Shown: piece after piece, positions 1 to 54,823 of the stretch | How positions within the stretch are numbered: position 1 is the stretch's first letter | Layout of the letters: every line of letters starts with the position of its first letter | DNA from: Actinomycetes bacterium | GTDB lineage: Bacteria > Actinomycetota > Actinomycetes > Mycobacteriales > Mycobacteriaceae | Direction of reading: 5' to 3' | Length of the DNA: 54,823 nucleotides | Assembly (NCBI GenBank): GCA_023417985.1 | Contig: JAEZDV010000011.1 | Span: forward strand, 1 to 54,823 | Translations under genes and position numbers: made by a program | Notes under the pieces: model-generated | Told to the model about the DNA's origin: nothing | Database searches by the model: none | Seen by the model: only the letters and a program-made list of their open reading frames with translations

Positions 1-909
1 GTACGCGGCGAGGCCGACATCTACAACATGGACTGGAAGAAGTACCTCGACGCCCGCGCGACGGACGAGCAGCGCCGCCGTCGTGAACGCGCCAACGCCG
101 AGAAGAAGGCGTCCGCGCTGCACAAGCAGGCGGCCAAGCTGGGCGCGAAGGCTACCAAGGCGACCGCCGCACAGAACATGGCGAAGCGCGCCGACAAGCT
201 GCTCAACGATCTCGACGACGTGCGCGTCGCGGACAAGGTCGCGAAGATCCGGTTCCCGACGCCCGCCACGTGCGGCAAGACACCCCTGATGGCGAAGAAC
301 CTGACGAAGGTGTACGGCTCGCTCGAGATCTTCACCGGCGTCGACCTCGCGATCGATCGGGGTTCGCGCGTGGTGATCCTCGGCCTCAACGGCGCCGGAA
401 AGACGACGCTCCTGCGGCTGCTCGCCGGGACGGAGAAGCCCGACCTCGGAGAACTGGTTCCCGGTCACGGACTCAAGGTCGGCTACTTCGCGCAGGAGCA
501 CGACACGATCGACGACTCGGCGTCGGTGTGGGAGAATATCCGCCACGCCGCACCCGATGCGGGCGAACAGGACCTCCGCGGCCTGCTCGGCGCGTTCATG
601 TTCACCGGTCCGCAACTCGACCAGCCGGCCGGCACGCTGTCCGGTGGTGAGAAGACCAGGCTCGCACTCGCGGGGCTGGTGTCGTCGGCCGCGAACGTGC
701 TGCTGCTCGACGAGCCGACGAACAACCTCGATCCCGTCTCGCGTGAACAGGTGCTCGATGCGCTCCGGAGCTACGAGGGCGCGGTCGTGCTCGTCACTCA
801 CGATCCCGGGGCCGCCGAGGCCCTCAACCCGGAACGGGTGATCCTGCTGCCCGACGGCACCGAGGACCACTGGTCCCAGGACTACTTGGAGCTCATCCAG
901 CTCGCATGA
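1..909 (+). CDS. ABC-F family ATP-binding protein, C-terminal part (5' end outside window; Rv1473-like)
   Basis: Frame open from base 1. Helical linker followed by second ABC domain: Walker A GLNGAGKT, LSGGE signature, LLLDEPTNNLD, VTHD. No TM segments. Confidence 0.9.
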   Translation, partial: VRGEADIYNMDWKKYLDARATDEQRRRRERANAEKKASALHKQAAKLGAKATKATAAQNMAKRADKLLNDLDDVRVADKVAKIRFPTPATCGKTPLMAKNLTKVYGSLEIFTGVDLAIDRGSRVVILGLNGAGKTTLLRLLAGTEKPDLGELVPGHGLKVGYFAQEHDTIDDSASVWENIRHAAPDAGEQDLRGLLGAFMFTGPQLDQPAGTLSGGEKTRLALAGLVSSAANVLLLDEPTNNLDPVSREQVLDALRSYEGAVVLVTHDPGAAEALNPERVILLPDGTEDHWSQDYLELIQLA

Positions 910-984
910 TCCGATCCGCTCCGGTGATCGTTCCGGTCCTTTAGCCTTGAGCCAGGACCTTTGTCGAGGTGCCGGGAGGAACCG

Positions 985-1233
985 ATGGTGCGAAATCCCG
1001 ATCGTGGCCAGACGACGTTCCCGAAGGGAACCCGGATCACCGGGGATTCGCGGGACCGATTACAGCAAGACCTCAAACGGCGTTACGAGGCGGGTGCGAG
1101 CATCCGGACCCTCGCCAACGAAACCGGCCGCTCCTACGGTTTCGTCCACAACGTGCTCGTGGAGTCGCACGTCCGGCTTCGCGGGCGGGGCGGCCCGAAT
1201 CGCCGCAGGGCGGCGGCCGAGAAGACCACGTGA
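985..1233 (+). CDS. Small helix-turn-helix protein (Rv1473A-like)
   Basis: GGAGGA RBS at 975-980, ATG 985. YEAGASIRTLANETGRSYGFVHNVL HTH pattern. Conserved position between ABC-F and acnR. Confidence 0.85.
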   Translation: MVRNPDRGQTTFPKGTRITGDSRDRLQQDLKRRYEAGASIRTLANETGRSYGFVHNVLVESHVRLRGRGGPNRRRAAAEKTT

Positions 1234-1268
1234 GGGCCGACTAGAACGCCTGAGGGGAACCGCCGGAT

Positions 1269-1835
1269 TCAGTCCCGGCGGCGCACCGATTCTTCGACGA
1301 GATCGAGGACCGCGCACAGTTCCTTCTCGGCGTGCCCGGATGCGAGCCGGGCGATGAGCCCGTCGAGCACCAGGTCGAGATAGCCCACCAGAACCTCGGT
1401 GGGCACGTCGTCGCGTAGCCGGCCGGCTTCGCGCTGTCGTTCCAGACGCCCGACGGTCGCGGCGGTCAGCTCGGCGGAATGCCGTGTCCACTCCTTGGCG
1501 AACTCCGGATCGGTGCGAAGTCGCCTGGTGATCTCGAGCCGGGTGCCGAGCCAGTCGAACTGGTCGGGTGACGAGAGCATGTCCCGCATGACCTGCACGA
1601 GACCCTCGTTCGCGGCCACATCGGCCATTCGCTTCGCGTCTTCTTGCGCGAGCGCGAGGAACAGCCTGTCCTTGTCTTTGAAGTGGTGGAAGATCGCGCC
1701 GCGCGAAAGGCCGGTGGCCTCCTCGAGGCGGCGCACGGTGGCGCCCTCGTAGCCGTACTCGGCGAAACAACGCCGGGCGCCGTCGAGAATCTGACTCCGG
1801 CGCGCGGCGAGGTGGTGCTCACTGACCTTGGGCAC
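1269..1835 (-). CDS. acnR: TetR-family repressor of aconitase
   Basis: GTG start, MPKVSEHH...ILDGARRCFAEYGYEGATVRRLEEATGLSRGAIFHHF TetR HTH. Directly downstream of acnA on the same strand. Confidence 0.88.
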   Translation of the reverse strand: MPKVSEHHLAARRSQILDGARRCFAEYGYEGATVRRLEEATGLSRGAIFHHFKDKDRLFLALAQEDAKRMADVAANEGLVQVMRDMLSSPDQFDWLGTRLEITRRLRTDPEFAKEWTRHSAELTAATVGRLERQREAGRLRDDVPTEVLVGYLDLVLDGLIARLASGHAEKELCAVLDLVEESVRRRD

Positions 1836-1943
1836 CCCAACCGTCCTTTCCGAAGTGGACGGCGGGCCCGAGACGAGACGTCCCGGACCCGCCGTCACTG
1901 CACAGCGTGGACCACCCGCGGATGTGGGCGGTCGATCGGGATG

Positions 1944-4865
<2,922 letters not shown>

Positions 4866-4874
4866 TCACCGTAG

Positions 4875-4897
4875 AGTCTAACAGTACGCTTGTCCTG
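4875..4897 (-). promoter_or_regulatory. AcnR operator next to the acnA -10 element
   Basis: Minus strand CAGGACAAGCGTACTG (4897-4882) fits the corynebacterial AcnR box CAGNAC-N4-GTACTG as I recall it. TAGACT -10-like hexamer at 4880-4875. Confidence 0.75.
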
Positions 4898-5108
4898 TAA
4901 TAAAGCTGGGAGTGCACGGAGAATACGTCGCTGGCAGGGGTGGGCGACGCCGCGCCGGACGCCGCCGGGAACGTCGGTGCGTCTGCGACCCCCACGCGGC
5001 ATCGCGTACTGTTCGATGTTGCCCTGCGAGCGTGGTGCCACCGGTGCCGGCAGCTCGAGACAGCGAACCGTGCTCGAACACGCTCCCGTCCAGCACTACC
5101 GGAGAGAA

Positions 5109-5669
5109 ATGTCTGCGCCACTGCTACGAATCCCCGGGCCGTCGGCCACAGATCTCCCTCCGGGGGTCACCGTCGAATCGATCCTCGCGGATCTCAGCGA
5201 CGACCGAGTCGCTGCACCGTCCGACCAGGTGGACGACCTGGTCGCAGAGGTGGAGCGCGCACGGCAGCACGGCGTCGACCTGAGTGTGGTCGTGATCGAC
5301 CGCGACCCCCGCATGGATTCACAATTGCGTGACCTCGCCACCGAGGTGGGTGCCGACGACGGCGGAACCGTGCTGGTGCTCAGCCCCGGTTGGGTCGGGA
5401 CGTACAGCGACAGCCTCGATCGCGTCACCCTCGAAGCTGCCGAGGACCGCACTTACACCGGTGACCCCGTGGTGTCGACGAAGAACTTCGTCGATACCGT
5501 GATCGCGCCGTCGCCGCCCTGGACGGCGCTGACCCTCGTGCTCGTCCTTCTCGTTGCTGCGGCTGCGGGCGCGACCTACTGGGTCAAGGACCGCCGGCGG
5601 AAGCAGTCCACGCCGGCAGACGCGCCGACGCGGGCGTCCGAGCCGGAGAGCCCCTCCACGGCCCCCTGA
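5109..5669 (+). CDS. Membrane-anchored protein, Rv1476-like (TPM-like domain, C-terminal TM helix)
   Basis: GGAGAG then ATG 5109. C-terminal hydrophobic WTALTLVLVLLVAAAAGATYWV followed by basic residues. Conserved position between acnA and ripA. Confidence 0.8.
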   Translation: MSAPLLRIPGPSATDLPPGVTVESILADLSDDRVAAPSDQVDDLVAEVERARQHGVDLSVVVIDRDPRMDSQLRDLATEVGADDGGTVLVLSPGWVGTYSDSLDRVTLEAAEDRTYTGDPVVSTKNFVDTVIAPSPPWTALTLVLVLLVAAAAGATYWVKDRRRKQSTPADAPTRASEPESPSTAP

Positions 5670-5753
5670 GGGTTCCGCTCCCGGCAATCTCCCGGCAACC
5701 TCCTGCACTTCCCGGCCCGATCCACGGAGCGGTGGGTTCTTCGCGGGCAAATC

Positions 5754-5825
5754 CGTGACTGTCGTGCGACATGTGCTCGCTGTGTCGTACGGTTCAGATG
5801 ACGCTCTTGGGGAAGGTGTGTCACA
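5754..5825. promoter_or_regulatory. Possible MtrA-type boxes upstream of ripA
   Basis: Minus-strand GTCGCA (5770-5765) and GTCACG (5759-5754) repeat with 11-bp period. Additional GTCACA at 5820-5825 on plus. Confidence 0.35.
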
Positions 5826-5969
5826 ACCCCAGTCGTGGGACGCTGCCCGCGACTGGTGACCAGGACAGCGACCGATCGCGGGTCTCCCGCGAGCGGTGTT
5901 CGTCGCGCGTTCCCCGAGGCGTCGGGGCCGACCGTTTCGGCAGGTCGGCACGACCGAGGGAGAGCACAC

Positions 5970-7613
5970 GTGAAACGGTTCGGTTTCCACGGGAGGATTC
6001 ACCTCACCCGGGTGTCGCGGTTGGTTGCCGGAATCGGCCTGGTGACGACGGTGGTCGTGGCTTCGGGATCGACGGCCGCGGCGGCACCGCCACCGCCGCC
6101 CAACCCGTCGGACACCGAACTCGGTGAGGCCGGAGCAGCTGTCGCCTCCGGAGTCGACCGCATCGGCGAACTGATCGTGCGCATCGCGGCTGCTGATCAG
6201 CAACTCGCCGAACTCGACGCGCAGGTGGCCGTCCGACGCGAGGACGTCAACCGAGCACTGGTCGACCTGCACGCCGCGCAGGATGCCGCCACGGCCGCCC
6301 GAGAGGCTGTGGCCTCGTCACAACTGGCCCTGCAGGACGCGGGAGCGCAGATCTCGCTCGCACAGTCGGACTTCGACAAGTTCGCTCGCGAGAGCTACAC
6401 CCGCGGGTCGAACGCGGCCTCGCTCGCGGCATTCCTCACCACCGACGGACCCGACGATCTGCTCGACCGCGCTCAGGTGATGCGCTTGCTCTCGACCGGG
6501 CGAGAAGCGGTGCTCGACGCGCTCGAACGCGCACGCGCCGAGCAGGCCAATTCCCATTCCCGCGCCCGCGCCGCGAAGCTCGAGGCCGACGCCGCCGCAG
6601 TCGCTGCGCAGCAACGCAAGAGTGACGCCGAAGCAGCGATCGCGGTCGCGGTGTCCGCACTCGACCGGCAGGCTGCGGAGAAGAACCGGATCGAACAGTC
6701 CCGTGCCGTAGCTCAGGCGGAACTCGACCTCGCCCGCACCAACGTCGCAGGGCTCGAAGGACAACGTGCCGAGTACGTGGCCTGGGACCGGCGGCGGGTC
6801 GCGGAGGAAGCCGCGCGGGCCGCCGCTGCCGAGGTAGCCCGCGAGGAGGCGTCGGCGGCGAGTGCCCGTGTCGCCGCGGATGCCGCCGCGATCGCGCGCG
6901 CAGCCGAACTGGCCAACGGGCGTCGGCCCCACACCGATCTCGGTGAGAGCCCGCTCGCGGCGGAAACACCGAGTGCTGCGGCCGTGACGGAAGAGGACCT
7001 CGACATCACCTCGCCCGATCTCGAGAGCGAGGCAGGGTCCGGCGACGAGGCCGGGTCGGAAGACGAGGATGCGCCGGGCGACGGCAGCGAAGTGGACCCC
7101 GCGGACGAGGTGGCCGAGACCCCGTCCCGGAACCCACCGTCCACACCCCGATCGACGCCGCGCACCCGCTCGGCACCGTCGCTCACCGGCACTGCCGCTG
7201 TCGAGACCGTCATCGATCGGGGTCTGTCACAGATCGGAGTGCCGTACGCATGGGGTGGTGGAGACGAGAACGGACCCACCCGGGGCATACGTGACGGTGG
7301 TGTCGCCGACAGCTACGGAGACTTCGGCAAAGTCGGTTTCGACTGCTCGGGCCTGATGATCTACGCGTTCGCGGGCATCGGCATCTCCCTGCCGCACTAC
7401 ACCGGTTACCAGTACACCGCCGGTACACAGGTCCCGTCGTCGGAGATGAGACGCGGCGACATGATCTTCTACGGACCCAATGCGAGCCAGCACGTCGGCC
7501 TGTATCTGGGCGACGGCACGATGCTGGAGGCGCCGCAGTCGGGTTCGCACGTCATGATCTCGCCGGTACGCTGGGACGGCATGACACCGTATGTGGTGCG
7601 CATGGTGTCGTGA
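5970..7613 (+). CDS. ripA: Peptidoglycan endopeptidase RipA (signal peptide, coiled coil, NlpC/P60)
   Basis: GTG start after GGGAGAG. Signal-like N-terminus, Ala-rich coiled coil, C-terminal PYAWGGG...FDCSGL...QHVGLY...LEAPQSG catalytic C/H/E. Confidence 0.9.
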   Translation: MKRFGFHGRIHLTRVSRLVAGIGLVTTVVVASGSTAAAAPPPPPNPSDTELGEAGAAVASGVDRIGELIVRIAAADQQLAELDAQVAVRREDVNRALVDLHAAQDAATAAREAVASSQLALQDAGAQISLAQSDFDKFARESYTRGSNAASLAAFLTTDGPDDLLDRAQVMRLLSTGREAVLDALERARAEQANSHSRARAAKLEADAAAVAAQQRKSDAEAAIAVAVSALDRQAAEKNRIEQSRAVAQAELDLARTNVAGLEGQRAEYVAWDRRRVAEEAARAAAAEVAREEASAASARVAADAAAIARAAELANGRRPHTDLGESPLAAETPSAAAVTEEDLDITSPDLESEAGSGDEAGSEDEDAPGDGSEVDPADEVAETPSRNPPSTPRSTPRTRSAPSLTGTAAVETVIDRGLSQIGVPYAWGGGDENGPTRGIRDGGVADSYGDFGKVGFDCSGLMIYAFAGIGISLPHYTGYQYTAGTQVPSSEMRRGDMIFYGPNASQHVGLYLGDGTMLEAPQSGSHVMISPVRWDGMTPYVVRMVS

Positions 7614-7644
7614 CGGTGAAGTGATCGTGATCTCGGTGCCCGGC

Positions 7645-7661
7645 GGTGGGACAGTCCCACC
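7645..7661. terminator. Perfect 8-bp inverted repeat after ripA (terminator or protein site)
   Basis: GGTGGGAC-A-GTCCCACC, about 30 bp after the ripA stop. No U-tract. Confidence 0.4.
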
Positions 7662-7758
7662 CCGCGGGCCTGGCTCGGCGACACACTCAATCGACACCTG
7701 ACATAGTGGTGCAGCAGGCGATTTCCGGCGGATCAACGAAGGCGAAAGCGGTGGATTC

Positions 7759-9114
7759 TTGGTGACCTCACGCGAGGGCGGGACTTCGGGTACGGCATCG
7801 GACGCACAGAAGGGTGCGGCCGGTCCGAACAACGCTGCAGGTCAGGACAGCGGAGTAGAGCCGAGGGGTGGCACCGGTCCGGACAACGGAACCGGGAACA
7901 ACGGACCCGCAGGACAGAGCGGTGTGCGAGCCGGTGGGGTGGCAGGACCCGGTGGCGGACCGGGTAACAGCAGTACCCCCCGTAACAGCAGTGCCCCCGC
8001 CCCGGCCCCCGTGACCACGTCCAAGGAGCCCGTGGCGAAGGCCTACGACCCGGCTGACGACGTACGCCTCCTCGAACGCGCCATCTACGAGGTCAAACGG
8101 GTGATCGTCGGTCAGGACCTCCTCGTCGAGCGCATGCTCGTCGGGGTGCTGGCCCGCGGTCACGTCCTGCTCGAAGGTGTGCCCGGCGTCGCGAAGACCC
8201 TCGCCGTCGAAACGTTCGCCAAGGTGGTCGGCGGCTCCTTCTCCCGCGTGCAGTTCACGCCGGACCTGGTGCCCACCGATCTCGTCGGCACCCGGATCTA
8301 CCGTCAGGGACGCGAAGAGTTCGACACCGAACTCGGCCCGGTCGTCGCGAACTTCGTGCTCGCCGACGAGATCAACCGTGCTCCCGCGAAAGTGCAGTCC
8401 GCACTCCTCGAGGTGATGGCGGAACGGCACGTCACCATCGGCGGCAAGACCTTCCCGATGCCCGACCCGTTCCTGGTGATGGCGACGCAGAACCCCATCG
8501 AGAACGAAGGCGTCTACCCGCTCCCCGAAGCGCAGCGAGACCGCTTCCTGTTCAAGGTCCTCGTCGACTACCCCTCGGTCGAGGAAGAACGCGAGATCGT
8601 CTACCGCATGGGCGTCGCTGCCCCGGAACCGAAGCAGGTCCTCTCGCGAGAGGAACTGCTGCGTCTCCAGCAGATCGCGAGTCGCGTGTTCGTGCACCAC
8701 GCGCTCGTCGACTACGTCGTGCGGGTCATCTTCGCGACCCGCGCGCCGGCCGAGATCGGTCTGCACGACGTGCAGGGCTGGATCGCCTACGGTGCCTCGC
8801 CGCGCGCGACGCTCGGCATCATCTCTGCGGCCCGGGCGCTCGCGCTGGTCCGTGGTCGTGACTACGTGATCCCGCAGGACATCATCGACGTCATCCCGGA
8901 CGTCCTGCGGCACCGTCTGGTGCTGTCGTACGACGCGTTGGCCGACGATGTCTCACCCGACCGGATCATCGCGGAGATCCTGCAGACCGTCGGGCTTCCG
9001 CAGGTCGCCCCGCAGGCGACACCGCCCGCTCCCGCTGGTCCTGCCGTGGTCGTGCGACCCGGCGCTCCCGCGGTACCGGCGCCCGGACCGCACGGAGGTG
9101 CAGGGCAACGGTGA
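7759..9114 (+). CDS. moxR: MoxR-family AAA+ ATPase
   Basis: HVLLEGVPGVAKT, FTPDLVPTD, LADEINRAPAKVQSALLE, ATQNPIE. Start uncertain (TTG 7759 or GTG 7762). Confidence 0.93.
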   Translation: MVTSREGGTSGTASDAQKGAAGPNNAAGQDSGVEPRGGTGPDNGTGNNGPAGQSGVRAGGVAGPGGGPGNSSTPRNSSAPAPAPVTTSKEPVAKAYDPADDVRLLERAIYEVKRVIVGQDLLVERMLVGVLARGHVLLEGVPGVAKTLAVETFAKVVGGSFSRVQFTPDLVPTDLVGTRIYRQGREEFDTELGPVVANFVLADEINRAPAKVQSALLEVMAERHVTIGGKTFPMPDPFLVMATQNPIENEGVYPLPEAQRDRFLFKVLVDYPSVEEEREIVYRMGVAAPEPKQVLSREELLRLQQIASRVFVHHALVDYVVRVIFATRAPAEIGLHDVQGWIAYGASPRATLGIISAARALALVRGRDYVIPQDIIDVIPDVLRHRLVLSYDALADDVSPDRIIAEILQTVGLPQVAPQATPPAPAGPAVVVRPGAPAVPAPGPHGGAGQR

Positions 9115-10069
9115 GCGAACCCGCCCGCGACGGGTCGCCGCCCTCCTTCCGTTCCGGCGAGTTGCGCGATCCCGCACTTACCGCTGCGCTCCGCACCCTG
9201 GAACTGACCGTCCGGCGGCGTCTCGACGGTGTCCTGCACGGCGATCACCTCGGCTTGATTCCCGGACCGGGGTCCGAGCCCGGCGATGCCCGGGAGTACC
9301 AGCCGGGCGACGACGTGCGTCAGATGGACTGGTCGGTCACCGCCCGCACCACCCATCCGCACGTGCGCCAGACGGTCGCCGACCGTGAACTCGAAACCTG
9401 GCTCGCCGTCGACCTGTCCGCAAGTCTCGACTTCGGCACCGCCGCCTGCGAGAAGCGGGACCTCGTCGTCGCCGCGGTGGCCGCGATCGCCCACCTGACC
9501 ATCGGCGGGGGCAATCGGATCGGCGCGGTGGTCTCCACCGGCCGCGACACGGTGCGCATTCCCGCTCGTGGGGGACGGGCCCACGCCCAGTCGATGCTGC
9601 GAACGATCGCCACCATCCCGCACCCACCGGACGGCACTCGCGGTGACCTGCGCGGGGTGATCGAGGCCCTGCGACGACCACAGCGCCGACGCGGCCTCGC
9701 CGTCGTCGTCAGCGACTTCCTCGGCCCGCTCGACTGGCAGCGATCGCTGCGTGCTCTCTCCGGCCGGCACGACCTGCTTGCGGTGGAGGTCCTCGACCGC
9801 CGCGACCTGGAACTGCCCGATCTCGGAGACGTCGTCCTGCACGACCCCGAAACGGGACGCACCCGCGAGTTCACGACGACACCTCAGCTGCGTGCCGATT
9901 ACGCCCAGGCTGCTGCCGCGCATCGCGACGCCGTGCAGCAGGCGATGCGAAGTTGCGGAGCCCCGATGCTGAGCTTGCGGACCGATCGGGACTGGATCAG
10001 CGACGTGGTTCGGTTCGTCGCCGCCCGCCGGCACAGTTACGCAGCCGGCGCGGCGGGGAGGGCAGGCCG

Positions 10070-10073
<4 letters not shown>
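9111..10073 (+). CDS. DUF58 domain protein
   Basis: [35 protein letters not shown]. 4-bp overlap with moxR. Confidence 0.92.
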
Positions 10074-11865
<1,792 letters not shown>

Positions 11866-11917
11866 CCTGCGGCCGTACCGGACCACATCCGAATCTCACT
11901 GGAGGATCGACACACTC

Positions 11918-12724
11918 ATGGGCGGACTGCTCGAGGGCAAGACCATTCTCGTCACCGGCATCATCACCGATGCCTCCATCGCGTTCCACACCGCCAGGGC
12001 GGCACAGGAACAGGGCGCAAAGATCATCATCACCGGCTTCGACCGGCTGCGGTTGATCGACCGTATCGCCCAGCGGCTGCCGCAGCCGGTGCCCCCGGCC
12101 ATCGAACTCGACGTGCAGAACACCGAGCACCTCGAAGGCCTCGCAGACAAACTGCGTGAGCTCGCACCCGAGGGGATCGACGGCGTCGTCCACTCGATCG
12201 GGTTCGCGCCGCGTTCGTGCCTGGGTAGCCCGTTCCTCGATGCCCCGTGGAGCGACGTCGCCGTCGCGCTCGAGGTCTCCGCGTATTCGTACGGCGCGCT
12301 CGCCAAGGCCGTACTTCCCGTCATGAACGAGGGCGGTTCCATCGTCGGCATGGATTTCGATCCCTCGCGCGCCGTGCCGTTCTACAACTGGATGGGCGTC
12401 TCCAAAGCCACACTCGAGTCCGTCAACCGTTATGTCGCGAAGGAGGTCGGGCCGCGCGGTATCCGCTCGAACCTCGTCGCGGCCGGACCGATCAAGACCC
12501 TGGCCGCCAAGGCCATCGCCGGTGACGCGACCGGACCGGGCGCCGAGATGAACCGGCTCAACGAGGGATGGTCGGCGGCCTCGCCGATCGGATGGGATGT
12601 CGACGATCCGACTCCGGTCGCCAAGACCGTGTGCGCGGTATTGTCCGATTGGCTGCCCGGTACCACCGGCTCGATCGTCTACGTCGACGGTGGTTTCCAT
12701 TCCCAGGTCGGCCTCGGCGCCTGA
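11918..12724 (+). CDS. inhA: NADH-dependent enoyl-ACP reductase
   Basis: [55 protein letters not shown]. Confidence 0.95.
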
Positions 12725-12743
12725 CAGGTCAGGAGAGCACTCC

Positions 12744-13820
12744 ATGGTGAACACCCCCGAACCGTTCGACGCAGTGATGGTGTTGTCGTTCGGCGGGCCG
12801 GAAGGCCCTGACGACGTGCGGCCGTTTCTCGAGAACGTCACCCGCGGCCGGGGCATCCCGCCCGAACGTCTCGACGCTGTCGCAGAGCATTACCTGCACT
12901 TCGGGGGTGTTTCACCGATCAATGCACTCAATCGTGCGCTGATCGAGGCCGTGCGCGCCGAGTTCGACGCCCACGGTATCGACCTGCCGATCTATTTCGG
13001 GAACCGGAACTGGCACCCGATGGTCGAGGACACCGTCGTTACCATGCGCGACGACGGGATCCGCAACGCTCTGGTCTTCGCCACCTCGGCGTGGGGCGGT
13101 TATTCGGGATGCCGCCAGTACCACGAGGACATCCGCCGGGCCCGCGACGCCGTCGAGAACGCCCCCGACCTGACGAAACTTCGGCAGTTCTACGACCACC
13201 CGCTGTTCCTCGACGCAGTCGCGGATGCCGTGCGCGCGGCGCAGAGCGAACTCCCGGCCGACGCGGCTCCCGCGCGGTTGGTGTTCACGGCCCACTCCGT
13301 CCCCACCGCGGCCGATGCGACCGGAGGCCCACCCGATGCAGGCGGTCACCTCTACAGCCGTCAGGTGGCGGAGGCCGCCCGCCTGGTCGCCGGTGCGCTC
13401 GACGCCGCCGACTACGACTTGGTGTGGCAATCGCGTTCGGGACCGCCGCAGGTGCCGTGGCTCGAACCCGACATCGTCGATCACCTCGACGCACTGCACG
13501 AGCGTGGGGTGACCTCGGTGATCGTGGTGCCGGTCGGGTTCGTCTCCGATCACCTCGAGGTGGTCTGGGATCTCGATACCGAAGCCCGGGACCGCGCCGC
13601 CGAACTCGGCATGGCGTTCGTGCGGGCGGCGACCGCCGGAACGGATCCCCGTTTCGCGCAGATGGTCCGGGAACTCGTGCAGGAACGCCTCGACGCCGCG
13701 ACCCCGCACCGGCGCGGCACCGAACCGGAATTCGGAGCGGGATGCAACGGCACCCTGTGTGCTGTGGGTTGCTGTGAACCGCCGGCGCGCCCGTCCCGGC
13801 CCGTGCCCGCCGCGCGCTGA
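12744..13820 (+). CDS. hemH: Ferrochelatase (coproporphyrin ferrochelatase type)
   Basis: [47 protein letters not shown]-terminal Cys cluster. Third gene of fabG1-inhA operon. Confidence 0.95.
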
Positions 13821-13845
13821 GCCGGGGGCACCTCCCGCGTCGGTC

Positions 13846-14520
13846 CTATCCTTGCTCCTTCGCGCCGACGAGGGGCGAGACGAACCAGTTCGGGAGGGAA
13901 CGACGCAACCCCACCGGGCCGTCGACCGTAACCGCCCCGGTACGCAGGGCGTCGGGCCAGTCGCGCTCGCCTCGCCAGATCTCGGTCAGTTCCCGCAGAC
14001 CGGCGGTGACGGTCACCGACACCTCGAAGCCCGGATCCACGTCGCACACGTCGACCTCGTCGGTGGTGATCACCAGCCACCACCGCCGTGAGCCCCGTGG
14101 AGCACCGGTGAAGACGAAATACACGACCACCCGGGCATCCGGGACCGCGGTGTGGTCGACGTTGCGATGCATGTCCCACATCAGCAACTTCGGGTCGAGG
14201 TCTTCGTCGCCGAGTCGCCCCGTCCATCGCGATCCCCACGTGCCGAGCGCTACCACCACCGGTTCGAGATCGCGGCCGGCGGGGGTGAGTACGTAACGGA
14301 CCTCCGAGCCGTCGGCGATCCGCTCCACGATCCCTGCCACCGTCAATTGGTGCAGCCGAGTGGACAGCAAGGACGGTGACATCCGGGGGAGTCCGCGCCG
14401 CAGGTCGTTGAATCGTTCGCTTCCCAGTACCAGTTCGCGCACCAGGAGCAGTGTCCACCGCTCGTCGAACAGTTCCATCGCTTTCGCGACGGGACAGAAC
14501 TGGTGATAGGGCAAGCCCAT
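13846..14520 (-). CDS. HxlR-family winged-HTH regulator with C-terminal SCP2-like domain
   Basis: YHQFCPVAKAMELFDERWTLLLVREL...RFNDLRRGLPRMSPSLLSTRL. Confidence 0.88.
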   Translation of the reverse strand: MGLPYHQFCPVAKAMELFDERWTLLLVRELVLGSERFNDLRRGLPRMSPSLLSTRLHQLTVAGIVERIADGSEVRYVLTPAGRDLEPVVVALGTWGSRWTGRLGDEDLDPKLLMWDMHRNVDHTAVPDARVVVYFVFTGAPRGSRRWWLVITTDEVDVCDVDPGFEVSVTVTAGLRELTEIWRGERDWPDALRTGAVTVDGPVGLRRSLPNWFVSPLVGAKEQG

Positions 14521-14544
14521 GCTTCGAATGGTAGGCCTCCCGGA

Positions 14545-14563
14545 CGGTACAGATTCCGAACTG
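14545..14563. promoter_or_regulatory. Imperfect inverted repeat, candidate HxlR operator
   Basis: CGGTAC-N7-GAACTG in the divergent HxlR/methyltransferase gap. Confidence 0.35.
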
Positions 14564-14654
14564 GAAGCGATTCCGCCGACCTTCCTACCGTTGACGTGCA
14601 CCCGGAAACCTGTCGCACCGACGGACCGGGGTGCGCCCTGGGAGGAGATGTGTG

Positions 14655-15488
14655 ATGACCGAATCCGGCACGACACTCGAGGTCGATCGCGACCTCAAAT
14701 CGAAGCACCGGGCCATGTGGGCGCTCGGCGACTATCCGGCCGTGGCGACGGAGCTGATCCCGTCGCTCGGCGAGACCCTGGTATCAGCATGCGGGGTCGG
14801 TGCCGACGACCGGGTGCTCGACGTCGCGGCAGGAGCAGGCAACGCCGCGATTCCCGCTGCGCTGACCGGTGCCGACGTGGTGGCGACCGACCTGACGCCC
14901 GAATTCTTCGACGCCGGCCGGCGCGACGCCGAGCGAGTCGGCGCCGCTGTGAGCTGGCAGGAAGCTGACGCCGAAGCCCTGCCATTCGACGATGCGAGTA
15001 CCGATGTGACCCTTTCGTGCGTCGGGGTGATGTTCGCGCCGCACCACCAGGCGGCGGCAGACGAACTCGTGCGTGTCACCCGGCCGGGAGGCCGGATCGG
15101 GTTACTCAGCTGGACACCGGGCGGATTCATCGGCCGGATGTTCGCGACCATGAAGCCCTACGCACCCGCTCCACCGCCCGGGGTGCAACCACCACCGCTG
15201 TGGGGAGACGAAACCCACGTGCGGACGTTGCTGGGAAACCGCGTCCAGGACGTACGGGTCCGCACGGAGTCGTTGCGCGTCGACCGGTTCACCACCGGCG
15301 AAGAGTTCCGCGACTTCTTCAAGGCGAACTACGGTCCGACCATCGCCGTCTACCGGGCGATCGCCGAAGACCCCGAGAAGGTCGACGCCCTCGATCGCGC
15401 TCTTGCCGATCTCGCACGGGAGCACGACGTGGGTGGCGGGACGATGAATTGGGAGTATCTGCTGTTCACCGCACGTCGCGCGGCGTGA
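14655..15488 (+). CDS. Class I SAM-dependent methyltransferase
   Basis: GGAGGAG RBS. VLDVAAGAG motif I, ADAEALPFDD, ELVRVTRPGG. Confidence 0.9.
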   Translation: MTESGTTLEVDRDLKSKHRAMWALGDYPAVATELIPSLGETLVSACGVGADDRVLDVAAGAGNAAIPAALTGADVVATDLTPEFFDAGRRDAERVGAAVSWQEADAEALPFDDASTDVTLSCVGVMFAPHHQAAADELVRVTRPGGRIGLLSWTPGGFIGRMFATMKPYAPAPPPGVQPPPLWGDETHVRTLLGNRVQDVRVRTESLRVDRFTTGEEFRDFFKANYGPTIAVYRAIAEDPEKVDALDRALADLAREHDVGGGTMNWEYLLFTARRAA

Positions 15489-15495
15489 ACGCGAT

Positions 15496-16305
15496 TCAGC
15501 CGCGCGTGGCGGCGTGCAGGGCGGCGTCGACAGCGCCGACCCGAGCGTTTCTCACAGCCGCCCACAACGGGCGCAGGGCGTCCTCACGAGCCGCGGTCGC
15601 AGTCGCCGATGCCGCGCGCAGACCACGACCGCGACCGGCGACGGTGAGGATCGCGGCTACCTGATCGGCGGAGTCGAGGATTCGTACCGCCCGTCGAGGA
15701 ATCGTCTCCGGGTAGCGGTGACGTGCCGACTCCGCGATCTCCGCCGCGATCTCCGCGCGCGGGTCGCTGCTCTGCCCGTCGTCGCCGACCGTGTGTATCG
15801 CGGCGAGCGTCGTGGCGGCCTCCCGCACTGCTTCCCGCATCGTGAACTCGGCCTCGCCGAGTCCGGGGAGTCCGGTGGGCTCGGGTATCACCGGTACCGC
15901 GAACACGGTCCAGCGGAGGACGTCGGGCCCCTCGCCGGTCGGGACGAGGCCGAGGCCCGGCGTTCCCGGCGCGCCGACGAGCACTCCCTCGCCGGCGGCT
16001 GTCGCCGCCGCGGAGAATTCGAGGCCGGCGGGCAGGCCGCGCACATCACCCGGAGACGGCAGCAGCAACCGGATGCCCGCACCCCCGGCGGGATCGGCGC
16101 GCCGGATCACCGCGAGCAGTCCGGCGGCGCCGTCCTCCGGATTCGGGCCGGTCAGCCCGGCGCGGTGCTGCGCCCCGGCTTCGGCGGCAACGACGAGGTG
16201 CATCGGCGCCCACTCGTACAGGGCATCGATGACCTCGTCGGGCGCCGCGTGGCCGGACAACCATGCGCCGGCCCACAGCGTCAGGCTCTGGCTCGGGGAA
16301 CTCAC
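15496..16305 (-). CDS. Conserved hypothetical protein (Rv1486c-like)
   Basis: GTG start inferred (SPSQSLTLWAGAWLSG). High GC3. Conserved position after ferrochelatase. Confidence 0.7.
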   Translation of the reverse strand: MSSPSQSLTLWAGAWLSGHAAPDEVIDALYEWAPMHLVVAAEAGAQHRAGLTGPNPEDGAAGLLAVIRRADPAGGAGIRLLLPSPGDVRGLPAGLEFSAAATAAGEGVLVGAPGTPGLGLVPTGEGPDVLRWTVFAVPVIPEPTGLPGLGEAEFTMREAVREAATTLAAIHTVGDDGQSSDPRAEIAAEIAESARHRYPETIPRRAVRILDSADQVAAILTVAGRGRGLRAASATATAAREDALRPLWAAVRNARVGAVDAALHAATRG

Positions 16306-16382
16306 GGAACGAGCATAGGACGCGGTACCGCCCGGCGTGGCGACGACCGCACGCCGCGGTCGTTGTCCTAACGTTGACCGGC

Positions 16383-17255
16383 GTGAGTCCACGCGATAGC
16401 TACGGCGACATCTTTGCCGGACACAACCGCAAGCAGAAGCGGGCAGTCCCGGAACTCGAGGCCGAGAAGGACCTCGTGGTCGAAGACGCAGCGTCGGGAT
16501 GGTGCGGCGCGATCGTCGGCATCGAACGCACCTACGACGGCGACTTCGTGCGCCTCGAGGACGGACAGCGCCGGACCCGACTGTTCGCGATGCGGCCTGC
16601 CGCGTTCCTGATCGACGGTGCGCCCGTGACCCTCGTCCGGCCCGAGGCGCGGCCGGCGGCGCAGACACCGGCCCGCTCGGCTTCCGGCTCGACGCGAGTC
16701 GAGGGACTGCGGGCGCGGGTCGCTCGCGGCAGCCGCATCTGGGTCGAGGGCGTGCACGACGCGGCTCTGGTCGAACAGGTGTGGGGTCACGATCTTCGTG
16801 TGGAAGGGGTCGTCGTCGAACAACTCGAGGGGCTCGACAACCTCGCGGAGCGCCTCGCCGAGTTCCGGCCCGGGCCGGGACGCCGGGTCGGTGTCCTAGC
16901 CGACCACCTCGTCACCGGGTCGAAGGAGGAGCGGCTCACCGCGAACCTCGGCCCGCATGTCATGGTCACCGGCCACCCGTACATCGACGTGTGGGAAGCG
17001 GTGCGGCCCAAGGCCGTCGGCATCGACGCCTGGCCGACGATTCCGCGTGGGCAGGACTGGAAGACCGGCGTCTGCCGCGAACTCGGCTGGGGAACCCCGC
17101 AGGAGGGCTGGCGCCGGGTCTACAACTCGGTGTCGTCGTTCCGGGATCTCGAAGCACCCCTGATCGGTGCCGTCGAACGACTCGTGGACTTCGTCACCGA
17201 ACCCGACGCCGGCCGCGCCGCAGACGCCGGACCCTCAGAGAGTCCGGGGCGGTGA
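16383..17255 (+). CDS. DUF3097 family protein
   Basis: RSASGS, SRIWVEGVHDAALVEQVWGHDLRVEGVVVE, GHPYIDVWEAV. Confidence 0.85.
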   Translation: MSPRDSYGDIFAGHNRKQKRAVPELEAEKDLVVEDAASGWCGAIVGIERTYDGDFVRLEDGQRRTRLFAMRPAAFLIDGAPVTLVRPEARPAAQTPARSASGSTRVEGLRARVARGSRIWVEGVHDAALVEQVWGHDLRVEGVVVEQLEGLDNLAERLAEFRPGPGRRVGVLADHLVTGSKEERLTANLGPHVMVTGHPYIDVWEAVRPKAVGIDAWPTIPRGQDWKTGVCRELGWGTPQEGWRRVYNSVSSFRDLEAPLIGAVERLVDFVTEPDAGRAADAGPSESPGR

Positions 17256-17532
17256 ACAGGTCGACGGTGTCCCGTCTGTGGCCTCGAACCACACCGGCCG
17301 GGGCTGTGCCGGCGCCGGTCCCGCCGCCACGGTGACGAAATCCGTCCAGGAGACGCCGGAGGAACTGGTGAGGGGAGGGTGGGGCAGGGTGCCCCGAGCC
17401 AGTCGCGTTCCGTCGTCACGGACGGTTCGCCGCCGTGCCGAGCATTGCGCCCGCCTCGGTGGGTGTGGTCGGGAGAACCGCTCCGCACGCCTGTGACCTG
17501 CGTCTCTGCCGCGATGTCCGAATTATGGTTCG

Positions 17533-17973
17533 ATGGTTCCTGTGGTGGCACTGATATGGCTGATTGCCGGCGCAGCTCTGGCGGCGGCGGAAGCACTCAC
17601 CGGAGACTTCGTGTTGCTGATGCTCGGCGGCGCTGCCTTGGGCACAGCCGGGGTGTCCGCTGCGACCGACGTGCCGGTGTGGATCGACGCCGGGGTGTTC
17701 GCGGTGTTCTCGCTCGTGCTCCTGCTCGGCGTTCGGCCCATCCTGCGGCGCAGATACTCCGTTCCACCTGCGCTGACGACGGGTGTCGAGGCGTTGCCCG
17801 GCAAGCACGCCCTGGTGCTCGAGGAGGTCGGTGAGCACGCGGGTCGCGTGAAGATCGACGGGGACGTATGGACGGCGCGGCCGCTCGACGTCACCGAAGT
17901 GTACGAACCCGGAACAACCGTGACTGTGATGCAGATCGACGGCGCGACAGCCGTCGTATGGAGGGGTGTCTGA
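17533..17973 (+). CDS. NfeD-like membrane protein
   Basis: Hydrophobic N-terminus, C-terminal OB-like GRVKIDGDVWTAR. Paired with SPFH gene. Confidence 0.9.
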   Translation: MVPVVALIWLIAGAALAAAEALTGDFVLLMLGGAALGTAGVSAATDVPVWIDAGVFAVFSLVLLLGVRPILRRRYSVPPALTTGVEALPGKHALVLEEVGEHAGRVKIDGDVWTARPLDVTEVYEPGTTVTVMQIDGATAVVWRGV

Positions 17974-17976
17974 CCT

Positions 17977-19209
17977 ATGGAAGCGTTGATCGTGCTCGCC
18001 GTCGTGGTGGTGCTGGTCGTGATCGTGGTGGTGAAGTCGGTGGCCCTGGTGCCGCAGGCGGAAGCCGCCGTCATCGAACGGCTGGGCCGCTACTTCCGCA
18101 CCGCGTCGGGGCAACTCACGTTCCTGGTGCCGTTCGTCGACCGCATCCGCGCGAAAGTCGACCTGCGCGAACGGGTGGTGTCGTTCCCACCGCAGCCGGT
18201 GATCACCAAGGACAACCTCACGCTGAGTATCGACACGGTGGTCTACTTCCAGGTCACCAACCCGCAGGCTGCGGTGTACGAGATCAGCAACTACATCGCC
18301 GCCGTCGAGCAGCTCACGGTCACGACACTGCGCAACGTGGTCGGCGGGATGACCCTCGAAGAGACCCTGACCTCCCGGGACTCGATCAACGGGCAGCTTC
18401 GCGGCGTCCTCGACGAGGCGACCGGCCGCTGGGGCCTGCGGGTCGCACGCGTCGAGCTCAAGAGCATCGATCCGCCGCCGTCGATCCAGGAGTCGATGGA
18501 AAAGCAGATGAAGGCCGACCGGGAGAAGCGCGCGACGATTCTCACGGCCGAGGGCCACCGCGAAGCCGCGATCAAGACGGCCGAGGGTGACAAGCAGGCC
18601 CGCATCCTCTCGGCAGAGGGATCGAAGCAGGCCGCGATTCTCGAGGCGGAGGCCGAGAGGCAGTCTCGGATTCTGCGAGCTCAGGGCGACCGCGCAGCGC
18701 AGTACCTCGAGGCGCAGGGCGAGGCGAAGGCCATCGAGAAGGTCTTCGCGGCGATCAAGGCCGGCAAGCCCACACCCGAGATGCTCGCCTACCAGTACCT
18801 GCAGACGCTTCCGCAGATGGCCAAGGGCGACGCGAACAAGGTGTGGCTCGTACCCAGCGACTTCGGCGACGCCCTCAAGGGGTTCGCGGGAGCGCTCGGC
18901 GCCAAGGGTGAAGACGGAGTGTTCCGGTTCGAACCGAGCGCGGTCGACGAAGATCTTCAGCGCCCCGAGGACGACTCGGCTGAGGTCAGTGACTGGTTCG
19001 ACATGAAGACCGACCCGGTGGTGGCGAAAGCGGTCGCCGAGGCCGAGGCCGTCGCGCGCAAGCCCGTCGACCCCGCGGTCCCGGCCGCAGCCGGAGAACG
19101 TCCGTCGAACGCCGGCGGATCGTCGGCCCTGCCGGCACCCGAGCCCGCACAAGAGGGGCTCGCCCCGTCGCTCGAAAAGGTAGTCGGCGAAGAGGTTCCG
19201 AAGCAGTAG
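17977..19209 (+). CDS. SPFH/band 7 (stomatin-like) protein
   Basis: N-terminal TM, VIERLGRY, QPVITKDN, TTLRNVVGGMTLEETL, AEREKRA-like coiled-coil repeats. Confidence 0.95.
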   Translation: MEALIVLAVVVVLVVIVVVKSVALVPQAEAAVIERLGRYFRTASGQLTFLVPFVDRIRAKVDLRERVVSFPPQPVITKDNLTLSIDTVVYFQVTNPQAAVYEISNYIAAVEQLTVTTLRNVVGGMTLEETLTSRDSINGQLRGVLDEATGRWGLRVARVELKSIDPPPSIQESMEKQMKADREKRATILTAEGHREAAIKTAEGDKQARILSAEGSKQAAILEAEAERQSRILRAQGDRAAQYLEAQGEAKAIEKVFAAIKAGKPTPEMLAYQYLQTLPQMAKGDANKVWLVPSDFGDALKGFAGALGAKGEDGVFRFEPSAVDEDLQRPEDDSAEVSDWFDMKTDPVVAKAVAEAEAVARKPVDPAVPAAAGERPSNAGGSSALPAPEPAQEGLAPSLEKVVGEEVPKQ

Positions 19210-19225
19210 AGACGAACGGGCGCTG

Positions 19226-19741
19226 TCAGGTGAGGAGTGCCTTCCCGACTCCGCATGCGGCGCATGCCCACAGCACGCTGGTGGCGGTACCGATGATGAA
19301 CTGCTCGGATGCGTTCGGTTCGCGCAGTTCCGGGTACCGCGCCAGGCCCTTCACGGCCATGATGACGGCGATGCCTTCCGGCCATCCCGCGAGGATCGAC
19401 ACCGCGACGGCACCGCGCTCGAGCACCCCGATCACCCTGCCGCCGCGCAGCGGTCCGGGCGGGGGAGTCGGATCCGGACCCGCGTCCGGCTGACGACGGG
19501 CGATCCGGAAGGCGACGAGCACTGCCGGTCCGCCACCGGTGACGGCGGCCAGAGTGCTGAGGACGAGGGTCGCGGCCAACCCCACTCCCTGGACCGGTGC
19601 GGTCGCGGATGCAGCCAGCGCAGCACCGCCGAGTGCCGTGGTCGTCACCGCCGTGCCGACCCAGACTGGGAGTGCGGGGCGGAGCGACAGCGAGGGTGCA
19701 ACGACGGCGATGGCGAGGCACACCAGCGCGATAGCGGTCAT
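19226..19741 (-). CDS. Multi-pass membrane protein of unknown function
   Basis: Several hydrophobic helices, LRGGRVIGVLER...KGLARYPEL...EQFIIGT. ATGA overlap with the upstream gene. Confidence 0.8.
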   Translation of the reverse strand: MTAIALVCLAIAVVAPSLSLRPALPVWVGTAVTTTALGGAALAASATAPVQGVGLAATLVLSTLAAVTGGGPAVLVAFRIARRQPDAGPDPTPPPGPLRGGRVIGVLERGAVAVSILAGWPEGIAVIMAVKGLARYPELREPNASEQFIIGTATSVLWACAACGVGKALLT

Positions 19742-20319
19742 CGATCAGCCTTTTCCAGTAGTCGCTGCACGAGGGCGATTCCCGCGATTTCGGCGCGCCA
19801 TCCGGCCGCCGCCAGGCGTTGGGACACCGCCTGCTTGGTGATGCCGAGTTCGTCCGCGATCTGTGCCTGTGTCGCACCGGAGCGCGCGAGCGCCACAGCG
19901 TCGTGTCCCTGGGGCGAGCGCCGCAGGACGACGGTGGCGAGCAGGGTCAACGCGGCGTCGGCATCCGCCGCCGCCGCCGCATCGACTCCGTCGACGGCGA
20001 TCTGTCCGACGGCATTTTTGGCGCGTTCGACTGCGCGGCGAGCGAATTCGAATGCCGGCCCACGTCCGGCGCGGGTCTGTTTCGGCAGGGGCGTTTCGAC
20101 GGGTCCGATGCCGACGCCGATGCTCCAGCGCTCTCGGCGGAGCAACTCCAGAACGAGATCGACGACGACAACGGCATCGTCGGCGACGGCCTGGACTTCG
20201 TCACCGGCAGTTCGGTCGAACGGGCGGAGCAGGCGCGGGTCGCGCAGATCGGTGAGGAGTTCCGACACCCGGTCGACGTCCCGGCGACTGCCTCGTTGGT
20301 CGACCGTCAAGACGAACAT
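19738..20319 (-). CDS. SatD-like protein (nucleotide-cyclase-like palm domain plus C-terminal HTH)
   Basis: VLTVDQRGS, TAGDEVQ, WSIGVGIGPV, GPAFEFAR. C-terminal TQAQIADELGITKQAVSQRL HTH. Confidence 0.7.
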   Translation of the reverse strand: MFVLTVDQRGSRRDVDRVSELLTDLRDPRLLRPFDRTAGDEVQAVADDAVVVVDLVLELLRRERWSIGVGIGPVETPLPKQTRAGRGPAFEFARRAVERAKNAVGQIAVDGVDAAAAADADAALTLLATVVLRRSPQGHDAVALARSGATQAQIADELGITKQAVSQRLAAAGWRAEIAGIALVQRLLEKADR

Positions 20320-20355
20320 CGGTCAAGTTTGAGTCCTTGATTCTTGGAAGTCAAG
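20306..20355 (-). promoter_or_regulatory. Leaderless promoter with TCAAG/CTTGA repeats
   Basis: Minus strand TTGACT (20354-20349), 17 bp, CAAACT (20331-20326), 6 nt, ATG (20319). TCAAG at 20307, 20323 and 20351, CTTGA at 20336 on plus. Confidence 0.55.
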
Positions 20356-20782
20356 CCTCAGGGATTGTTCCGAAGTCGTCGCGAGGCATTCCGAAGTACT
20401 CCTCGTCGGTGACAGGCTCGAGCCAATGGACCGTATCGTGCTCGTCGTCCGTTTCGTTGATGGCGAGGTGAGTCATCAGCCGCGTCGGTGCTGCCCCGTG
20501 CCAGTGTTCCTCGTCCGCCTCGAACAGCACACGATCGCCAGGCTTGATCTCTTCGACGGGTCCACCTCGGCGCTGGCACAACCCGATTCCCTCCGTGACG
20601 AAGATCGTCTGGCCGAGGGGGTGCCGGTGCCAGTGTGTGCGGGCACCGGGCATGAAGTGCACGAGACCCGCCGACACCCGGGAGGGTGGCGGTGAAGCGG
20701 CAACCGGATCGATGTAGACGTCTCCGGTGAACCAGTCCTCCGGCCCCGTGCCGGTATCGAGCGTGTTGCGAACGATCAGCAT
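20351..20782 (-). CDS. Cupin domain protein
   Basis: WFTGDVY, FMPGARTHWHRHPLGQ, EEHWHGAAP...MTHLAI cupin metal motifs. Confidence 0.9.
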   Translation of the reverse strand: MLIVRNTLDTGTGPEDWFTGDVYIDPVAASPPPSRVSAGLVHFMPGARTHWHRHPLGQTIFVTEGIGLCQRRGGPVEEIKPGDRVLFEADEEHWHGAAPTRLMTHLAINETDDEHDTVHWLEPVTDEEYFGMPRDDFGTIPEA

Positions 20783-21098
20783 GCTTGCCCCTCAGTCGGC
20801 CGATTCGGCGTGCCGGACGGGACGTCATCGCACCCTGGCGGGCGCCTTGTCCAGCAGCTCACCTGGTGTCCATCAGATCAGTCGGAATTCGCCGGGGAGC
20901 ACATTTCCGGAACGCAAGTGCTCGTACTGTGACCTTCGGGTGAGCATTTCGGTGTCGATCGGCGGCCGGAAGGTGCACGCTGAGAGAGCACAGCACCCGG
21001 GCGGGGTGCACATCGCGTGATCGCTCACGCCGCACCTCGGCGCCTGCGAACCCGGTGCCGAGGTTGCGCTCGGGCGGTTTGCCGACCAAGGAGACAGC

Positions 21099-22118
21099 AT
21101 GCGCGGAGTCGTTCTCGAGCGACCAGGTGAGGTCCGGATCGCGGATCGTCCCGACCCGGTGATCGTCGAACCGACCGACGCGGTCATCCGGTTGGCCGCC
21201 TCCTGCATCTGCGGCTCGGATCTGTGGCCCTACCGCGGTGCCGACCCGGCAGAGCACATGCCGATGGGTCACGAATACGTCGGGACGGTCACCGAGATCG
21301 GCGACGCGGTATCGAACATCGCGGTTGGGGACTTCGTCGTGGGTTCGTTCTTCGCATCCGACAACACCTGCGAGATCTGCCGCGCCGGATACCAGTCCCG
21401 GTGTGTTCACGCGGTACCGATGGGCGCCATCGGGACACAGGCCGAGTACGCACGGGTCCCGTTGGCCGACGGCACGCTGGTCGGCACACCGGGCACACCC
21501 GACTCGGACCTTCTTCCCTCGCTGCTCGCGGCGTCGGACGTGCTCGGAACAGGTTGGTTCGCCGCCGTGGCTGCGGAAGCCGGACCGGGTAAGACGGTCG
21601 CGGTCGTCGGGGACGGTGCGGTCGGCTTGCTGGGGGTCCTGGCAGCGAAACAGCTGGGCGCGGAGCGGATCATCGCCATGAGCCGCCACGCTGATCGCCA
21701 AGCGTTGGCGCGCAGGTTCGGAGCCACCGACATCGTCGAGGAACGTGGAGACGAAGGGGTAGAGCAGATCAAGGACCTCACTTCAGGTCTGGGAGCGCAC
21801 TCCGTGATCGAGGCCGTCGGGACGCAGCAGTCGATGATGCAGGCGATTCGGTCCACCCGCCCGGGCGGACACGTCGGTTATGTCGGTGTCGCCCATGACG
21901 TCTCGCTGCCCGGTGGAGAACTGTTCTTCGCCGAGGTGCATCTGCACGGCGGGCCTGCTCCGGTGCGACGCTTCCTGCCGCAGTTGATCGAGCTGATCTG
22001 GAACCGCGCTATCGACCCGGGAGCCGTGTTCGACCTCACCTTGCCTCTGGAGGAGGCGGCCGAGGGGTACCGCGCGATGGACGAACGTCGAGCGATCAAG
22101 GTGATGCTCACCCTCTGA
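21099..22118 (+). CDS. Zinc-dependent alcohol dehydrogenase (MDR family)
   Basis: CICGSDLW, GHEYVG, GDGAVG Rossmann motif. AAGGAG RBS. Confidence 0.92.
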   Translation: MRGVVLERPGEVRIADRPDPVIVEPTDAVIRLAASCICGSDLWPYRGADPAEHMPMGHEYVGTVTEIGDAVSNIAVGDFVVGSFFASDNTCEICRAGYQSRCVHAVPMGAIGTQAEYARVPLADGTLVGTPGTPDSDLLPSLLAASDVLGTGWFAAVAAEAGPGKTVAVVGDGAVGLLGVLAAKQLGAERIIAMSRHADRQALARRFGATDIVEERGDEGVEQIKDLTSGLGAHSVIEAVGTQQSMMQAIRSTRPGGHVGYVGVAHDVSLPGGELFFAEVHLHGGPAPVRRFLPQLIELIWNRAIDPGAVFDLTLPLEEAAEGYRAMDERRAIKVMLTL

Positions 22119-22197
22119 GTTCTGCCGATGAACGGGGCGCTGTCCGAATCCGGGGACGACGAACTCCGCAGCCACAGGAAGGAAGTCTCCGAGGACG

Positions 22198-23847
22198 ATG
22201 GAAAACACTGATCCTGAAGTCGACGACGTAGGCCGCCGGAAGTGGATAGGACTCGGCGTCCTGGCCCTCGGACTGTCGTTGATCGTCATCGACGGGACAA
22301 TCGTCAATGTCTCCCTGCCGGTCATCATCGAGGACCTGAACCTGGATCTGACCGACGCGCAGTGGATCAACAGCATCTATTCGGTGGTATTCGCGGCATT
22401 GCTGCTCACGACGGGAAGCCTCGGCGACCGAGTGGGCCGCCGGTTGCTGTTCATCATCGGGGTTCTCGTATTCATCGCCGGTAGCCTCGCCGCAGCGTCG
22501 TCGGACACCTCGACGACGTTGATCACCGCACGCGTCGTGCAGGGTATCGGTGGCGCGCTCGTGCTGCCGTGCACGCTCTCGACGGTCAACGCCACTTTCC
22601 GCGGACGTGACCGGGCGATCGCGTTCGGGGTGTGGGGCGCGGTGATCTCCGGTATGGCAGCTGTGGGCCCGCTGCTCGGAGGGTGGCTGACGACATCCTT
22701 CACCTGGCCGTGGATCTTCCTCGTCAATATTCCGGTCGGCATCATCGTCATCATCGGTGCCCTGCTGTTCGTTCCCGAGACACGGTCGAAGGCCGAGGTG
22801 CCCGGTCTCGATTACCTGGGACCCGTCCTGAGCGCAATCGGGTTCGGCTCGTTGGTGTTCGCCCTCATCGAGGGACAGAAGATCGGCTGGTGGAAGCCCA
22901 TCTCGGACCTGAGAATCCCGGGGCTCACGTGGTCCGAGTCCGCTCCGATCTCGGCGACCCCGGTGGTCGCTGCTATCAGCATCGTCGTTCTCGTGGCGTT
23001 CGTGCTGTGGGAGCGGTACCGCGCGAACCTGCGGCGCTCCGCGATCCTCGACCTGAGCCTGTTCCGGATCCGAACGTTCAGCTGGGGCAATATCACCGCG
23101 CTGACCGTTGCGATCGGGGAGTTCGGCATGCTTCTCGTACTGCCGCTGTTCCTTGTGAACGCGTACGGCCTCAGTACGCTTGGCAGCGGTTACGTGCTGT
23201 CGGTGATGGCGCTGGGCGCGTTCGCTTCGGGCGCTGCGGCCCGCTTCGTCACCGCGAAGCTCGGGGCACCGCGGACCGTCGTCTTCGGTTTGTGCCTCGA
23301 AGTGATCGGGGTGCTCGCCTTTGCGCTGTACCTCCGCCCGTCTGCGAACGTGGTCGTGCTGGCCCTTCTGCTTGCGATCTACGGCATGGGGTTGGGACTG
23401 GCGTCGGCGCAGCTCACCGGCACCGTGTTGGTCGACATCCCGACGTCGGAGTCGGGGGAGGGGTCCGCCATCCAGAGCACGTCCCGGCAGCTCGGCGCAG
23501 CCCTGGGCACCGCCATCCTCGGGACCGTGCTCTCGCTGGGGTTGGCGCACAGTCTCACAGACCGCCTCGATTCGGGACCGCTACCGCCACAGGTGCAGTC
23601 CCAGCTGGTGGACGCTACCCGTGACTCCGCCGGCAGTACCATTCCGACCATCCGCGATCAGGGCGACACCGGCCGACTGGGTCCGGCCGGTCCCGAGACT
23701 GCGGACGAGTTGTCCGACGGTTTCGCGGACGCCACCAGGTGGTCGCTGTTCGCCGCTGCCGGATTCCTCGTGATCGGCCTGGCGGGTGCCACCCGCCTGC
23801 AACCGCGACGGCAGGTGGGAAACCCGGTCCCCGACAAGACCGGATAG
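22198..23847 (+). CDS. MFS drug:H+ antiporter (DHA2, EmrB/QacA-like)
   Basis: DGTIVNVSLP, GSLGDRVGRR motif A, ARVVQGIGG, WPWIFLVNIPVG. About 14 TM segments. Confidence 0.93.
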   Translation: MENTDPEVDDVGRRKWIGLGVLALGLSLIVIDGTIVNVSLPVIIEDLNLDLTDAQWINSIYSVVFAALLLTTGSLGDRVGRRLLFIIGVLVFIAGSLAAASSDTSTTLITARVVQGIGGALVLPCTLSTVNATFRGRDRAIAFGVWGAVISGMAAVGPLLGGWLTTSFTWPWIFLVNIPVGIIVIIGALLFVPETRSKAEVPGLDYLGPVLSAIGFGSLVFALIEGQKIGWWKPISDLRIPGLTWSESAPISATPVVAAISIVVLVAFVLWERYRANLRRSAILDLSLFRIRTFSWGNITALTVAIGEFGMLLVLPLFLVNAYGLSTLGSGYVLSVMALGAFASGAAARFVTAKLGAPRTVVFGLCLEVIGVLAFALYLRPSANVVVLALLLAIYGMGLGLASAQLTGTVLVDIPTSESGEGSAIQSTSRQLGAALGTAILGTVLSLGLAHSLTDRLDSGPLPPQVQSQLVDATRDSAGSTIPTIRDQGDTGRLGPAGPETADELSDGFADATRWSLFAAAGFLVIGLAGATRLQPRRQVGNPVPDKTG

Positions 23848-23873
23848 GAGCCGGATCTCGCCGTTGCAGCGGG

Positions 23874-25430
23874 TCAGATCGGTCCGCGGCGGGCGGCGTC
23901 CTTCGCGTGGTGCAGGGCTTCCCTGAGCTGACGGCGGTCGTCGAACTCCCTGGTCGTGTGGCCGAAGCTCTGGTGCGGGTCGCTGCCGCGTCCCGCCACG
24001 ACCAGAACATCACCGCCGGTGGCGAATGCGACCGCAAGGTCGAACGCTCGGCGGCGGTCCGGTTCGACGAAAACCTCGGCCCGGCCGGCCGCGTGCGCAC
24101 CCTCGGCGACCGCCGCCCTGAGGTGATGTGGGTTCTCGGAAAACGGGCTCTCGTCGGTGACGACGACGATGTCTGCATACGTGGCGGCCGTGTGTCCGAG
24201 CGGGAATCGCTTGCCTGCATCCCGGTCGCCGGTCGCTCCGATGACGAGGATGAGACGCCCACCCGGTGTCAGTGAGCGGAGGAACGGCAACAACTGCTGT
24301 TGGCCCGGGGTGTTGTGCATGTAGTCCACGAGGGCGAGGAAATCCTGTCCGGCATCGATCCGTTCGAGACGGCCGGGAACGCCGCGCAGAGTCTCGAGGC
24401 CCGCCGCCGCGACCAGCACATCGGCACCGCTGGCGGCGAGGGATGTGAGAGCGGTCAGCGCGTTGCCCACCTGGTGCGGTCCGAGCAGTGACAACCGGAC
24501 TCGGGCATTTCCGTCACATGTGTGGACAATGAATTCGGTTCCCTCTGCACTGCAATGGATTTCGTCCGCGAACACATCCGCGCGGGTATCGCTGGCCGAA
24601 TGGGTCCACACAGGTATTTCCGTGATGGCGGCCAGCCTCCGGGCGTACTCGTCGTCTAGGTTGACCACGGCGGCCTGCGCACGCTCGGGTGTGAACAGCG
24701 CGGCTTTGGCTGCGAAGTAACGGTCCATCGTGCCGTGGAAGTCGAGGTGATCGGGGCCGAGGTTGGTGAACGCCACCGTGCGAAACCACACGCCGTCGAC
24801 CCGCCCTTGGCTGATGGCGTGCGAAGACACTTCCATCGGCACGGCATCCACAGCCTGCCGCCGGAATTCGGCGAGGGTGCGCTGGAGAACCGAGGCCTCG
24901 GGTGTCGTGTGTGTGGCCGGACGGGCGCCGGCGGGCCCGCGCACGGTGACACCGCTGATGATGCCGGTCACGATTCCGAGAGTCGTGAGCGCGGTGTCGA
25001 GGAGGTATGTCGCGCTCGTTTTGCCGTTCGTTCCGGTGACTCCATGGACATCCATCGCGCGAGACGGGTGCCGATGGATCCAGGACGCGAGCGGGCCCAC
25101 CCAGCGGCGCGGGTCCTCGACCACCAGCGTCGGGAGGTACCGGGAAGGCCGGTCGCTGAGGATCGCTACGGCGCCGCGCCTTGCAGCGTCGGCGTCGAAG
25201 GTGATGCCGTGGAAGCTGTTTCCGGGCAGGGCGGCGTAGAGGTCGCCCGGTTGCACGGTACGAGAGTCGTCGCTGACGCCGGTGACAACGCTCGCGTGTC
25301 GCTGTGGGGGCGCCTCACTCAGTGCATCCCCGAGAAGAAGGGCGAGGTCGCCGATCGTCGTTCTGCGGGGATCGTCGGGTACCGGCGAGGCCGACGGGGA
25401 TACCGTGCGGTAGTCGGGGTCGCGGGTCAC
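23874..25430 (-). CDS. MurE-like Mur ligase paralogue (stand-alone, atypical substrate motif)
   Basis: DSRTVQPGDLYAALPG, GVTGTNGKTS, TTPE, MEVSSH, DHLDFHGTM..YFAAK, VPGRLE, GDRD..KR. GTG start overlaps the stop of the upstream gene. Confidence 0.88.
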   Translation of the reverse strand: MTRDPDYRTVSPSASPVPDDPRRTTIGDLALLLGDALSEAPPQRHASVVTGVSDDSRTVQPGDLYAALPGNSFHGITFDADAARRGAVAILSDRPSRYLPTLVVEDPRRWVGPLASWIHRHPSRAMDVHGVTGTNGKTSATYLLDTALTTLGIVTGIISGVTVRGPAGARPATHTTPEASVLQRTLAEFRRQAVDAVPMEVSSHAISQGRVDGVWFRTVAFTNLGPDHLDFHGTMDRYFAAKAALFTPERAQAAVVNLDDEYARRLAAITEIPVWTHSASDTRADVFADEIHCSAEGTEFIVHTCDGNARVRLSLLGPHQVGNALTALTSLAASGADVLVAAAGLETLRGVPGRLERIDAGQDFLALVDYMHNTPGQQQLLPFLRSLTPGGRLILVIGATGDRDAGKRFPLGHTAATYADIVVVTDESPFSENPHHLRAAVAEGAHAAGRAEVFVEPDRRRAFDLAVAFATGGDVLVVAGRGSDPHQSFGHTTREFDDRRQLREALHHAKDAARRGPI

Positions 25431-26461
25431 ATCGTCGAATACCCGCTGGCGCTCGAAACGATGCTCCCAGATCCGAGCATCGAGCTTCGACCGGTGGTCC
25501 AAGCCTCCAGCAGTCGGTCGGCCAAGAGACCCTCGACGTAGTCGAACGCCCGCATACCGAACACCACGTCCGCCGCGAGGGCCGGCTCCCTGGTCACCAG
25601 GTCCTCCACCACATCGGTGCGGAGAACCTGTTCGTGCACCGCATCCGCCTCGACGTGTTCTTCGTAGAACCGCAGGCACTGCGCCGGTGCGTGAAGGCGG
25701 TGCAGTGCCTCCACCAAGCGCCGGCATCCCGGTGACGAGGTGATCTCGGCGGCCGCGAACTGTCCGACCGCTGCGCCACGCAGGGCGCGGTGCAGCCCGA
25801 AGAGGGACATCAGATTGACGGGCGTCATGCTCTCGGCCGGAACATGGTCGAGGTACGCCAGATACGCCGGATTCAGTCCGGCAGCCGAAAGGAGTTCGGC
25901 GAACATCGCGGAGTGCATCCGATCGCCACGACCGCCGCCGTACTCGTCGAACTCGACCGCCGTGAAGGCCGCCTTCGCCTGCCCCGTCAACCGGGGGATC
26001 GCCCATGCCTGCGGATCCCCTTCCTTGAGGTGATAGAGCGATCGATGGGCGAAATACTCCTGCATCTGCGGCCACGTTCCGTGCTCGCGGAGATGCCACG
26101 AAGGCCCCGTACCGGTTTCCGGTTCTGCGGACATGGCGTCCATCTCGCCGAGGGCGTCGTCTCCCGGTGGGACGAGATCACGTAACGCGTCGAGGAAGAG
26201 GCGCTCGAGTTGTGCCCGCATGCGGAGGAGGTCGGGCTGCCACTCCCAGGCGTCGTCCACCGCCGGAAAGCCCTGATAGTGGAGCTCGTAGCAGGTGTAG
26301 AGAGCCAACTGCACGTCTTCGCCGAGAGGCTCGCCGGTGGATCTTGTCGGCAGCAGAACCCGATCCGACGGATCCGTCGACAGGGCAACGATCACTGCCT
26401 CCGAGACGGGGCCGCGAGGGGTGGGGAGCGGGTGTGGCGGGAGTTCGCACGACCGGGTCAC
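25427..26461 (-). CDS. Iron-containing redox enzyme (heme-oxygenase-like diiron oxidase, HDO fold)
   Basis: LYHLKEGDP, EFDEYGGG...MH, AAAE, FYEEHVEADAVHE putative diiron ligands. Confidence 0.85.
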   Translation of the reverse strand: MTRSCELPPHPLPTPRGPVSEAVIVALSTDPSDRVLLPTRSTGEPLGEDVQLALYTCYELHYQGFPAVDDAWEWQPDLLRMRAQLERLFLDALRDLVPPGDDALGEMDAMSAEPETGTGPSWHLREHGTWPQMQEYFAHRSLYHLKEGDPQAWAIPRLTGQAKAAFTAVEFDEYGGGRGDRMHSAMFAELLSAAGLNPAYLAYLDHVPAESMTPVNLMSLFGLHRALRGAAVGQFAAAEITSSPGCRRLVEALHRLHAPAQCLRFYEEHVEADAVHEQVLRTDVVEDLVTREPALAADVVFGMRAFDYVEGLLADRLLEAWTTGRSSMLGSGSIVSSASGYSTM

Positions 26462-26590
26462 CCTTGCACGCTATCGCAGTCTTCCCCGGGCGCGAGCCCT
26501 GGTCGATCCGGCGGCTTCGGTGAAGTGTCGGCGCTTCCCTCGTACCCTCGAAGTACGGAGCGCCGCCGCTCGGCGAGGAGAGGACGTGAC

Positions 26591-27304
26591 ATGAACGCAT
26601 GGCCCGAGTCGCAGGAACTGGCTCGCCGCATGGCGGCACTGGCGCGAGAGTTCTTCCGTCCGAGTAGTCTCGCCGACACTTTGAGCGGCGTTACCGCGGC
26701 AGCAGTCGAGCTGATCCCCAACGCCGAGTGGGCCGACATCCTGACCGTGACCGGTGGGCGGACGGTGGAATCGTTCGCGGCCACTGCGAAGCTGCCGGAA
26801 GAACTCGACGCCGTGCAGGAGAAACTCGGCGAAGGGCCGTGTCTGGAGGCTGCACAGAAGAGCCTGATCGTGCGATCCGACGACCTTCGGACCGAAACGC
26901 GCTGGCCGCGCTTCGCCGCTGAGGCGGTGCAGGCGGGTGTGCTGAGCACCCTGTCGTTCCAGCTGTACCTCGACAGCGGATCGATGGGCGCACTCAACCT
27001 GTTCTCGTCGAAGCCGGGTGCATTCGATGTCGACGCGGAGGCGATCACCGAAGTCTTGGCTGCGCAAGCGGCGATGGCACTGAGCGCCGCACGCGGCCAC
27101 GAACAGTTCTCGTCGGCGCTGGCGAGCAGAGACATCATCGGCCAGGCCAAAGGCATGATCATGGAACGCTTCGGTGTCGATTCCGTGCGCGCGTTCGAAT
27201 TGCTGCGGAAGCTGTCGCAGGACAGCAACATCCCCCTCGCGGACATCGCAGCACGGCTGGTGGATTCGGGATCTGCGCGCAGCGGGGACGACACCGAGCA
27301 CTGA
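26591..27304 (+). CDS. GAF and ANTAR domain protein
   Basis: GAGGAGAGG RBS. GAF segment Q..LGEGPC...RWP.F...GALNLFS. ANTAR ALASRDIIGQAKGMIMERF...AFELLRKLSQDSNIPL. Confidence 0.93.
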   Translation: MNAWPESQELARRMAALAREFFRPSSLADTLSGVTAAAVELIPNAEWADILTVTGGRTVESFAATAKLPEELDAVQEKLGEGPCLEAAQKSLIVRSDDLRTETRWPRFAAEAVQAGVLSTLSFQLYLDSGSMGALNLFSSKPGAFDVDAEAITEVLAAQAAMALSAARGHEQFSSALASRDIIGQAKGMIMERFGVDSVRAFELLRKLSQDSNIPLADIAARLVDSGSARSGDDTEH

Positions 27305-27501
27305 CGCCGCCGCCGGGGCGGCACTCGGCCGGACTCGGGCCGTGAGCGCCGGCCTGTTACGAGCGACACAGTGTGCAATTACCGGGATCGTGTTTGGCAG
27401 CGCGCTGCACGCGGTACCGATAGGGATACCCCGGGAGGGTGTCCGACCGGACACTTCGCTCCCGGATTGTGGTACCGAGAACGAGACGATGTGGAGTTCC
27501 G

Positions 27502-27807
27502 ATGACTGCTCGACAGGAACACGTGGTTCTGGTGGGTACGCCCGCCGACGCTGCCGCGGCCGACCACTGGGCTGCAGTGCAGAATTGGGCGGAGGAAAAC
27601 GGCTGGGCCGTCTCGAGCGAACTCCCGGCCATGGGCGAGGTCTGGGGTGCAGTGGCGACCGAGGAGGTCCTCGACGGGATATGTTCTCCCGCCGAAGCCG
27701 AGCTGATCTATCGGGTACGCGCGGCAGGAATTCCGCTCTTCAGCGTCCATCAGGCCCCCGCAATGCTTGCATCCCTCACCGTGCCCGAGGCGCCGTACGC
27801 AGCTTGA
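27502..27807 (+). CDS. Small hypothetical protein (101 aa)
   Basis: GGAG RBS, ATG 27502, protein-like alpha/beta composition. Confidence 0.65.
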   Translation: MTARQEHVVLVGTPADAAAADHWAAVQNWAEENGWAVSSELPAMGEVWGAVATEEVLDGICSPAEAELIYRVRAAGIPLFSVHQAPAMLASLTVPEAPYAA

Positions 27808-27880
27808 GGTGTCATCGCCCGGCTTGTGCGCCGGTCCTCGGGACGACGACTCGGGGTCGACAACCGGCCCACGCCGCCTG

Positions 27881-27908
27881 GTAACTTCTTCGTATGACGA
27901 CGAGTTAC
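27881..27908. promoter_or_regulatory. Imperfect palindrome upstream of the monooxygenase
   Basis: GTAACT-TCTTCGTATGACGACG-AGTTAC. Confidence 0.35.
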
Positions 27909-28009
27909 ATACACTTCGTCCGGGGGTCGGCGACAAGCGGCGTGCCCGGATCCCGCGGGTCGCAGCGGCCCTTCGTCGTGCCCGATGCTGTCACGCTGGG
28001 CGCGCGGTC

Positions 28010-29494
28010 ATGAGCCATCACGACGTGGTGATCGTGGGGGCCGGGATCTCCGGCATCGGCGCGGCAGTCGCACTCCAGCAACACGGAATCGACGACTTCG
28101 TTCTCTTGGAGAAGGGGGATGCGGTCGCCGGCACCTGGCGGGACAACACGTACCCCGGATGTGCGTGCGACGTCCCGTCGGCACTGTATTCGTACTCGTT
28201 CGCCCCGAATCGCGAGTGGACCCGCTTGTTCGCCGGGCAGGAAGAAATCCGGCGGTACATCGAGCGTGTGGCGGGTGAACACCGGATCTACCCCCGTATC
28301 CGTTTCGGCACCGAAATGCGGAGCGCACGGTGGGACGCTCCGTCCCACCGGTGGATCGTCGCCACATCCTCCGGAGTGGTCACAGCGGGTGCGCTCATCG
28401 CAGCGGCGGGCCCGTGGCACGAGCCCCTCGTTCCGGACATCGCGGGGCTCGACACCTTTCCGGGCGAAGTGTTCCACTCTTCGCGATGGAACCACCGTTA
28501 CGATCTCACCGGCAAACGTGTAGCGGTCGTCGGCACAGGGGCCTCCGCGGTGCAGTTCGTGCCGGAGGTCGAACGGAAAGCCGCTGCCCTGCACCTGTAT
28601 CAGCGCACCGCCCAATGGGTACTTCCCAAGCCCGACTACGCGTTACGCCGCGCCGAACGTGCCGTCCTGCGCCGGGTGCCGGGTGCCCACTCCGCGCTCC
28701 GGCGTGTCGAATACTCCGTCATGGAGGCGCTCGGACTCGGATTCCGAAACCCCTGGATCATGAGGTTGATTCAGCAACTGGGCAAGGCATGGCTGCGGCT
28801 TCAGGTGAGCGACCCCGGATTGCGCAGAACGCTGACGCCCCAGTACACCCTGGGTTGTAAACGCCTGCTGTTCTCCAACGAGTACTACCGCGCGTTGGCG
28901 CAACCGACCGTCGAAGTGCACGCCACCGCGGTCGCATCGGTGCGGGGGAACGTCGTGGTCGGGGCGGACGGATCCGAAACCGCCGTGGACGCGATCATCT
29001 TCGGTACCGGCTTCCACATTCTCGACATGCCGGTTGCGAGCCGGATCTTCGACGAGCATGGCCGCAGTCTCGACGAGCACTGGAAGGGCAGTCCCCAGGC
29101 GTATCTCGGCACCACCATCGCCGGATTCCCGAACGCGTTCGTGCTGCTGGGCCCCTCGCTCGGTACCGGCCATACCTCGGCATTCACGATTCTGGAGGCG
29201 CAACTCGGCTACGTCGCCCAGGTGCTGACCCGTGCACGTCAGGAGGAGTGGACTCGTGTGGAGCCGCGCCGGGCCGCGCAGGAGGCCTTCAATGCCCGCG
29301 TCCAGAAAGCGCTCGCCGGTACGGTGTACAACAGCGGTGGCTGCCGGAGTTACTTCTACGACGTCAACGGCCGCAACAGCTTCAACTGGCCGTGGTCGAC
29401 CCGGCGGATGCTGAAGGAGCTTGCGACGTTCGACGAGACGGCATTCGACGTGACGGCGGCCGCTCACACCGACGTGACACCGGCGCCGTCCTGA
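28010..29494 (+). CDS. Flavin-containing monooxygenase (Baeyer-Villiger type)
   Basis: GAGISG, GTWRDNTYPGCACDVPS, FPGEVFHSSRW fingerprint, GTGASAVQ, GCKR. Confidence 0.93.
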   Translation: MSHHDVVIVGAGISGIGAAVALQQHGIDDFVLLEKGDAVAGTWRDNTYPGCACDVPSALYSYSFAPNREWTRLFAGQEEIRRYIERVAGEHRIYPRIRFGTEMRSARWDAPSHRWIVATSSGVVTAGALIAAAGPWHEPLVPDIAGLDTFPGEVFHSSRWNHRYDLTGKRVAVVGTGASAVQFVPEVERKAAALHLYQRTAQWVLPKPDYALRRAERAVLRRVPGAHSALRRVEYSVMEALGLGFRNPWIMRLIQQLGKAWLRLQVSDPGLRRTLTPQYTLGCKRLLFSNEYYRALAQPTVEVHATAVASVRGNVVVGADGSETAVDAIIFGTGFHILDMPVASRIFDEHGRSLDEHWKGSPQAYLGTTIAGFPNAFVLLGPSLGTGHTSAFTILEAQLGYVAQVLTRARQEEWTRVEPRRAAQEAFNARVQKALAGTVYNSGGCRSYFYDVNGRNSFNWPWSTRRMLKELATFDETAFDVTAAAHTDVTPAPS

Positions 29495-29521
29495 TCAGGG
29501 TCACGACGGCGGAGTGCCGGG

Positions 29522-30010
29522 TCAGGGCACGGTGTATTCGGCGGAGCAATCGTACGAGGTGTACTTCTGCCCATCGTCCGAGGTGTTGTTCACCCCGGTA
29601 ACGGCCATGATCCGGCCCGAACCGGTGGTCTGGACGGGCAGAACGATGGTCGTTCCACCTTCGTCGATCCGTACGGTGGTGTCACCGACGCCGCTGATGC
29701 CGCTGTCGAGATTCGCCCAGACCAACGTTGCTTTCTGGGTGTACGGCGCGACCGACTCCGACTGGGTACGGAACCTGAAAACCACTTGCCCGGGCGAAGG
29801 CGAGGACACGGTGACATCGCTGCGGTCGTAGCGACCGAAATCGTTGGGGTCGACGTAATCGAAGCCGCAGAACGGTGTCTCGACGGGGTCCTTCGGAGGG
29901 AAGAAGTCCACGGAATTCCACGGAACTGCATGGGCGGCACCCGTACTCAGCGATGCGGCTGCGACGGTGACGAGCAGGGCGACGATCGATCGGGCGAATC
30001 TGCGGTGCAT
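29522..30010 (-). CDS. Secreted hypothetical protein
   Basis: GAGGAG RBS. Signal peptide MHRRFARSIVALLVTVAAASLSTGAAHA. Beta-rich mature part with two Cys. Confidence 0.8.
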   Translation of the reverse strand: MHRRFARSIVALLVTVAAASLSTGAAHAVPWNSVDFFPPKDPVETPFCGFDYVDPNDFGRYDRSDVTVSSPSPGQVVFRFRTQSESVAPYTQKATLVWANLDSGISGVGDTTVRIDEGGTTIVLPVQTTGSGRIMAVTGVNNTSDDGQKYTSYDCSAEYTVP

Positions 30011-30266
30011 GTCTCTCCTCGGCGAGTTCGAGTACGAGGGGTCTGTCGACGCACTGACGATTGTGGCAGTCGGCAACGGATAGGGCACCGAGATCGTGAA
30101 AGAAGTTCTCGCCGAGCACAAACGGGCTTCCGGGAACCGATCGGGCGGGGGAGGTCGTCCTGTGCCCCCTTTCACGTTATACCGCAATCACGGTCCTCAT
30201 GGGGACCGAATTTTCGGCCCATACTCGCAGCAGTCGACGCAGGAGTAGGCGAGCGAGGAGAACGAC

Positions 30267-32876
30267 ATGGGTTTCGTGCTGAGTCTCGAAGACCTGAATC
30301 GAACAGATTCGGACGTCGCCGGTGGCAAGGGGGCGAATCTCGGAGAACTGATCCACGTTCCCGGGACGCACGTCCCCGTCGGGTTCTGTATCACGACGGA
30401 CGCCTTTCGCCGGGTGATGGAGGAGATGCCGTCCGTCGACGTACTGCTCGGCAGGTTGTCGTCACTCGCACCGGACCGGCACGACGAACTCCGGCGACTC
30501 GGTGCGGAGATCCGTGAGGCGATCGCAGAACATGCGGTTCCGGACGACGTCGCCTCGGATATCACCGGCGCACTCGCCCGTTTCGGGGAACAACAGGCGT
30601 GGGCGGTCCGGTCCAGTGCCACCGCGGAGGATCTCCCGTCGGCTTCGTTCGCCGGTCAACAGGATTCGTTCCTGAACGTCGTGGGCCGCGACTCGATTCT
30701 GCGGGCGGTCACACGATGCTGGGCTTCGTTGTTCACCGAACGCGCGGTCGCCTACCGCGTGCAAAAAGGCTTCGACCACCGGACGGTGCGGATGGCGGTC
30801 GTGGTACAGCAGATGGTTTTCCCGCAGGCGGCGGGGATGATGTTCACCGCAGACCCGCTCACGTCCGATCGCACGGCCGCTTCCGTCGAGGCCACATTCG
30901 GCCTCGGTGAAGCATTGGTATCGGGTGCCGTGATCCCCGATGTGTACACGGTGCGGGGCACGGACATCACCGCGACGATCTCCTCGAAGCACCATTCGGT
31001 CGAATCCGCGCCCGATGGAGGAACGCGTCTGCGGGATGTATCCCCGGATCGACGGTTCGAGGCGGTGTTGTCCGACGAGCAGATCCTCCGGCTCGTGAAG
31101 TTGGGCCGGGAGATCGAATCGCACTTCGGGTGTCCGCAGGACATCGAATGGTGCCTGGTCGACGATGAAGTCCACATCGTCCAGAGTCGGCCGATCACAA
31201 CGCTTTTCCCCATCCCGGTGTCAGACGACGACGAGCAGCACGTCTACGTTTCGGTCGGTCACCAGCAGATGATGACCGACGCCATGAAGCCGTTGGGAAT
31301 CTCCGTGTGGCAGATGACGAGTCCCGCACCCATGCGGACCGCGGGCGGACGGTTGTTCGTCGACGTCACGGAGGCGTTGTCGTCCCCGCTGAGCCGGGAA
31401 TCACTGGTGGAAGCGCTGGGGGCATCCGATCCGCTCCTCGGGGATGCGCTTCGCGTGATCGTTGCCCGAAGGGGATTCGTCCCCGGCTCCGACGCCCCGG
31501 CCGGTGATCGAAGCATCGGTGTGGCAGAACCGATCGACGCAGACCCCGAGGTGGTCACCGAACTGATCGCGCGCTCCGAATCCTCTCTGGCAGAGCTGAA
31601 ACGGGAGATCCGGGGGCGGTCGGGTACGGAGCTGATCGAGTTCGTCGAAACGGACATCCAGGAGTTGAGACGGATTCTGTTCGACCCGCGAAGCCTTCAG
31701 GTGATCACCGCCGCGATGGATTCGGCTCGGTGGTTGTCCGATCGCCTCGACAGCTGGCTCGGGGAGAGGGGCGCGGCCGACACCCTCGCACAATCGGTTC
31801 CCCACAACGTCACGTCCGAAATGGGTCTGGCGCTCCTCGACGTCGCGGACCGGATTCGTCCCCGGCCGGATGTGGTGGCGTTTCTGCGGCACGTCGAGGA
31901 ATCCGGGCACGACGACGAGACCTTTCTGGACGACCTGGGCAGCGTGGCGGGGGGCGGGGAGGCCCGAGCGGCGATCGAGGGGTTTCTCGGCACGTACGGG
32001 ATGCGGTGCGCGGGCGAGATCGATATCACCCGGCCGCGGTGGAGCGAACGACCGACGGCACTCGTCCCGGTGATCGTCGGCAACGTCGACAACTTCACGG
32101 CCGGCGCCGCGCAGCGGCGTTTCGAGCAAGGTCGACGTGCCGCCGAGACGAAGGAACGCGAAGTGCTGGAACGATTGCGCGCCTTGCCGGATGGGGAGCG
32201 CAAAGCGGACGAGACCGGGCGTATGATCGCTCGTCTCCGCACGTTCTCCGGATATCGCGAGTATCCGAAGTACGGCATGGTCGCCCGTTATTTCGTGTAC
32301 AAGCAGGCGCTCTCGAACGAGGCCGCACGACTGGTGCAGGACGGCGTGCTGCGCCGTGATGACGACATCTTCTACCTCACCTACGACGAGTTGCGTGAGG
32401 TGGTCCGCACGCACCGAGGATGCGACGACCTCGTCCGCGACCGGCGGCGGGCATTCGCAGTCCACGAAACTCTCACCCCGCCGCGGGTGCTCACGTCGGA
32501 CGGCGAAGCTCTGTCGGGGGAGTACCGGCGCGAAGACGTTCCGGAGGGCGCGGTGCCCGGCACGCCGGTCTCCGCCGGAGTTGTCGAAGGACGAGCTCGG
32601 GTCGTTTCGGACATGGCCCGGGCCGATCTCCGGGCAGGCGACATTCTCGTCACGGCGTACACCGATCCGAGCTGGACCCCGTTGTTCGTCTCGATCAAGG
32701 GACTGGTCACCGAGGTGGGTGGGCTGATGACCCATGGCGCCGTGGTCGCAAGGGAATACGGCGTGCCCGCCGTGGTCGGCGTGCAGCACGCGACGCGGCT
32801 GATTCGCGACGGACAACGTATCCGCGTGAACGGATCGGAAGGTTATGTCGAGATCGTGTCCGAGCCGGGCGCTTGA
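30267..32876 (+). CDS. rph: Rifamycin-inactivating phosphotransferase (PEP-synthase-like)
   Basis: ATP-grasp AGGKGANLGEL...AVRSSATAEDLP..SFAGQ. Central VYVSVGHQQMMTD and GYREYPKY. C-terminal swivel GGLMTHGAVVAREYG. This is the RPH domain order, not PpsA. Confidence 0.88.
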   Translation: MGFVLSLEDLNRTDSDVAGGKGANLGELIHVPGTHVPVGFCITTDAFRRVMEEMPSVDVLLGRLSSLAPDRHDELRRLGAEIREAIAEHAVPDDVASDITGALARFGEQQAWAVRSSATAEDLPSASFAGQQDSFLNVVGRDSILRAVTRCWASLFTERAVAYRVQKGFDHRTVRMAVVVQQMVFPQAAGMMFTADPLTSDRTAASVEATFGLGEALVSGAVIPDVYTVRGTDITATISSKHHSVESAPDGGTRLRDVSPDRRFEAVLSDEQILRLVKLGREIESHFGCPQDIEWCLVDDEVHIVQSRPITTLFPIPVSDDDEQHVYVSVGHQQMMTDAMKPLGISVWQMTSPAPMRTAGGRLFVDVTEALSSPLSRESLVEALGASDPLLGDALRVIVARRGFVPGSDAPAGDRSIGVAEPIDADPEVVTELIARSESSLAELKREIRGRSGTELIEFVETDIQELRRILFDPRSLQVITAAMDSARWLSDRLDSWLGERGAADTLAQSVPHNVTSEMGLALLDVADRIRPRPDVVAFLRHVEESGHDDETFLDDLGSVAGGGEARAAIEGFLGTYGMRCAGEIDITRPRWSERPTALVPVIVGNVDNFTAGAAQRRFEQGRRAAETKEREVLERLRALPDGERKADETGRMIARLRTFSGYREYPKYGMVARYFVYKQALSNEAARLVQDGVLRRDDDIFYLTYDELREVVRTHRGCDDLVRDRRRAFAVHETLTPPRVLTSDGEALSGEYRREDVPEGAVPGTPVSAGVVEGRARVVSDMARADLRAGDILVTAYTDPSWTPLFVSIKGLVTEVGGLMTHGAVVAREYGVPAVVGVQHATRLIRDGQRIRVNGSEGYVEIVSEPGA

Positions 32877-33367
32877 GCTGGGCCGGATGACGCGCGCGGG
32901 TACCCCCTCGCCACGGTGCGCGCGAGGATTCCGAGGGTGGCCTTCAGGGTCGCCTCCGAGATCACCGGAAAGATTCCGGTTTCCCGCCACGTGGGATCGA
33001 TTTCGGACCAGTCGTAATACGAGGTCACGAGGGAACCGTCGTCGGCCGGTTCGATCCGGTAGCCGTACACGTGGCCGATCGGCGGACGTACCGTCCCCAA
33101 GATGGTCCAGGAAATTTCCCGATCCGGGACGAAGTCTTCGATCGTGACGGTGACATCGTATCCACCCATCGGAATGTCGCCGAGAGCTTCCCGGTCCATA
33201 TGGACGACGAAGGTGTCTCCGGCGGCGGTGACCACGGCACCTTCCGCGTCCATCAGCATGCCCGAGCCGTCGATCGCCACGTGCCCCTGGGGATCGCACA
33301 ACACCGAGAAAACCGCGGCAGGTTCGGCCTTGATCGTCCGTTGCACTTCGATCCGCTCCGTGGTCAC
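32843..33367 (-). CDS. SRPBCC/polyketide cyclase-like protein
   Basis: ERIEVQRTI.AEPAAVFSVLCDPQGHVAIDGSGML...VTSYYDWS. 3' end overlaps rph. Confidence 0.82.
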   Translation of the reverse strand: MTTERIEVQRTIKAEPAAVFSVLCDPQGHVAIDGSGMLMDAEGAVVTAAGDTFVVHMDREALGDIPMGGYDVTVTIEDFVPDREISWTILGTVRPPIGHVYGYRIEPADDGSLVTSYYDWSEIDPTWRETGIFPVISEATLKATLGILARTVARGYPRASSGPAQAPGSDTIST

Positions 33368-33394
33368 GCGAGCGATGATGCCAGGACTTTGCGG

Positions 33395-33587
33395 TACTGT
33401 CCTTCCAGGTGCGCCGGGAAGTCTGGTCGGCAGGTGAGTATTCATCTCTCGAGCCGGAGGACTGTGTGTACCGTTGTGTTGAGTCTTCATTCCCGTCTGC
33501 CGGGATGTGGGGCCCGTCCGTGAACGTCGTGTGGAATCGATGCCGCCTCGCACGACGGTCGGCCGCGATCTCTCCCGAGGACGTGTG
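33395..33587 (+). promoter_or_regulatory. nhaA promoter and structured 5' leader (candidate cation riboswitch)
   Basis: TACTGT -10-like at 33395-33400. AGGTGCGCCGGGAAGTCTGGTCGGC at 33407-33431. Alternative pairings downstream. Confidence 0.45.
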
Positions 33588-34892
33588 ATGTCGAGCATCT
33601 TCTCCGGCCTGCCCTTCCTCTCCCGCGGTTCCTGGGAGGACGCCCGGCGGGTGTCGGAGATCCTGCGCAGGGAAACGGTGGGCGGCATGCTCCTGTTGGC
33701 CGGCGCGCTGACCGCGCTGATCTGGGCGAATTCCGGGTGGTCCGAGTCCTACCAGGCTCTGCGCGACACGACGGTCGGTCCGTCGGCCCTGCACCTCGAT
33801 CTGTCGCTCGGCACGTGGGCGGCGGACGGTCTGCTCGCGATCTTCTTCTTCGTCGTAGGCGTCGAGCTCAAACGTGAATTCGTCGAGGGCAGTCTGCGTG
33901 ATCTGCGCCGTGCGGCAATGCCCGTCACCGCCGCACTCGGGGGCATGGTCGTCCCGGCGTTGATCTTCGCGGCGGTCAATATGCGCGGCGGGGGCGATGC
34001 CCTCAGCGGGTGGGCAGTGCCCACAGCAACCGACATCGCGTTCGCGGTGGCCGTCCTCGCCGTGATCGGCAGCCATCTCCCCACGGCGTTGCGAACGTTC
34101 CTGCTCACGCTCGCGGTCGTCGACGACCTGCTGGCGGTGACCGTGATCGCCGTCTTCTACACAGACGAGGTGAACCTGCTCTATCTCGGTCTCGCGTTGC
34201 TTCCGCTCGCGGCCTTCGGATTCGCGCTGCAGCGCGGCGCGGGGGCGTGGTGGATCCTGATTCCCCTGGCCGTCCTCACCTGGTGGCTCGTCCACCAATC
34301 AGGGGTCCACGCCACCATCGCGGGCGTGCTCCTCGGCTTCACGGTTCCCGTCGCACGGATGGTCGACGGAAAGCGCGTGCCGGTCGCCGAACATATCGAA
34401 CATCGGATCCGTCCGTTGTCGGCCGGCCTCGCCGTTCCGGTGTTCGCGTTCTTTGCCGCCGGTGTCACCGTCGGCGGCTTGACCGGTCTGCAGAACGCGC
34501 TCACCGATCCCATCTCCGTGGGTGTGATCGCCGGACTCGTGGTCGGCAAGGCCGTCGGAATCTTCGGCGTCAGCTACGTGCTGGCCCGGTTCACGCGCGC
34601 CCATCTGGACGAGGACCTCAGTTGGGTGGACGTCCTCGGTGTCGCGCTGCTCGGTGGTATCGGCTTCACCGTCTCGTTGCTGATCGGTGATCTCGCCTAC
34701 GGTCCCGGATCCCTGGCTGCGGACCACGTCAAGGTTGCCGTGCTGCTCGGGTCGTTGCTCAGTGCACTGTGTGCGTCGGTGGTGCTCGTTGCCCGCAACC
34801 GCGCCTACAAACGGATCGCCGCGATCGAAACGCGCGACGAGGACGGAGACGGAATCCCGGATGTCTACCAGCAACCCGACCGCCATGTCTGA
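33588..34892 (+). CDS. nhaA: Na+/H+ antiporter NhaA
   Basis: [61 protein letters not shown]. Confidence 0.96.
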
Positions 34893-34994
34893 GCTCGTCG
34901 TCCCAGCCGTTACCGGTCCCCGGCCGCGAGACACCATGTCCGAAGTCCCGTCGCGCACGCCACGTGCGGCCGCGCTGTGTTCGAGGAGAAGTTC

Positions 34995-35717
34995 GTGAAC
35001 TGGACCGTGTTTGCCGTCTTCGTCGTCGTGTGGGTGCTCGTCGGCTTGCTGACGGGCTTGTGGATGGCACGTCGCGGGCACGACGGCCGCTGGACGCTCA
35101 TCGCGGTCGTTCTCGGGCCACTTTTCGTTCCTATCGCGTACGAACGTGTGGAGCGCACGCCCCGGTCCGTCGACGTGACGCCCGTGGACAGCTGGGGAGC
35201 CGACCCTGCGAACGAACCCGGGTTGCGCGTGCTGGTCGGTTACGACGGTTCCGTGGAAGCCGAACACGCGCTGGCGTCGGCACTGAAGCTGTTCGGCAGC
35301 GGGCGAGGCGTGCTCGAACTGGTTGCGGTGGTGTCCTACGACGACGCAAGCGATCCCGACGCGACCATGGTGGAGCGGGCGAAGCATCGGCTGAACGAGG
35401 CGGCTTCGGGGGTGGGACCTGTGCCGACCGGTTACGCCGTACTCGCCGGGCCGCCCGGACAGTGTCTGCGCTGGTACGCGGAGAACCACCGGGCAGACGT
35501 GCTCGTCGTCGGCAAACGCGGTCGCGGCATGTCCACCCGGATGCTCGGCAGCGTCGCCGAGTACCTCACCGCGCACTGTCCCGTGCCGGTGCTGGTGGTC
35601 GACCCGACGGCCTCGTCGGAACCCACTGCTTCGACGGAACCTACTGCTTCGACGGAACCTACTGTGGCGCTTCGGGTATCGCCGGAACGAGCGGGGAAGG
35701 AGTCGGAGAACAACTGA
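34995..35717 (+). CDS. Universal stress protein with N-terminal TM helices
   Basis: GAGGAG RBS, GTG start. TM region then VLVGYDGS and VVGKRGRG...LGSVAEYL...PVPVLVV. Confidence 0.88.
   Translation: MNWTVFAVFVVVWVLVGLLTGLWMARRGHDGRWTLIAVVLGPLFVPIAYERVERTPRSVDVTPVDSWGADPANEPGLRVLVGYDGSVEAEHALASALKLFGSGRGVLELVAVVSYDDASDPDATMVERAKHRLNEAASGVGPVPTGYAVLAGPPGQCLRWYAENHRADVLVVGKRGRGMSTRMLGSVAEYLTAHCPVPVLVVDPTASSEPTASTEPTASTEPTVALRVSPERAGKESENN
35617..35664 (+). repeat. 18-bp in-frame tandem repeat (about 2.7 copies)
   Basis: CGGAACCCACTGCTTCGA, CGGAACCTACTGCTTCGA, CGGAACCTACTG. Encodes EPTAST repeats. Confidence 0.95.
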
Positions 35718-35786
35718 ATCGGATGTGCCGTACCGGAAGCGAGGGAGCGCGGCGCAGAAGCGCAACGCGGCGTGGACTGCACGAGG

Positions 35787-35972
35787 TCAGAGCAGCCCGC
35801 GTCGCTGAGCCTCACCGGTGAATTCCCCGAGGAAGATGCGAGCCTCCTCCGCGTCCTGCTCTCCCTCGGGATCCCCTCCGGAAGCAAAGTGGTGCAATCG
35901 GTTCCGCCAGTAATGCAATCCCTCGACGACCTCGTTGTCCGAAAGGTCGGCGGGTACCCCGAAGTTCCCCAT
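35787..35972 (-). CDS. Small hypothetical protein (61 aa)
   Basis: MGNFGVPADLSDNEVVEGLHYWRNRLHHF...EAQRRGLL looks like a helical hairpin. No clear RBS. Confidence 0.45.
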   Translation of the reverse strand: MGNFGVPADLSDNEVVEGLHYWRNRLHHFASGGDPEGEQDAEEARIFLGEFTGEAQRRGLL

Positions 35973-36240
35973 GCGGTGATTGTCTGCATCGCGACACCGA
36001 TGCACAAGGGATCGATCGTCAGCCGAGAAGGGACCTTCGGATCTGGATATTGCAGCAGTTCTGTGAGTGGGCTGCCGAAGCTCGATCCGCCCCGAGGGGT
36101 GCCGGCTACTGTCTCGGCGCGCAACAGGTCGCGCCGAGCGCAGTGAACTCGTACCGTGGGCTGTATCGGTTCGACGCCCGAACAGGATTCGAACCACAAG
36201 GCTCCGCACCACACCGGTCCGGGTCGGCAGGAGGCACACG

Positions 36241-36384
36241 ATGGGAATGCTCAGCCGGGTCATCAAAGGCGGTATCGCCGTCAAGGCAATACAGGTGATC
36301 AAGCGCGAAGCGTCCAAACCGCAGAATCAGCGTAAGGCCCGGGAGTTCGCCGCCCGGGTTCGCGAGCAGCGTCGCTCCCGCTGA
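36241..36384 (+). CDS. Small basic helical protein (47 aa)
   Basis: AGGAGG RBS 6 nt before ATG 36241. MGMLSRVIKGGIAVKAIQVIKREASKPQNQRKAREF. Confidence 0.7.
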   Translation: MGMLSRVIKGGIAVKAIQVIKREASKPQNQRKAREFAARVREQRRSR

Positions 36385-36585
36385 GACATCGTTCGGAACG
36401 GTCCACACCGTGGTGTCACGGCGCGGTTCTCGCAGGTCCCGTTCATGACGAGCTGACACGTCGAGTCGTGCCTGTTCGCATCCACGACATCTGCGCGTGT
36501 GCCCGCGGGCGGCGGATACCCGTCCGTGTGCGAGTCGGCGACGAATAACCCTCGAAGCAGAAATCACGAGGAGGGCAGGCGAGCG

Positions 36586-37035
36586 ATGAAGGAGCCCGAT
36601 ACCGGATTCTTCAGTTGGACCGCGCGACGAGTGAATCTGGGTCTGGAAAGACACGAGGCCGGCACGGTCGAGAGTTTCGATTTCGACGATGTCCTCACGA
36701 TCGAATGCCCGTCGTCTCCTGCGACTCGTCCCAGCCACCTCGTGGTGTGCCACGACGACGAGGACGAAGTGGACTATGTGGCGCTGATCCTCGGTGATGC
36801 TGCCGGCAACGACGACGTTCCCGTCCACGCCGTGCACGAAGAACAACTCCTGCTCGAGGGCGAGCGCAGCAATGCCCCCGTGGCAATTCTTGTCGGAGTG
36901 CCCGACGACAGAGACCTGGCTGCGCAGCAGCGCGAACTCGACCGGCAACTGTGTACGGGCGGGCCGCTCCGCTCGATGCTGGAATATTCGGGGGCGCGCT
37001 CGGTCGTCGTCGGCTGGGCCGGGGCGCGCGCGTAG
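36586..37035 (+). CDS. Acidic hypothetical protein (149 aa)
   Basis: GAGGAGGG upstream of ATG 36586. High GC3. Confidence 0.65.
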   Translation: MKEPDTGFFSWTARRVNLGLERHEAGTVESFDFDDVLTIECPSSPATRPSHLVVCHDDEDEVDYVALILGDAAGNDDVPVHAVHEEQLLLEGERSNAPVAILVGVPDDRDLAAQQRELDRQLCTGGPLRSMLEYSGARSVVVGWAGARA

Positions 37036-37362
37036 CGGACGTGCCCATCCGACTGTCGGGGTGCCGGATCCTTGACACGGTGGCGGGAAGACCGGAACCC
37101 ACGACGCGACCGTGCGGTTCCCGGCGACGAGGGGCAGCGGGAACGCCACGCGCCGCGCTTGCTGCTCTCGGGGCGCCTGATCGTCCGGTTCCTGAGCGTC
37201 CGCGTCGTGATCGTCACGTTGCATTGCCGAGTCGATCCGGTTCCCAACGCCATGTCGTGCACGGCCGTACCAGTTCCGTCGAGCGCCCGCGGTGTGTGAG
37301 TCGGCGGCGTTACGGTGGAATCACTGCCGACACGGGCTTTCCCGGTAGGAAGGACGTCTGCT

Positions 37363-38253
37363 GTGGAGATCGGATTTCTGGGCCTGGGCACCATGGGAAC
37401 CCCGATGGCTCGGAACATGGCGCGAGCCGGAAACACCGTTTCCGTATGGAATCGGAGCCCCGGAAAGGCCGGCAGTGTCGTCGAGTGCGGTGCCCGGGAA
37501 GTCGAATCGCCGATGGATGCGTTACGGGTCCCCGTTTCGTTCAGCGCGCTGGCCGACGACCACGCGTTTGCAGGCACCGTGCTCTCACCCGACTCCCTCG
37601 CTGCGATGAGATCCGGATCCGTCCACGTCAATCTCGCGACGGTGAGCCCCGACATGGCGAAGCACGCCGTGGAGGCGCTGGCCGGGATCGGTGTGCGCTA
37701 CGTGGCGTCCCCGGTGTTCGGCCGCGCAGAAGTGGCCGACGCGGGCAATCTGACGGTGCTTGCTGCCGGGGATCGCACGGCGGTCGACGAAGTGGCTCCA
37801 CTGCTGGACACCATCGGCCGCCGGACATGGCGGATCGGGGAGGACGCCGAGCAGGCGAACATTCTGAAGATTCTCGGTAACTACCTGATCGCCAACGCCC
37901 TTCAGTCCATAGCCGAGGCGACGACGATCGCCGAGAAAGTGGGCGGATCGCCGCAGTTACTGATGGACATCATGAACGACAGCCTTTTCCCGGGCGTCGT
38001 CTACGAGGGCTACGGCCGGATGATCGCGAGCCGTACGTACGAGCCGACCGGATTCGGGTTGGCTCTCGGACTCAAGGACGTGCGACTCGCGCGCGCCCAG
38101 GCGCACGCCGCGGACGTCACGTTGCCGTTCGGCAGCGTGCTCGAAGATGTGTTCGTCGACGCGCTCGCGCACGGGCAGGCCCGCCAGGACTGGTCCGCGA
38201 TCACCGAGGCAACCCGGCGCAGAGCAGGGCTGACCGGGAACGGCAACGCCTGA
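37363..38253 (+). CDS. NAD(P)-dependent oxidoreductase, beta-hydroxyacid dehydrogenase family
   Basis: IGFLGLGTMG, WNRS, ASPVFGR, LKILGN catalytic Lys, KDVRLA. Confidence 0.9.
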   Translation: MEIGFLGLGTMGTPMARNMARAGNTVSVWNRSPGKAGSVVECGAREVESPMDALRVPVSFSALADDHAFAGTVLSPDSLAAMRSGSVHVNLATVSPDMAKHAVEALAGIGVRYVASPVFGRAEVADAGNLTVLAAGDRTAVDEVAPLLDTIGRRTWRIGEDAEQANILKILGNYLIANALQSIAEATTIAEKVGGSPQLLMDIMNDSLFPGVVYEGYGRMIASRTYEPTGFGLALGLKDVRLARAQAHAADVTLPFGSVLEDVFVDALAHGQARQDWSAITEATRRRAGLTGNGNA

Positions 38254-38278
38254 CGCTCGGGAAGTCCCGGCACTCGGT

Positions 38279-39058
38279 CTACCCGAAAACGCCGTGCCGT
38301 CCCTGGCCGCTCCCGAATCGTGCGGCACCTGCCTCGGTGTCGGCCGCGAGCGATCCGAGTCCCAGCCGGATCTCCGTGGCCATCGCCTCCTGCTCGGTGC
38401 GTCCGGCCTGGTCGCGCGCTGACCGGAGGTCGTTGCGCATGCACGTCTGGGGAAAGCGCGTCAGGTCCCGGGCCAGTTGTTCGGCGGCCGATCTTGCCGT
38501 CCCGGGTTCGACCACGCGGTTGACCAGACCGAAGGTCAGTGCCTCGGCCGCGTCGACCGGTCGTCCGGTGAGGATCATGTCCAACGCGCGACTCTCGCCG
38601 ATCAGCCGCGGCAGGCGCACGGTGCCGCCGTCGATGAGGGGGACTCCCCATCTTCGGCAGAACACACCGAACACGGCGTCGGACGCCGCGACGCGCAGGT
38701 CGCACCAGATCGCGAGTTCGAGCCCACCGGCAACCGCGTAGCCCTCCACGGCCGCGATCACCGGTTTCGACACGTCCAGGCGGGTCGGTCCCATCGGCCC
38801 GTTGCCGTCCACCGTCACGGCGTTCGCGCGTGGTGTTCCGATGGCCTTCAGGTCGGCGCCGGCACAGAACGTTCCGCCTTCGCCGTAGAGGACGGCGACG
38901 TCGGCACCGGAATCGGTGTCGAATTCCTCGAACGCCCGCGCGAGTTCGGCGGCCATTGCGCCGTCGACCGCGTTGCGTCGGCCCGGTTGGGCCAGGATCA
39001 CTGTGGTGACCCGGTCGTCCGATTCGACACGGATGGACTCGTACGTCGAGGTGGTCAT
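38279..39058 (-). CDS. Enoyl-CoA hydratase/crotonase family protein
   Basis: RRNAVD, FCAGADL, KPVIAAVEGYAVAGGLELA, RRWGVPLIDGGTVRLPR. Confidence 0.93.
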   Translation of the reverse strand: MTTSTYESIRVESDDRVTTVILAQPGRRNAVDGAMAAELARAFEEFDTDSGADVAVLYGEGGTFCAGADLKAIGTPRANAVTVDGNGPMGPTRLDVSKPVIAAVEGYAVAGGLELAIWCDLRVAASDAVFGVFCRRWGVPLIDGGTVRLPRLIGESRALDMILTGRPVDAAEALTFGLVNRVVEPGTARSAAEQLARDLTRFPQTCMRNDLRSARDQAGRTEQEAMATEIRLGLGSLAADTEAGAARFGSGQGRHGVFG

Positions 39059-39131
39059 GTGTTGCTCCGCTCGCGAATCGCCCCACTACCGATGACCGAC
39101 GGAGTAGCCGGCAGGCACCGGAGATCCGTTG

Positions 39132-39833
39132 TCAGTCTTTCGGAGTCGAGTGTGACCCGGGATCGACGACCGCGTCCAGAGCGGACCCCGCAGGTTCGGG
39201 GAGGCGGGCCTCGAGCAGCAGGCCGGCGAGGCCGAATGCGATACACACGGCACTGACCACCATCAAGGCAGGGTCGGGTCGCCCGGTGAGTGCATCGCCG
39301 AGCAGGACGACCCCGACGGTGCCGGGGAGGATGCCGACCAGCGTCGCGAGGGTGTACGGCACGAACCGCACCGACGAGACCGCACAACAGCAGTTCACGA
39401 CGAAGAACGGCGCCGCCGCGATGAGCCTCAGTGACCCGACCGCGAGCCACCCGCGACGAGCCAGGCGCAGGTCGATAGCTTTCGCCGTCGGATGCGTCAG
39501 GTGCGCGGCGACCACGTCGCGGCCCACCGCTCGCAGGAACAGAAACGCCAGGATTGCACTCACGGTGGTCGCGGCGACCGAAACCGCGATTCCGGTCAGG
39601 CTCCCGAACAGAACCCCGGCGCTGAGTGTGAACACGGTGCGCGGCACCGGAGCAAGCGTCACCAGCGTGTGGACGGCGAAGAACGTGAGCAGCAGAGTCG
39701 GGCCGTTCATCGACTCCGACCACTCGCGGATCTCACCCACGGTCGGGAGAGGGACCAGCAGAGCGACAGCGACCAGCCCGGTGAGCAGGACGAGGACGCC
39801 GAGGAGTCTGCGGTCGCCGATAATCCTCGTCAC
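39132..39833 (-). CDS. TVP38/TMEM64 (DedA/SNARE-associated) membrane protein, Rv1491c-like
   Basis: PVPRTVFTLSAGVLFG, SLRLI..PFFVVN, YTLATLVGILPG. Divergent from mutA. Confidence 0.88.
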   Translation of the reverse strand: MTRIIGDRRLLGVLVLLTGLVAVALLVPLPTVGEIREWSESMNGPTLLLTFFAVHTLVTLAPVPRTVFTLSAGVLFGSLTGIAVSVAATTVSAILAFLFLRAVGRDVVAAHLTHPTAKAIDLRLARRGWLAVGSLRLIAAAPFFVVNCCCAVSSVRFVPYTLATLVGILPGTVGVVLLGDALTGRPDPALMVVSAVCIAFGLAGLLLEARLPEPAGSALDAVVDPGSHSTPKD

Positions 39834-40068
39834 GGGGTGTGAGCGTACTCCCGGCCGGCCGCGTCGCCGGAGTTGCTCCGGCGGGCGAGCTCGCCTCACT
39901 GCCGCACTCTTTATCTATCGTTAGAGAATCTGTGGCAATCCCCACAGCAGGTGTCCAGAGTGTGCGGCTAGCATCACAGCGACAAACGTTTAACCTTTTC
40001 GGGATCATCCGCCCCGGCCGACAACGCCGCCGAACAGACCCTGCATGCCGCAGTAGGAGGAATCGCAC

Positions 40069-41958
40069 GTGTCATTAGCTGCAGAAGCCGAGGACGCCGC
40101 GCGCGCATATGCGCAGTGGCAGGATGCGGTCGCGGGAGTGCTCGCGAAATCCCGGCGCGTCGACCCGTCGGAACTCGGACCCGAGCCGCAGCGACTGCTC
40201 GAGACCACGACGTACGACGGTGTCACGGTCAATCCCCTCTACGGCATCCGTGACGAACGCCCCGACGTTCCGCTGCCCGGCGAGTTCCCCTTCGTCCGCG
40301 GGGGTTCCGCTACTCGCGACGTGACCACCGGCTGGTTGGTCTCCGCGCAGTTCGGCGGCGCAGCCGCCGCGAGCGGCTACGGCACCGCCACGAAGGTCAA
40401 CGAACGCATTCTGGATGCCCTCGAAAACGGTGTCAGTGCGCTGTGGCTGCGGGTCGGGGGAACCGACCTCCCGGTCGAGGCACTGTCCGCCGCACTGGAC
40501 AAGGTGCTCCTCGACCTGGCACCCGTGACCATCGACGCGGGAGCCGAGACCGTCGCGGCGGCTGCGGCCCTGTACGCCGTCGTCGACGCTCGCACCGATA
40601 TCGCCGATCCGGACGCCGTCCGACTCTCGCTCGGTGCCGCGCCGCTGACCAGCCAGTTCTCGGGTCGCGCCGACATCACCGTCGAGGAGGCCATCGAACT
40701 GGCCGCGGCGGCATCCGACCGTGTCGGCACGGTCCGGGCACTCACCGTCGACGGCACCGCCTTCCACAACGCGGGAGCCTCGGACGCCGAGGAACTCGCC
40801 GCCTCCGTCGCTGCCGGCCTGGAATACGTGCGCGAACTGATCACCGTGGGACGGTCCGCGGAGCAGGCGCTCGGCCAGATCGAGTTCCGCCTCGCCGCTA
40901 CCGACGACCAGTTCCAGACCATCGCGAAGTTCCGCGCAGGCCGGCAGTTGTGGGCGCGCATCGCGCAGGTGGCCGGTGCACCGGAGGCCGGCAACGCCCC
41001 GCAGCACGCGGTTACGTCGACCGCGATGATGGCCCAGCGCGACCCGTGGGTGAACATGCTGCGCACCACGCTCGCCGCATTCGGCGCCGGTGTCGGTGGT
41101 GCCGACGCGGTGACGGTGCTCCCGTTCGACGTCGCCCTCCCCGCAGGTGCACTCGGTGTGTCCGAAGGTTTCGCGGCTCGTATCGCCCGCAACACACAAC
41201 TGCTGTTGCTCGAGGAGTCCAATCTCGGCCGTGTCCTCGACCCCGGCGCCGGGTCCTGGTACATCGAGGAACTGACCGCGCAGATCGCCGCGAAGGCGTG
41301 GGAGTTCTTCCAGGAGATCGAATCCGTGGGTGGATATCGCGCCGCCCTCGCGTCGGGACTGGTCGGTGACAGGATCGCCGCCACCCGAGCACGCCGGGAC
41401 TCCGACATCGCGCACCGCAAGACCGCGGTCACGGGTATCAACGAGTTCCCGAACCTCGCCGAGGCCCCGCTTCCGGAGGGAGCCGCCGACGCGGGCACGC
41501 TCGCCGCCCGCTACGCAGCACCCTTCGAGGCGCTGCGGGACCGCTCTGACGCGTTCCTCGCAACACACGGCGCGCGCCCCAAGGTGCTGCTCGCGCCGCT
41601 CGGTCCGGTTGCCGAGCACAACGGCCGCAGCACGTTCGCCGCAAACCTGATGGCATCCGGCGGTATCGAAACCGTGAACCCCGGTCCGCTGGACCTCACC
41701 GGCGATGCACTCGCCGGCGTGGTGAGCGGTTCGGGTGCGAGCATCGCAATCCTCTGCGGTACCGATGCGCGGTACGGAGAGGAAGCCGCGACCGCCACCA
41801 CCGCACTGCGCGCCGCCGGTATCACCACCGTCCTGCTCGCGGGACCGGAGAAAGCTGTCGGCGACGTGCAGGGCGAGAGCCGGCCGGACGGCTTCCTCAC
41901 TGCCCGCATCGACGCGATTGCCGCGCTGACCGACCTGCTCGACACCCTGGGAGCGTAA
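40069..41958 (+). CDS. mutA: Methylmalonyl-CoA mutase small subunit
   Basis: [44 protein letters not shown]. Lacks the DxHxxG B12 motif. Confidence 0.95.
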   Translation: MSLAAEAEDAARAYAQWQDAVAGVLAKSRRVDPSELGPEPQRLLETTTYDGVTVNPLYGIRDERPDVPLPGEFPFVRGGSATRDVTTGWLVSAQFGGAAAASGYGTATKVNERILDALENGVSALWLRVGGTDLPVEALSAALDKVLLDLAPVTIDAGAETVAAAAALYAVVDARTDIADPDAVRLSLGAAPLTSQFSGRADITVEEAIELAAAASDRVGTVRALTVDGTAFHNAGASDAEELAASVAAGLEYVRELITVGRSAEQALGQIEFRLAATDDQFQTIAKFRAGRQLWARIAQVAGAPEAGNAPQHAVTSTAMMAQRDPWVNMLRTTLAAFGAGVGGADAVTVLPFDVALPAGALGVSEGFAARIARNTQLLLLEESNLGRVLDPGAGSWYIEELTAQIAAKAWEFFQEIESVGGYRAALASGLVGDRIAATRARRDSDIAHRKTAVTGINEFPNLAEAPLPEGAADAGTLAARYAAPFEALRDRSDAFLATHGARPKVLLAPLGPVAEHNGRSTFAANLMASGGIETVNPGPLDLTGDALAGVVSGSGASIAILCGTDARYGEEAATATTALRAAGITTVLLAGPEKAVGDVQGESRPDGFLTARIDAIAALTDLLDTLGA

Positions 41959-44205
41959 GTGAGTATCGAACATCCGATCGGCAGCTTCGCCGATATCCCG
42001 CTGGCGGACCCCGCGGCACAGGCAGATCCCGCTCCGACCCGGGAACAGGCCGACGCGCTCGTCGAGTCCGTCGCCGCCGCCAATCTGTACACCAAGGACC
42101 AGGTCGTGTGGTCCACGCCCGAGGGCATCGATGTCAAGCCCGTCTACACCCGCGCCGACCGCGACGCCGTGGTCGCCGAGGGCTACCCGCTCGACAGCTA
42201 CCCCGGGATCGCTCCCTTCGTGCGCGGCCCCTACCCGACGATGTACGTCAACCAGCCGTGGACCATCCGTCAGTACGCCGGGTTCTCCACCGCGGCGGAG
42301 TCCAACGCGTTCTACCGTCGCAACCTCGCGGCCGGCCAGAAGGGCCTTTCGGTCGCCTTCGACCTTGCGACGCACCGCGGTTACGACTCCGACCACCCGC
42401 GCGTTCAAGGTGATGTCGGCATGGCCGGTGTGGCCATCGATTCGATCCTCGACATGCGTCAGTTGTTCGACGGCATCGACCTGTCGCAGGTGTCGGTTTC
42501 GATGACCATGAACGGCGCGGTGCTCCCGATCCTCGCGCTCTACGTCGTGGCGGCGGAAGAACAGGGCGTCAAGCCCGAACAGCTCGCCGGAACCATTCAG
42601 AACGACATTCTGAAAGAGTTCATGGTCCGCAACACCTACATCTACCCCCCGAAGCCGTCGATGCGGATCATCTCCGACATCTTCTCGTACACCAGCGCGA
42701 AGATGCCGAAGTTCAACTCGATCTCGATCTCCGGCTACCACATCCAGGAAGCCGGCGCGACGGCCGATCTGGAGCTGGCGTACACGCTCGCCGACGGTGT
42801 CGAGTACATCCGGGCGGGCCTGGACGCGGGCATGGCCATCGACAAGTTCGCTCCGCGGTTGTCGTTCTTCTGGGCCATCGGGATGAACTTCTTCATGGAG
42901 GTGGCGAAGCTCCGCGCGGGTCGTCTGCTCTGGGCCGAGCTGGTCGAGAAGTTCGAACCGAAGTCCGCCAAGTCGTTGTCGCTGCGTACCCATTCGCAGA
43001 CCTCGGGATGGTCGCTGACCGCGCAGGACGTGTTCAACAACGTCGCACGCACCTGCGTCGAGGCGATGGCCGCGACGCAGGGACACACCCAGTCGCTGCA
43101 CACCAACGCACTCGACGAGGCGATCGCGCTGCCGACCGACTTCTCGGCCCGCATCGCCCGCAACACCCAGCTGCTGCTGCAGCAGGAGTCGGGGACCACC
43201 CGGCCCATCGACCCCTGGGGTGGCTCGCACTACGTCGAGTGGCTCACCCATGAGCTCGCCAACCGGGCCCGCGCGCACATCGCGGAGGTCGAGGAAGCCG
43301 GCGGCATGGCACAGGCAATCTCCGAAGGCATCCCGAAGCTGCGCATCGAGGAGGCAGCGGCGCGCACCCAGGCCCGCATCGACTCCGGCCGTCAGCCGTT
43401 GATCGGCGTGAACAAGTACGTGCCCGACGAGGTCGACACCATCGAGGTGCTCAAGGTCGAGAACTCGAAGGTGCGTGCCGAGCAGATCGCAAAGCTCCAG
43501 CAGCTTCGCGGTGATCGTGACGAGGCGGCTACGCAGGCCGCACTCGCCGAACTGACCCGGGCCGCCGCGGCCACCGAGGGTGGCATGGAGAACAACCTGC
43601 TGGCTCTCGCCATCGACGCGGCCCGCGCCAAGGCGACGGTCGGAGAGATCTCCGACGCTCTCGAGAAGGTCTACGGGCGGCACCAGGCCGAGATCCGCAC
43701 GATCAGCGGCGTGTACCGCGACGAGGCCGGAAAGGCGACGAATATTTCCAACGCAACGGAACTCGTCGAGAAGTTCGCGGAGGAGGAGGGCCGCCGACCG
43801 CGTATCCTCGTCGCGAAGATGGGGCAGGACGGCCACGACCGCGGACAGAAGGTGATCTCCACCGCCTTCGCCGACCTCGGCTTCGACGTGGACGTCGGAC
43901 CGCTGTTCCAGACCCCCGAAGAGGTCGCCCAGCAGGCGGCCGACAACGACGTGCACGTCATCGGTGTGTCGTCGTTGGCCGCGGGTCACCTCACGCTGGT
44001 TCCTGCGCTCAAGCAGGCGCTGGCAGAGGTGGGCCGCGAGGACATCATGATCGTGGTGGGCGGCGTCATCCCGCCGGGCGATTTCGATGAGCTCTACCAG
44101 GCAGGGGCTGCGGCGATCTTCCCGCCGGGCACCGTGATCGCCGACGCGGCCGCCGGACTGCTCACCAAGCTGGCGGCCCAGCTCGGCCACCCCGCACAGG
44201 GATAG
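41959..44205 (+). CDS. mutB: Methylmalonyl-CoA mutase large (B12-binding) subunit
   Basis: [26 protein letters not shown] cobalamin motif, GVSSLAAGH. Confidence 0.98.
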
Positions 44206-44212
44206 ATCGGGC

Positions 44213-45265
44213 ATGGGCAGACCTCCGGTCGATACGGACGCTCTGGCCGACGCCGTGCTCGCGGGACAGCGAGCGGGGTTGGCCAAGGCGATCACCCTGG
44301 TCGAGTCCACCCGCGATGATCACCGGGAGCAGGCTCAGCAGTTGCTGCTGCGCCTGCTCCCGGAGGCGGGCGGCGCGATTCGCGTGGGCATCACCGGCGT
44401 CCCCGGCGTCGGCAAATCGACGTTCATCGACAACCTCGGGATGTATCTGCTGGCGCGGGGACACAAGGTTGCAGTCCTCGCCGTCGATCCGTCGTCGACC
44501 CGCACCGGCGGATCGATTCTCGGTGACAAGACCCGAATGGCCCGGTTGTCCGTCGAACGCGACGCGTTCATCCGACCGTCTCCGACGGCGGGCACCCTCG
44601 GTGGGGTCGCCAAGGCCACCCGCGAGACCATGGTGCTGCTCGAGGCGGCCGGATTCGACGTCATCCTCGTCGAGACGGTCGGTGTCGGGCAGTCCGAGGT
44701 GACGGTCGCGAACATGGTGGATTGCTTCACCTTCCTGACTCTCGCCCGCACCGGCGACCAGTTGCAGGGCATCAAGAAGGGTGTGCTCGAACTCGCCGAC
44801 CTGGTCGCCGTCAACAAGGCCGACGGCAAGTTCGAGCGCGACGCCCGGGTCGCCGCTCGCGAACTCGCCGGGGCGATGCGCCTGGTGCACCCGCACGACG
44901 CGCTGTGGAAGCCGCCGGTCATCACGATGAGCGGCCTCGAAGGCAGTGGGCTGGACACCTTCTGGGACACCGTTCTCGAACATCGGCGTGTGCTCACCGA
45001 GGCGGGCCGCTTCGAGGAGAACCGTCGCCGGCAGCAGATCGACTGGACCTGGACGATGGTGCACGACCAGTTGCTGCGCCGACTCGAATCGGCGCCCCGC
45101 GTCAAGGCGATCCGCGGTGAGGTGGAGGCGGCGGTGCGCGACGGATCGCTCACCGCGGCTCTGGCCGCGCAACGCATCCTGGAGGCGTTCGACGGGGTCG
45201 ACGGGGTGTACGAGGCGACTGCCACCGAAGACGGGGAGCGGCCGGTCCACGGTGACCTCCGTTGA
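44213..45265 (+). CDS. meaB: Methylmalonyl-CoA mutase-associated GTPase
   Basis: GITGVPGVGKST, AVDPSS...GGSILGDKTRM, ETVGVGQSE, NKAD. Confidence 0.96.
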   Translation: MGRPPVDTDALADAVLAGQRAGLAKAITLVESTRDDHREQAQQLLLRLLPEAGGAIRVGITGVPGVGKSTFIDNLGMYLLARGHKVAVLAVDPSSTRTGGSILGDKTRMARLSVERDAFIRPSPTAGTLGGVAKATRETMVLLEAAGFDVILVETVGVGQSEVTVANMVDCFTFLTLARTGDQLQGIKKGVLELADLVAVNKADGKFERDARVAARELAGAMRLVHPHDALWKPPVITMSGLEGSGLDTFWDTVLEHRRVLTEAGRFEENRRRQQIDWTWTMVHDQLLRRLESAPRVKAIRGEVEAAVRDGSLTAALAAQRILEAFDGVDGVYEATATEDGERPVHGDLR

Positions 45266-45975
45266 GCCGTAGTGCGACCGGGATCGCCGCGTTCGCAGCG
45301 TTCACCGGCGTCACGGCAGTGCACCTCGTCGCTCAGCTCATCGATCCGGACTCCGTGGTCACAGACTCCACGCAGTGGCTGCTCATGCCGCTGCTCGCGC
45401 TCGGCCTGGCGGCCTACACCGCGCCACGGCGCGACCGGTTGGTGAATCTGACTCTGCTGGCGCTGGCGTTCTCGTGGCTCGGCGACGCCACGCCGGACCT
45501 GTTCGACGGCGACGCCGCGTTCCTCGTGCTGATCGGGTTCTTCCTGTGCGCCCAGATCACGTACATCGCGGCGTTCCTGCCCTATCGCGAACGCAGCGTG
45601 CTCCACACGAAACGGTGGGTCCTCGCGCTGTATGCGGCGGCGGTGGTCGTCCTGGTTGCGGTCTGTGCGCCGGGCGCCGGTGTACTCACCGCCGCGGTCG
45701 TGATCTACGGCCTGTGCATCGCCACAATGGCGGTACTCGCCAGCGGAGTGTCGCGGACCGTCGCCTGGGGCGCGGTCGTTTTCGTGATCTCGGACTCACT
45801 GATCGCGCTGAATGCCTTCGTCGACGGATTCTCGCTGCCCGCCACGGGTTTCTGGATCATGCTCACCTACATCTGCGCACAAGCGCTCATCGCCGGTGGG
45901 GTCTTCACCCGGAGCGGCACCGCACGCGACGGTGGGGACCGCGAAGGGTCCGATCACACCGCCGACGCAGCATGA
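45262..45975 (+). CDS. YhhN family membrane protein (lysoplasmalogenase-like)
   Basis: LLMPLL, ALAFSWLGD, GAVVFVISDSLIA, IMLTY..AQ. 4-bp overlap with meaB. Confidence 0.85.
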   Translation: MSRSATGIAAFAAFTGVTAVHLVAQLIDPDSVVTDSTQWLLMPLLALGLAAYTAPRRDRLVNLTLLALAFSWLGDATPDLFDGDAAFLVLIGFFLCAQITYIAAFLPYRERSVLHTKRWVLALYAAAVVVLVAVCAPGAGVLTAAVVIYGLCIATMAVLASGVSRTVAWGAVVFVISDSLIALNAFVDGFSLPATGFWIMLTYICAQALIAGGVFTRSGTARDGGDREGSDHTADAA

Positions 45976-46014
45976 TGCCCGCGTCGGCGGTTCCTGTCGA
46001 TCCCCGCGGTCTCG

Positions 46015-46434
46015 TCAGTCCGCTTTCTTGACCTCGATCTTCTTGGCGGACGAATCGGTGTCGCCGAGGCCCACGGAGACGGTCAGAATTCCCTGGGCGT
46101 ACGAGGCGTCGATGTCGTCGTCCTTGGCGCCGCGGGGGAGCGTCACGCTCCGCCGGTAGGAACCGTAGGTGAACTCGGAGTGCCCGTTGGACGTCTTCTT
46201 GTCGGTGCGTTCCGCGGAGATCTCGAGTCGCCCGTCGTTGACGGATACGTCGATGTCGTTGTCCGGATCGAGGCCGGGCATCTCGGCGCGCACGATGTAA
46301 CGGCCATCGGCGACTTCGTCTTCGACGCGGATGATGTTGTTGCCGAGGGTGGGCCGGAAACCGCCGATCGAGTCGAAGAAGTCGGACAGCTCGGGGAACG
46401 GATTCCAGGTGCGGCGTGCAGGAACATTCGACAT
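46015..46434 (-). CDS. Hsp20/alpha-crystallin small heat-shock protein
   Basis: RAEMPGLDP, SEFTYGSYRRSVTLP, ASYAQGILTV. AGGGAG RBS. Confidence 0.93.
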   Translation of the reverse strand: MSNVPARRTWNPFPELSDFFDSIGGFRPTLGNNIIRVEDEVADGRYIVRAEMPGLDPDNDIDVSVNDGRLEISAERTDKKTSNGHSEFTYGSYRRSVTLPRGAKDDDIDASYAQGILTVSVGLGDTDSSAKKIEVKKAD

Positions 46435-46527
46435 GGCGTCTCCCTGAGGTGATAGTCGTCTGTGGCGCCGTCCGGGTACGGGCAATTCGCCCGAAAGCGG
46501 CGACCGCTGTTGTGGTGCAGGAGAATT

Positions 46528-46548
46528 CGGGTGTGCTTTCGACTCAAG
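46528..46548 (-). promoter_or_regulatory. HAIR-like (HspR) operator
   Basis: Minus strand CTTGAGT-N7-ACACCCG versus HAIR consensus CTTGAGT-N7-ACTCAAG: one perfect half and one 4/7 half. Confidence 0.55.
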
Positions 46549-46617
46549 GTAGTCCACCGAGGCGGGCCTCGAGGCGTGTATCGGGCGATCCGCAGCCCGC
46601 CGTCGCGCCCGTGGACC

Positions 46618-47034
46618 TCACCGTGCCGGGCCGGGGCGTGCCGTCCAGGCTGCTGCGATGCGTGCAGTGTCGTCGTGGCGCACCGGGTCGGTGACGACGA
46701 TCAGGTTGTGGTCGTGGTCGCTGTACTGGACGACAATGTTGATCGCTTCGTCCGCCAGGCGCCGGGTGAAGGCACCCAACTGCCCGGGCCGGTCCTGATC
46801 GAGGGCGACCATCACCACGGGGTGGATCGTCACCGGGCCGAGTCCTGCTGCATCGAGCGCGCGCGTCGCAGCCTCGGCGTCGGCGACGAGGAAATGCGCG
46901 ATCGCCGTGTCGCGGAAGGTGAACACTCCGCCGCCTTCGAGACTCACCCCGGCTCTGCCCAGAACCTCGCCGAGATGTGCAAGGGCACCGGGCTCGTGGG
47001 GGAGCGCAACCTCGATGTCGCGGAGGGCGCTCAT
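46618..47034 (-). CDS. Tandem ACT domain protein
   Basis: LPHEPGALAHLGEVLGRAGVSL and LDQDRPGQLGAFTRRLADEAINI. ATGA overlap with the OsmC gene. Confidence 0.85.
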   Translation of the reverse strand: MSALRDIEVALPHEPGALAHLGEVLGRAGVSLEGGGVFTFRDTAIAHFLVADAEAATRALDAAGLGPVTIHPVVMVALDQDRPGQLGAFTRRLADEAINIVVQYSDHDHNLIVVTDPVRHDDTARIAAAWTARPGPAR

Positions 47035-47489
47035 GCGTCGATCACCGTCACCTCGACCTGAACGGGGCATTTCAGCGTGTTCGCGATGTAGCACCCGCGG
47101 TGCGCGGCGGCGGCAGCCACGCGGACCTTCTCGTGGTCGGTGCCCGCCGCGACACGCACCACCGGTGCGAGCCGGATTTCGACGATCCGCGGAGACGCGC
47201 TCCCCGTATCGAGCACCGCTGTGGCGGCGTCCTCGTAGGCGCGCACGTCGATGCCGGACCGAGCGGCAACCGCGAGAAACGACAGCAACTGGCAGGATGA
47301 GGCGGCAGTGACCAGGAGCTGCTCGGGGTCCAGCAGGTCCGCGTCCCCGCGGAACACCGGATCAGCGCTGAGAGAGAGTTGCTGGGCTGCAGGTGGAGCG
47401 GTGGCGGTGTGAGTGCGTGAATACCCGCCGTACCCGGAGCCTGTGGTGCCGTGCCACTCGAGTCGAGCGCTGTAGTGGTGTCGAGTCAT
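47031..47489 (-). CDS. OsmC/Ohr family protein
   Basis: SADPVFRGD...DPEQLL..AASSC and AHRGCYIANTL, two conserved Cys. Confidence 0.9.
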   Translation of the reverse strand: MTRHHYSARLEWHGTTGSGYGGYSRTHTATAPPAAQQLSLSADPVFRGDADLLDPEQLLVTAASSCQLLSFLAVAARSGIDVRAYEDAATAVLDTGSASPRIVEIRLAPVVRVAAGTDHEKVRVAAAAAHRGCYIANTLKCPVQVEVTVIDA

Positions 47490-47513
47490 GTCGGCACCGT
47501 ATCCCCGCAAAGT

Positions 47514-47529
47514 TTCGGTGTGCGCCGAA
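47514..47529. promoter_or_regulatory. Inverted repeat, candidate ArsR operator
   Basis: TTCGG-TGTGCG-CCGAA in the 61-bp divergent gap. TACATT -10-like at 47542-47547. Confidence 0.6.
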
Positions 47530-47550
47530 CTGTTGCCGTCCTACATTCGT

Positions 47551-48249
47551 GTGGTGAACAAGGACTTCTCGGTGATCGGTCACGCCCTGTCGGCATCCGC
47601 ACGGTCCGTCGTACTGAATTCGCTCATGGACGGATCGAGTCGGCCGGCGTCCGAATTGGCTGCGGCCGCACAGGTGAGCGCATCGACGGCGAGCGAACAT
47701 CTGGCCGTTCTGTGCGAGGCCGGTCTCGTCGTCGCAACAGCGCGTGGCCGCCAGCGCTTCTATCGTCTCGCCGGCCCTTCGGTCGCGGCTGCCCTCGAAC
47801 AACTCGGTCACCTGTGCCCGTCCGCGCCAGTGGTGTCGTACCGGCAATCTCGGCAAGCCCGGGACCTTGCGCAGGCACGACTGTGTTACGACCACCTCGC
47901 CGGGCGTCTCGGCGTGGCGCTGACCGACGAAATGATCCGGCGCGGCTGGTTACGCGAGGAGAGTGGCTTCGAGGCGACCGACGACGGGTTGCACCGGCTC
48001 GGCAGGATCGGCCTCGACCTCACAGCGGGTTCGTCGTCCCGTCGGCCGCTCTGCCGCGCATGTCCCGACTGGACCGAGCGGCGTCCACATCTCGCAGGCC
48101 GGCTCGGTGCGCTCCTGGCGGGCCACGCTCTCGACGCCGGCTGGGTCCGGCCCGCACGCCGCGGTCGTGGCCTGACCGTGACTCCCTTGGGCCGGGAAGC
48201 ATTCCGAAAGCACTGGTCTCTCGACAGCGACATGTTCCTACCAGGCTGA
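47551..48249 (+). CDS. ArsR/SmtB family regulator with extended C-terminal domain
   Basis: ASELAAAAQVSASTASEHLAVL, GRQRFYRLA, ARLCYDHLAGRLGV, CRACPDWTERRPHLAG. Start 47551 or 47554, probably leaderless. Confidence 0.9.
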   Translation: MVNKDFSVIGHALSASARSVVLNSLMDGSSRPASELAAAAQVSASTASEHLAVLCEAGLVVATARGRQRFYRLAGPSVAAALEQLGHLCPSAPVVSYRQSRQARDLAQARLCYDHLAGRLGVALTDEMIRRGWLREESGFEATDDGLHRLGRIGLDLTAGSSSRRPLCRACPDWTERRPHLAGRLGALLAGHALDAGWVRPARRGRGLTVTPLGREAFRKHWSLDSDMFLPG

Positions 48250-48286
48250 GTGGGCGGTCGACGAGGCTCGTCCGACGAGCACCGAG

Positions 48287-48862
48287 CTACAACCCGAGCA
48301 GCGATTTCGCGGCCTGGACGGCGGCGGGCCCGCTCAACATGGGCTGTGCGCCGCGACCCCCGACGGTCATCGACACCGACACCTGAGGCAGTTCGACTTT
48401 CGTCGCCGCGTAGGCAGTCCCGGCGGTGGAGACCGACATGCTGTACGCGAGCCCACCCAGGGACTCGATTCGAGCGTCCGGAATCATCGCCAGTCCTGTG
48501 GTAGGAGCGGAGGCGGCCGCCACCACGCCGTTCCCCGGTTCGACCCGGATCTCGACGGCGCGGGATCCGGGCGAGTCGGTGCTCGCCCAGGTGCAGTACA
48601 CGCCGGACGAGTCGAATCTTTCGGACGGTGACGACACGAGCCCGGTGACATAGGGGGCTATCGTCGCGCCGATGGCCGCACAGTCTGTGAAACGGGCACG
48701 GACTGCAGCGACGTAATCCGGGTTGTTCGCGGAAGAACCCGGCGCGGTGAGGTCACCGGGCTCCCCGGCATCGGCCACTGGGGGGCCGGACGAACACGCC
48801 CCGACGACGAGTGCGGCAGCAACGAGAACAGGAACGGCAATGTGTATCCGGTTCTGCATCAC
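48287..48862 (-). CDS. Putative lipoprotein
   Basis: Hydrophobic stretch ending in lipobox-like VVGAC-SS. Two further Cys (TDC, YCTW). Confidence 0.75.
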   Translation of the reverse strand: MMQNRIHIAVPVLVAAALVVGACSSGPPVADAGEPGDLTAPGSSANNPDYVAAVRARFTDCAAIGATIAPYVTGLVSSPSERFDSSGVYCTWASTDSPGSRAVEIRVEPGNGVVAAASAPTTGLAMIPDARIESLGGLAYSMSVSTAGTAYAATKVELPQVSVSMTVGGRGAQPMLSGPAAVQAAKSLLGL

Positions 48863-48919
48863 GCCGGGATAGTAGCGGGTAATCCGCCGCAGAGGGAGAG
48901 ATGCGGCGCGGAGCGGAAA

Positions 48920-49891
48920 TTACCGGCCGAGGTCACGGCGCGGATCTTCCGGAGTGTCGGCGGCGGGGTCCCGCAGGGGGACCGGCTCGAGCGCGACGAG
49001 AGGCGGCAGAGCCCCGGTGGCTTCGGCCGGGGTGAGGCGGGAGCGCTTCCAGGACACCGCCAGCAACGCACCCCACGCGCACACGATCACGCACGAGAGC
49101 GAGGTCGACACGACTCTGTCCGCACCGAAGGCGTCGAAGAGCTTCTGGGCGTTGGTGAGGACGATGAGCCCGCCGACCGCGGTGCCGAGCAGGGTGGCCG
49201 GTATCCGGCTGACCAACCATGCGGCGAACGGCGCTGCGAGGGCACCTCCGAAAGCGAGACCCGCGACCACGAGCAGGTTTCCGAGGGATTCGTGCCCGAG
49301 TCCGATGAGGAAACCCACGCTCGCCGAGACGGCCACGAGAAACTCTGAGGCGCTCACCGATCCGATCACCGTGCGTGGCGCCGTCTTCCCCCGCGAGAGC
49401 AATGTGCTGGTGGTGATCGGGCCCCAGCCGCCGCCACCGCTCGCGTCGATGAAGCCGCCGAACAGGCCGAGCGGTGAGAGGAACTTGGCGGTGTGCGGTG
49501 ACGTCCGTGCGTGCGCGACGGCCGGCGGCCGGACGGAGAACCGGAGCGCGACATAAACGCCGATGGCCAGGAGGATCGCGGCGGTCACGGGTGCGGCTGC
49601 TTCGGTGGACAGGCTGGAGAGCACCGTCGCCCCGAGGAACGCACCGATCGCACCGGGCACACCGAGTCGCAGCACGACTTTCCAGTCGATGTTGCGGAAC
49701 TTCCAGTGCGACGCGCCGGAGACGAGCGTCGTCCCGACTTCGGCCAGGTGGACCGCGGCGCTGGCGTGGGCGGCGCCGATACCGCTGAAGATCAGCAGGG
49801 TGGTCGCGGTGACGCCGAATGCCATGCCGAGGGCGCCGTCGACGAGCTGGGCGCCGACACCGACCAATGTGAATACGAGCAGATTGAACAT
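48920..49891 (-). CDS. TauE/SafE family (TSUP) sulfur-compound transporter
   Basis: GAQLVDGALGMAFGVT, ASAAVHLAEVGTT, GGFIDASGGGGWGP, IGSVSASEF. Confidence 0.9.
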   Translation of the reverse strand: MFNLLVFTLVGVGAQLVDGALGMAFGVTATTLLIFSGIGAAHASAAVHLAEVGTTLVSGASHWKFRNIDWKVVLRLGVPGAIGAFLGATVLSSLSTEAAAPVTAAILLAIGVYVALRFSVRPPAVAHARTSPHTAKFLSPLGLFGGFIDASGGGGWGPITTSTLLSRGKTAPRTVIGSVSASEFLVAVSASVGFLIGLGHESLGNLLVVAGLAFGGALAAPFAAWLVSRIPATLLGTAVGGLIVLTNAQKLFDAFGADRVVSTSLSCVIVCAWGALLAVSWKRSRLTPAEATGALPPLVALEPVPLRDPAADTPEDPRRDLGR

Positions 49892-49917
49892 GAGCAGAGC
49901 TCCGAAGTCCGAAAGTG

Positions 49918-49966
49918 ACCGAGCTGCGCTCGGTGAGGGGAACCGGAAAGAGCGGGTGAACCGCTC
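49918..49966 (-). terminator. Attenuator-like hairpins between leader peptide and tauE
   Basis: Minus strand GAGCGG-TTCAC-CCGCTC then TTT (49966-49947), overlapping the leader stop. Second hairpin ACCGAGC-GCA-GCTCGGT (49934-49918). Confidence 0.55.
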
Positions 49967-50033
49967 AGCAACAGACCTCGGTGCAACACAGGCAATCGAA
50001 GCACGCGTGGCGACGCGTGGGCCAGAACGGCAT
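49965..50033 (-). CDS. Cys-rich leader peptide (22 aa)
   Basis: MPFWPTRRHACFDCLCCTEVCC*, 6 Cys in the last 12 codons, 73 nt upstream of the TauE gene. Start could be an in-frame GTG 4 codons earlier. Confidence 0.7.
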   Translation of the reverse strand: MPFWPTRRHACFDCLCCTEVCC

Positions 50034-50311
50034 GAGAGCAAGCACGGTGGCGGGAGCCGCCTCGATGCTCGTCGCGTGCACGGTGCCGTCCTCGTACGTC
50101 GTCGATGTCACCGCACCGCGCGGCGACCGACCGAGCATAACGCGTTGCAGCGGCTGCGCACCTGTGACCGCAAGATCTCGTGTGAGCACATGGCCGTGCG
50201 TAACGTGCCTCCAACTGTCTCACTGTGTGAGACGTGCCCTGGCTCACTCCGGCCGACGTGGCTTACTGAGCCCGATCAACGGGCTCATCGAACCGATGTG
50301 GAGGAATCGTC

Positions 50312-51148
50312 TTGAACGGATTCGACGGCAGAGTCGCGCTCGTGACCGGTGCGGCGAGAGGCCAGGGCCGCGCGCACGCGGTGGCCTTCGCCGACCGGGG
50401 AGCGGACGTCGTCCTGGTCGATCGCTGTGTGGACCGTGATGTCCTCACGTATCCGATGGCGACACCCGACGACCTCGCGGAAACCGCCCGCCTGGTCGAA
50501 GCGACCGGACGCCGCGCTCTCGTGGTGAAGGCCGACGTCGCCGATCGGGACGCGATGGACGCCGTCGCAGACGCTGCCCTCGCCGAGTTCGGCCGGATCG
50601 ACATCGCAGTCGCCAATGCCGGAGTGACCCTGATGGGGTCCGTGCAGCAGACCACGACTCCGCAGTGGGACGAGGTCATCGGTAGCAATCTCACCGGCGT
50701 CTTCAACACGATCGGCGCGGTGGCGCCCGGAATGATCGAACGCGGATACGGCCGCATCGTGACCGTGTCCTCCATGCTGGGGCGTCAGGGAGGCACCAAC
50801 ACCGCCGCCTACGCGGCGTCGAAATGGGGAGTGATCGGGCTGACCAAGAGTTCGGCACTCGATCTCGCTCGATACGGCATCACCGTCAATGCTGTCGCCC
50901 CCGGAAACATCAGCACTCCGATGATCCACAACGAGACCCTCTACGGCCACATGCGTCCGGACCTGGAAGCTCCGACGGCCGACGACGTCGAACCGGTCTT
51001 CCGCTCGCTGCACGTGCAGCCCGTGGCCTGGCTCGACGCCTTCGAGGTCACCCGCGCGGTGCTGTTCCTGGCGGCCGAGGACAGTGTTCACCTCAGCGGT
51101 GTCGTGATCCCGGTCGACGCCGGCAATGCCGCCCGGACCAGCAGCTGA
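50312..51148 (+). CDS. SDR oxidoreductase, mycofactocin-coupled type
   Basis: TGAARGQGRAHAV, D.C..........YPMATPDDLAET insertion typical of this subfamily, YAASK. GGAGG RBS and TTG start. Confidence 0.88.
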   Translation: MNGFDGRVALVTGAARGQGRAHAVAFADRGADVVLVDRCVDRDVLTYPMATPDDLAETARLVEATGRRALVVKADVADRDAMDAVADAALAEFGRIDIAVANAGVTLMGSVQQTTTPQWDEVIGSNLTGVFNTIGAVAPGMIERGYGRIVTVSSMLGRQGGTNTAAYAASKWGVIGLTKSSALDLARYGITVNAVAPGNISTPMIHNETLYGHMRPDLEAPTADDVEPVFRSLHVQPVAWLDAFEVTRAVLFLAAEDSVHLSGVVIPVDAGNAARTSS

Positions 51149-51162
51149 CCGATAGCCGACCG

Positions 51163-52398
51163 TCAGGGGAGCCGGCGGGCAGAGATCTCGAAACCGGCGT
51201 CACGCAAGCGTTCGGTCAGCACGTCGCCGAACGCGACCGCCGGGGTGAGCACACCGCCGCCCGCATGCAGCGCGGATCCACCGGAGGCGAGGGAGAGCGC
51301 CGACTCGGCGAGCATCACCGCAGTCGCCTTGTAACCGGGGTCGCCCTTCGCCGCGAACCGTGCGGTGAAGCGAGCACCGGTTTCCGTCGTCGTGTACAGA
51401 TCGACGGTGAAATGACCTGATTCCCGGGTCTTTTCGGACGGACCTTCACCCGGGGCCGGCAATACCTTGTCGAGCAGGAACCGGGTGGGTGGAAACGCCA
51501 GTCCCGCTGCCAGCGCACCGCTGCCAGCGGCGACCAGGCCGGCGAGCACCGGTGAGAACGCCGACGACCCGACGCTCATCACCTCGCGGTACGCGAACTT
51601 CCGCCCGTAGGCCCAGTCGGTGAGTGCGTTGCTGCGGCGCACGACTCGGGTGTTGTAGGACGCCATGACGAACGGCGCCTTCCAGCCCGAGAGTTCCGGG
51701 GCGACGGACTTGCCGTCGACCAGGGCGAAATCGTTCTGGCGGCCGAGGTCGGGTTCGTGTGCGGGGTCCGGCGAGAGGGAGTACGGCCGGGCCGCGACCT
51801 TGCGGGCAACGGGGTCTTTGCGCACGGCGTCGAGTTGGAGACGCATCGAGTCGATCGTGCCGCCACTGATGCCACCGCGCATCGAGGTGAGCACGAACGT
51901 CGTGTCCGTCAGCGCACCGGCGCCGTCCGCCTCCGCGGCGCGGAACAATGCGTGGACGCCCAGATCCGACGGGATCGAGTCGAAACCGCACGAATGCACG
52001 ATTCGCGCCCCTGTGCGCCGGGCCACGTCGTCGAACCGATCGATGCTCTCCCGGTGGAAGAGCACTTCGCCGGTGAGATCGACGTAGTCGGTACCGGCCT
52101 CCGCACACGCTTCCACCAGGGGCAGTCCGTACTTCGCGTACGGGCCGACGGTGGTGATGACGACGCGGGTCGAGCCGGCAAGCGACGCCAGCGACGCCGG
52201 GTCGTCGGAGTTCGCCTCGATCAGGGGCCAGTCGGTGCCCAGTTCCGCACGAACCTTCTCGAGACGTTCGGCGGATCGGCCGGCCAGGCCGACGGTGACG
52301 CCGGTGGGCAGGTGGGCCGCGAGATACGCGGCGGTGAGCCGCCCGACGAATCCGGTGGCGCCGTATACGACGATGTCGAGGTCACGTGAGGCAGTCAT
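51163..52398 (-). CDS. Saccharopine dehydrogenase-like oxidoreductase (trans-acting enoyl reductase family)
   Basis: YGATGFVG, TTVGPYAKYG, YVDLTGE, CGFDSIPSDLG, SGGT, GDPGYKATA. Confidence 0.9.
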   Translation of the reverse strand: MTASRDLDIVVYGATGFVGRLTAAYLAAHLPTGVTVGLAGRSAERLEKVRAELGTDWPLIEANSDDPASLASLAGSTRVVITTVGPYAKYGLPLVEACAEAGTDYVDLTGEVLFHRESIDRFDDVARRTGARIVHSCGFDSIPSDLGVHALFRAAEADGAGALTDTTFVLTSMRGGISGGTIDSMRLQLDAVRKDPVARKVAARPYSLSPDPAHEPDLGRQNDFALVDGKSVAPELSGWKAPFVMASYNTRVVRRSNALTDWAYGRKFAYREVMSVGSSAFSPVLAGLVAAGSGALAAGLAFPPTRFLLDKVLPAPGEGPSEKTRESGHFTVDLYTTTETGARFTARFAAKGDPGYKATAVMLAESALSLASGGSALHAGGGVLTPAVAFGDVLTERLRDAGFEISARRLP

Positions 52399-52535
52399 GG
52401 ACTCACCCTACTGCCGGGTAAGTCCGGTTGCGAGGAGCATCACACCGATGCTCGGGCGCAGGACCGACATGGATGATTTCTTCACTGCACCGGATGCGCC
52501 CGGTCCTGCAGTCGGTGCACCGGCACGCGCGGGGC

Positions 52536-53114
52536 TTACACTCCGCGTGATTCTGCGTCGTGCACGCGGAATACGGGGTACCGCGGCGCGAGTTCCGCGA
52601 GGCGTTCCACCGTCGGGGGCTCGTGAAGTCCGAAGTACCACTTCGCTTGTTCTCGCGCGGCCGACTCGCCGCTACGGCGTTTCCCCGCCTCCAGGTACGC
52701 CGCGAGCACCGGGGCACGCTCGTCCACCGGCACCTCCTCCAGCCGGACCCGCCGGGTACTCCGTCGCCGCAGCACCGCATCACCGCCGGCGGCACGAACA
52801 TTGCGTACCCACTGTGACTGCCCGGCCAGGGCGACCAGGTAGTCCGCGCCCTCGTACCGGGTGATCAGGATCGGGATCCGCCGAGGACGGCCGGTGCGGC
52901 GACCCCGCACCTGCAAAGTCATCGCATCCCGCGGGGCAAGCCCCCACGTCGTCAACGGCACCCCGACCGGATTCAGCCGGCGATACCACGGCGAGGGCGG
53001 CCGATAGGATCCCTCCCCGGAGTAGTCCTGCGGATGCAACCACCTGCCGAGCAACCGCGCCCGCCGCTCCCGCGTCTCGCGGGCAGTCCTGACGATGCGT
53101 CGTCGGGCTCTCAT
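52536..53114 (-). CDS. Deazaflavin (F420)-dependent nitroreductase-like protein
   Basis: LQVRGRRTGRPRRIP, YLVA..G.SQWVRNVRAAG, YPVFRV. Start uncertain. Confidence 0.8.
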   Translation of the reverse strand: MRARRRIVRTARETRERRARLLGRWLHPQDYSGEGSYRPPSPWYRRLNPVGVPLTTWGLAPRDAMTLQVRGRRTGRPRRIPILITRYEGADYLVALAGQSQWVRNVRAAGGDAVLRRRSTRRVRLEEVPVDERAPVLAAYLEAGKRRSGESAAREQAKWYFGLHEPPTVERLAELAPRYPVFRVHDAESRGV

Positions 53115-53325
53115 GGGGGTCACCCACCTCTCGGGCTCTCTACCGCCGTGATGTCGCCGTCCCGCGGGGGACGGGAGAGCACTGTGCCTCTGCGACCACG
53201 AGACCCGGTGGATACCCCGCCTCGGTGCGCCGTAGTCGGCCCGCCCTGGAGAACCGGGACCTCGACAGCAGGTGACAACTATCCCGCGTCCGCCGAACCG
53301 AGGACGTATGAACCACCGGTTTCGA

Positions 53326-54798
53326 TCACCAAGGGGCGGGGCGGTAATCCTTGAGGAAGCAGCCGTACAGATCCGTGCCCGCCTCGCCTTGCACGATCGG
53401 GTCGTAGACACGTGCCGCGCCGTCGACCAGGTCGAGCGGGGCATGGAACCCCTCTTCGGCCAGTCTCATCTTGGTGTGATGAGGACGCTCATCGGTGATC
53501 CAGCCGGTGTCGACCGCCGTCATGAGGATGCCGTCGGCGAGCATCTCCTCCGCACTGGTCCGGGTGAGCATGTTCAAGGCGGCTTTCGCCATGTTGGTGT
53601 GCGGATGGCCGGCGCCCTTGTATCGGCGACCCGCGAACTGGCCCTCCATCGCGGAGACGTTCACGACGTACTTGCGCCGGGCGGGGGAGGCTGCCATGGC
53701 CGGGCGCAGCCGGTTGACCAGGATGAACGGCGCAACCGAGTTGCAGAGTTGCACCTCGAGAAGCTCGAGCGGTTCCACCTCGCCCACGGTCTGAACCCAG
53801 CTGTTGGTGTGCACGAGGTCGGGGAGCAGGCCGCCTGCGTCCACCGCGATGCCCGCGGCGACCCGCTCGGGTGTCGCGGATCCGGCCACGAGCGCCAGCG
53901 AGGTCAACGCGTCGCCGGACAACTCCGCGGGCAGTGCTCCGGTGAGTGCTGCCGGATGCGCGTCGGAGGGCTTACCGAAGGTGAGAACCTCCGGAAGCGG
54001 CCCCGCCGGCAAGGGGCCCGATTCGGCCTCGGCGAGCGCCGAGTACGCACCGGGGGAGCGGCGCACCGTCTGCGCGGCATTGTTGATGAGGATGTCGAGC
54101 GGGCCTTGAGCAGCGACTTCCTCGGCCAGTGCCACGACCTGAGCCGGGTCACGCAGGTCGATCCCGACCACGCGCAACCGGTGCAGCCAGTCGCCGCTGT
54201 CCTCCATCGCGGCGAAGCGGCGGATCGCGTCGTTGGGGAATCGGGTGGTCACGGTGGTGTGGGCACCGTCGCGGAGCAACCGCAACGCGATGTACATCCC
54301 GATCTTGGCGCGGCCACCCGTGAGCAGGGCGCGTCGTCCGGTCAGGTCGGTGCGGGCGTCGCGTCGGGCGTGGTTCTCGGCGGCGCACGACGGACACAAC
54401 TGGTGGTAGAACGCGTCGACCTGTGTGTACCGGTCCTTGCAGACGTAGCAGGGGCGCGGCCGCAACAGCGTTCCCGCGCTCGCCCCGTTCGTCGACGAGG
54501 TGATGGGGACGCCGGCGGTTTCGTCGTCGATCCTGTTGGGCGATCCGGTGGCCGTCGCGGCGATCACGTCACGGTCAGCAGCAGCCTTGCGTCCGCGCGT
54601 TTCCTTGCGCCGCATCTGCTTGAACTTCTTGAACATGTGCCCGACCGCGCGCTGGACGGTGACGGCGTCCGGATGCTCGGCGTGGAGTTCCGCGGCCTGG
54701 TCGAGCACTCTCAGGCAGATTTCGAGGTCGGCGGGATCGATGCGATCGGTACCGAAGGTCTCGCTGGTCGAAGTCAAGGTGTCGCTTTGGGGGTTCAT
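53326..54798 (-). CDS. SDR oxidoreductase with N-terminal CxxC/CxxC domain
   Basis: CYVC...CPSC, then LLTGGRAKIG, LINNAAQT, NVSAMEG, HPHTNMAKAALNM. Confidence 0.9.
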   Translation of the reverse strand: MNPQSDTLTSTSETFGTDRIDPADLEICLRVLDQAAELHAEHPDAVTVQRAVGHMFKKFKQMRRKETRGRKAAADRDVIAATATGSPNRIDDETAGVPITSSTNGASAGTLLRPRPCYVCKDRYTQVDAFYHQLCPSCAAENHARRDARTDLTGRRALLTGGRAKIGMYIALRLLRDGAHTTVTTRFPNDAIRRFAAMEDSGDWLHRLRVVGIDLRDPAQVVALAEEVAAQGPLDILINNAAQTVRRSPGAYSALAEAESGPLPAGPLPEVLTFGKPSDAHPAALTGALPAELSGDALTSLALVAGSATPERVAAGIAVDAGGLLPDLVHTNSWVQTVGEVEPLELLEVQLCNSVAPFILVNRLRPAMAASPARRKYVVNVSAMEGQFAGRRYKGAGHPHTNMAKAALNMLTRTSAEEMLADGILMTAVDTGWITDERPHHTKMRLAEEGFHAPLDLVDGAARVYDPIVQGEAGTDLYGCFLKDYRPAPW

Positions 54799-54823
54799 CT
54801 GCCTTTTCCGTGTGGTGCTGTAC

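Follow-up and report, generated by a model that had tools for sequence, protein, structure and literature searches.

Does the overlap of a gene for a heme-oxygenase-like diiron enzyme (HDO) with a gene for a MurE-like ligase mark a pathway in which both enzymes act, or a local arrangement of two accessory genes? The pair lies in the window analyzed here, i.e., the whole stretch of 54,823 nucleotides from an Actinomycetes bacterium (contig JAEZDV010000011.1), and a sequence-only reading of this DNA had proposed that it encodes a new peptidoglycan-modifying or peptide-forming pathway. The reading that we favor, with a probability of about 0.55, is that the two genes form a lineage-specific operon that would co-express HDO and ligase as an accessory or stress set, not a conserved two-enzyme pathway.

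Anatomy of the locus

The features of the locus are listed in Table 1. At the junction, direct reading of the minus strand shows that the HDO frame runs ...ACG ATG TGA and the ligase frame GTG ACC CGC. The GTGA at 25430-25427 thus serves as the stop of HDO (25429-25427) and as the start of the ligase (25430-25428), confirming the 4-bp overlap described earlier. In a rough gene list of the window, 2 of the 26 co-directional neighbor pairs have a possible 4-bp start/stop overlap; the arrangement is uncommon, not unique, and fits a single operon. The GTG start of HDO at 26461 is supported by the invariant residues L12, P13, G17, and S20, which fall upstream of a shorter 322-aa database call, and agreement in length with the Rhodococcus coprophilus ortholog, also 518 aa, supports the start of the ligase.

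Table 1. Coordinates of features at the HDO-ligase locus, numbered from the first nucleotide of the window
Feature	Position	Strand	Size and start	Description
DHA2-family MFS efflux gene	22198-23847	plus		PF07690, E = 5.5e-49; TIGR00711, 256.1 (cutoff, 230.2)
MurE-paralog ligase gene	23874-25430	minus	518 aa, GTG start	Member of the "TDESP" clade
GTGA overlap	25427-25430	minus		HDO stop TGA and ligase start GTG
HDO gene	25427-26461	minus	344 aa, GTG start	SznF/RohS seven-ligand-type heme-oxygenase-like diiron enzyme
Divergent intergenic region	26462-26590		129 bp	Between HDO and GAF-ANTAR genes; presumed operon promoter region
GAF-ANTAR regulator gene	26591-27304	plus	237 aa, ATG start behind GAGGAGAGG	Oriented away from the HDO-ligase pair
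Nearest cupin gene	20351-20782			Separate ORF about 5 kb from HDO

The genomic surroundings also agree with what had been described before. A tblastn search with the ligase finds only the ligase itself in the window (E ≤ 1e-3), and Pfam scans of 47 other window ORFs detected no Mur, MraY, MurG, or Fts families, which bears out the absence of other mur or dcw genes nearby; the ligase gene therefore lies outside a dcw cluster, the typical, not absolute, location of murE. The DHA2 exporter gene, confirmed by its family model, converges on the 3' end of the ligase gene with a stop-to-stop gap of 26 bp. A DHA2-type gene was near HDO in only 1 of the 80 other loci surveyed below (29% identity; about 5 kb away). 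The regulator on the other flank matches the Pfam families ANTAR (9.7e-20) and GAF_2 (1.5e-12), as scored on a longer ORF; GAF-ANTAR genes occur near HDO in 4 of the 80 other loci and on a Streptomyces plasmid.

Searches for regulatory signals were negative within their scope. The SigF/SigB-type promoter pattern GTTT-N14-18-GGGTA has no match in the window, a scan for sigma-70-like sites returned none, and terminator-like sites are no more frequent than in shuffled sequences. A lone GGGTAC, with no -35 box, is present near 26544. The predicted fold of the leader RNA is no better than those of shuffles (z = 0.59), and Rfam gave no credible match on the leader; one weak match elsewhere (26745-26868) is far below its gathering score. 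Judging from the anatomy, HDO and ligase would be transcribed together from the 129-bp region that they share with the GAF-ANTAR gene, and the ligase would be translationally coupled to HDO through GTGA.

Identity of the two enzymes

PF14518 is the sole Pfam domain of HDO (E = 3.1e-55; 187.1 bits against a gathering cutoff of 28.9; residues 134 to 306), and no cupin domain was found in the 344-aa protein. The residues E147, E173, H183, E239, H269, D273, and H276 align with the metal ligands E189, E215, H225, E281, H311, D315, and H318 of SznF (PDB 6m9r and 6vzy), and all seven are invariant among 18 homologs. The last six form the core ligand set (i.e., Glu, His, Glu, His, Asp, and His). E147 corresponds to the seventh Glu, on auxiliary helix 2, which the RohS paper gives as the mark of a substrate-independent N-oxygenase subgroup of HDOs (PMC13133933); SznF and the window HDO both fall in this seven-ligand subgroup, whose members are termed N-oxygenases there. 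The family assignment made earlier was therefore correct, and the window HDO is, as judged from these residues, a diiron enzyme that activates O2 and belongs to the seven-ligand N-oxygenase type. Its predicted reaction is N-oxygenation of an amine or guanidino group that probably belongs to an amino acid.

The resemblance to characterized enzymes has limits. The similarity to SznF is weak (E of about 4e-7, over residues 145 to 304 only), and the window has neither a cupin domain fused to HDO, as in SznF, nor an adjoining N-methyltransferase of the SznE kind. Among solved structures, HrmI is closer (1.7e-8) than SznF. HrmI, which together with BelK belongs to the HDO N-oxygenases (9n1a and 9pfx are listed for HrmI/BelK and RohS), is a stand-alone enzyme similar in length to the window HDO, but the match spans only residues 167 to 303, and that to RohS is marginal (E = 0.15). 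The family of the window HDO is 58 to 72% identical over many actinobacterial genera, unlike pathway-specific natural-product enzymes. A protein atlas search returned only the query protein's own family.

The ligase had also been placed correctly as MurE-like. All three Mur ligase domains match in Pfam (Mur_ligase, Mur_ligase_M, and Mur_ligase_C), the P-loop GTNGKTS is kept, and the score for the murE subfamily model TIGR01085 (410.5) exceeds the cutoff of 257.3. Against the best murE equivalog model, NF001124, the score is just under the cutoff (460.5 versus 476), and the scores for MurF, MurC, MurD, Mpl, FolC, cyanophycin synthetase, and pseudomurein ligases are far below those of the MurE models and below the respective cutoffs. 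Mycobacterium tuberculosis MurE (2wtz) aligns over residues 26 to 507 with an E value of 1.1e-94. With this protein and Escherichia coli MurE (1e8c and 7b53), the ligase shares the three domains, the P-loop, TTPE, EVSSH, NLxxDHLD, the AK lysine, GDRDxGKR, and the N-terminal DSR/HG, and these motifs are conserved in 117 members of its clade. Of these, we take DSR, HG, and TTPE to be the UDP-MurNAc-peptide-site motifs of Mur ligases. Read in this way, the protein would be a MurE paralog with intact catalytic motifs, those for ATP and for UDP-MurNAc-peptide being both kept.

What sets the ligase apart is DNPR, which we take to be the motif that holds meso-diaminopimelate (meso-DAP) in the structures of MurE from E. 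coli and M. tuberculosis. In the alignment to 2wtz, the window ligase has DESPF in place of DNPR and GRGSD in place of GKGHE, and its clade shows the pattern DESP-x and GRGxD. DNPR is found in none of the 119 alignable closest homologs, compared with 131 of 151 sequences in a set comprising the query and 150 representatives. Acidic residues at the places of D413 and E468 are kept, as E and D, and the position that follows DESP differs widely among clade members (F, Y, H, L, E, G, and others). Because both motifs are replaced, the ligase is unlikely to be a meso-DAP adder, the outcome that the sequence-only reading had named as evidence against itself, and meso-DAP is probably not the amine that it adds. 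It would activate the gamma-carboxylate of UDP-MurNAc-L-Ala-D-Glu, or of a close analog, with ATP and then attach an amine other than meso-DAP, since it lacks the Arg and Asn that bind the distal carboxylate of DAP. An Arg/Pro difference in NLxxDH was considered as a marker of altered D-Glu recognition and dropped, as canonical representatives vary there too.

The TDESP ligases form a monophyletic clade (19 tips; support, 0.999) that is separated by a gap in score, members scoring 411 bits or more (one fragment, 383.4) and nonmembers 383 bits or less. The clade includes members from Rhodococcus, Nocardia, Gordonia, Dietzia, Williamsia, Prescottella, some Mycolicibacterium, Kineococcus, and others. 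Apart from its motifs, the window ligase thus differs from MurE in its non-dcw location, its separate clade, and its sub-equivalog score; in some strains, TDESP ligases are also carried on plasmids and are dispensable. Two Rhodococcus megaplasmids have the ligase gene behind a CinA gene and no HDO, and on one of them the ligase gene is in two pieces; it is an accessory gene. The monophyly and the plasmid location of members lend indirect support to the ligase being a paralog beside a canonical MurE. Another MurE paralog outside the canonical wall pathway is plant PAP11 (8w9z and 8r5o), which the ligase matches at E values of 1e-66 to 1e-75; PAP11 is a eukaryotic plastid RNA polymerase subunit, whereas the window ligase is bacterial and keeps the catalytic motifs.

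Distribution of the pairing and of its parts

The HDO family was present in at least 553 of the 600 pattern-matched stretches listed. Its neighborhood was surveyed in the best 80 HDO loci from other species (R. coprophilus not included), of which 73 extend 5 kb or more beyond HDO on the downstream side. No ligase gene was detected within about 10 kb of HDO at any of these 80 loci (tblastn; E ≤ 1e-3). By tblastn, a convergent CDGSH iron-sulfur gene lies at most 700 bp from HDO in 69 of the loci, and a convergent HemK2/MTQ2-like methyltransferase gene lies at most 1.5 kb away in 71; ORF calls with blastp gave the methyltransferase in only 47 and missed the small CDGSH gene. The CDGSH protein is a likely electron donor. 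The window HDO is an ortholog of the HDO of this actinobacterial module (58 to 72% identity), which may also include YbdK or DDAH-like genes, and is nested within its family tree. In the window, however, the downstream slot holds the MurE paralog, and the CDGSH, MTQ2-like, YbdK, and DDAH-like genes are all absent (E ≤ 1e-5). SigB/F-type sigma factors, RsbW/STAS/SpoIIE, CsbD, and GAF-ANTAR genes are found near HDO in other lineages.

A ligase of another kind does recur beside HDO. YbdK/GCS2, an ATP-dependent carboxylate-amine ligase, is encoded directly upstream of HDO at three loci and on a Kitasatospora plasmid, and in two further cases it is fused to HDO. Given this recurrent adjacency and fusion, "HDO plus ligase" may be a functional theme. 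A single kind of MTQ2-like methyltransferase adjoins both the HDO family and the ligase family in other loci. The literature search, conducted at the level of search results, found nothing on an HDO-ligase pair, on the CDGSH link, or on the TDESP clade.

The adjacency itself was seen only in the window and in R. coprophilus, where the two genes have consecutive accessions in four sets, and it probably exists also in one metagenomic contig or relative. Two genes on 5,479-bp contigs, one for a ligase (P0116) and one for an HDO (P0137), were not counted as an adjacency. In a quick tree, the HDOs of the window, R. coprophilus, and a further sequence (P0125) form one derived clade (SH-aLRT, 96), whose sister (support, 99) is Rhodococcus sp. 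SMB37, which has neither the ligase nor CDGSH. Within this lineage, the adjacency is retained between proteins that are 84 to 86% identical, and probably between proteins that are 75 to 78% identical (14 to 25% divergence), which suggests selection for co-expression. Compared with 73 CDGSH-linked HDOs, the ligase-linked HDOs carry the changes H151Q (H in 73 of 73) and Q184S (Q in 70 of 73) at conserved positions beside two metal ligands, a hint of a new HDO substrate.

Outside the window and the R. coprophilus clade, two independent ligase contexts were examined. The two plasmid-borne ligase loci lack HDO, and in Antrihabitans the genes for HDO and ligase are about 98 accession numbers apart. 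Together with the 80 HDO loci, these observations contradict a recurring pairing of HDO with the MurE paralog. The earlier reading would have been undone by a strain-specific adjacency, and the survey comes close to this result: all cases of the adjacency fall within one small clade.

Origin of the pair and competing explanations

Because it is confined to one small Rhodococcus lineage, the pair looks like a recent operon fusion and not a conserved pathway. Two independently widespread accessory actinobacterial genes would have become tandem in the R. coprophilus group, within about 20 kb of variable chromosomal DNA, and HDO would have lost its usual CDGSH and HemK2/MTQ2-like neighbors in this lineage. 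The same confinement weakens the claim of a new pathway, in which HDO would turn an amino acid, for example lysine, ornithine, DAP, or a derivative of arginine, into an N-oxygenated or otherwise altered amine and the MurE paralog would ligate this amine to UDP-MurNAc-L-Ala-D-Glu or another carboxylate. Such a pathway would account for the GTGA coupling, the adjacency held throughout the R. coprophilus clade, the loss of the DAP motif with the acidic places kept, HrmI as the best solved match of HDO, the clade-specific changes beside the HDO ligands, and the YbdK adjacencies and fusions, in which HDOs of this family would act jointly with an amide ligase. We nevertheless regard it as doubtful, given the HDO loci without the ligase, the plasmids with the ligase and without HDO, and the separated genes of Antrihabitans; moreover, the variable residue after DESP gives no sign of a binding pocket shaped for a single special product, and no electron-donor gene was found in the window. 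Direct metabolic coupling of HDO and ligase, taken by itself, is conceivable at similarly low odds and is not indicated by comparative genomics.

Two further explanations concern the ligase. The ligase may be a redundant, stress-expressed second MurE that still adds meso-DAP or LL-DAP, with HDO unrelated to it; the replacement of DNPR and GKGHE throughout a monophyletic clade, if DNPR has the role that we assume, makes this improbable, even though the murE subfamily model is passed, the equivalog cutoff is nearly reached, and the catalytic and nucleotide-sugar motifs are all kept. It is just as improbable that the ligase acts outside the wall, either on another carboxylate, with a small metabolite or an intermediate of recycling as the product, or in a mainly noncatalytic role like that of PAP11. 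The lack of a surrounding wall-synthesis cluster, the CinA-family partner elsewhere, the plant plastid RNA polymerase proteins among the solved matches, and the adjoining DHA2 exporter would suit such a role. The exporter, however, is not conserved as a neighbor, and conservation of DSR, HG, TTPE, and the ATP site in 117 members, with the motif roles assumed above, points to an active enzyme with a UDP-MurNAc-peptide-like substrate.

As a long shot that goes beyond the lineage-specific operon favored here, the R. coprophilus group may have acquired a stress-controlled operon for an alternative peptidoglycan precursor. The orphaned HDO, with its altered diiron-site residues, would supply an N-oxygenated or nonproteinogenic diamino acid, which the DNPR-less ligase would install at position 3 of the stem peptide; TDESP ligases would then provide mycolic-acid bacteria with a second ligase for position 3, serving wall remodeling under stress. 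The substrate of the TDESP ligases could reveal a wall modification, a recycling route, or a metabolite in these bacteria. For the HDO family, the very constant partnership with the CDGSH and MTQ2-like genes, often amid general-stress genes, indicates a conserved oxygenase system that is as yet unstudied and for which a native electron donor can be proposed.

The gene pair and its surroundings

The sequence-only reading had described a heme-oxygenase-like diiron (HDO) gene and a MurE-like ligase gene overlapping by 4 bp, with a DHA2 exporter converging on the ligase 3' end and no further mur or dcw genes nearby. Inspection of the open reading frames (ORFs) and their Pfam domains confirmed the two genes and their overlap, and the convergent exporter is real (see the table). 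The isolation from other mur and dcw genes also holds, because no second Mur ligase was found in the window and a scan of 47 further ORFs detected no family involved in wall synthesis. Both family assignments were correct: the ligase has three Mur ligase domains and falls into the NCBIfam murE subfamily (TIGR01085; 410.5 bits against a cut-off of 257.3), and the HDO has the expected Pfam domain and aligns with all seven metal ligands of SznF.

Features of the window and of the related Rhodococcus plasmids
Feature	Position	Strand	Remarks
Small cupin protein	20351-20782	-	NCBIfam equivalog (R)-mandelonitrile lyase passed, 175.8 > 140
Zinc-dependent dehydrogenase	21099-22118		Adjoins cupin gene
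DHA2 efflux gene	22198-23847	+	TIGR00711, 256.1 > 230.2; convergent on ligase, 26-bp gap
MurE-like ligase gene	23874-25430	-	GTG 25430 to TGA 23874, 518 aa; three Mur ligase domains
Shared GTGA, HDO 3' end/ligase start	25430-25427	-	Four bases common to both ORFs
HDO gene	25427-26461	-	GTG 26461 to TGA 25427, 344 aa; PF14518 (Haem_oxygenas_2), 3.1e-55
GAF-ANTAR regulator gene	start ATG 26591		Divergent from HDO
Flavin-dependent monooxygenase, FMO/Baeyer-Villiger type	27767-29494	+	Just past GAF-ANTAR gene; no equivalog matched above cut-off
869-aa protein, rifamycin-inactivating phosphotransferase model (NCBIfam)	30267-32876	+	1409.5 bits, cut-off 999; probable intrinsic rifamycin resistance gene
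Ligase loci on Rhodococcus megaplasmids	L081:8328-10389, L082:8323-10390		Ligase directly after 174-aa CinA-family gene

In a rough gene list of the window, a start/stop overlap of the GTGA kind was possible in 2 of 26 co-directional neighbor pairs. Searches around the pair revealed neither a sigma-70-like nor a SigF-like promoter, including in the 129 bp between the HDO and GAF-ANTAR genes, and no convincing terminator, structured leader, or Rfam element; co-transcription is suggested by the overlap itself. The ligase frame remains open for 741 codons (23874-26099, minus strand) and extends through 669 bp of the HDO gene, which is read in a different frame. Long shadow ORFs of this sort are typical of high-G+C DNA (the G+C content of the window is 64 to 70%), and this one could mislead a gene caller on the ligase start.

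One flank of the window (1-19209) encodes aconitase, an "Rv1476" family membrane protein, an NlpC/P60 protein, MoxR, and VWA proteins and, further on, enoyl-ACP reductase, ferrochelatase, NfeD, and Band 7, and the other (40057-45975) encodes two methylmalonyl-CoA mutase subunits and MeaB. This flanking gene order resembles that of the Rv1473-Rv1496 region of Mycobacterium tuberculosis. Between Band 7 and the mutase lie about 20 kb of unrelated genes, namely those for the cupin, zinc dehydrogenase, DHA2 exporter, pair, GAF-ANTAR regulator, flavin monooxygenase, rifamycin phosphotransferase, NhaA, and a universal stress protein. The chromosomal region is therefore conserved overall, but the stretch that contains the pair is variable.

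A clade of altered MurE paralogues

The ligase aligned with M. tuberculosis MurE (2wtz) over residues 26 to 507 (1.1e-94). It retains the P-loop (GTNGKTS), TTPE, EVSSH, NLxxDHLD, the AK lysine, GDRDxGKR, and the N-terminal DSR and HG motifs, all conserved across 117 close homologs; the catalytic and UDP-MurNAc-peptide roles of these motifs are known from MurE. Two places differ from the canonical 2wtz sequence, DDNPR being replaced by DESPF and GKGHE by GRGSD. In a set made up of the query and the 120 homologs that match it best, all 119 sequences that could be aligned (a truncated and a frameshifted entry could not) have a T/S-D-E/D-S-P-like motif and GRG-x-D/E, and none has DNPR; many different residues take the position of the DNPR arginine (F, Y, H, L, N, E, G, and others). 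We conclude that the protein is probably catalytically active as a Mur ligase, with a third-substrate site that would be unfit for the distal carboxylate of meso-DAP. It is predicted to work like MurE, yet it lacks DNPR and just misses its best equivalog (NF001124; 460.5 bits against 476), and it is therefore not classed as MurE proper.

Such paralogues form a distinct clade, named here TDESP after the DESP-type motif in place of DNPR. When 1.84 billion representatives were searched exhaustively, a gap in score appeared: four full-length members scored 411 to 532 bits and one fragment 383.4; the next hit, at 382.7 bits, was a long MurE/MurF-type protein, and ordinary MurE began at about 348 bits. 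The query and 150 representatives comprised 131 sequences with x-DNPR, 6 with TDESP (query included), 11 with other variants, and 3 that were unreadable. A FastTree phylogeny of 120 tips (17 chosen clade members and 103 representatives of 440 to 600 aa, excluding longer fusions and fragments) placed the 19 TDESP tips in one clade without intruders (support, 0.999). Its members are named in Rhodococcus, Nocardia, Gordonia, Dietzia, Williamsia, Prescottella equi, and Antrihabitans, as well as in a few Mycolicibacterium, Kineococcus, Quadrisphaera, and one Streptomyces.

Outside the pair's own clade, we recovered two ligase contexts, both on related Rhodococcus megaplasmids (L081 and L082). Their gene order is DUF4383, HemK2/MTQ2-family methyltransferase, CinA family, and ligase, with the methyltransferase annotated only on the pJ1-2-type plasmid (L081); DUF4383 and glycosyltransferase genes lie near the ligase on both. 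On pR8L1, the ligase is in two pieces, of which the second alone is annotated. Being plasmid-borne and broken on one plasmid, the ligase is therefore an accessory gene. No HDO was found at these loci or elsewhere on the two plasmids.

The HDO enzyme and its usual neighbors

The best solved-structure matches of the HDO (phmmer) were HrmI (1.7e-8) and SznF (about 4e-7). Residues E147, E173, H183, E239, H269, D273, and H276 align with SznF E189, E215, H225, E281, H311, D315, and H318, and all seven are unvarying across an alignment of 18 homologs. According to the RohS structure paper (PMC13133933), the seventh ligand, a Glu on auxiliary helix 2, is known only in RohS and SznF, is lacking in UndA, BesC, and AetD, and marks a subgroup, the N-oxygenases, in which the peroxo-diiron intermediate arises with no need for substrate. 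The window HDO has the sequence features of the SznF/RohS subgroup and, on these grounds, is predicted to be an N-oxygenase-type HDO; unlike SznF, it is not a two-domain enzyme, Pfam detecting no cupin domain in the protein.

A scan with the HDO alignment, using one genome per species, showed that at least 553 of 600 pattern-matched stretches encode a relative. We examined the best 80 of these loci up to 10 kb on either side (downstream coverage, ≥2 kb in 77 and ≥5 kb in 73). A recurrent pairing of HDO and MurE paralogue, which the pathway proposed in the sequence-only reading would imply, was not borne out, with the ligase absent (E ≤ 1e-3) from all 80. A small CDGSH iron-sulfur gene (about 75 aa) was convergent within 700 bp of the HDO in 69 loci, and a HemK2/MTQ2-like methyltransferase gene lay within 1.5 kb in 71 (73 and 74, respectively, anywhere in the locus). 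This conserved, apparently unstudied trio, exemplified by L036:9249-11922, is often found in the company of SigB/SigF partner-switching genes. It also occurs on Kitasatospora, Streptomyces, and Curtobacterium plasmids, surrounded by genes for SigB/SigF-type sigma factors, RsbW/STAS/SpoIIE partner switching, CsbD, and GAF-ANTAR proteins; in one Mycobacterium locus, an RsbU-PAS-SpoIIE-kinase gene lies directly upstream of the HDO. A YbdK/GCS2 carboxylate-amine ligase gene is directly upstream in three loci (L043, L047, and L075) and, with a DDAH-like gene between, on the Kitasatospora plasmid. Two database proteins fuse HDO to YbdK/GCS2, one also to a DDAH-like domain, although these are single-member clusters and may be read-through gene calls. 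The window contains no CDGSH, MTQ2-like, YbdK, DDAH-like, CinA, or DUF4383 genes at E ≤ 1e-5.

Origin and meaning of the pairing

Among named organisms, Rhodococcus coprophilus has the nearest relatives of both the HDO (86% identity) and the ligase (in an 84% cluster). In four sets from this species, the accession numbers of the ligase and the HDO follow one another directly, and both clusters are represented on each of two short contigs. A 6,797-bp contig is the longest for both P0005 (ligase cluster, 75%) and P0125 (HDO cluster, 78%) and is a likely but unproven third case of adjacency. In Antrihabitans cavernicola, the two genes lie on one contig of 326 kb but are separated by about 98 accession numbers. 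A quick IQ-TREE search with 88 HDO rows (the window together with 80 loci from genomes, 3 from plasmids, and 4 database proteins) grouped the window, R. coprophilus, and P0125 (SH-aLRT, 96), with Rhodococcus sp. SMB37 as sister (99), whose HDO adjoins neither the ligase nor CDGSH/MTQ2 genes. The adjacency, which might have been peculiar to one strain, thus spans the window, R. coprophilus, and probably P0125, but is seen only in this one small clade. In the simplest history, the HDO would have lost its usual partners first, followed by a single arrival of the ligase downstream.

We favor, with a probability of about 0.55, the reading of the pair as two accessory genes that were fused into one operon specifically in this lineage; in other settings, each has different partners of its own. 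Direct substrate-product coupling of the two enzymes, as first proposed, appears unlikely, even with the retained overlap and the recurrent HDO-YbdK link in its favor. Changes near the HDO active site also speak for it: the three ligase-linked HDOs have Q151 (H151Q), four residues past ligand E147, and S184 (Q184S), adjoining ligand H183, versus H in 73/73 and Q in 70/73 CDGSH-linked HDOs. Both sites are otherwise almost fixed in the family, a hint that the substrate or electron-donor interface may have shifted. That the ligase is a redundant, DAP-adding MurE is improbable given its motif loss, and a role outside the wall is equally improbable for a protein with conserved UDP-MurNAc-peptide motifs.

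Searches of literature available without subscription found nothing on the pair, the TDESP clade, or the HDO-CDGSH-methyltransferase trio. The interest of the locus lies mainly in two uncharacterized families and less in their local pairing.
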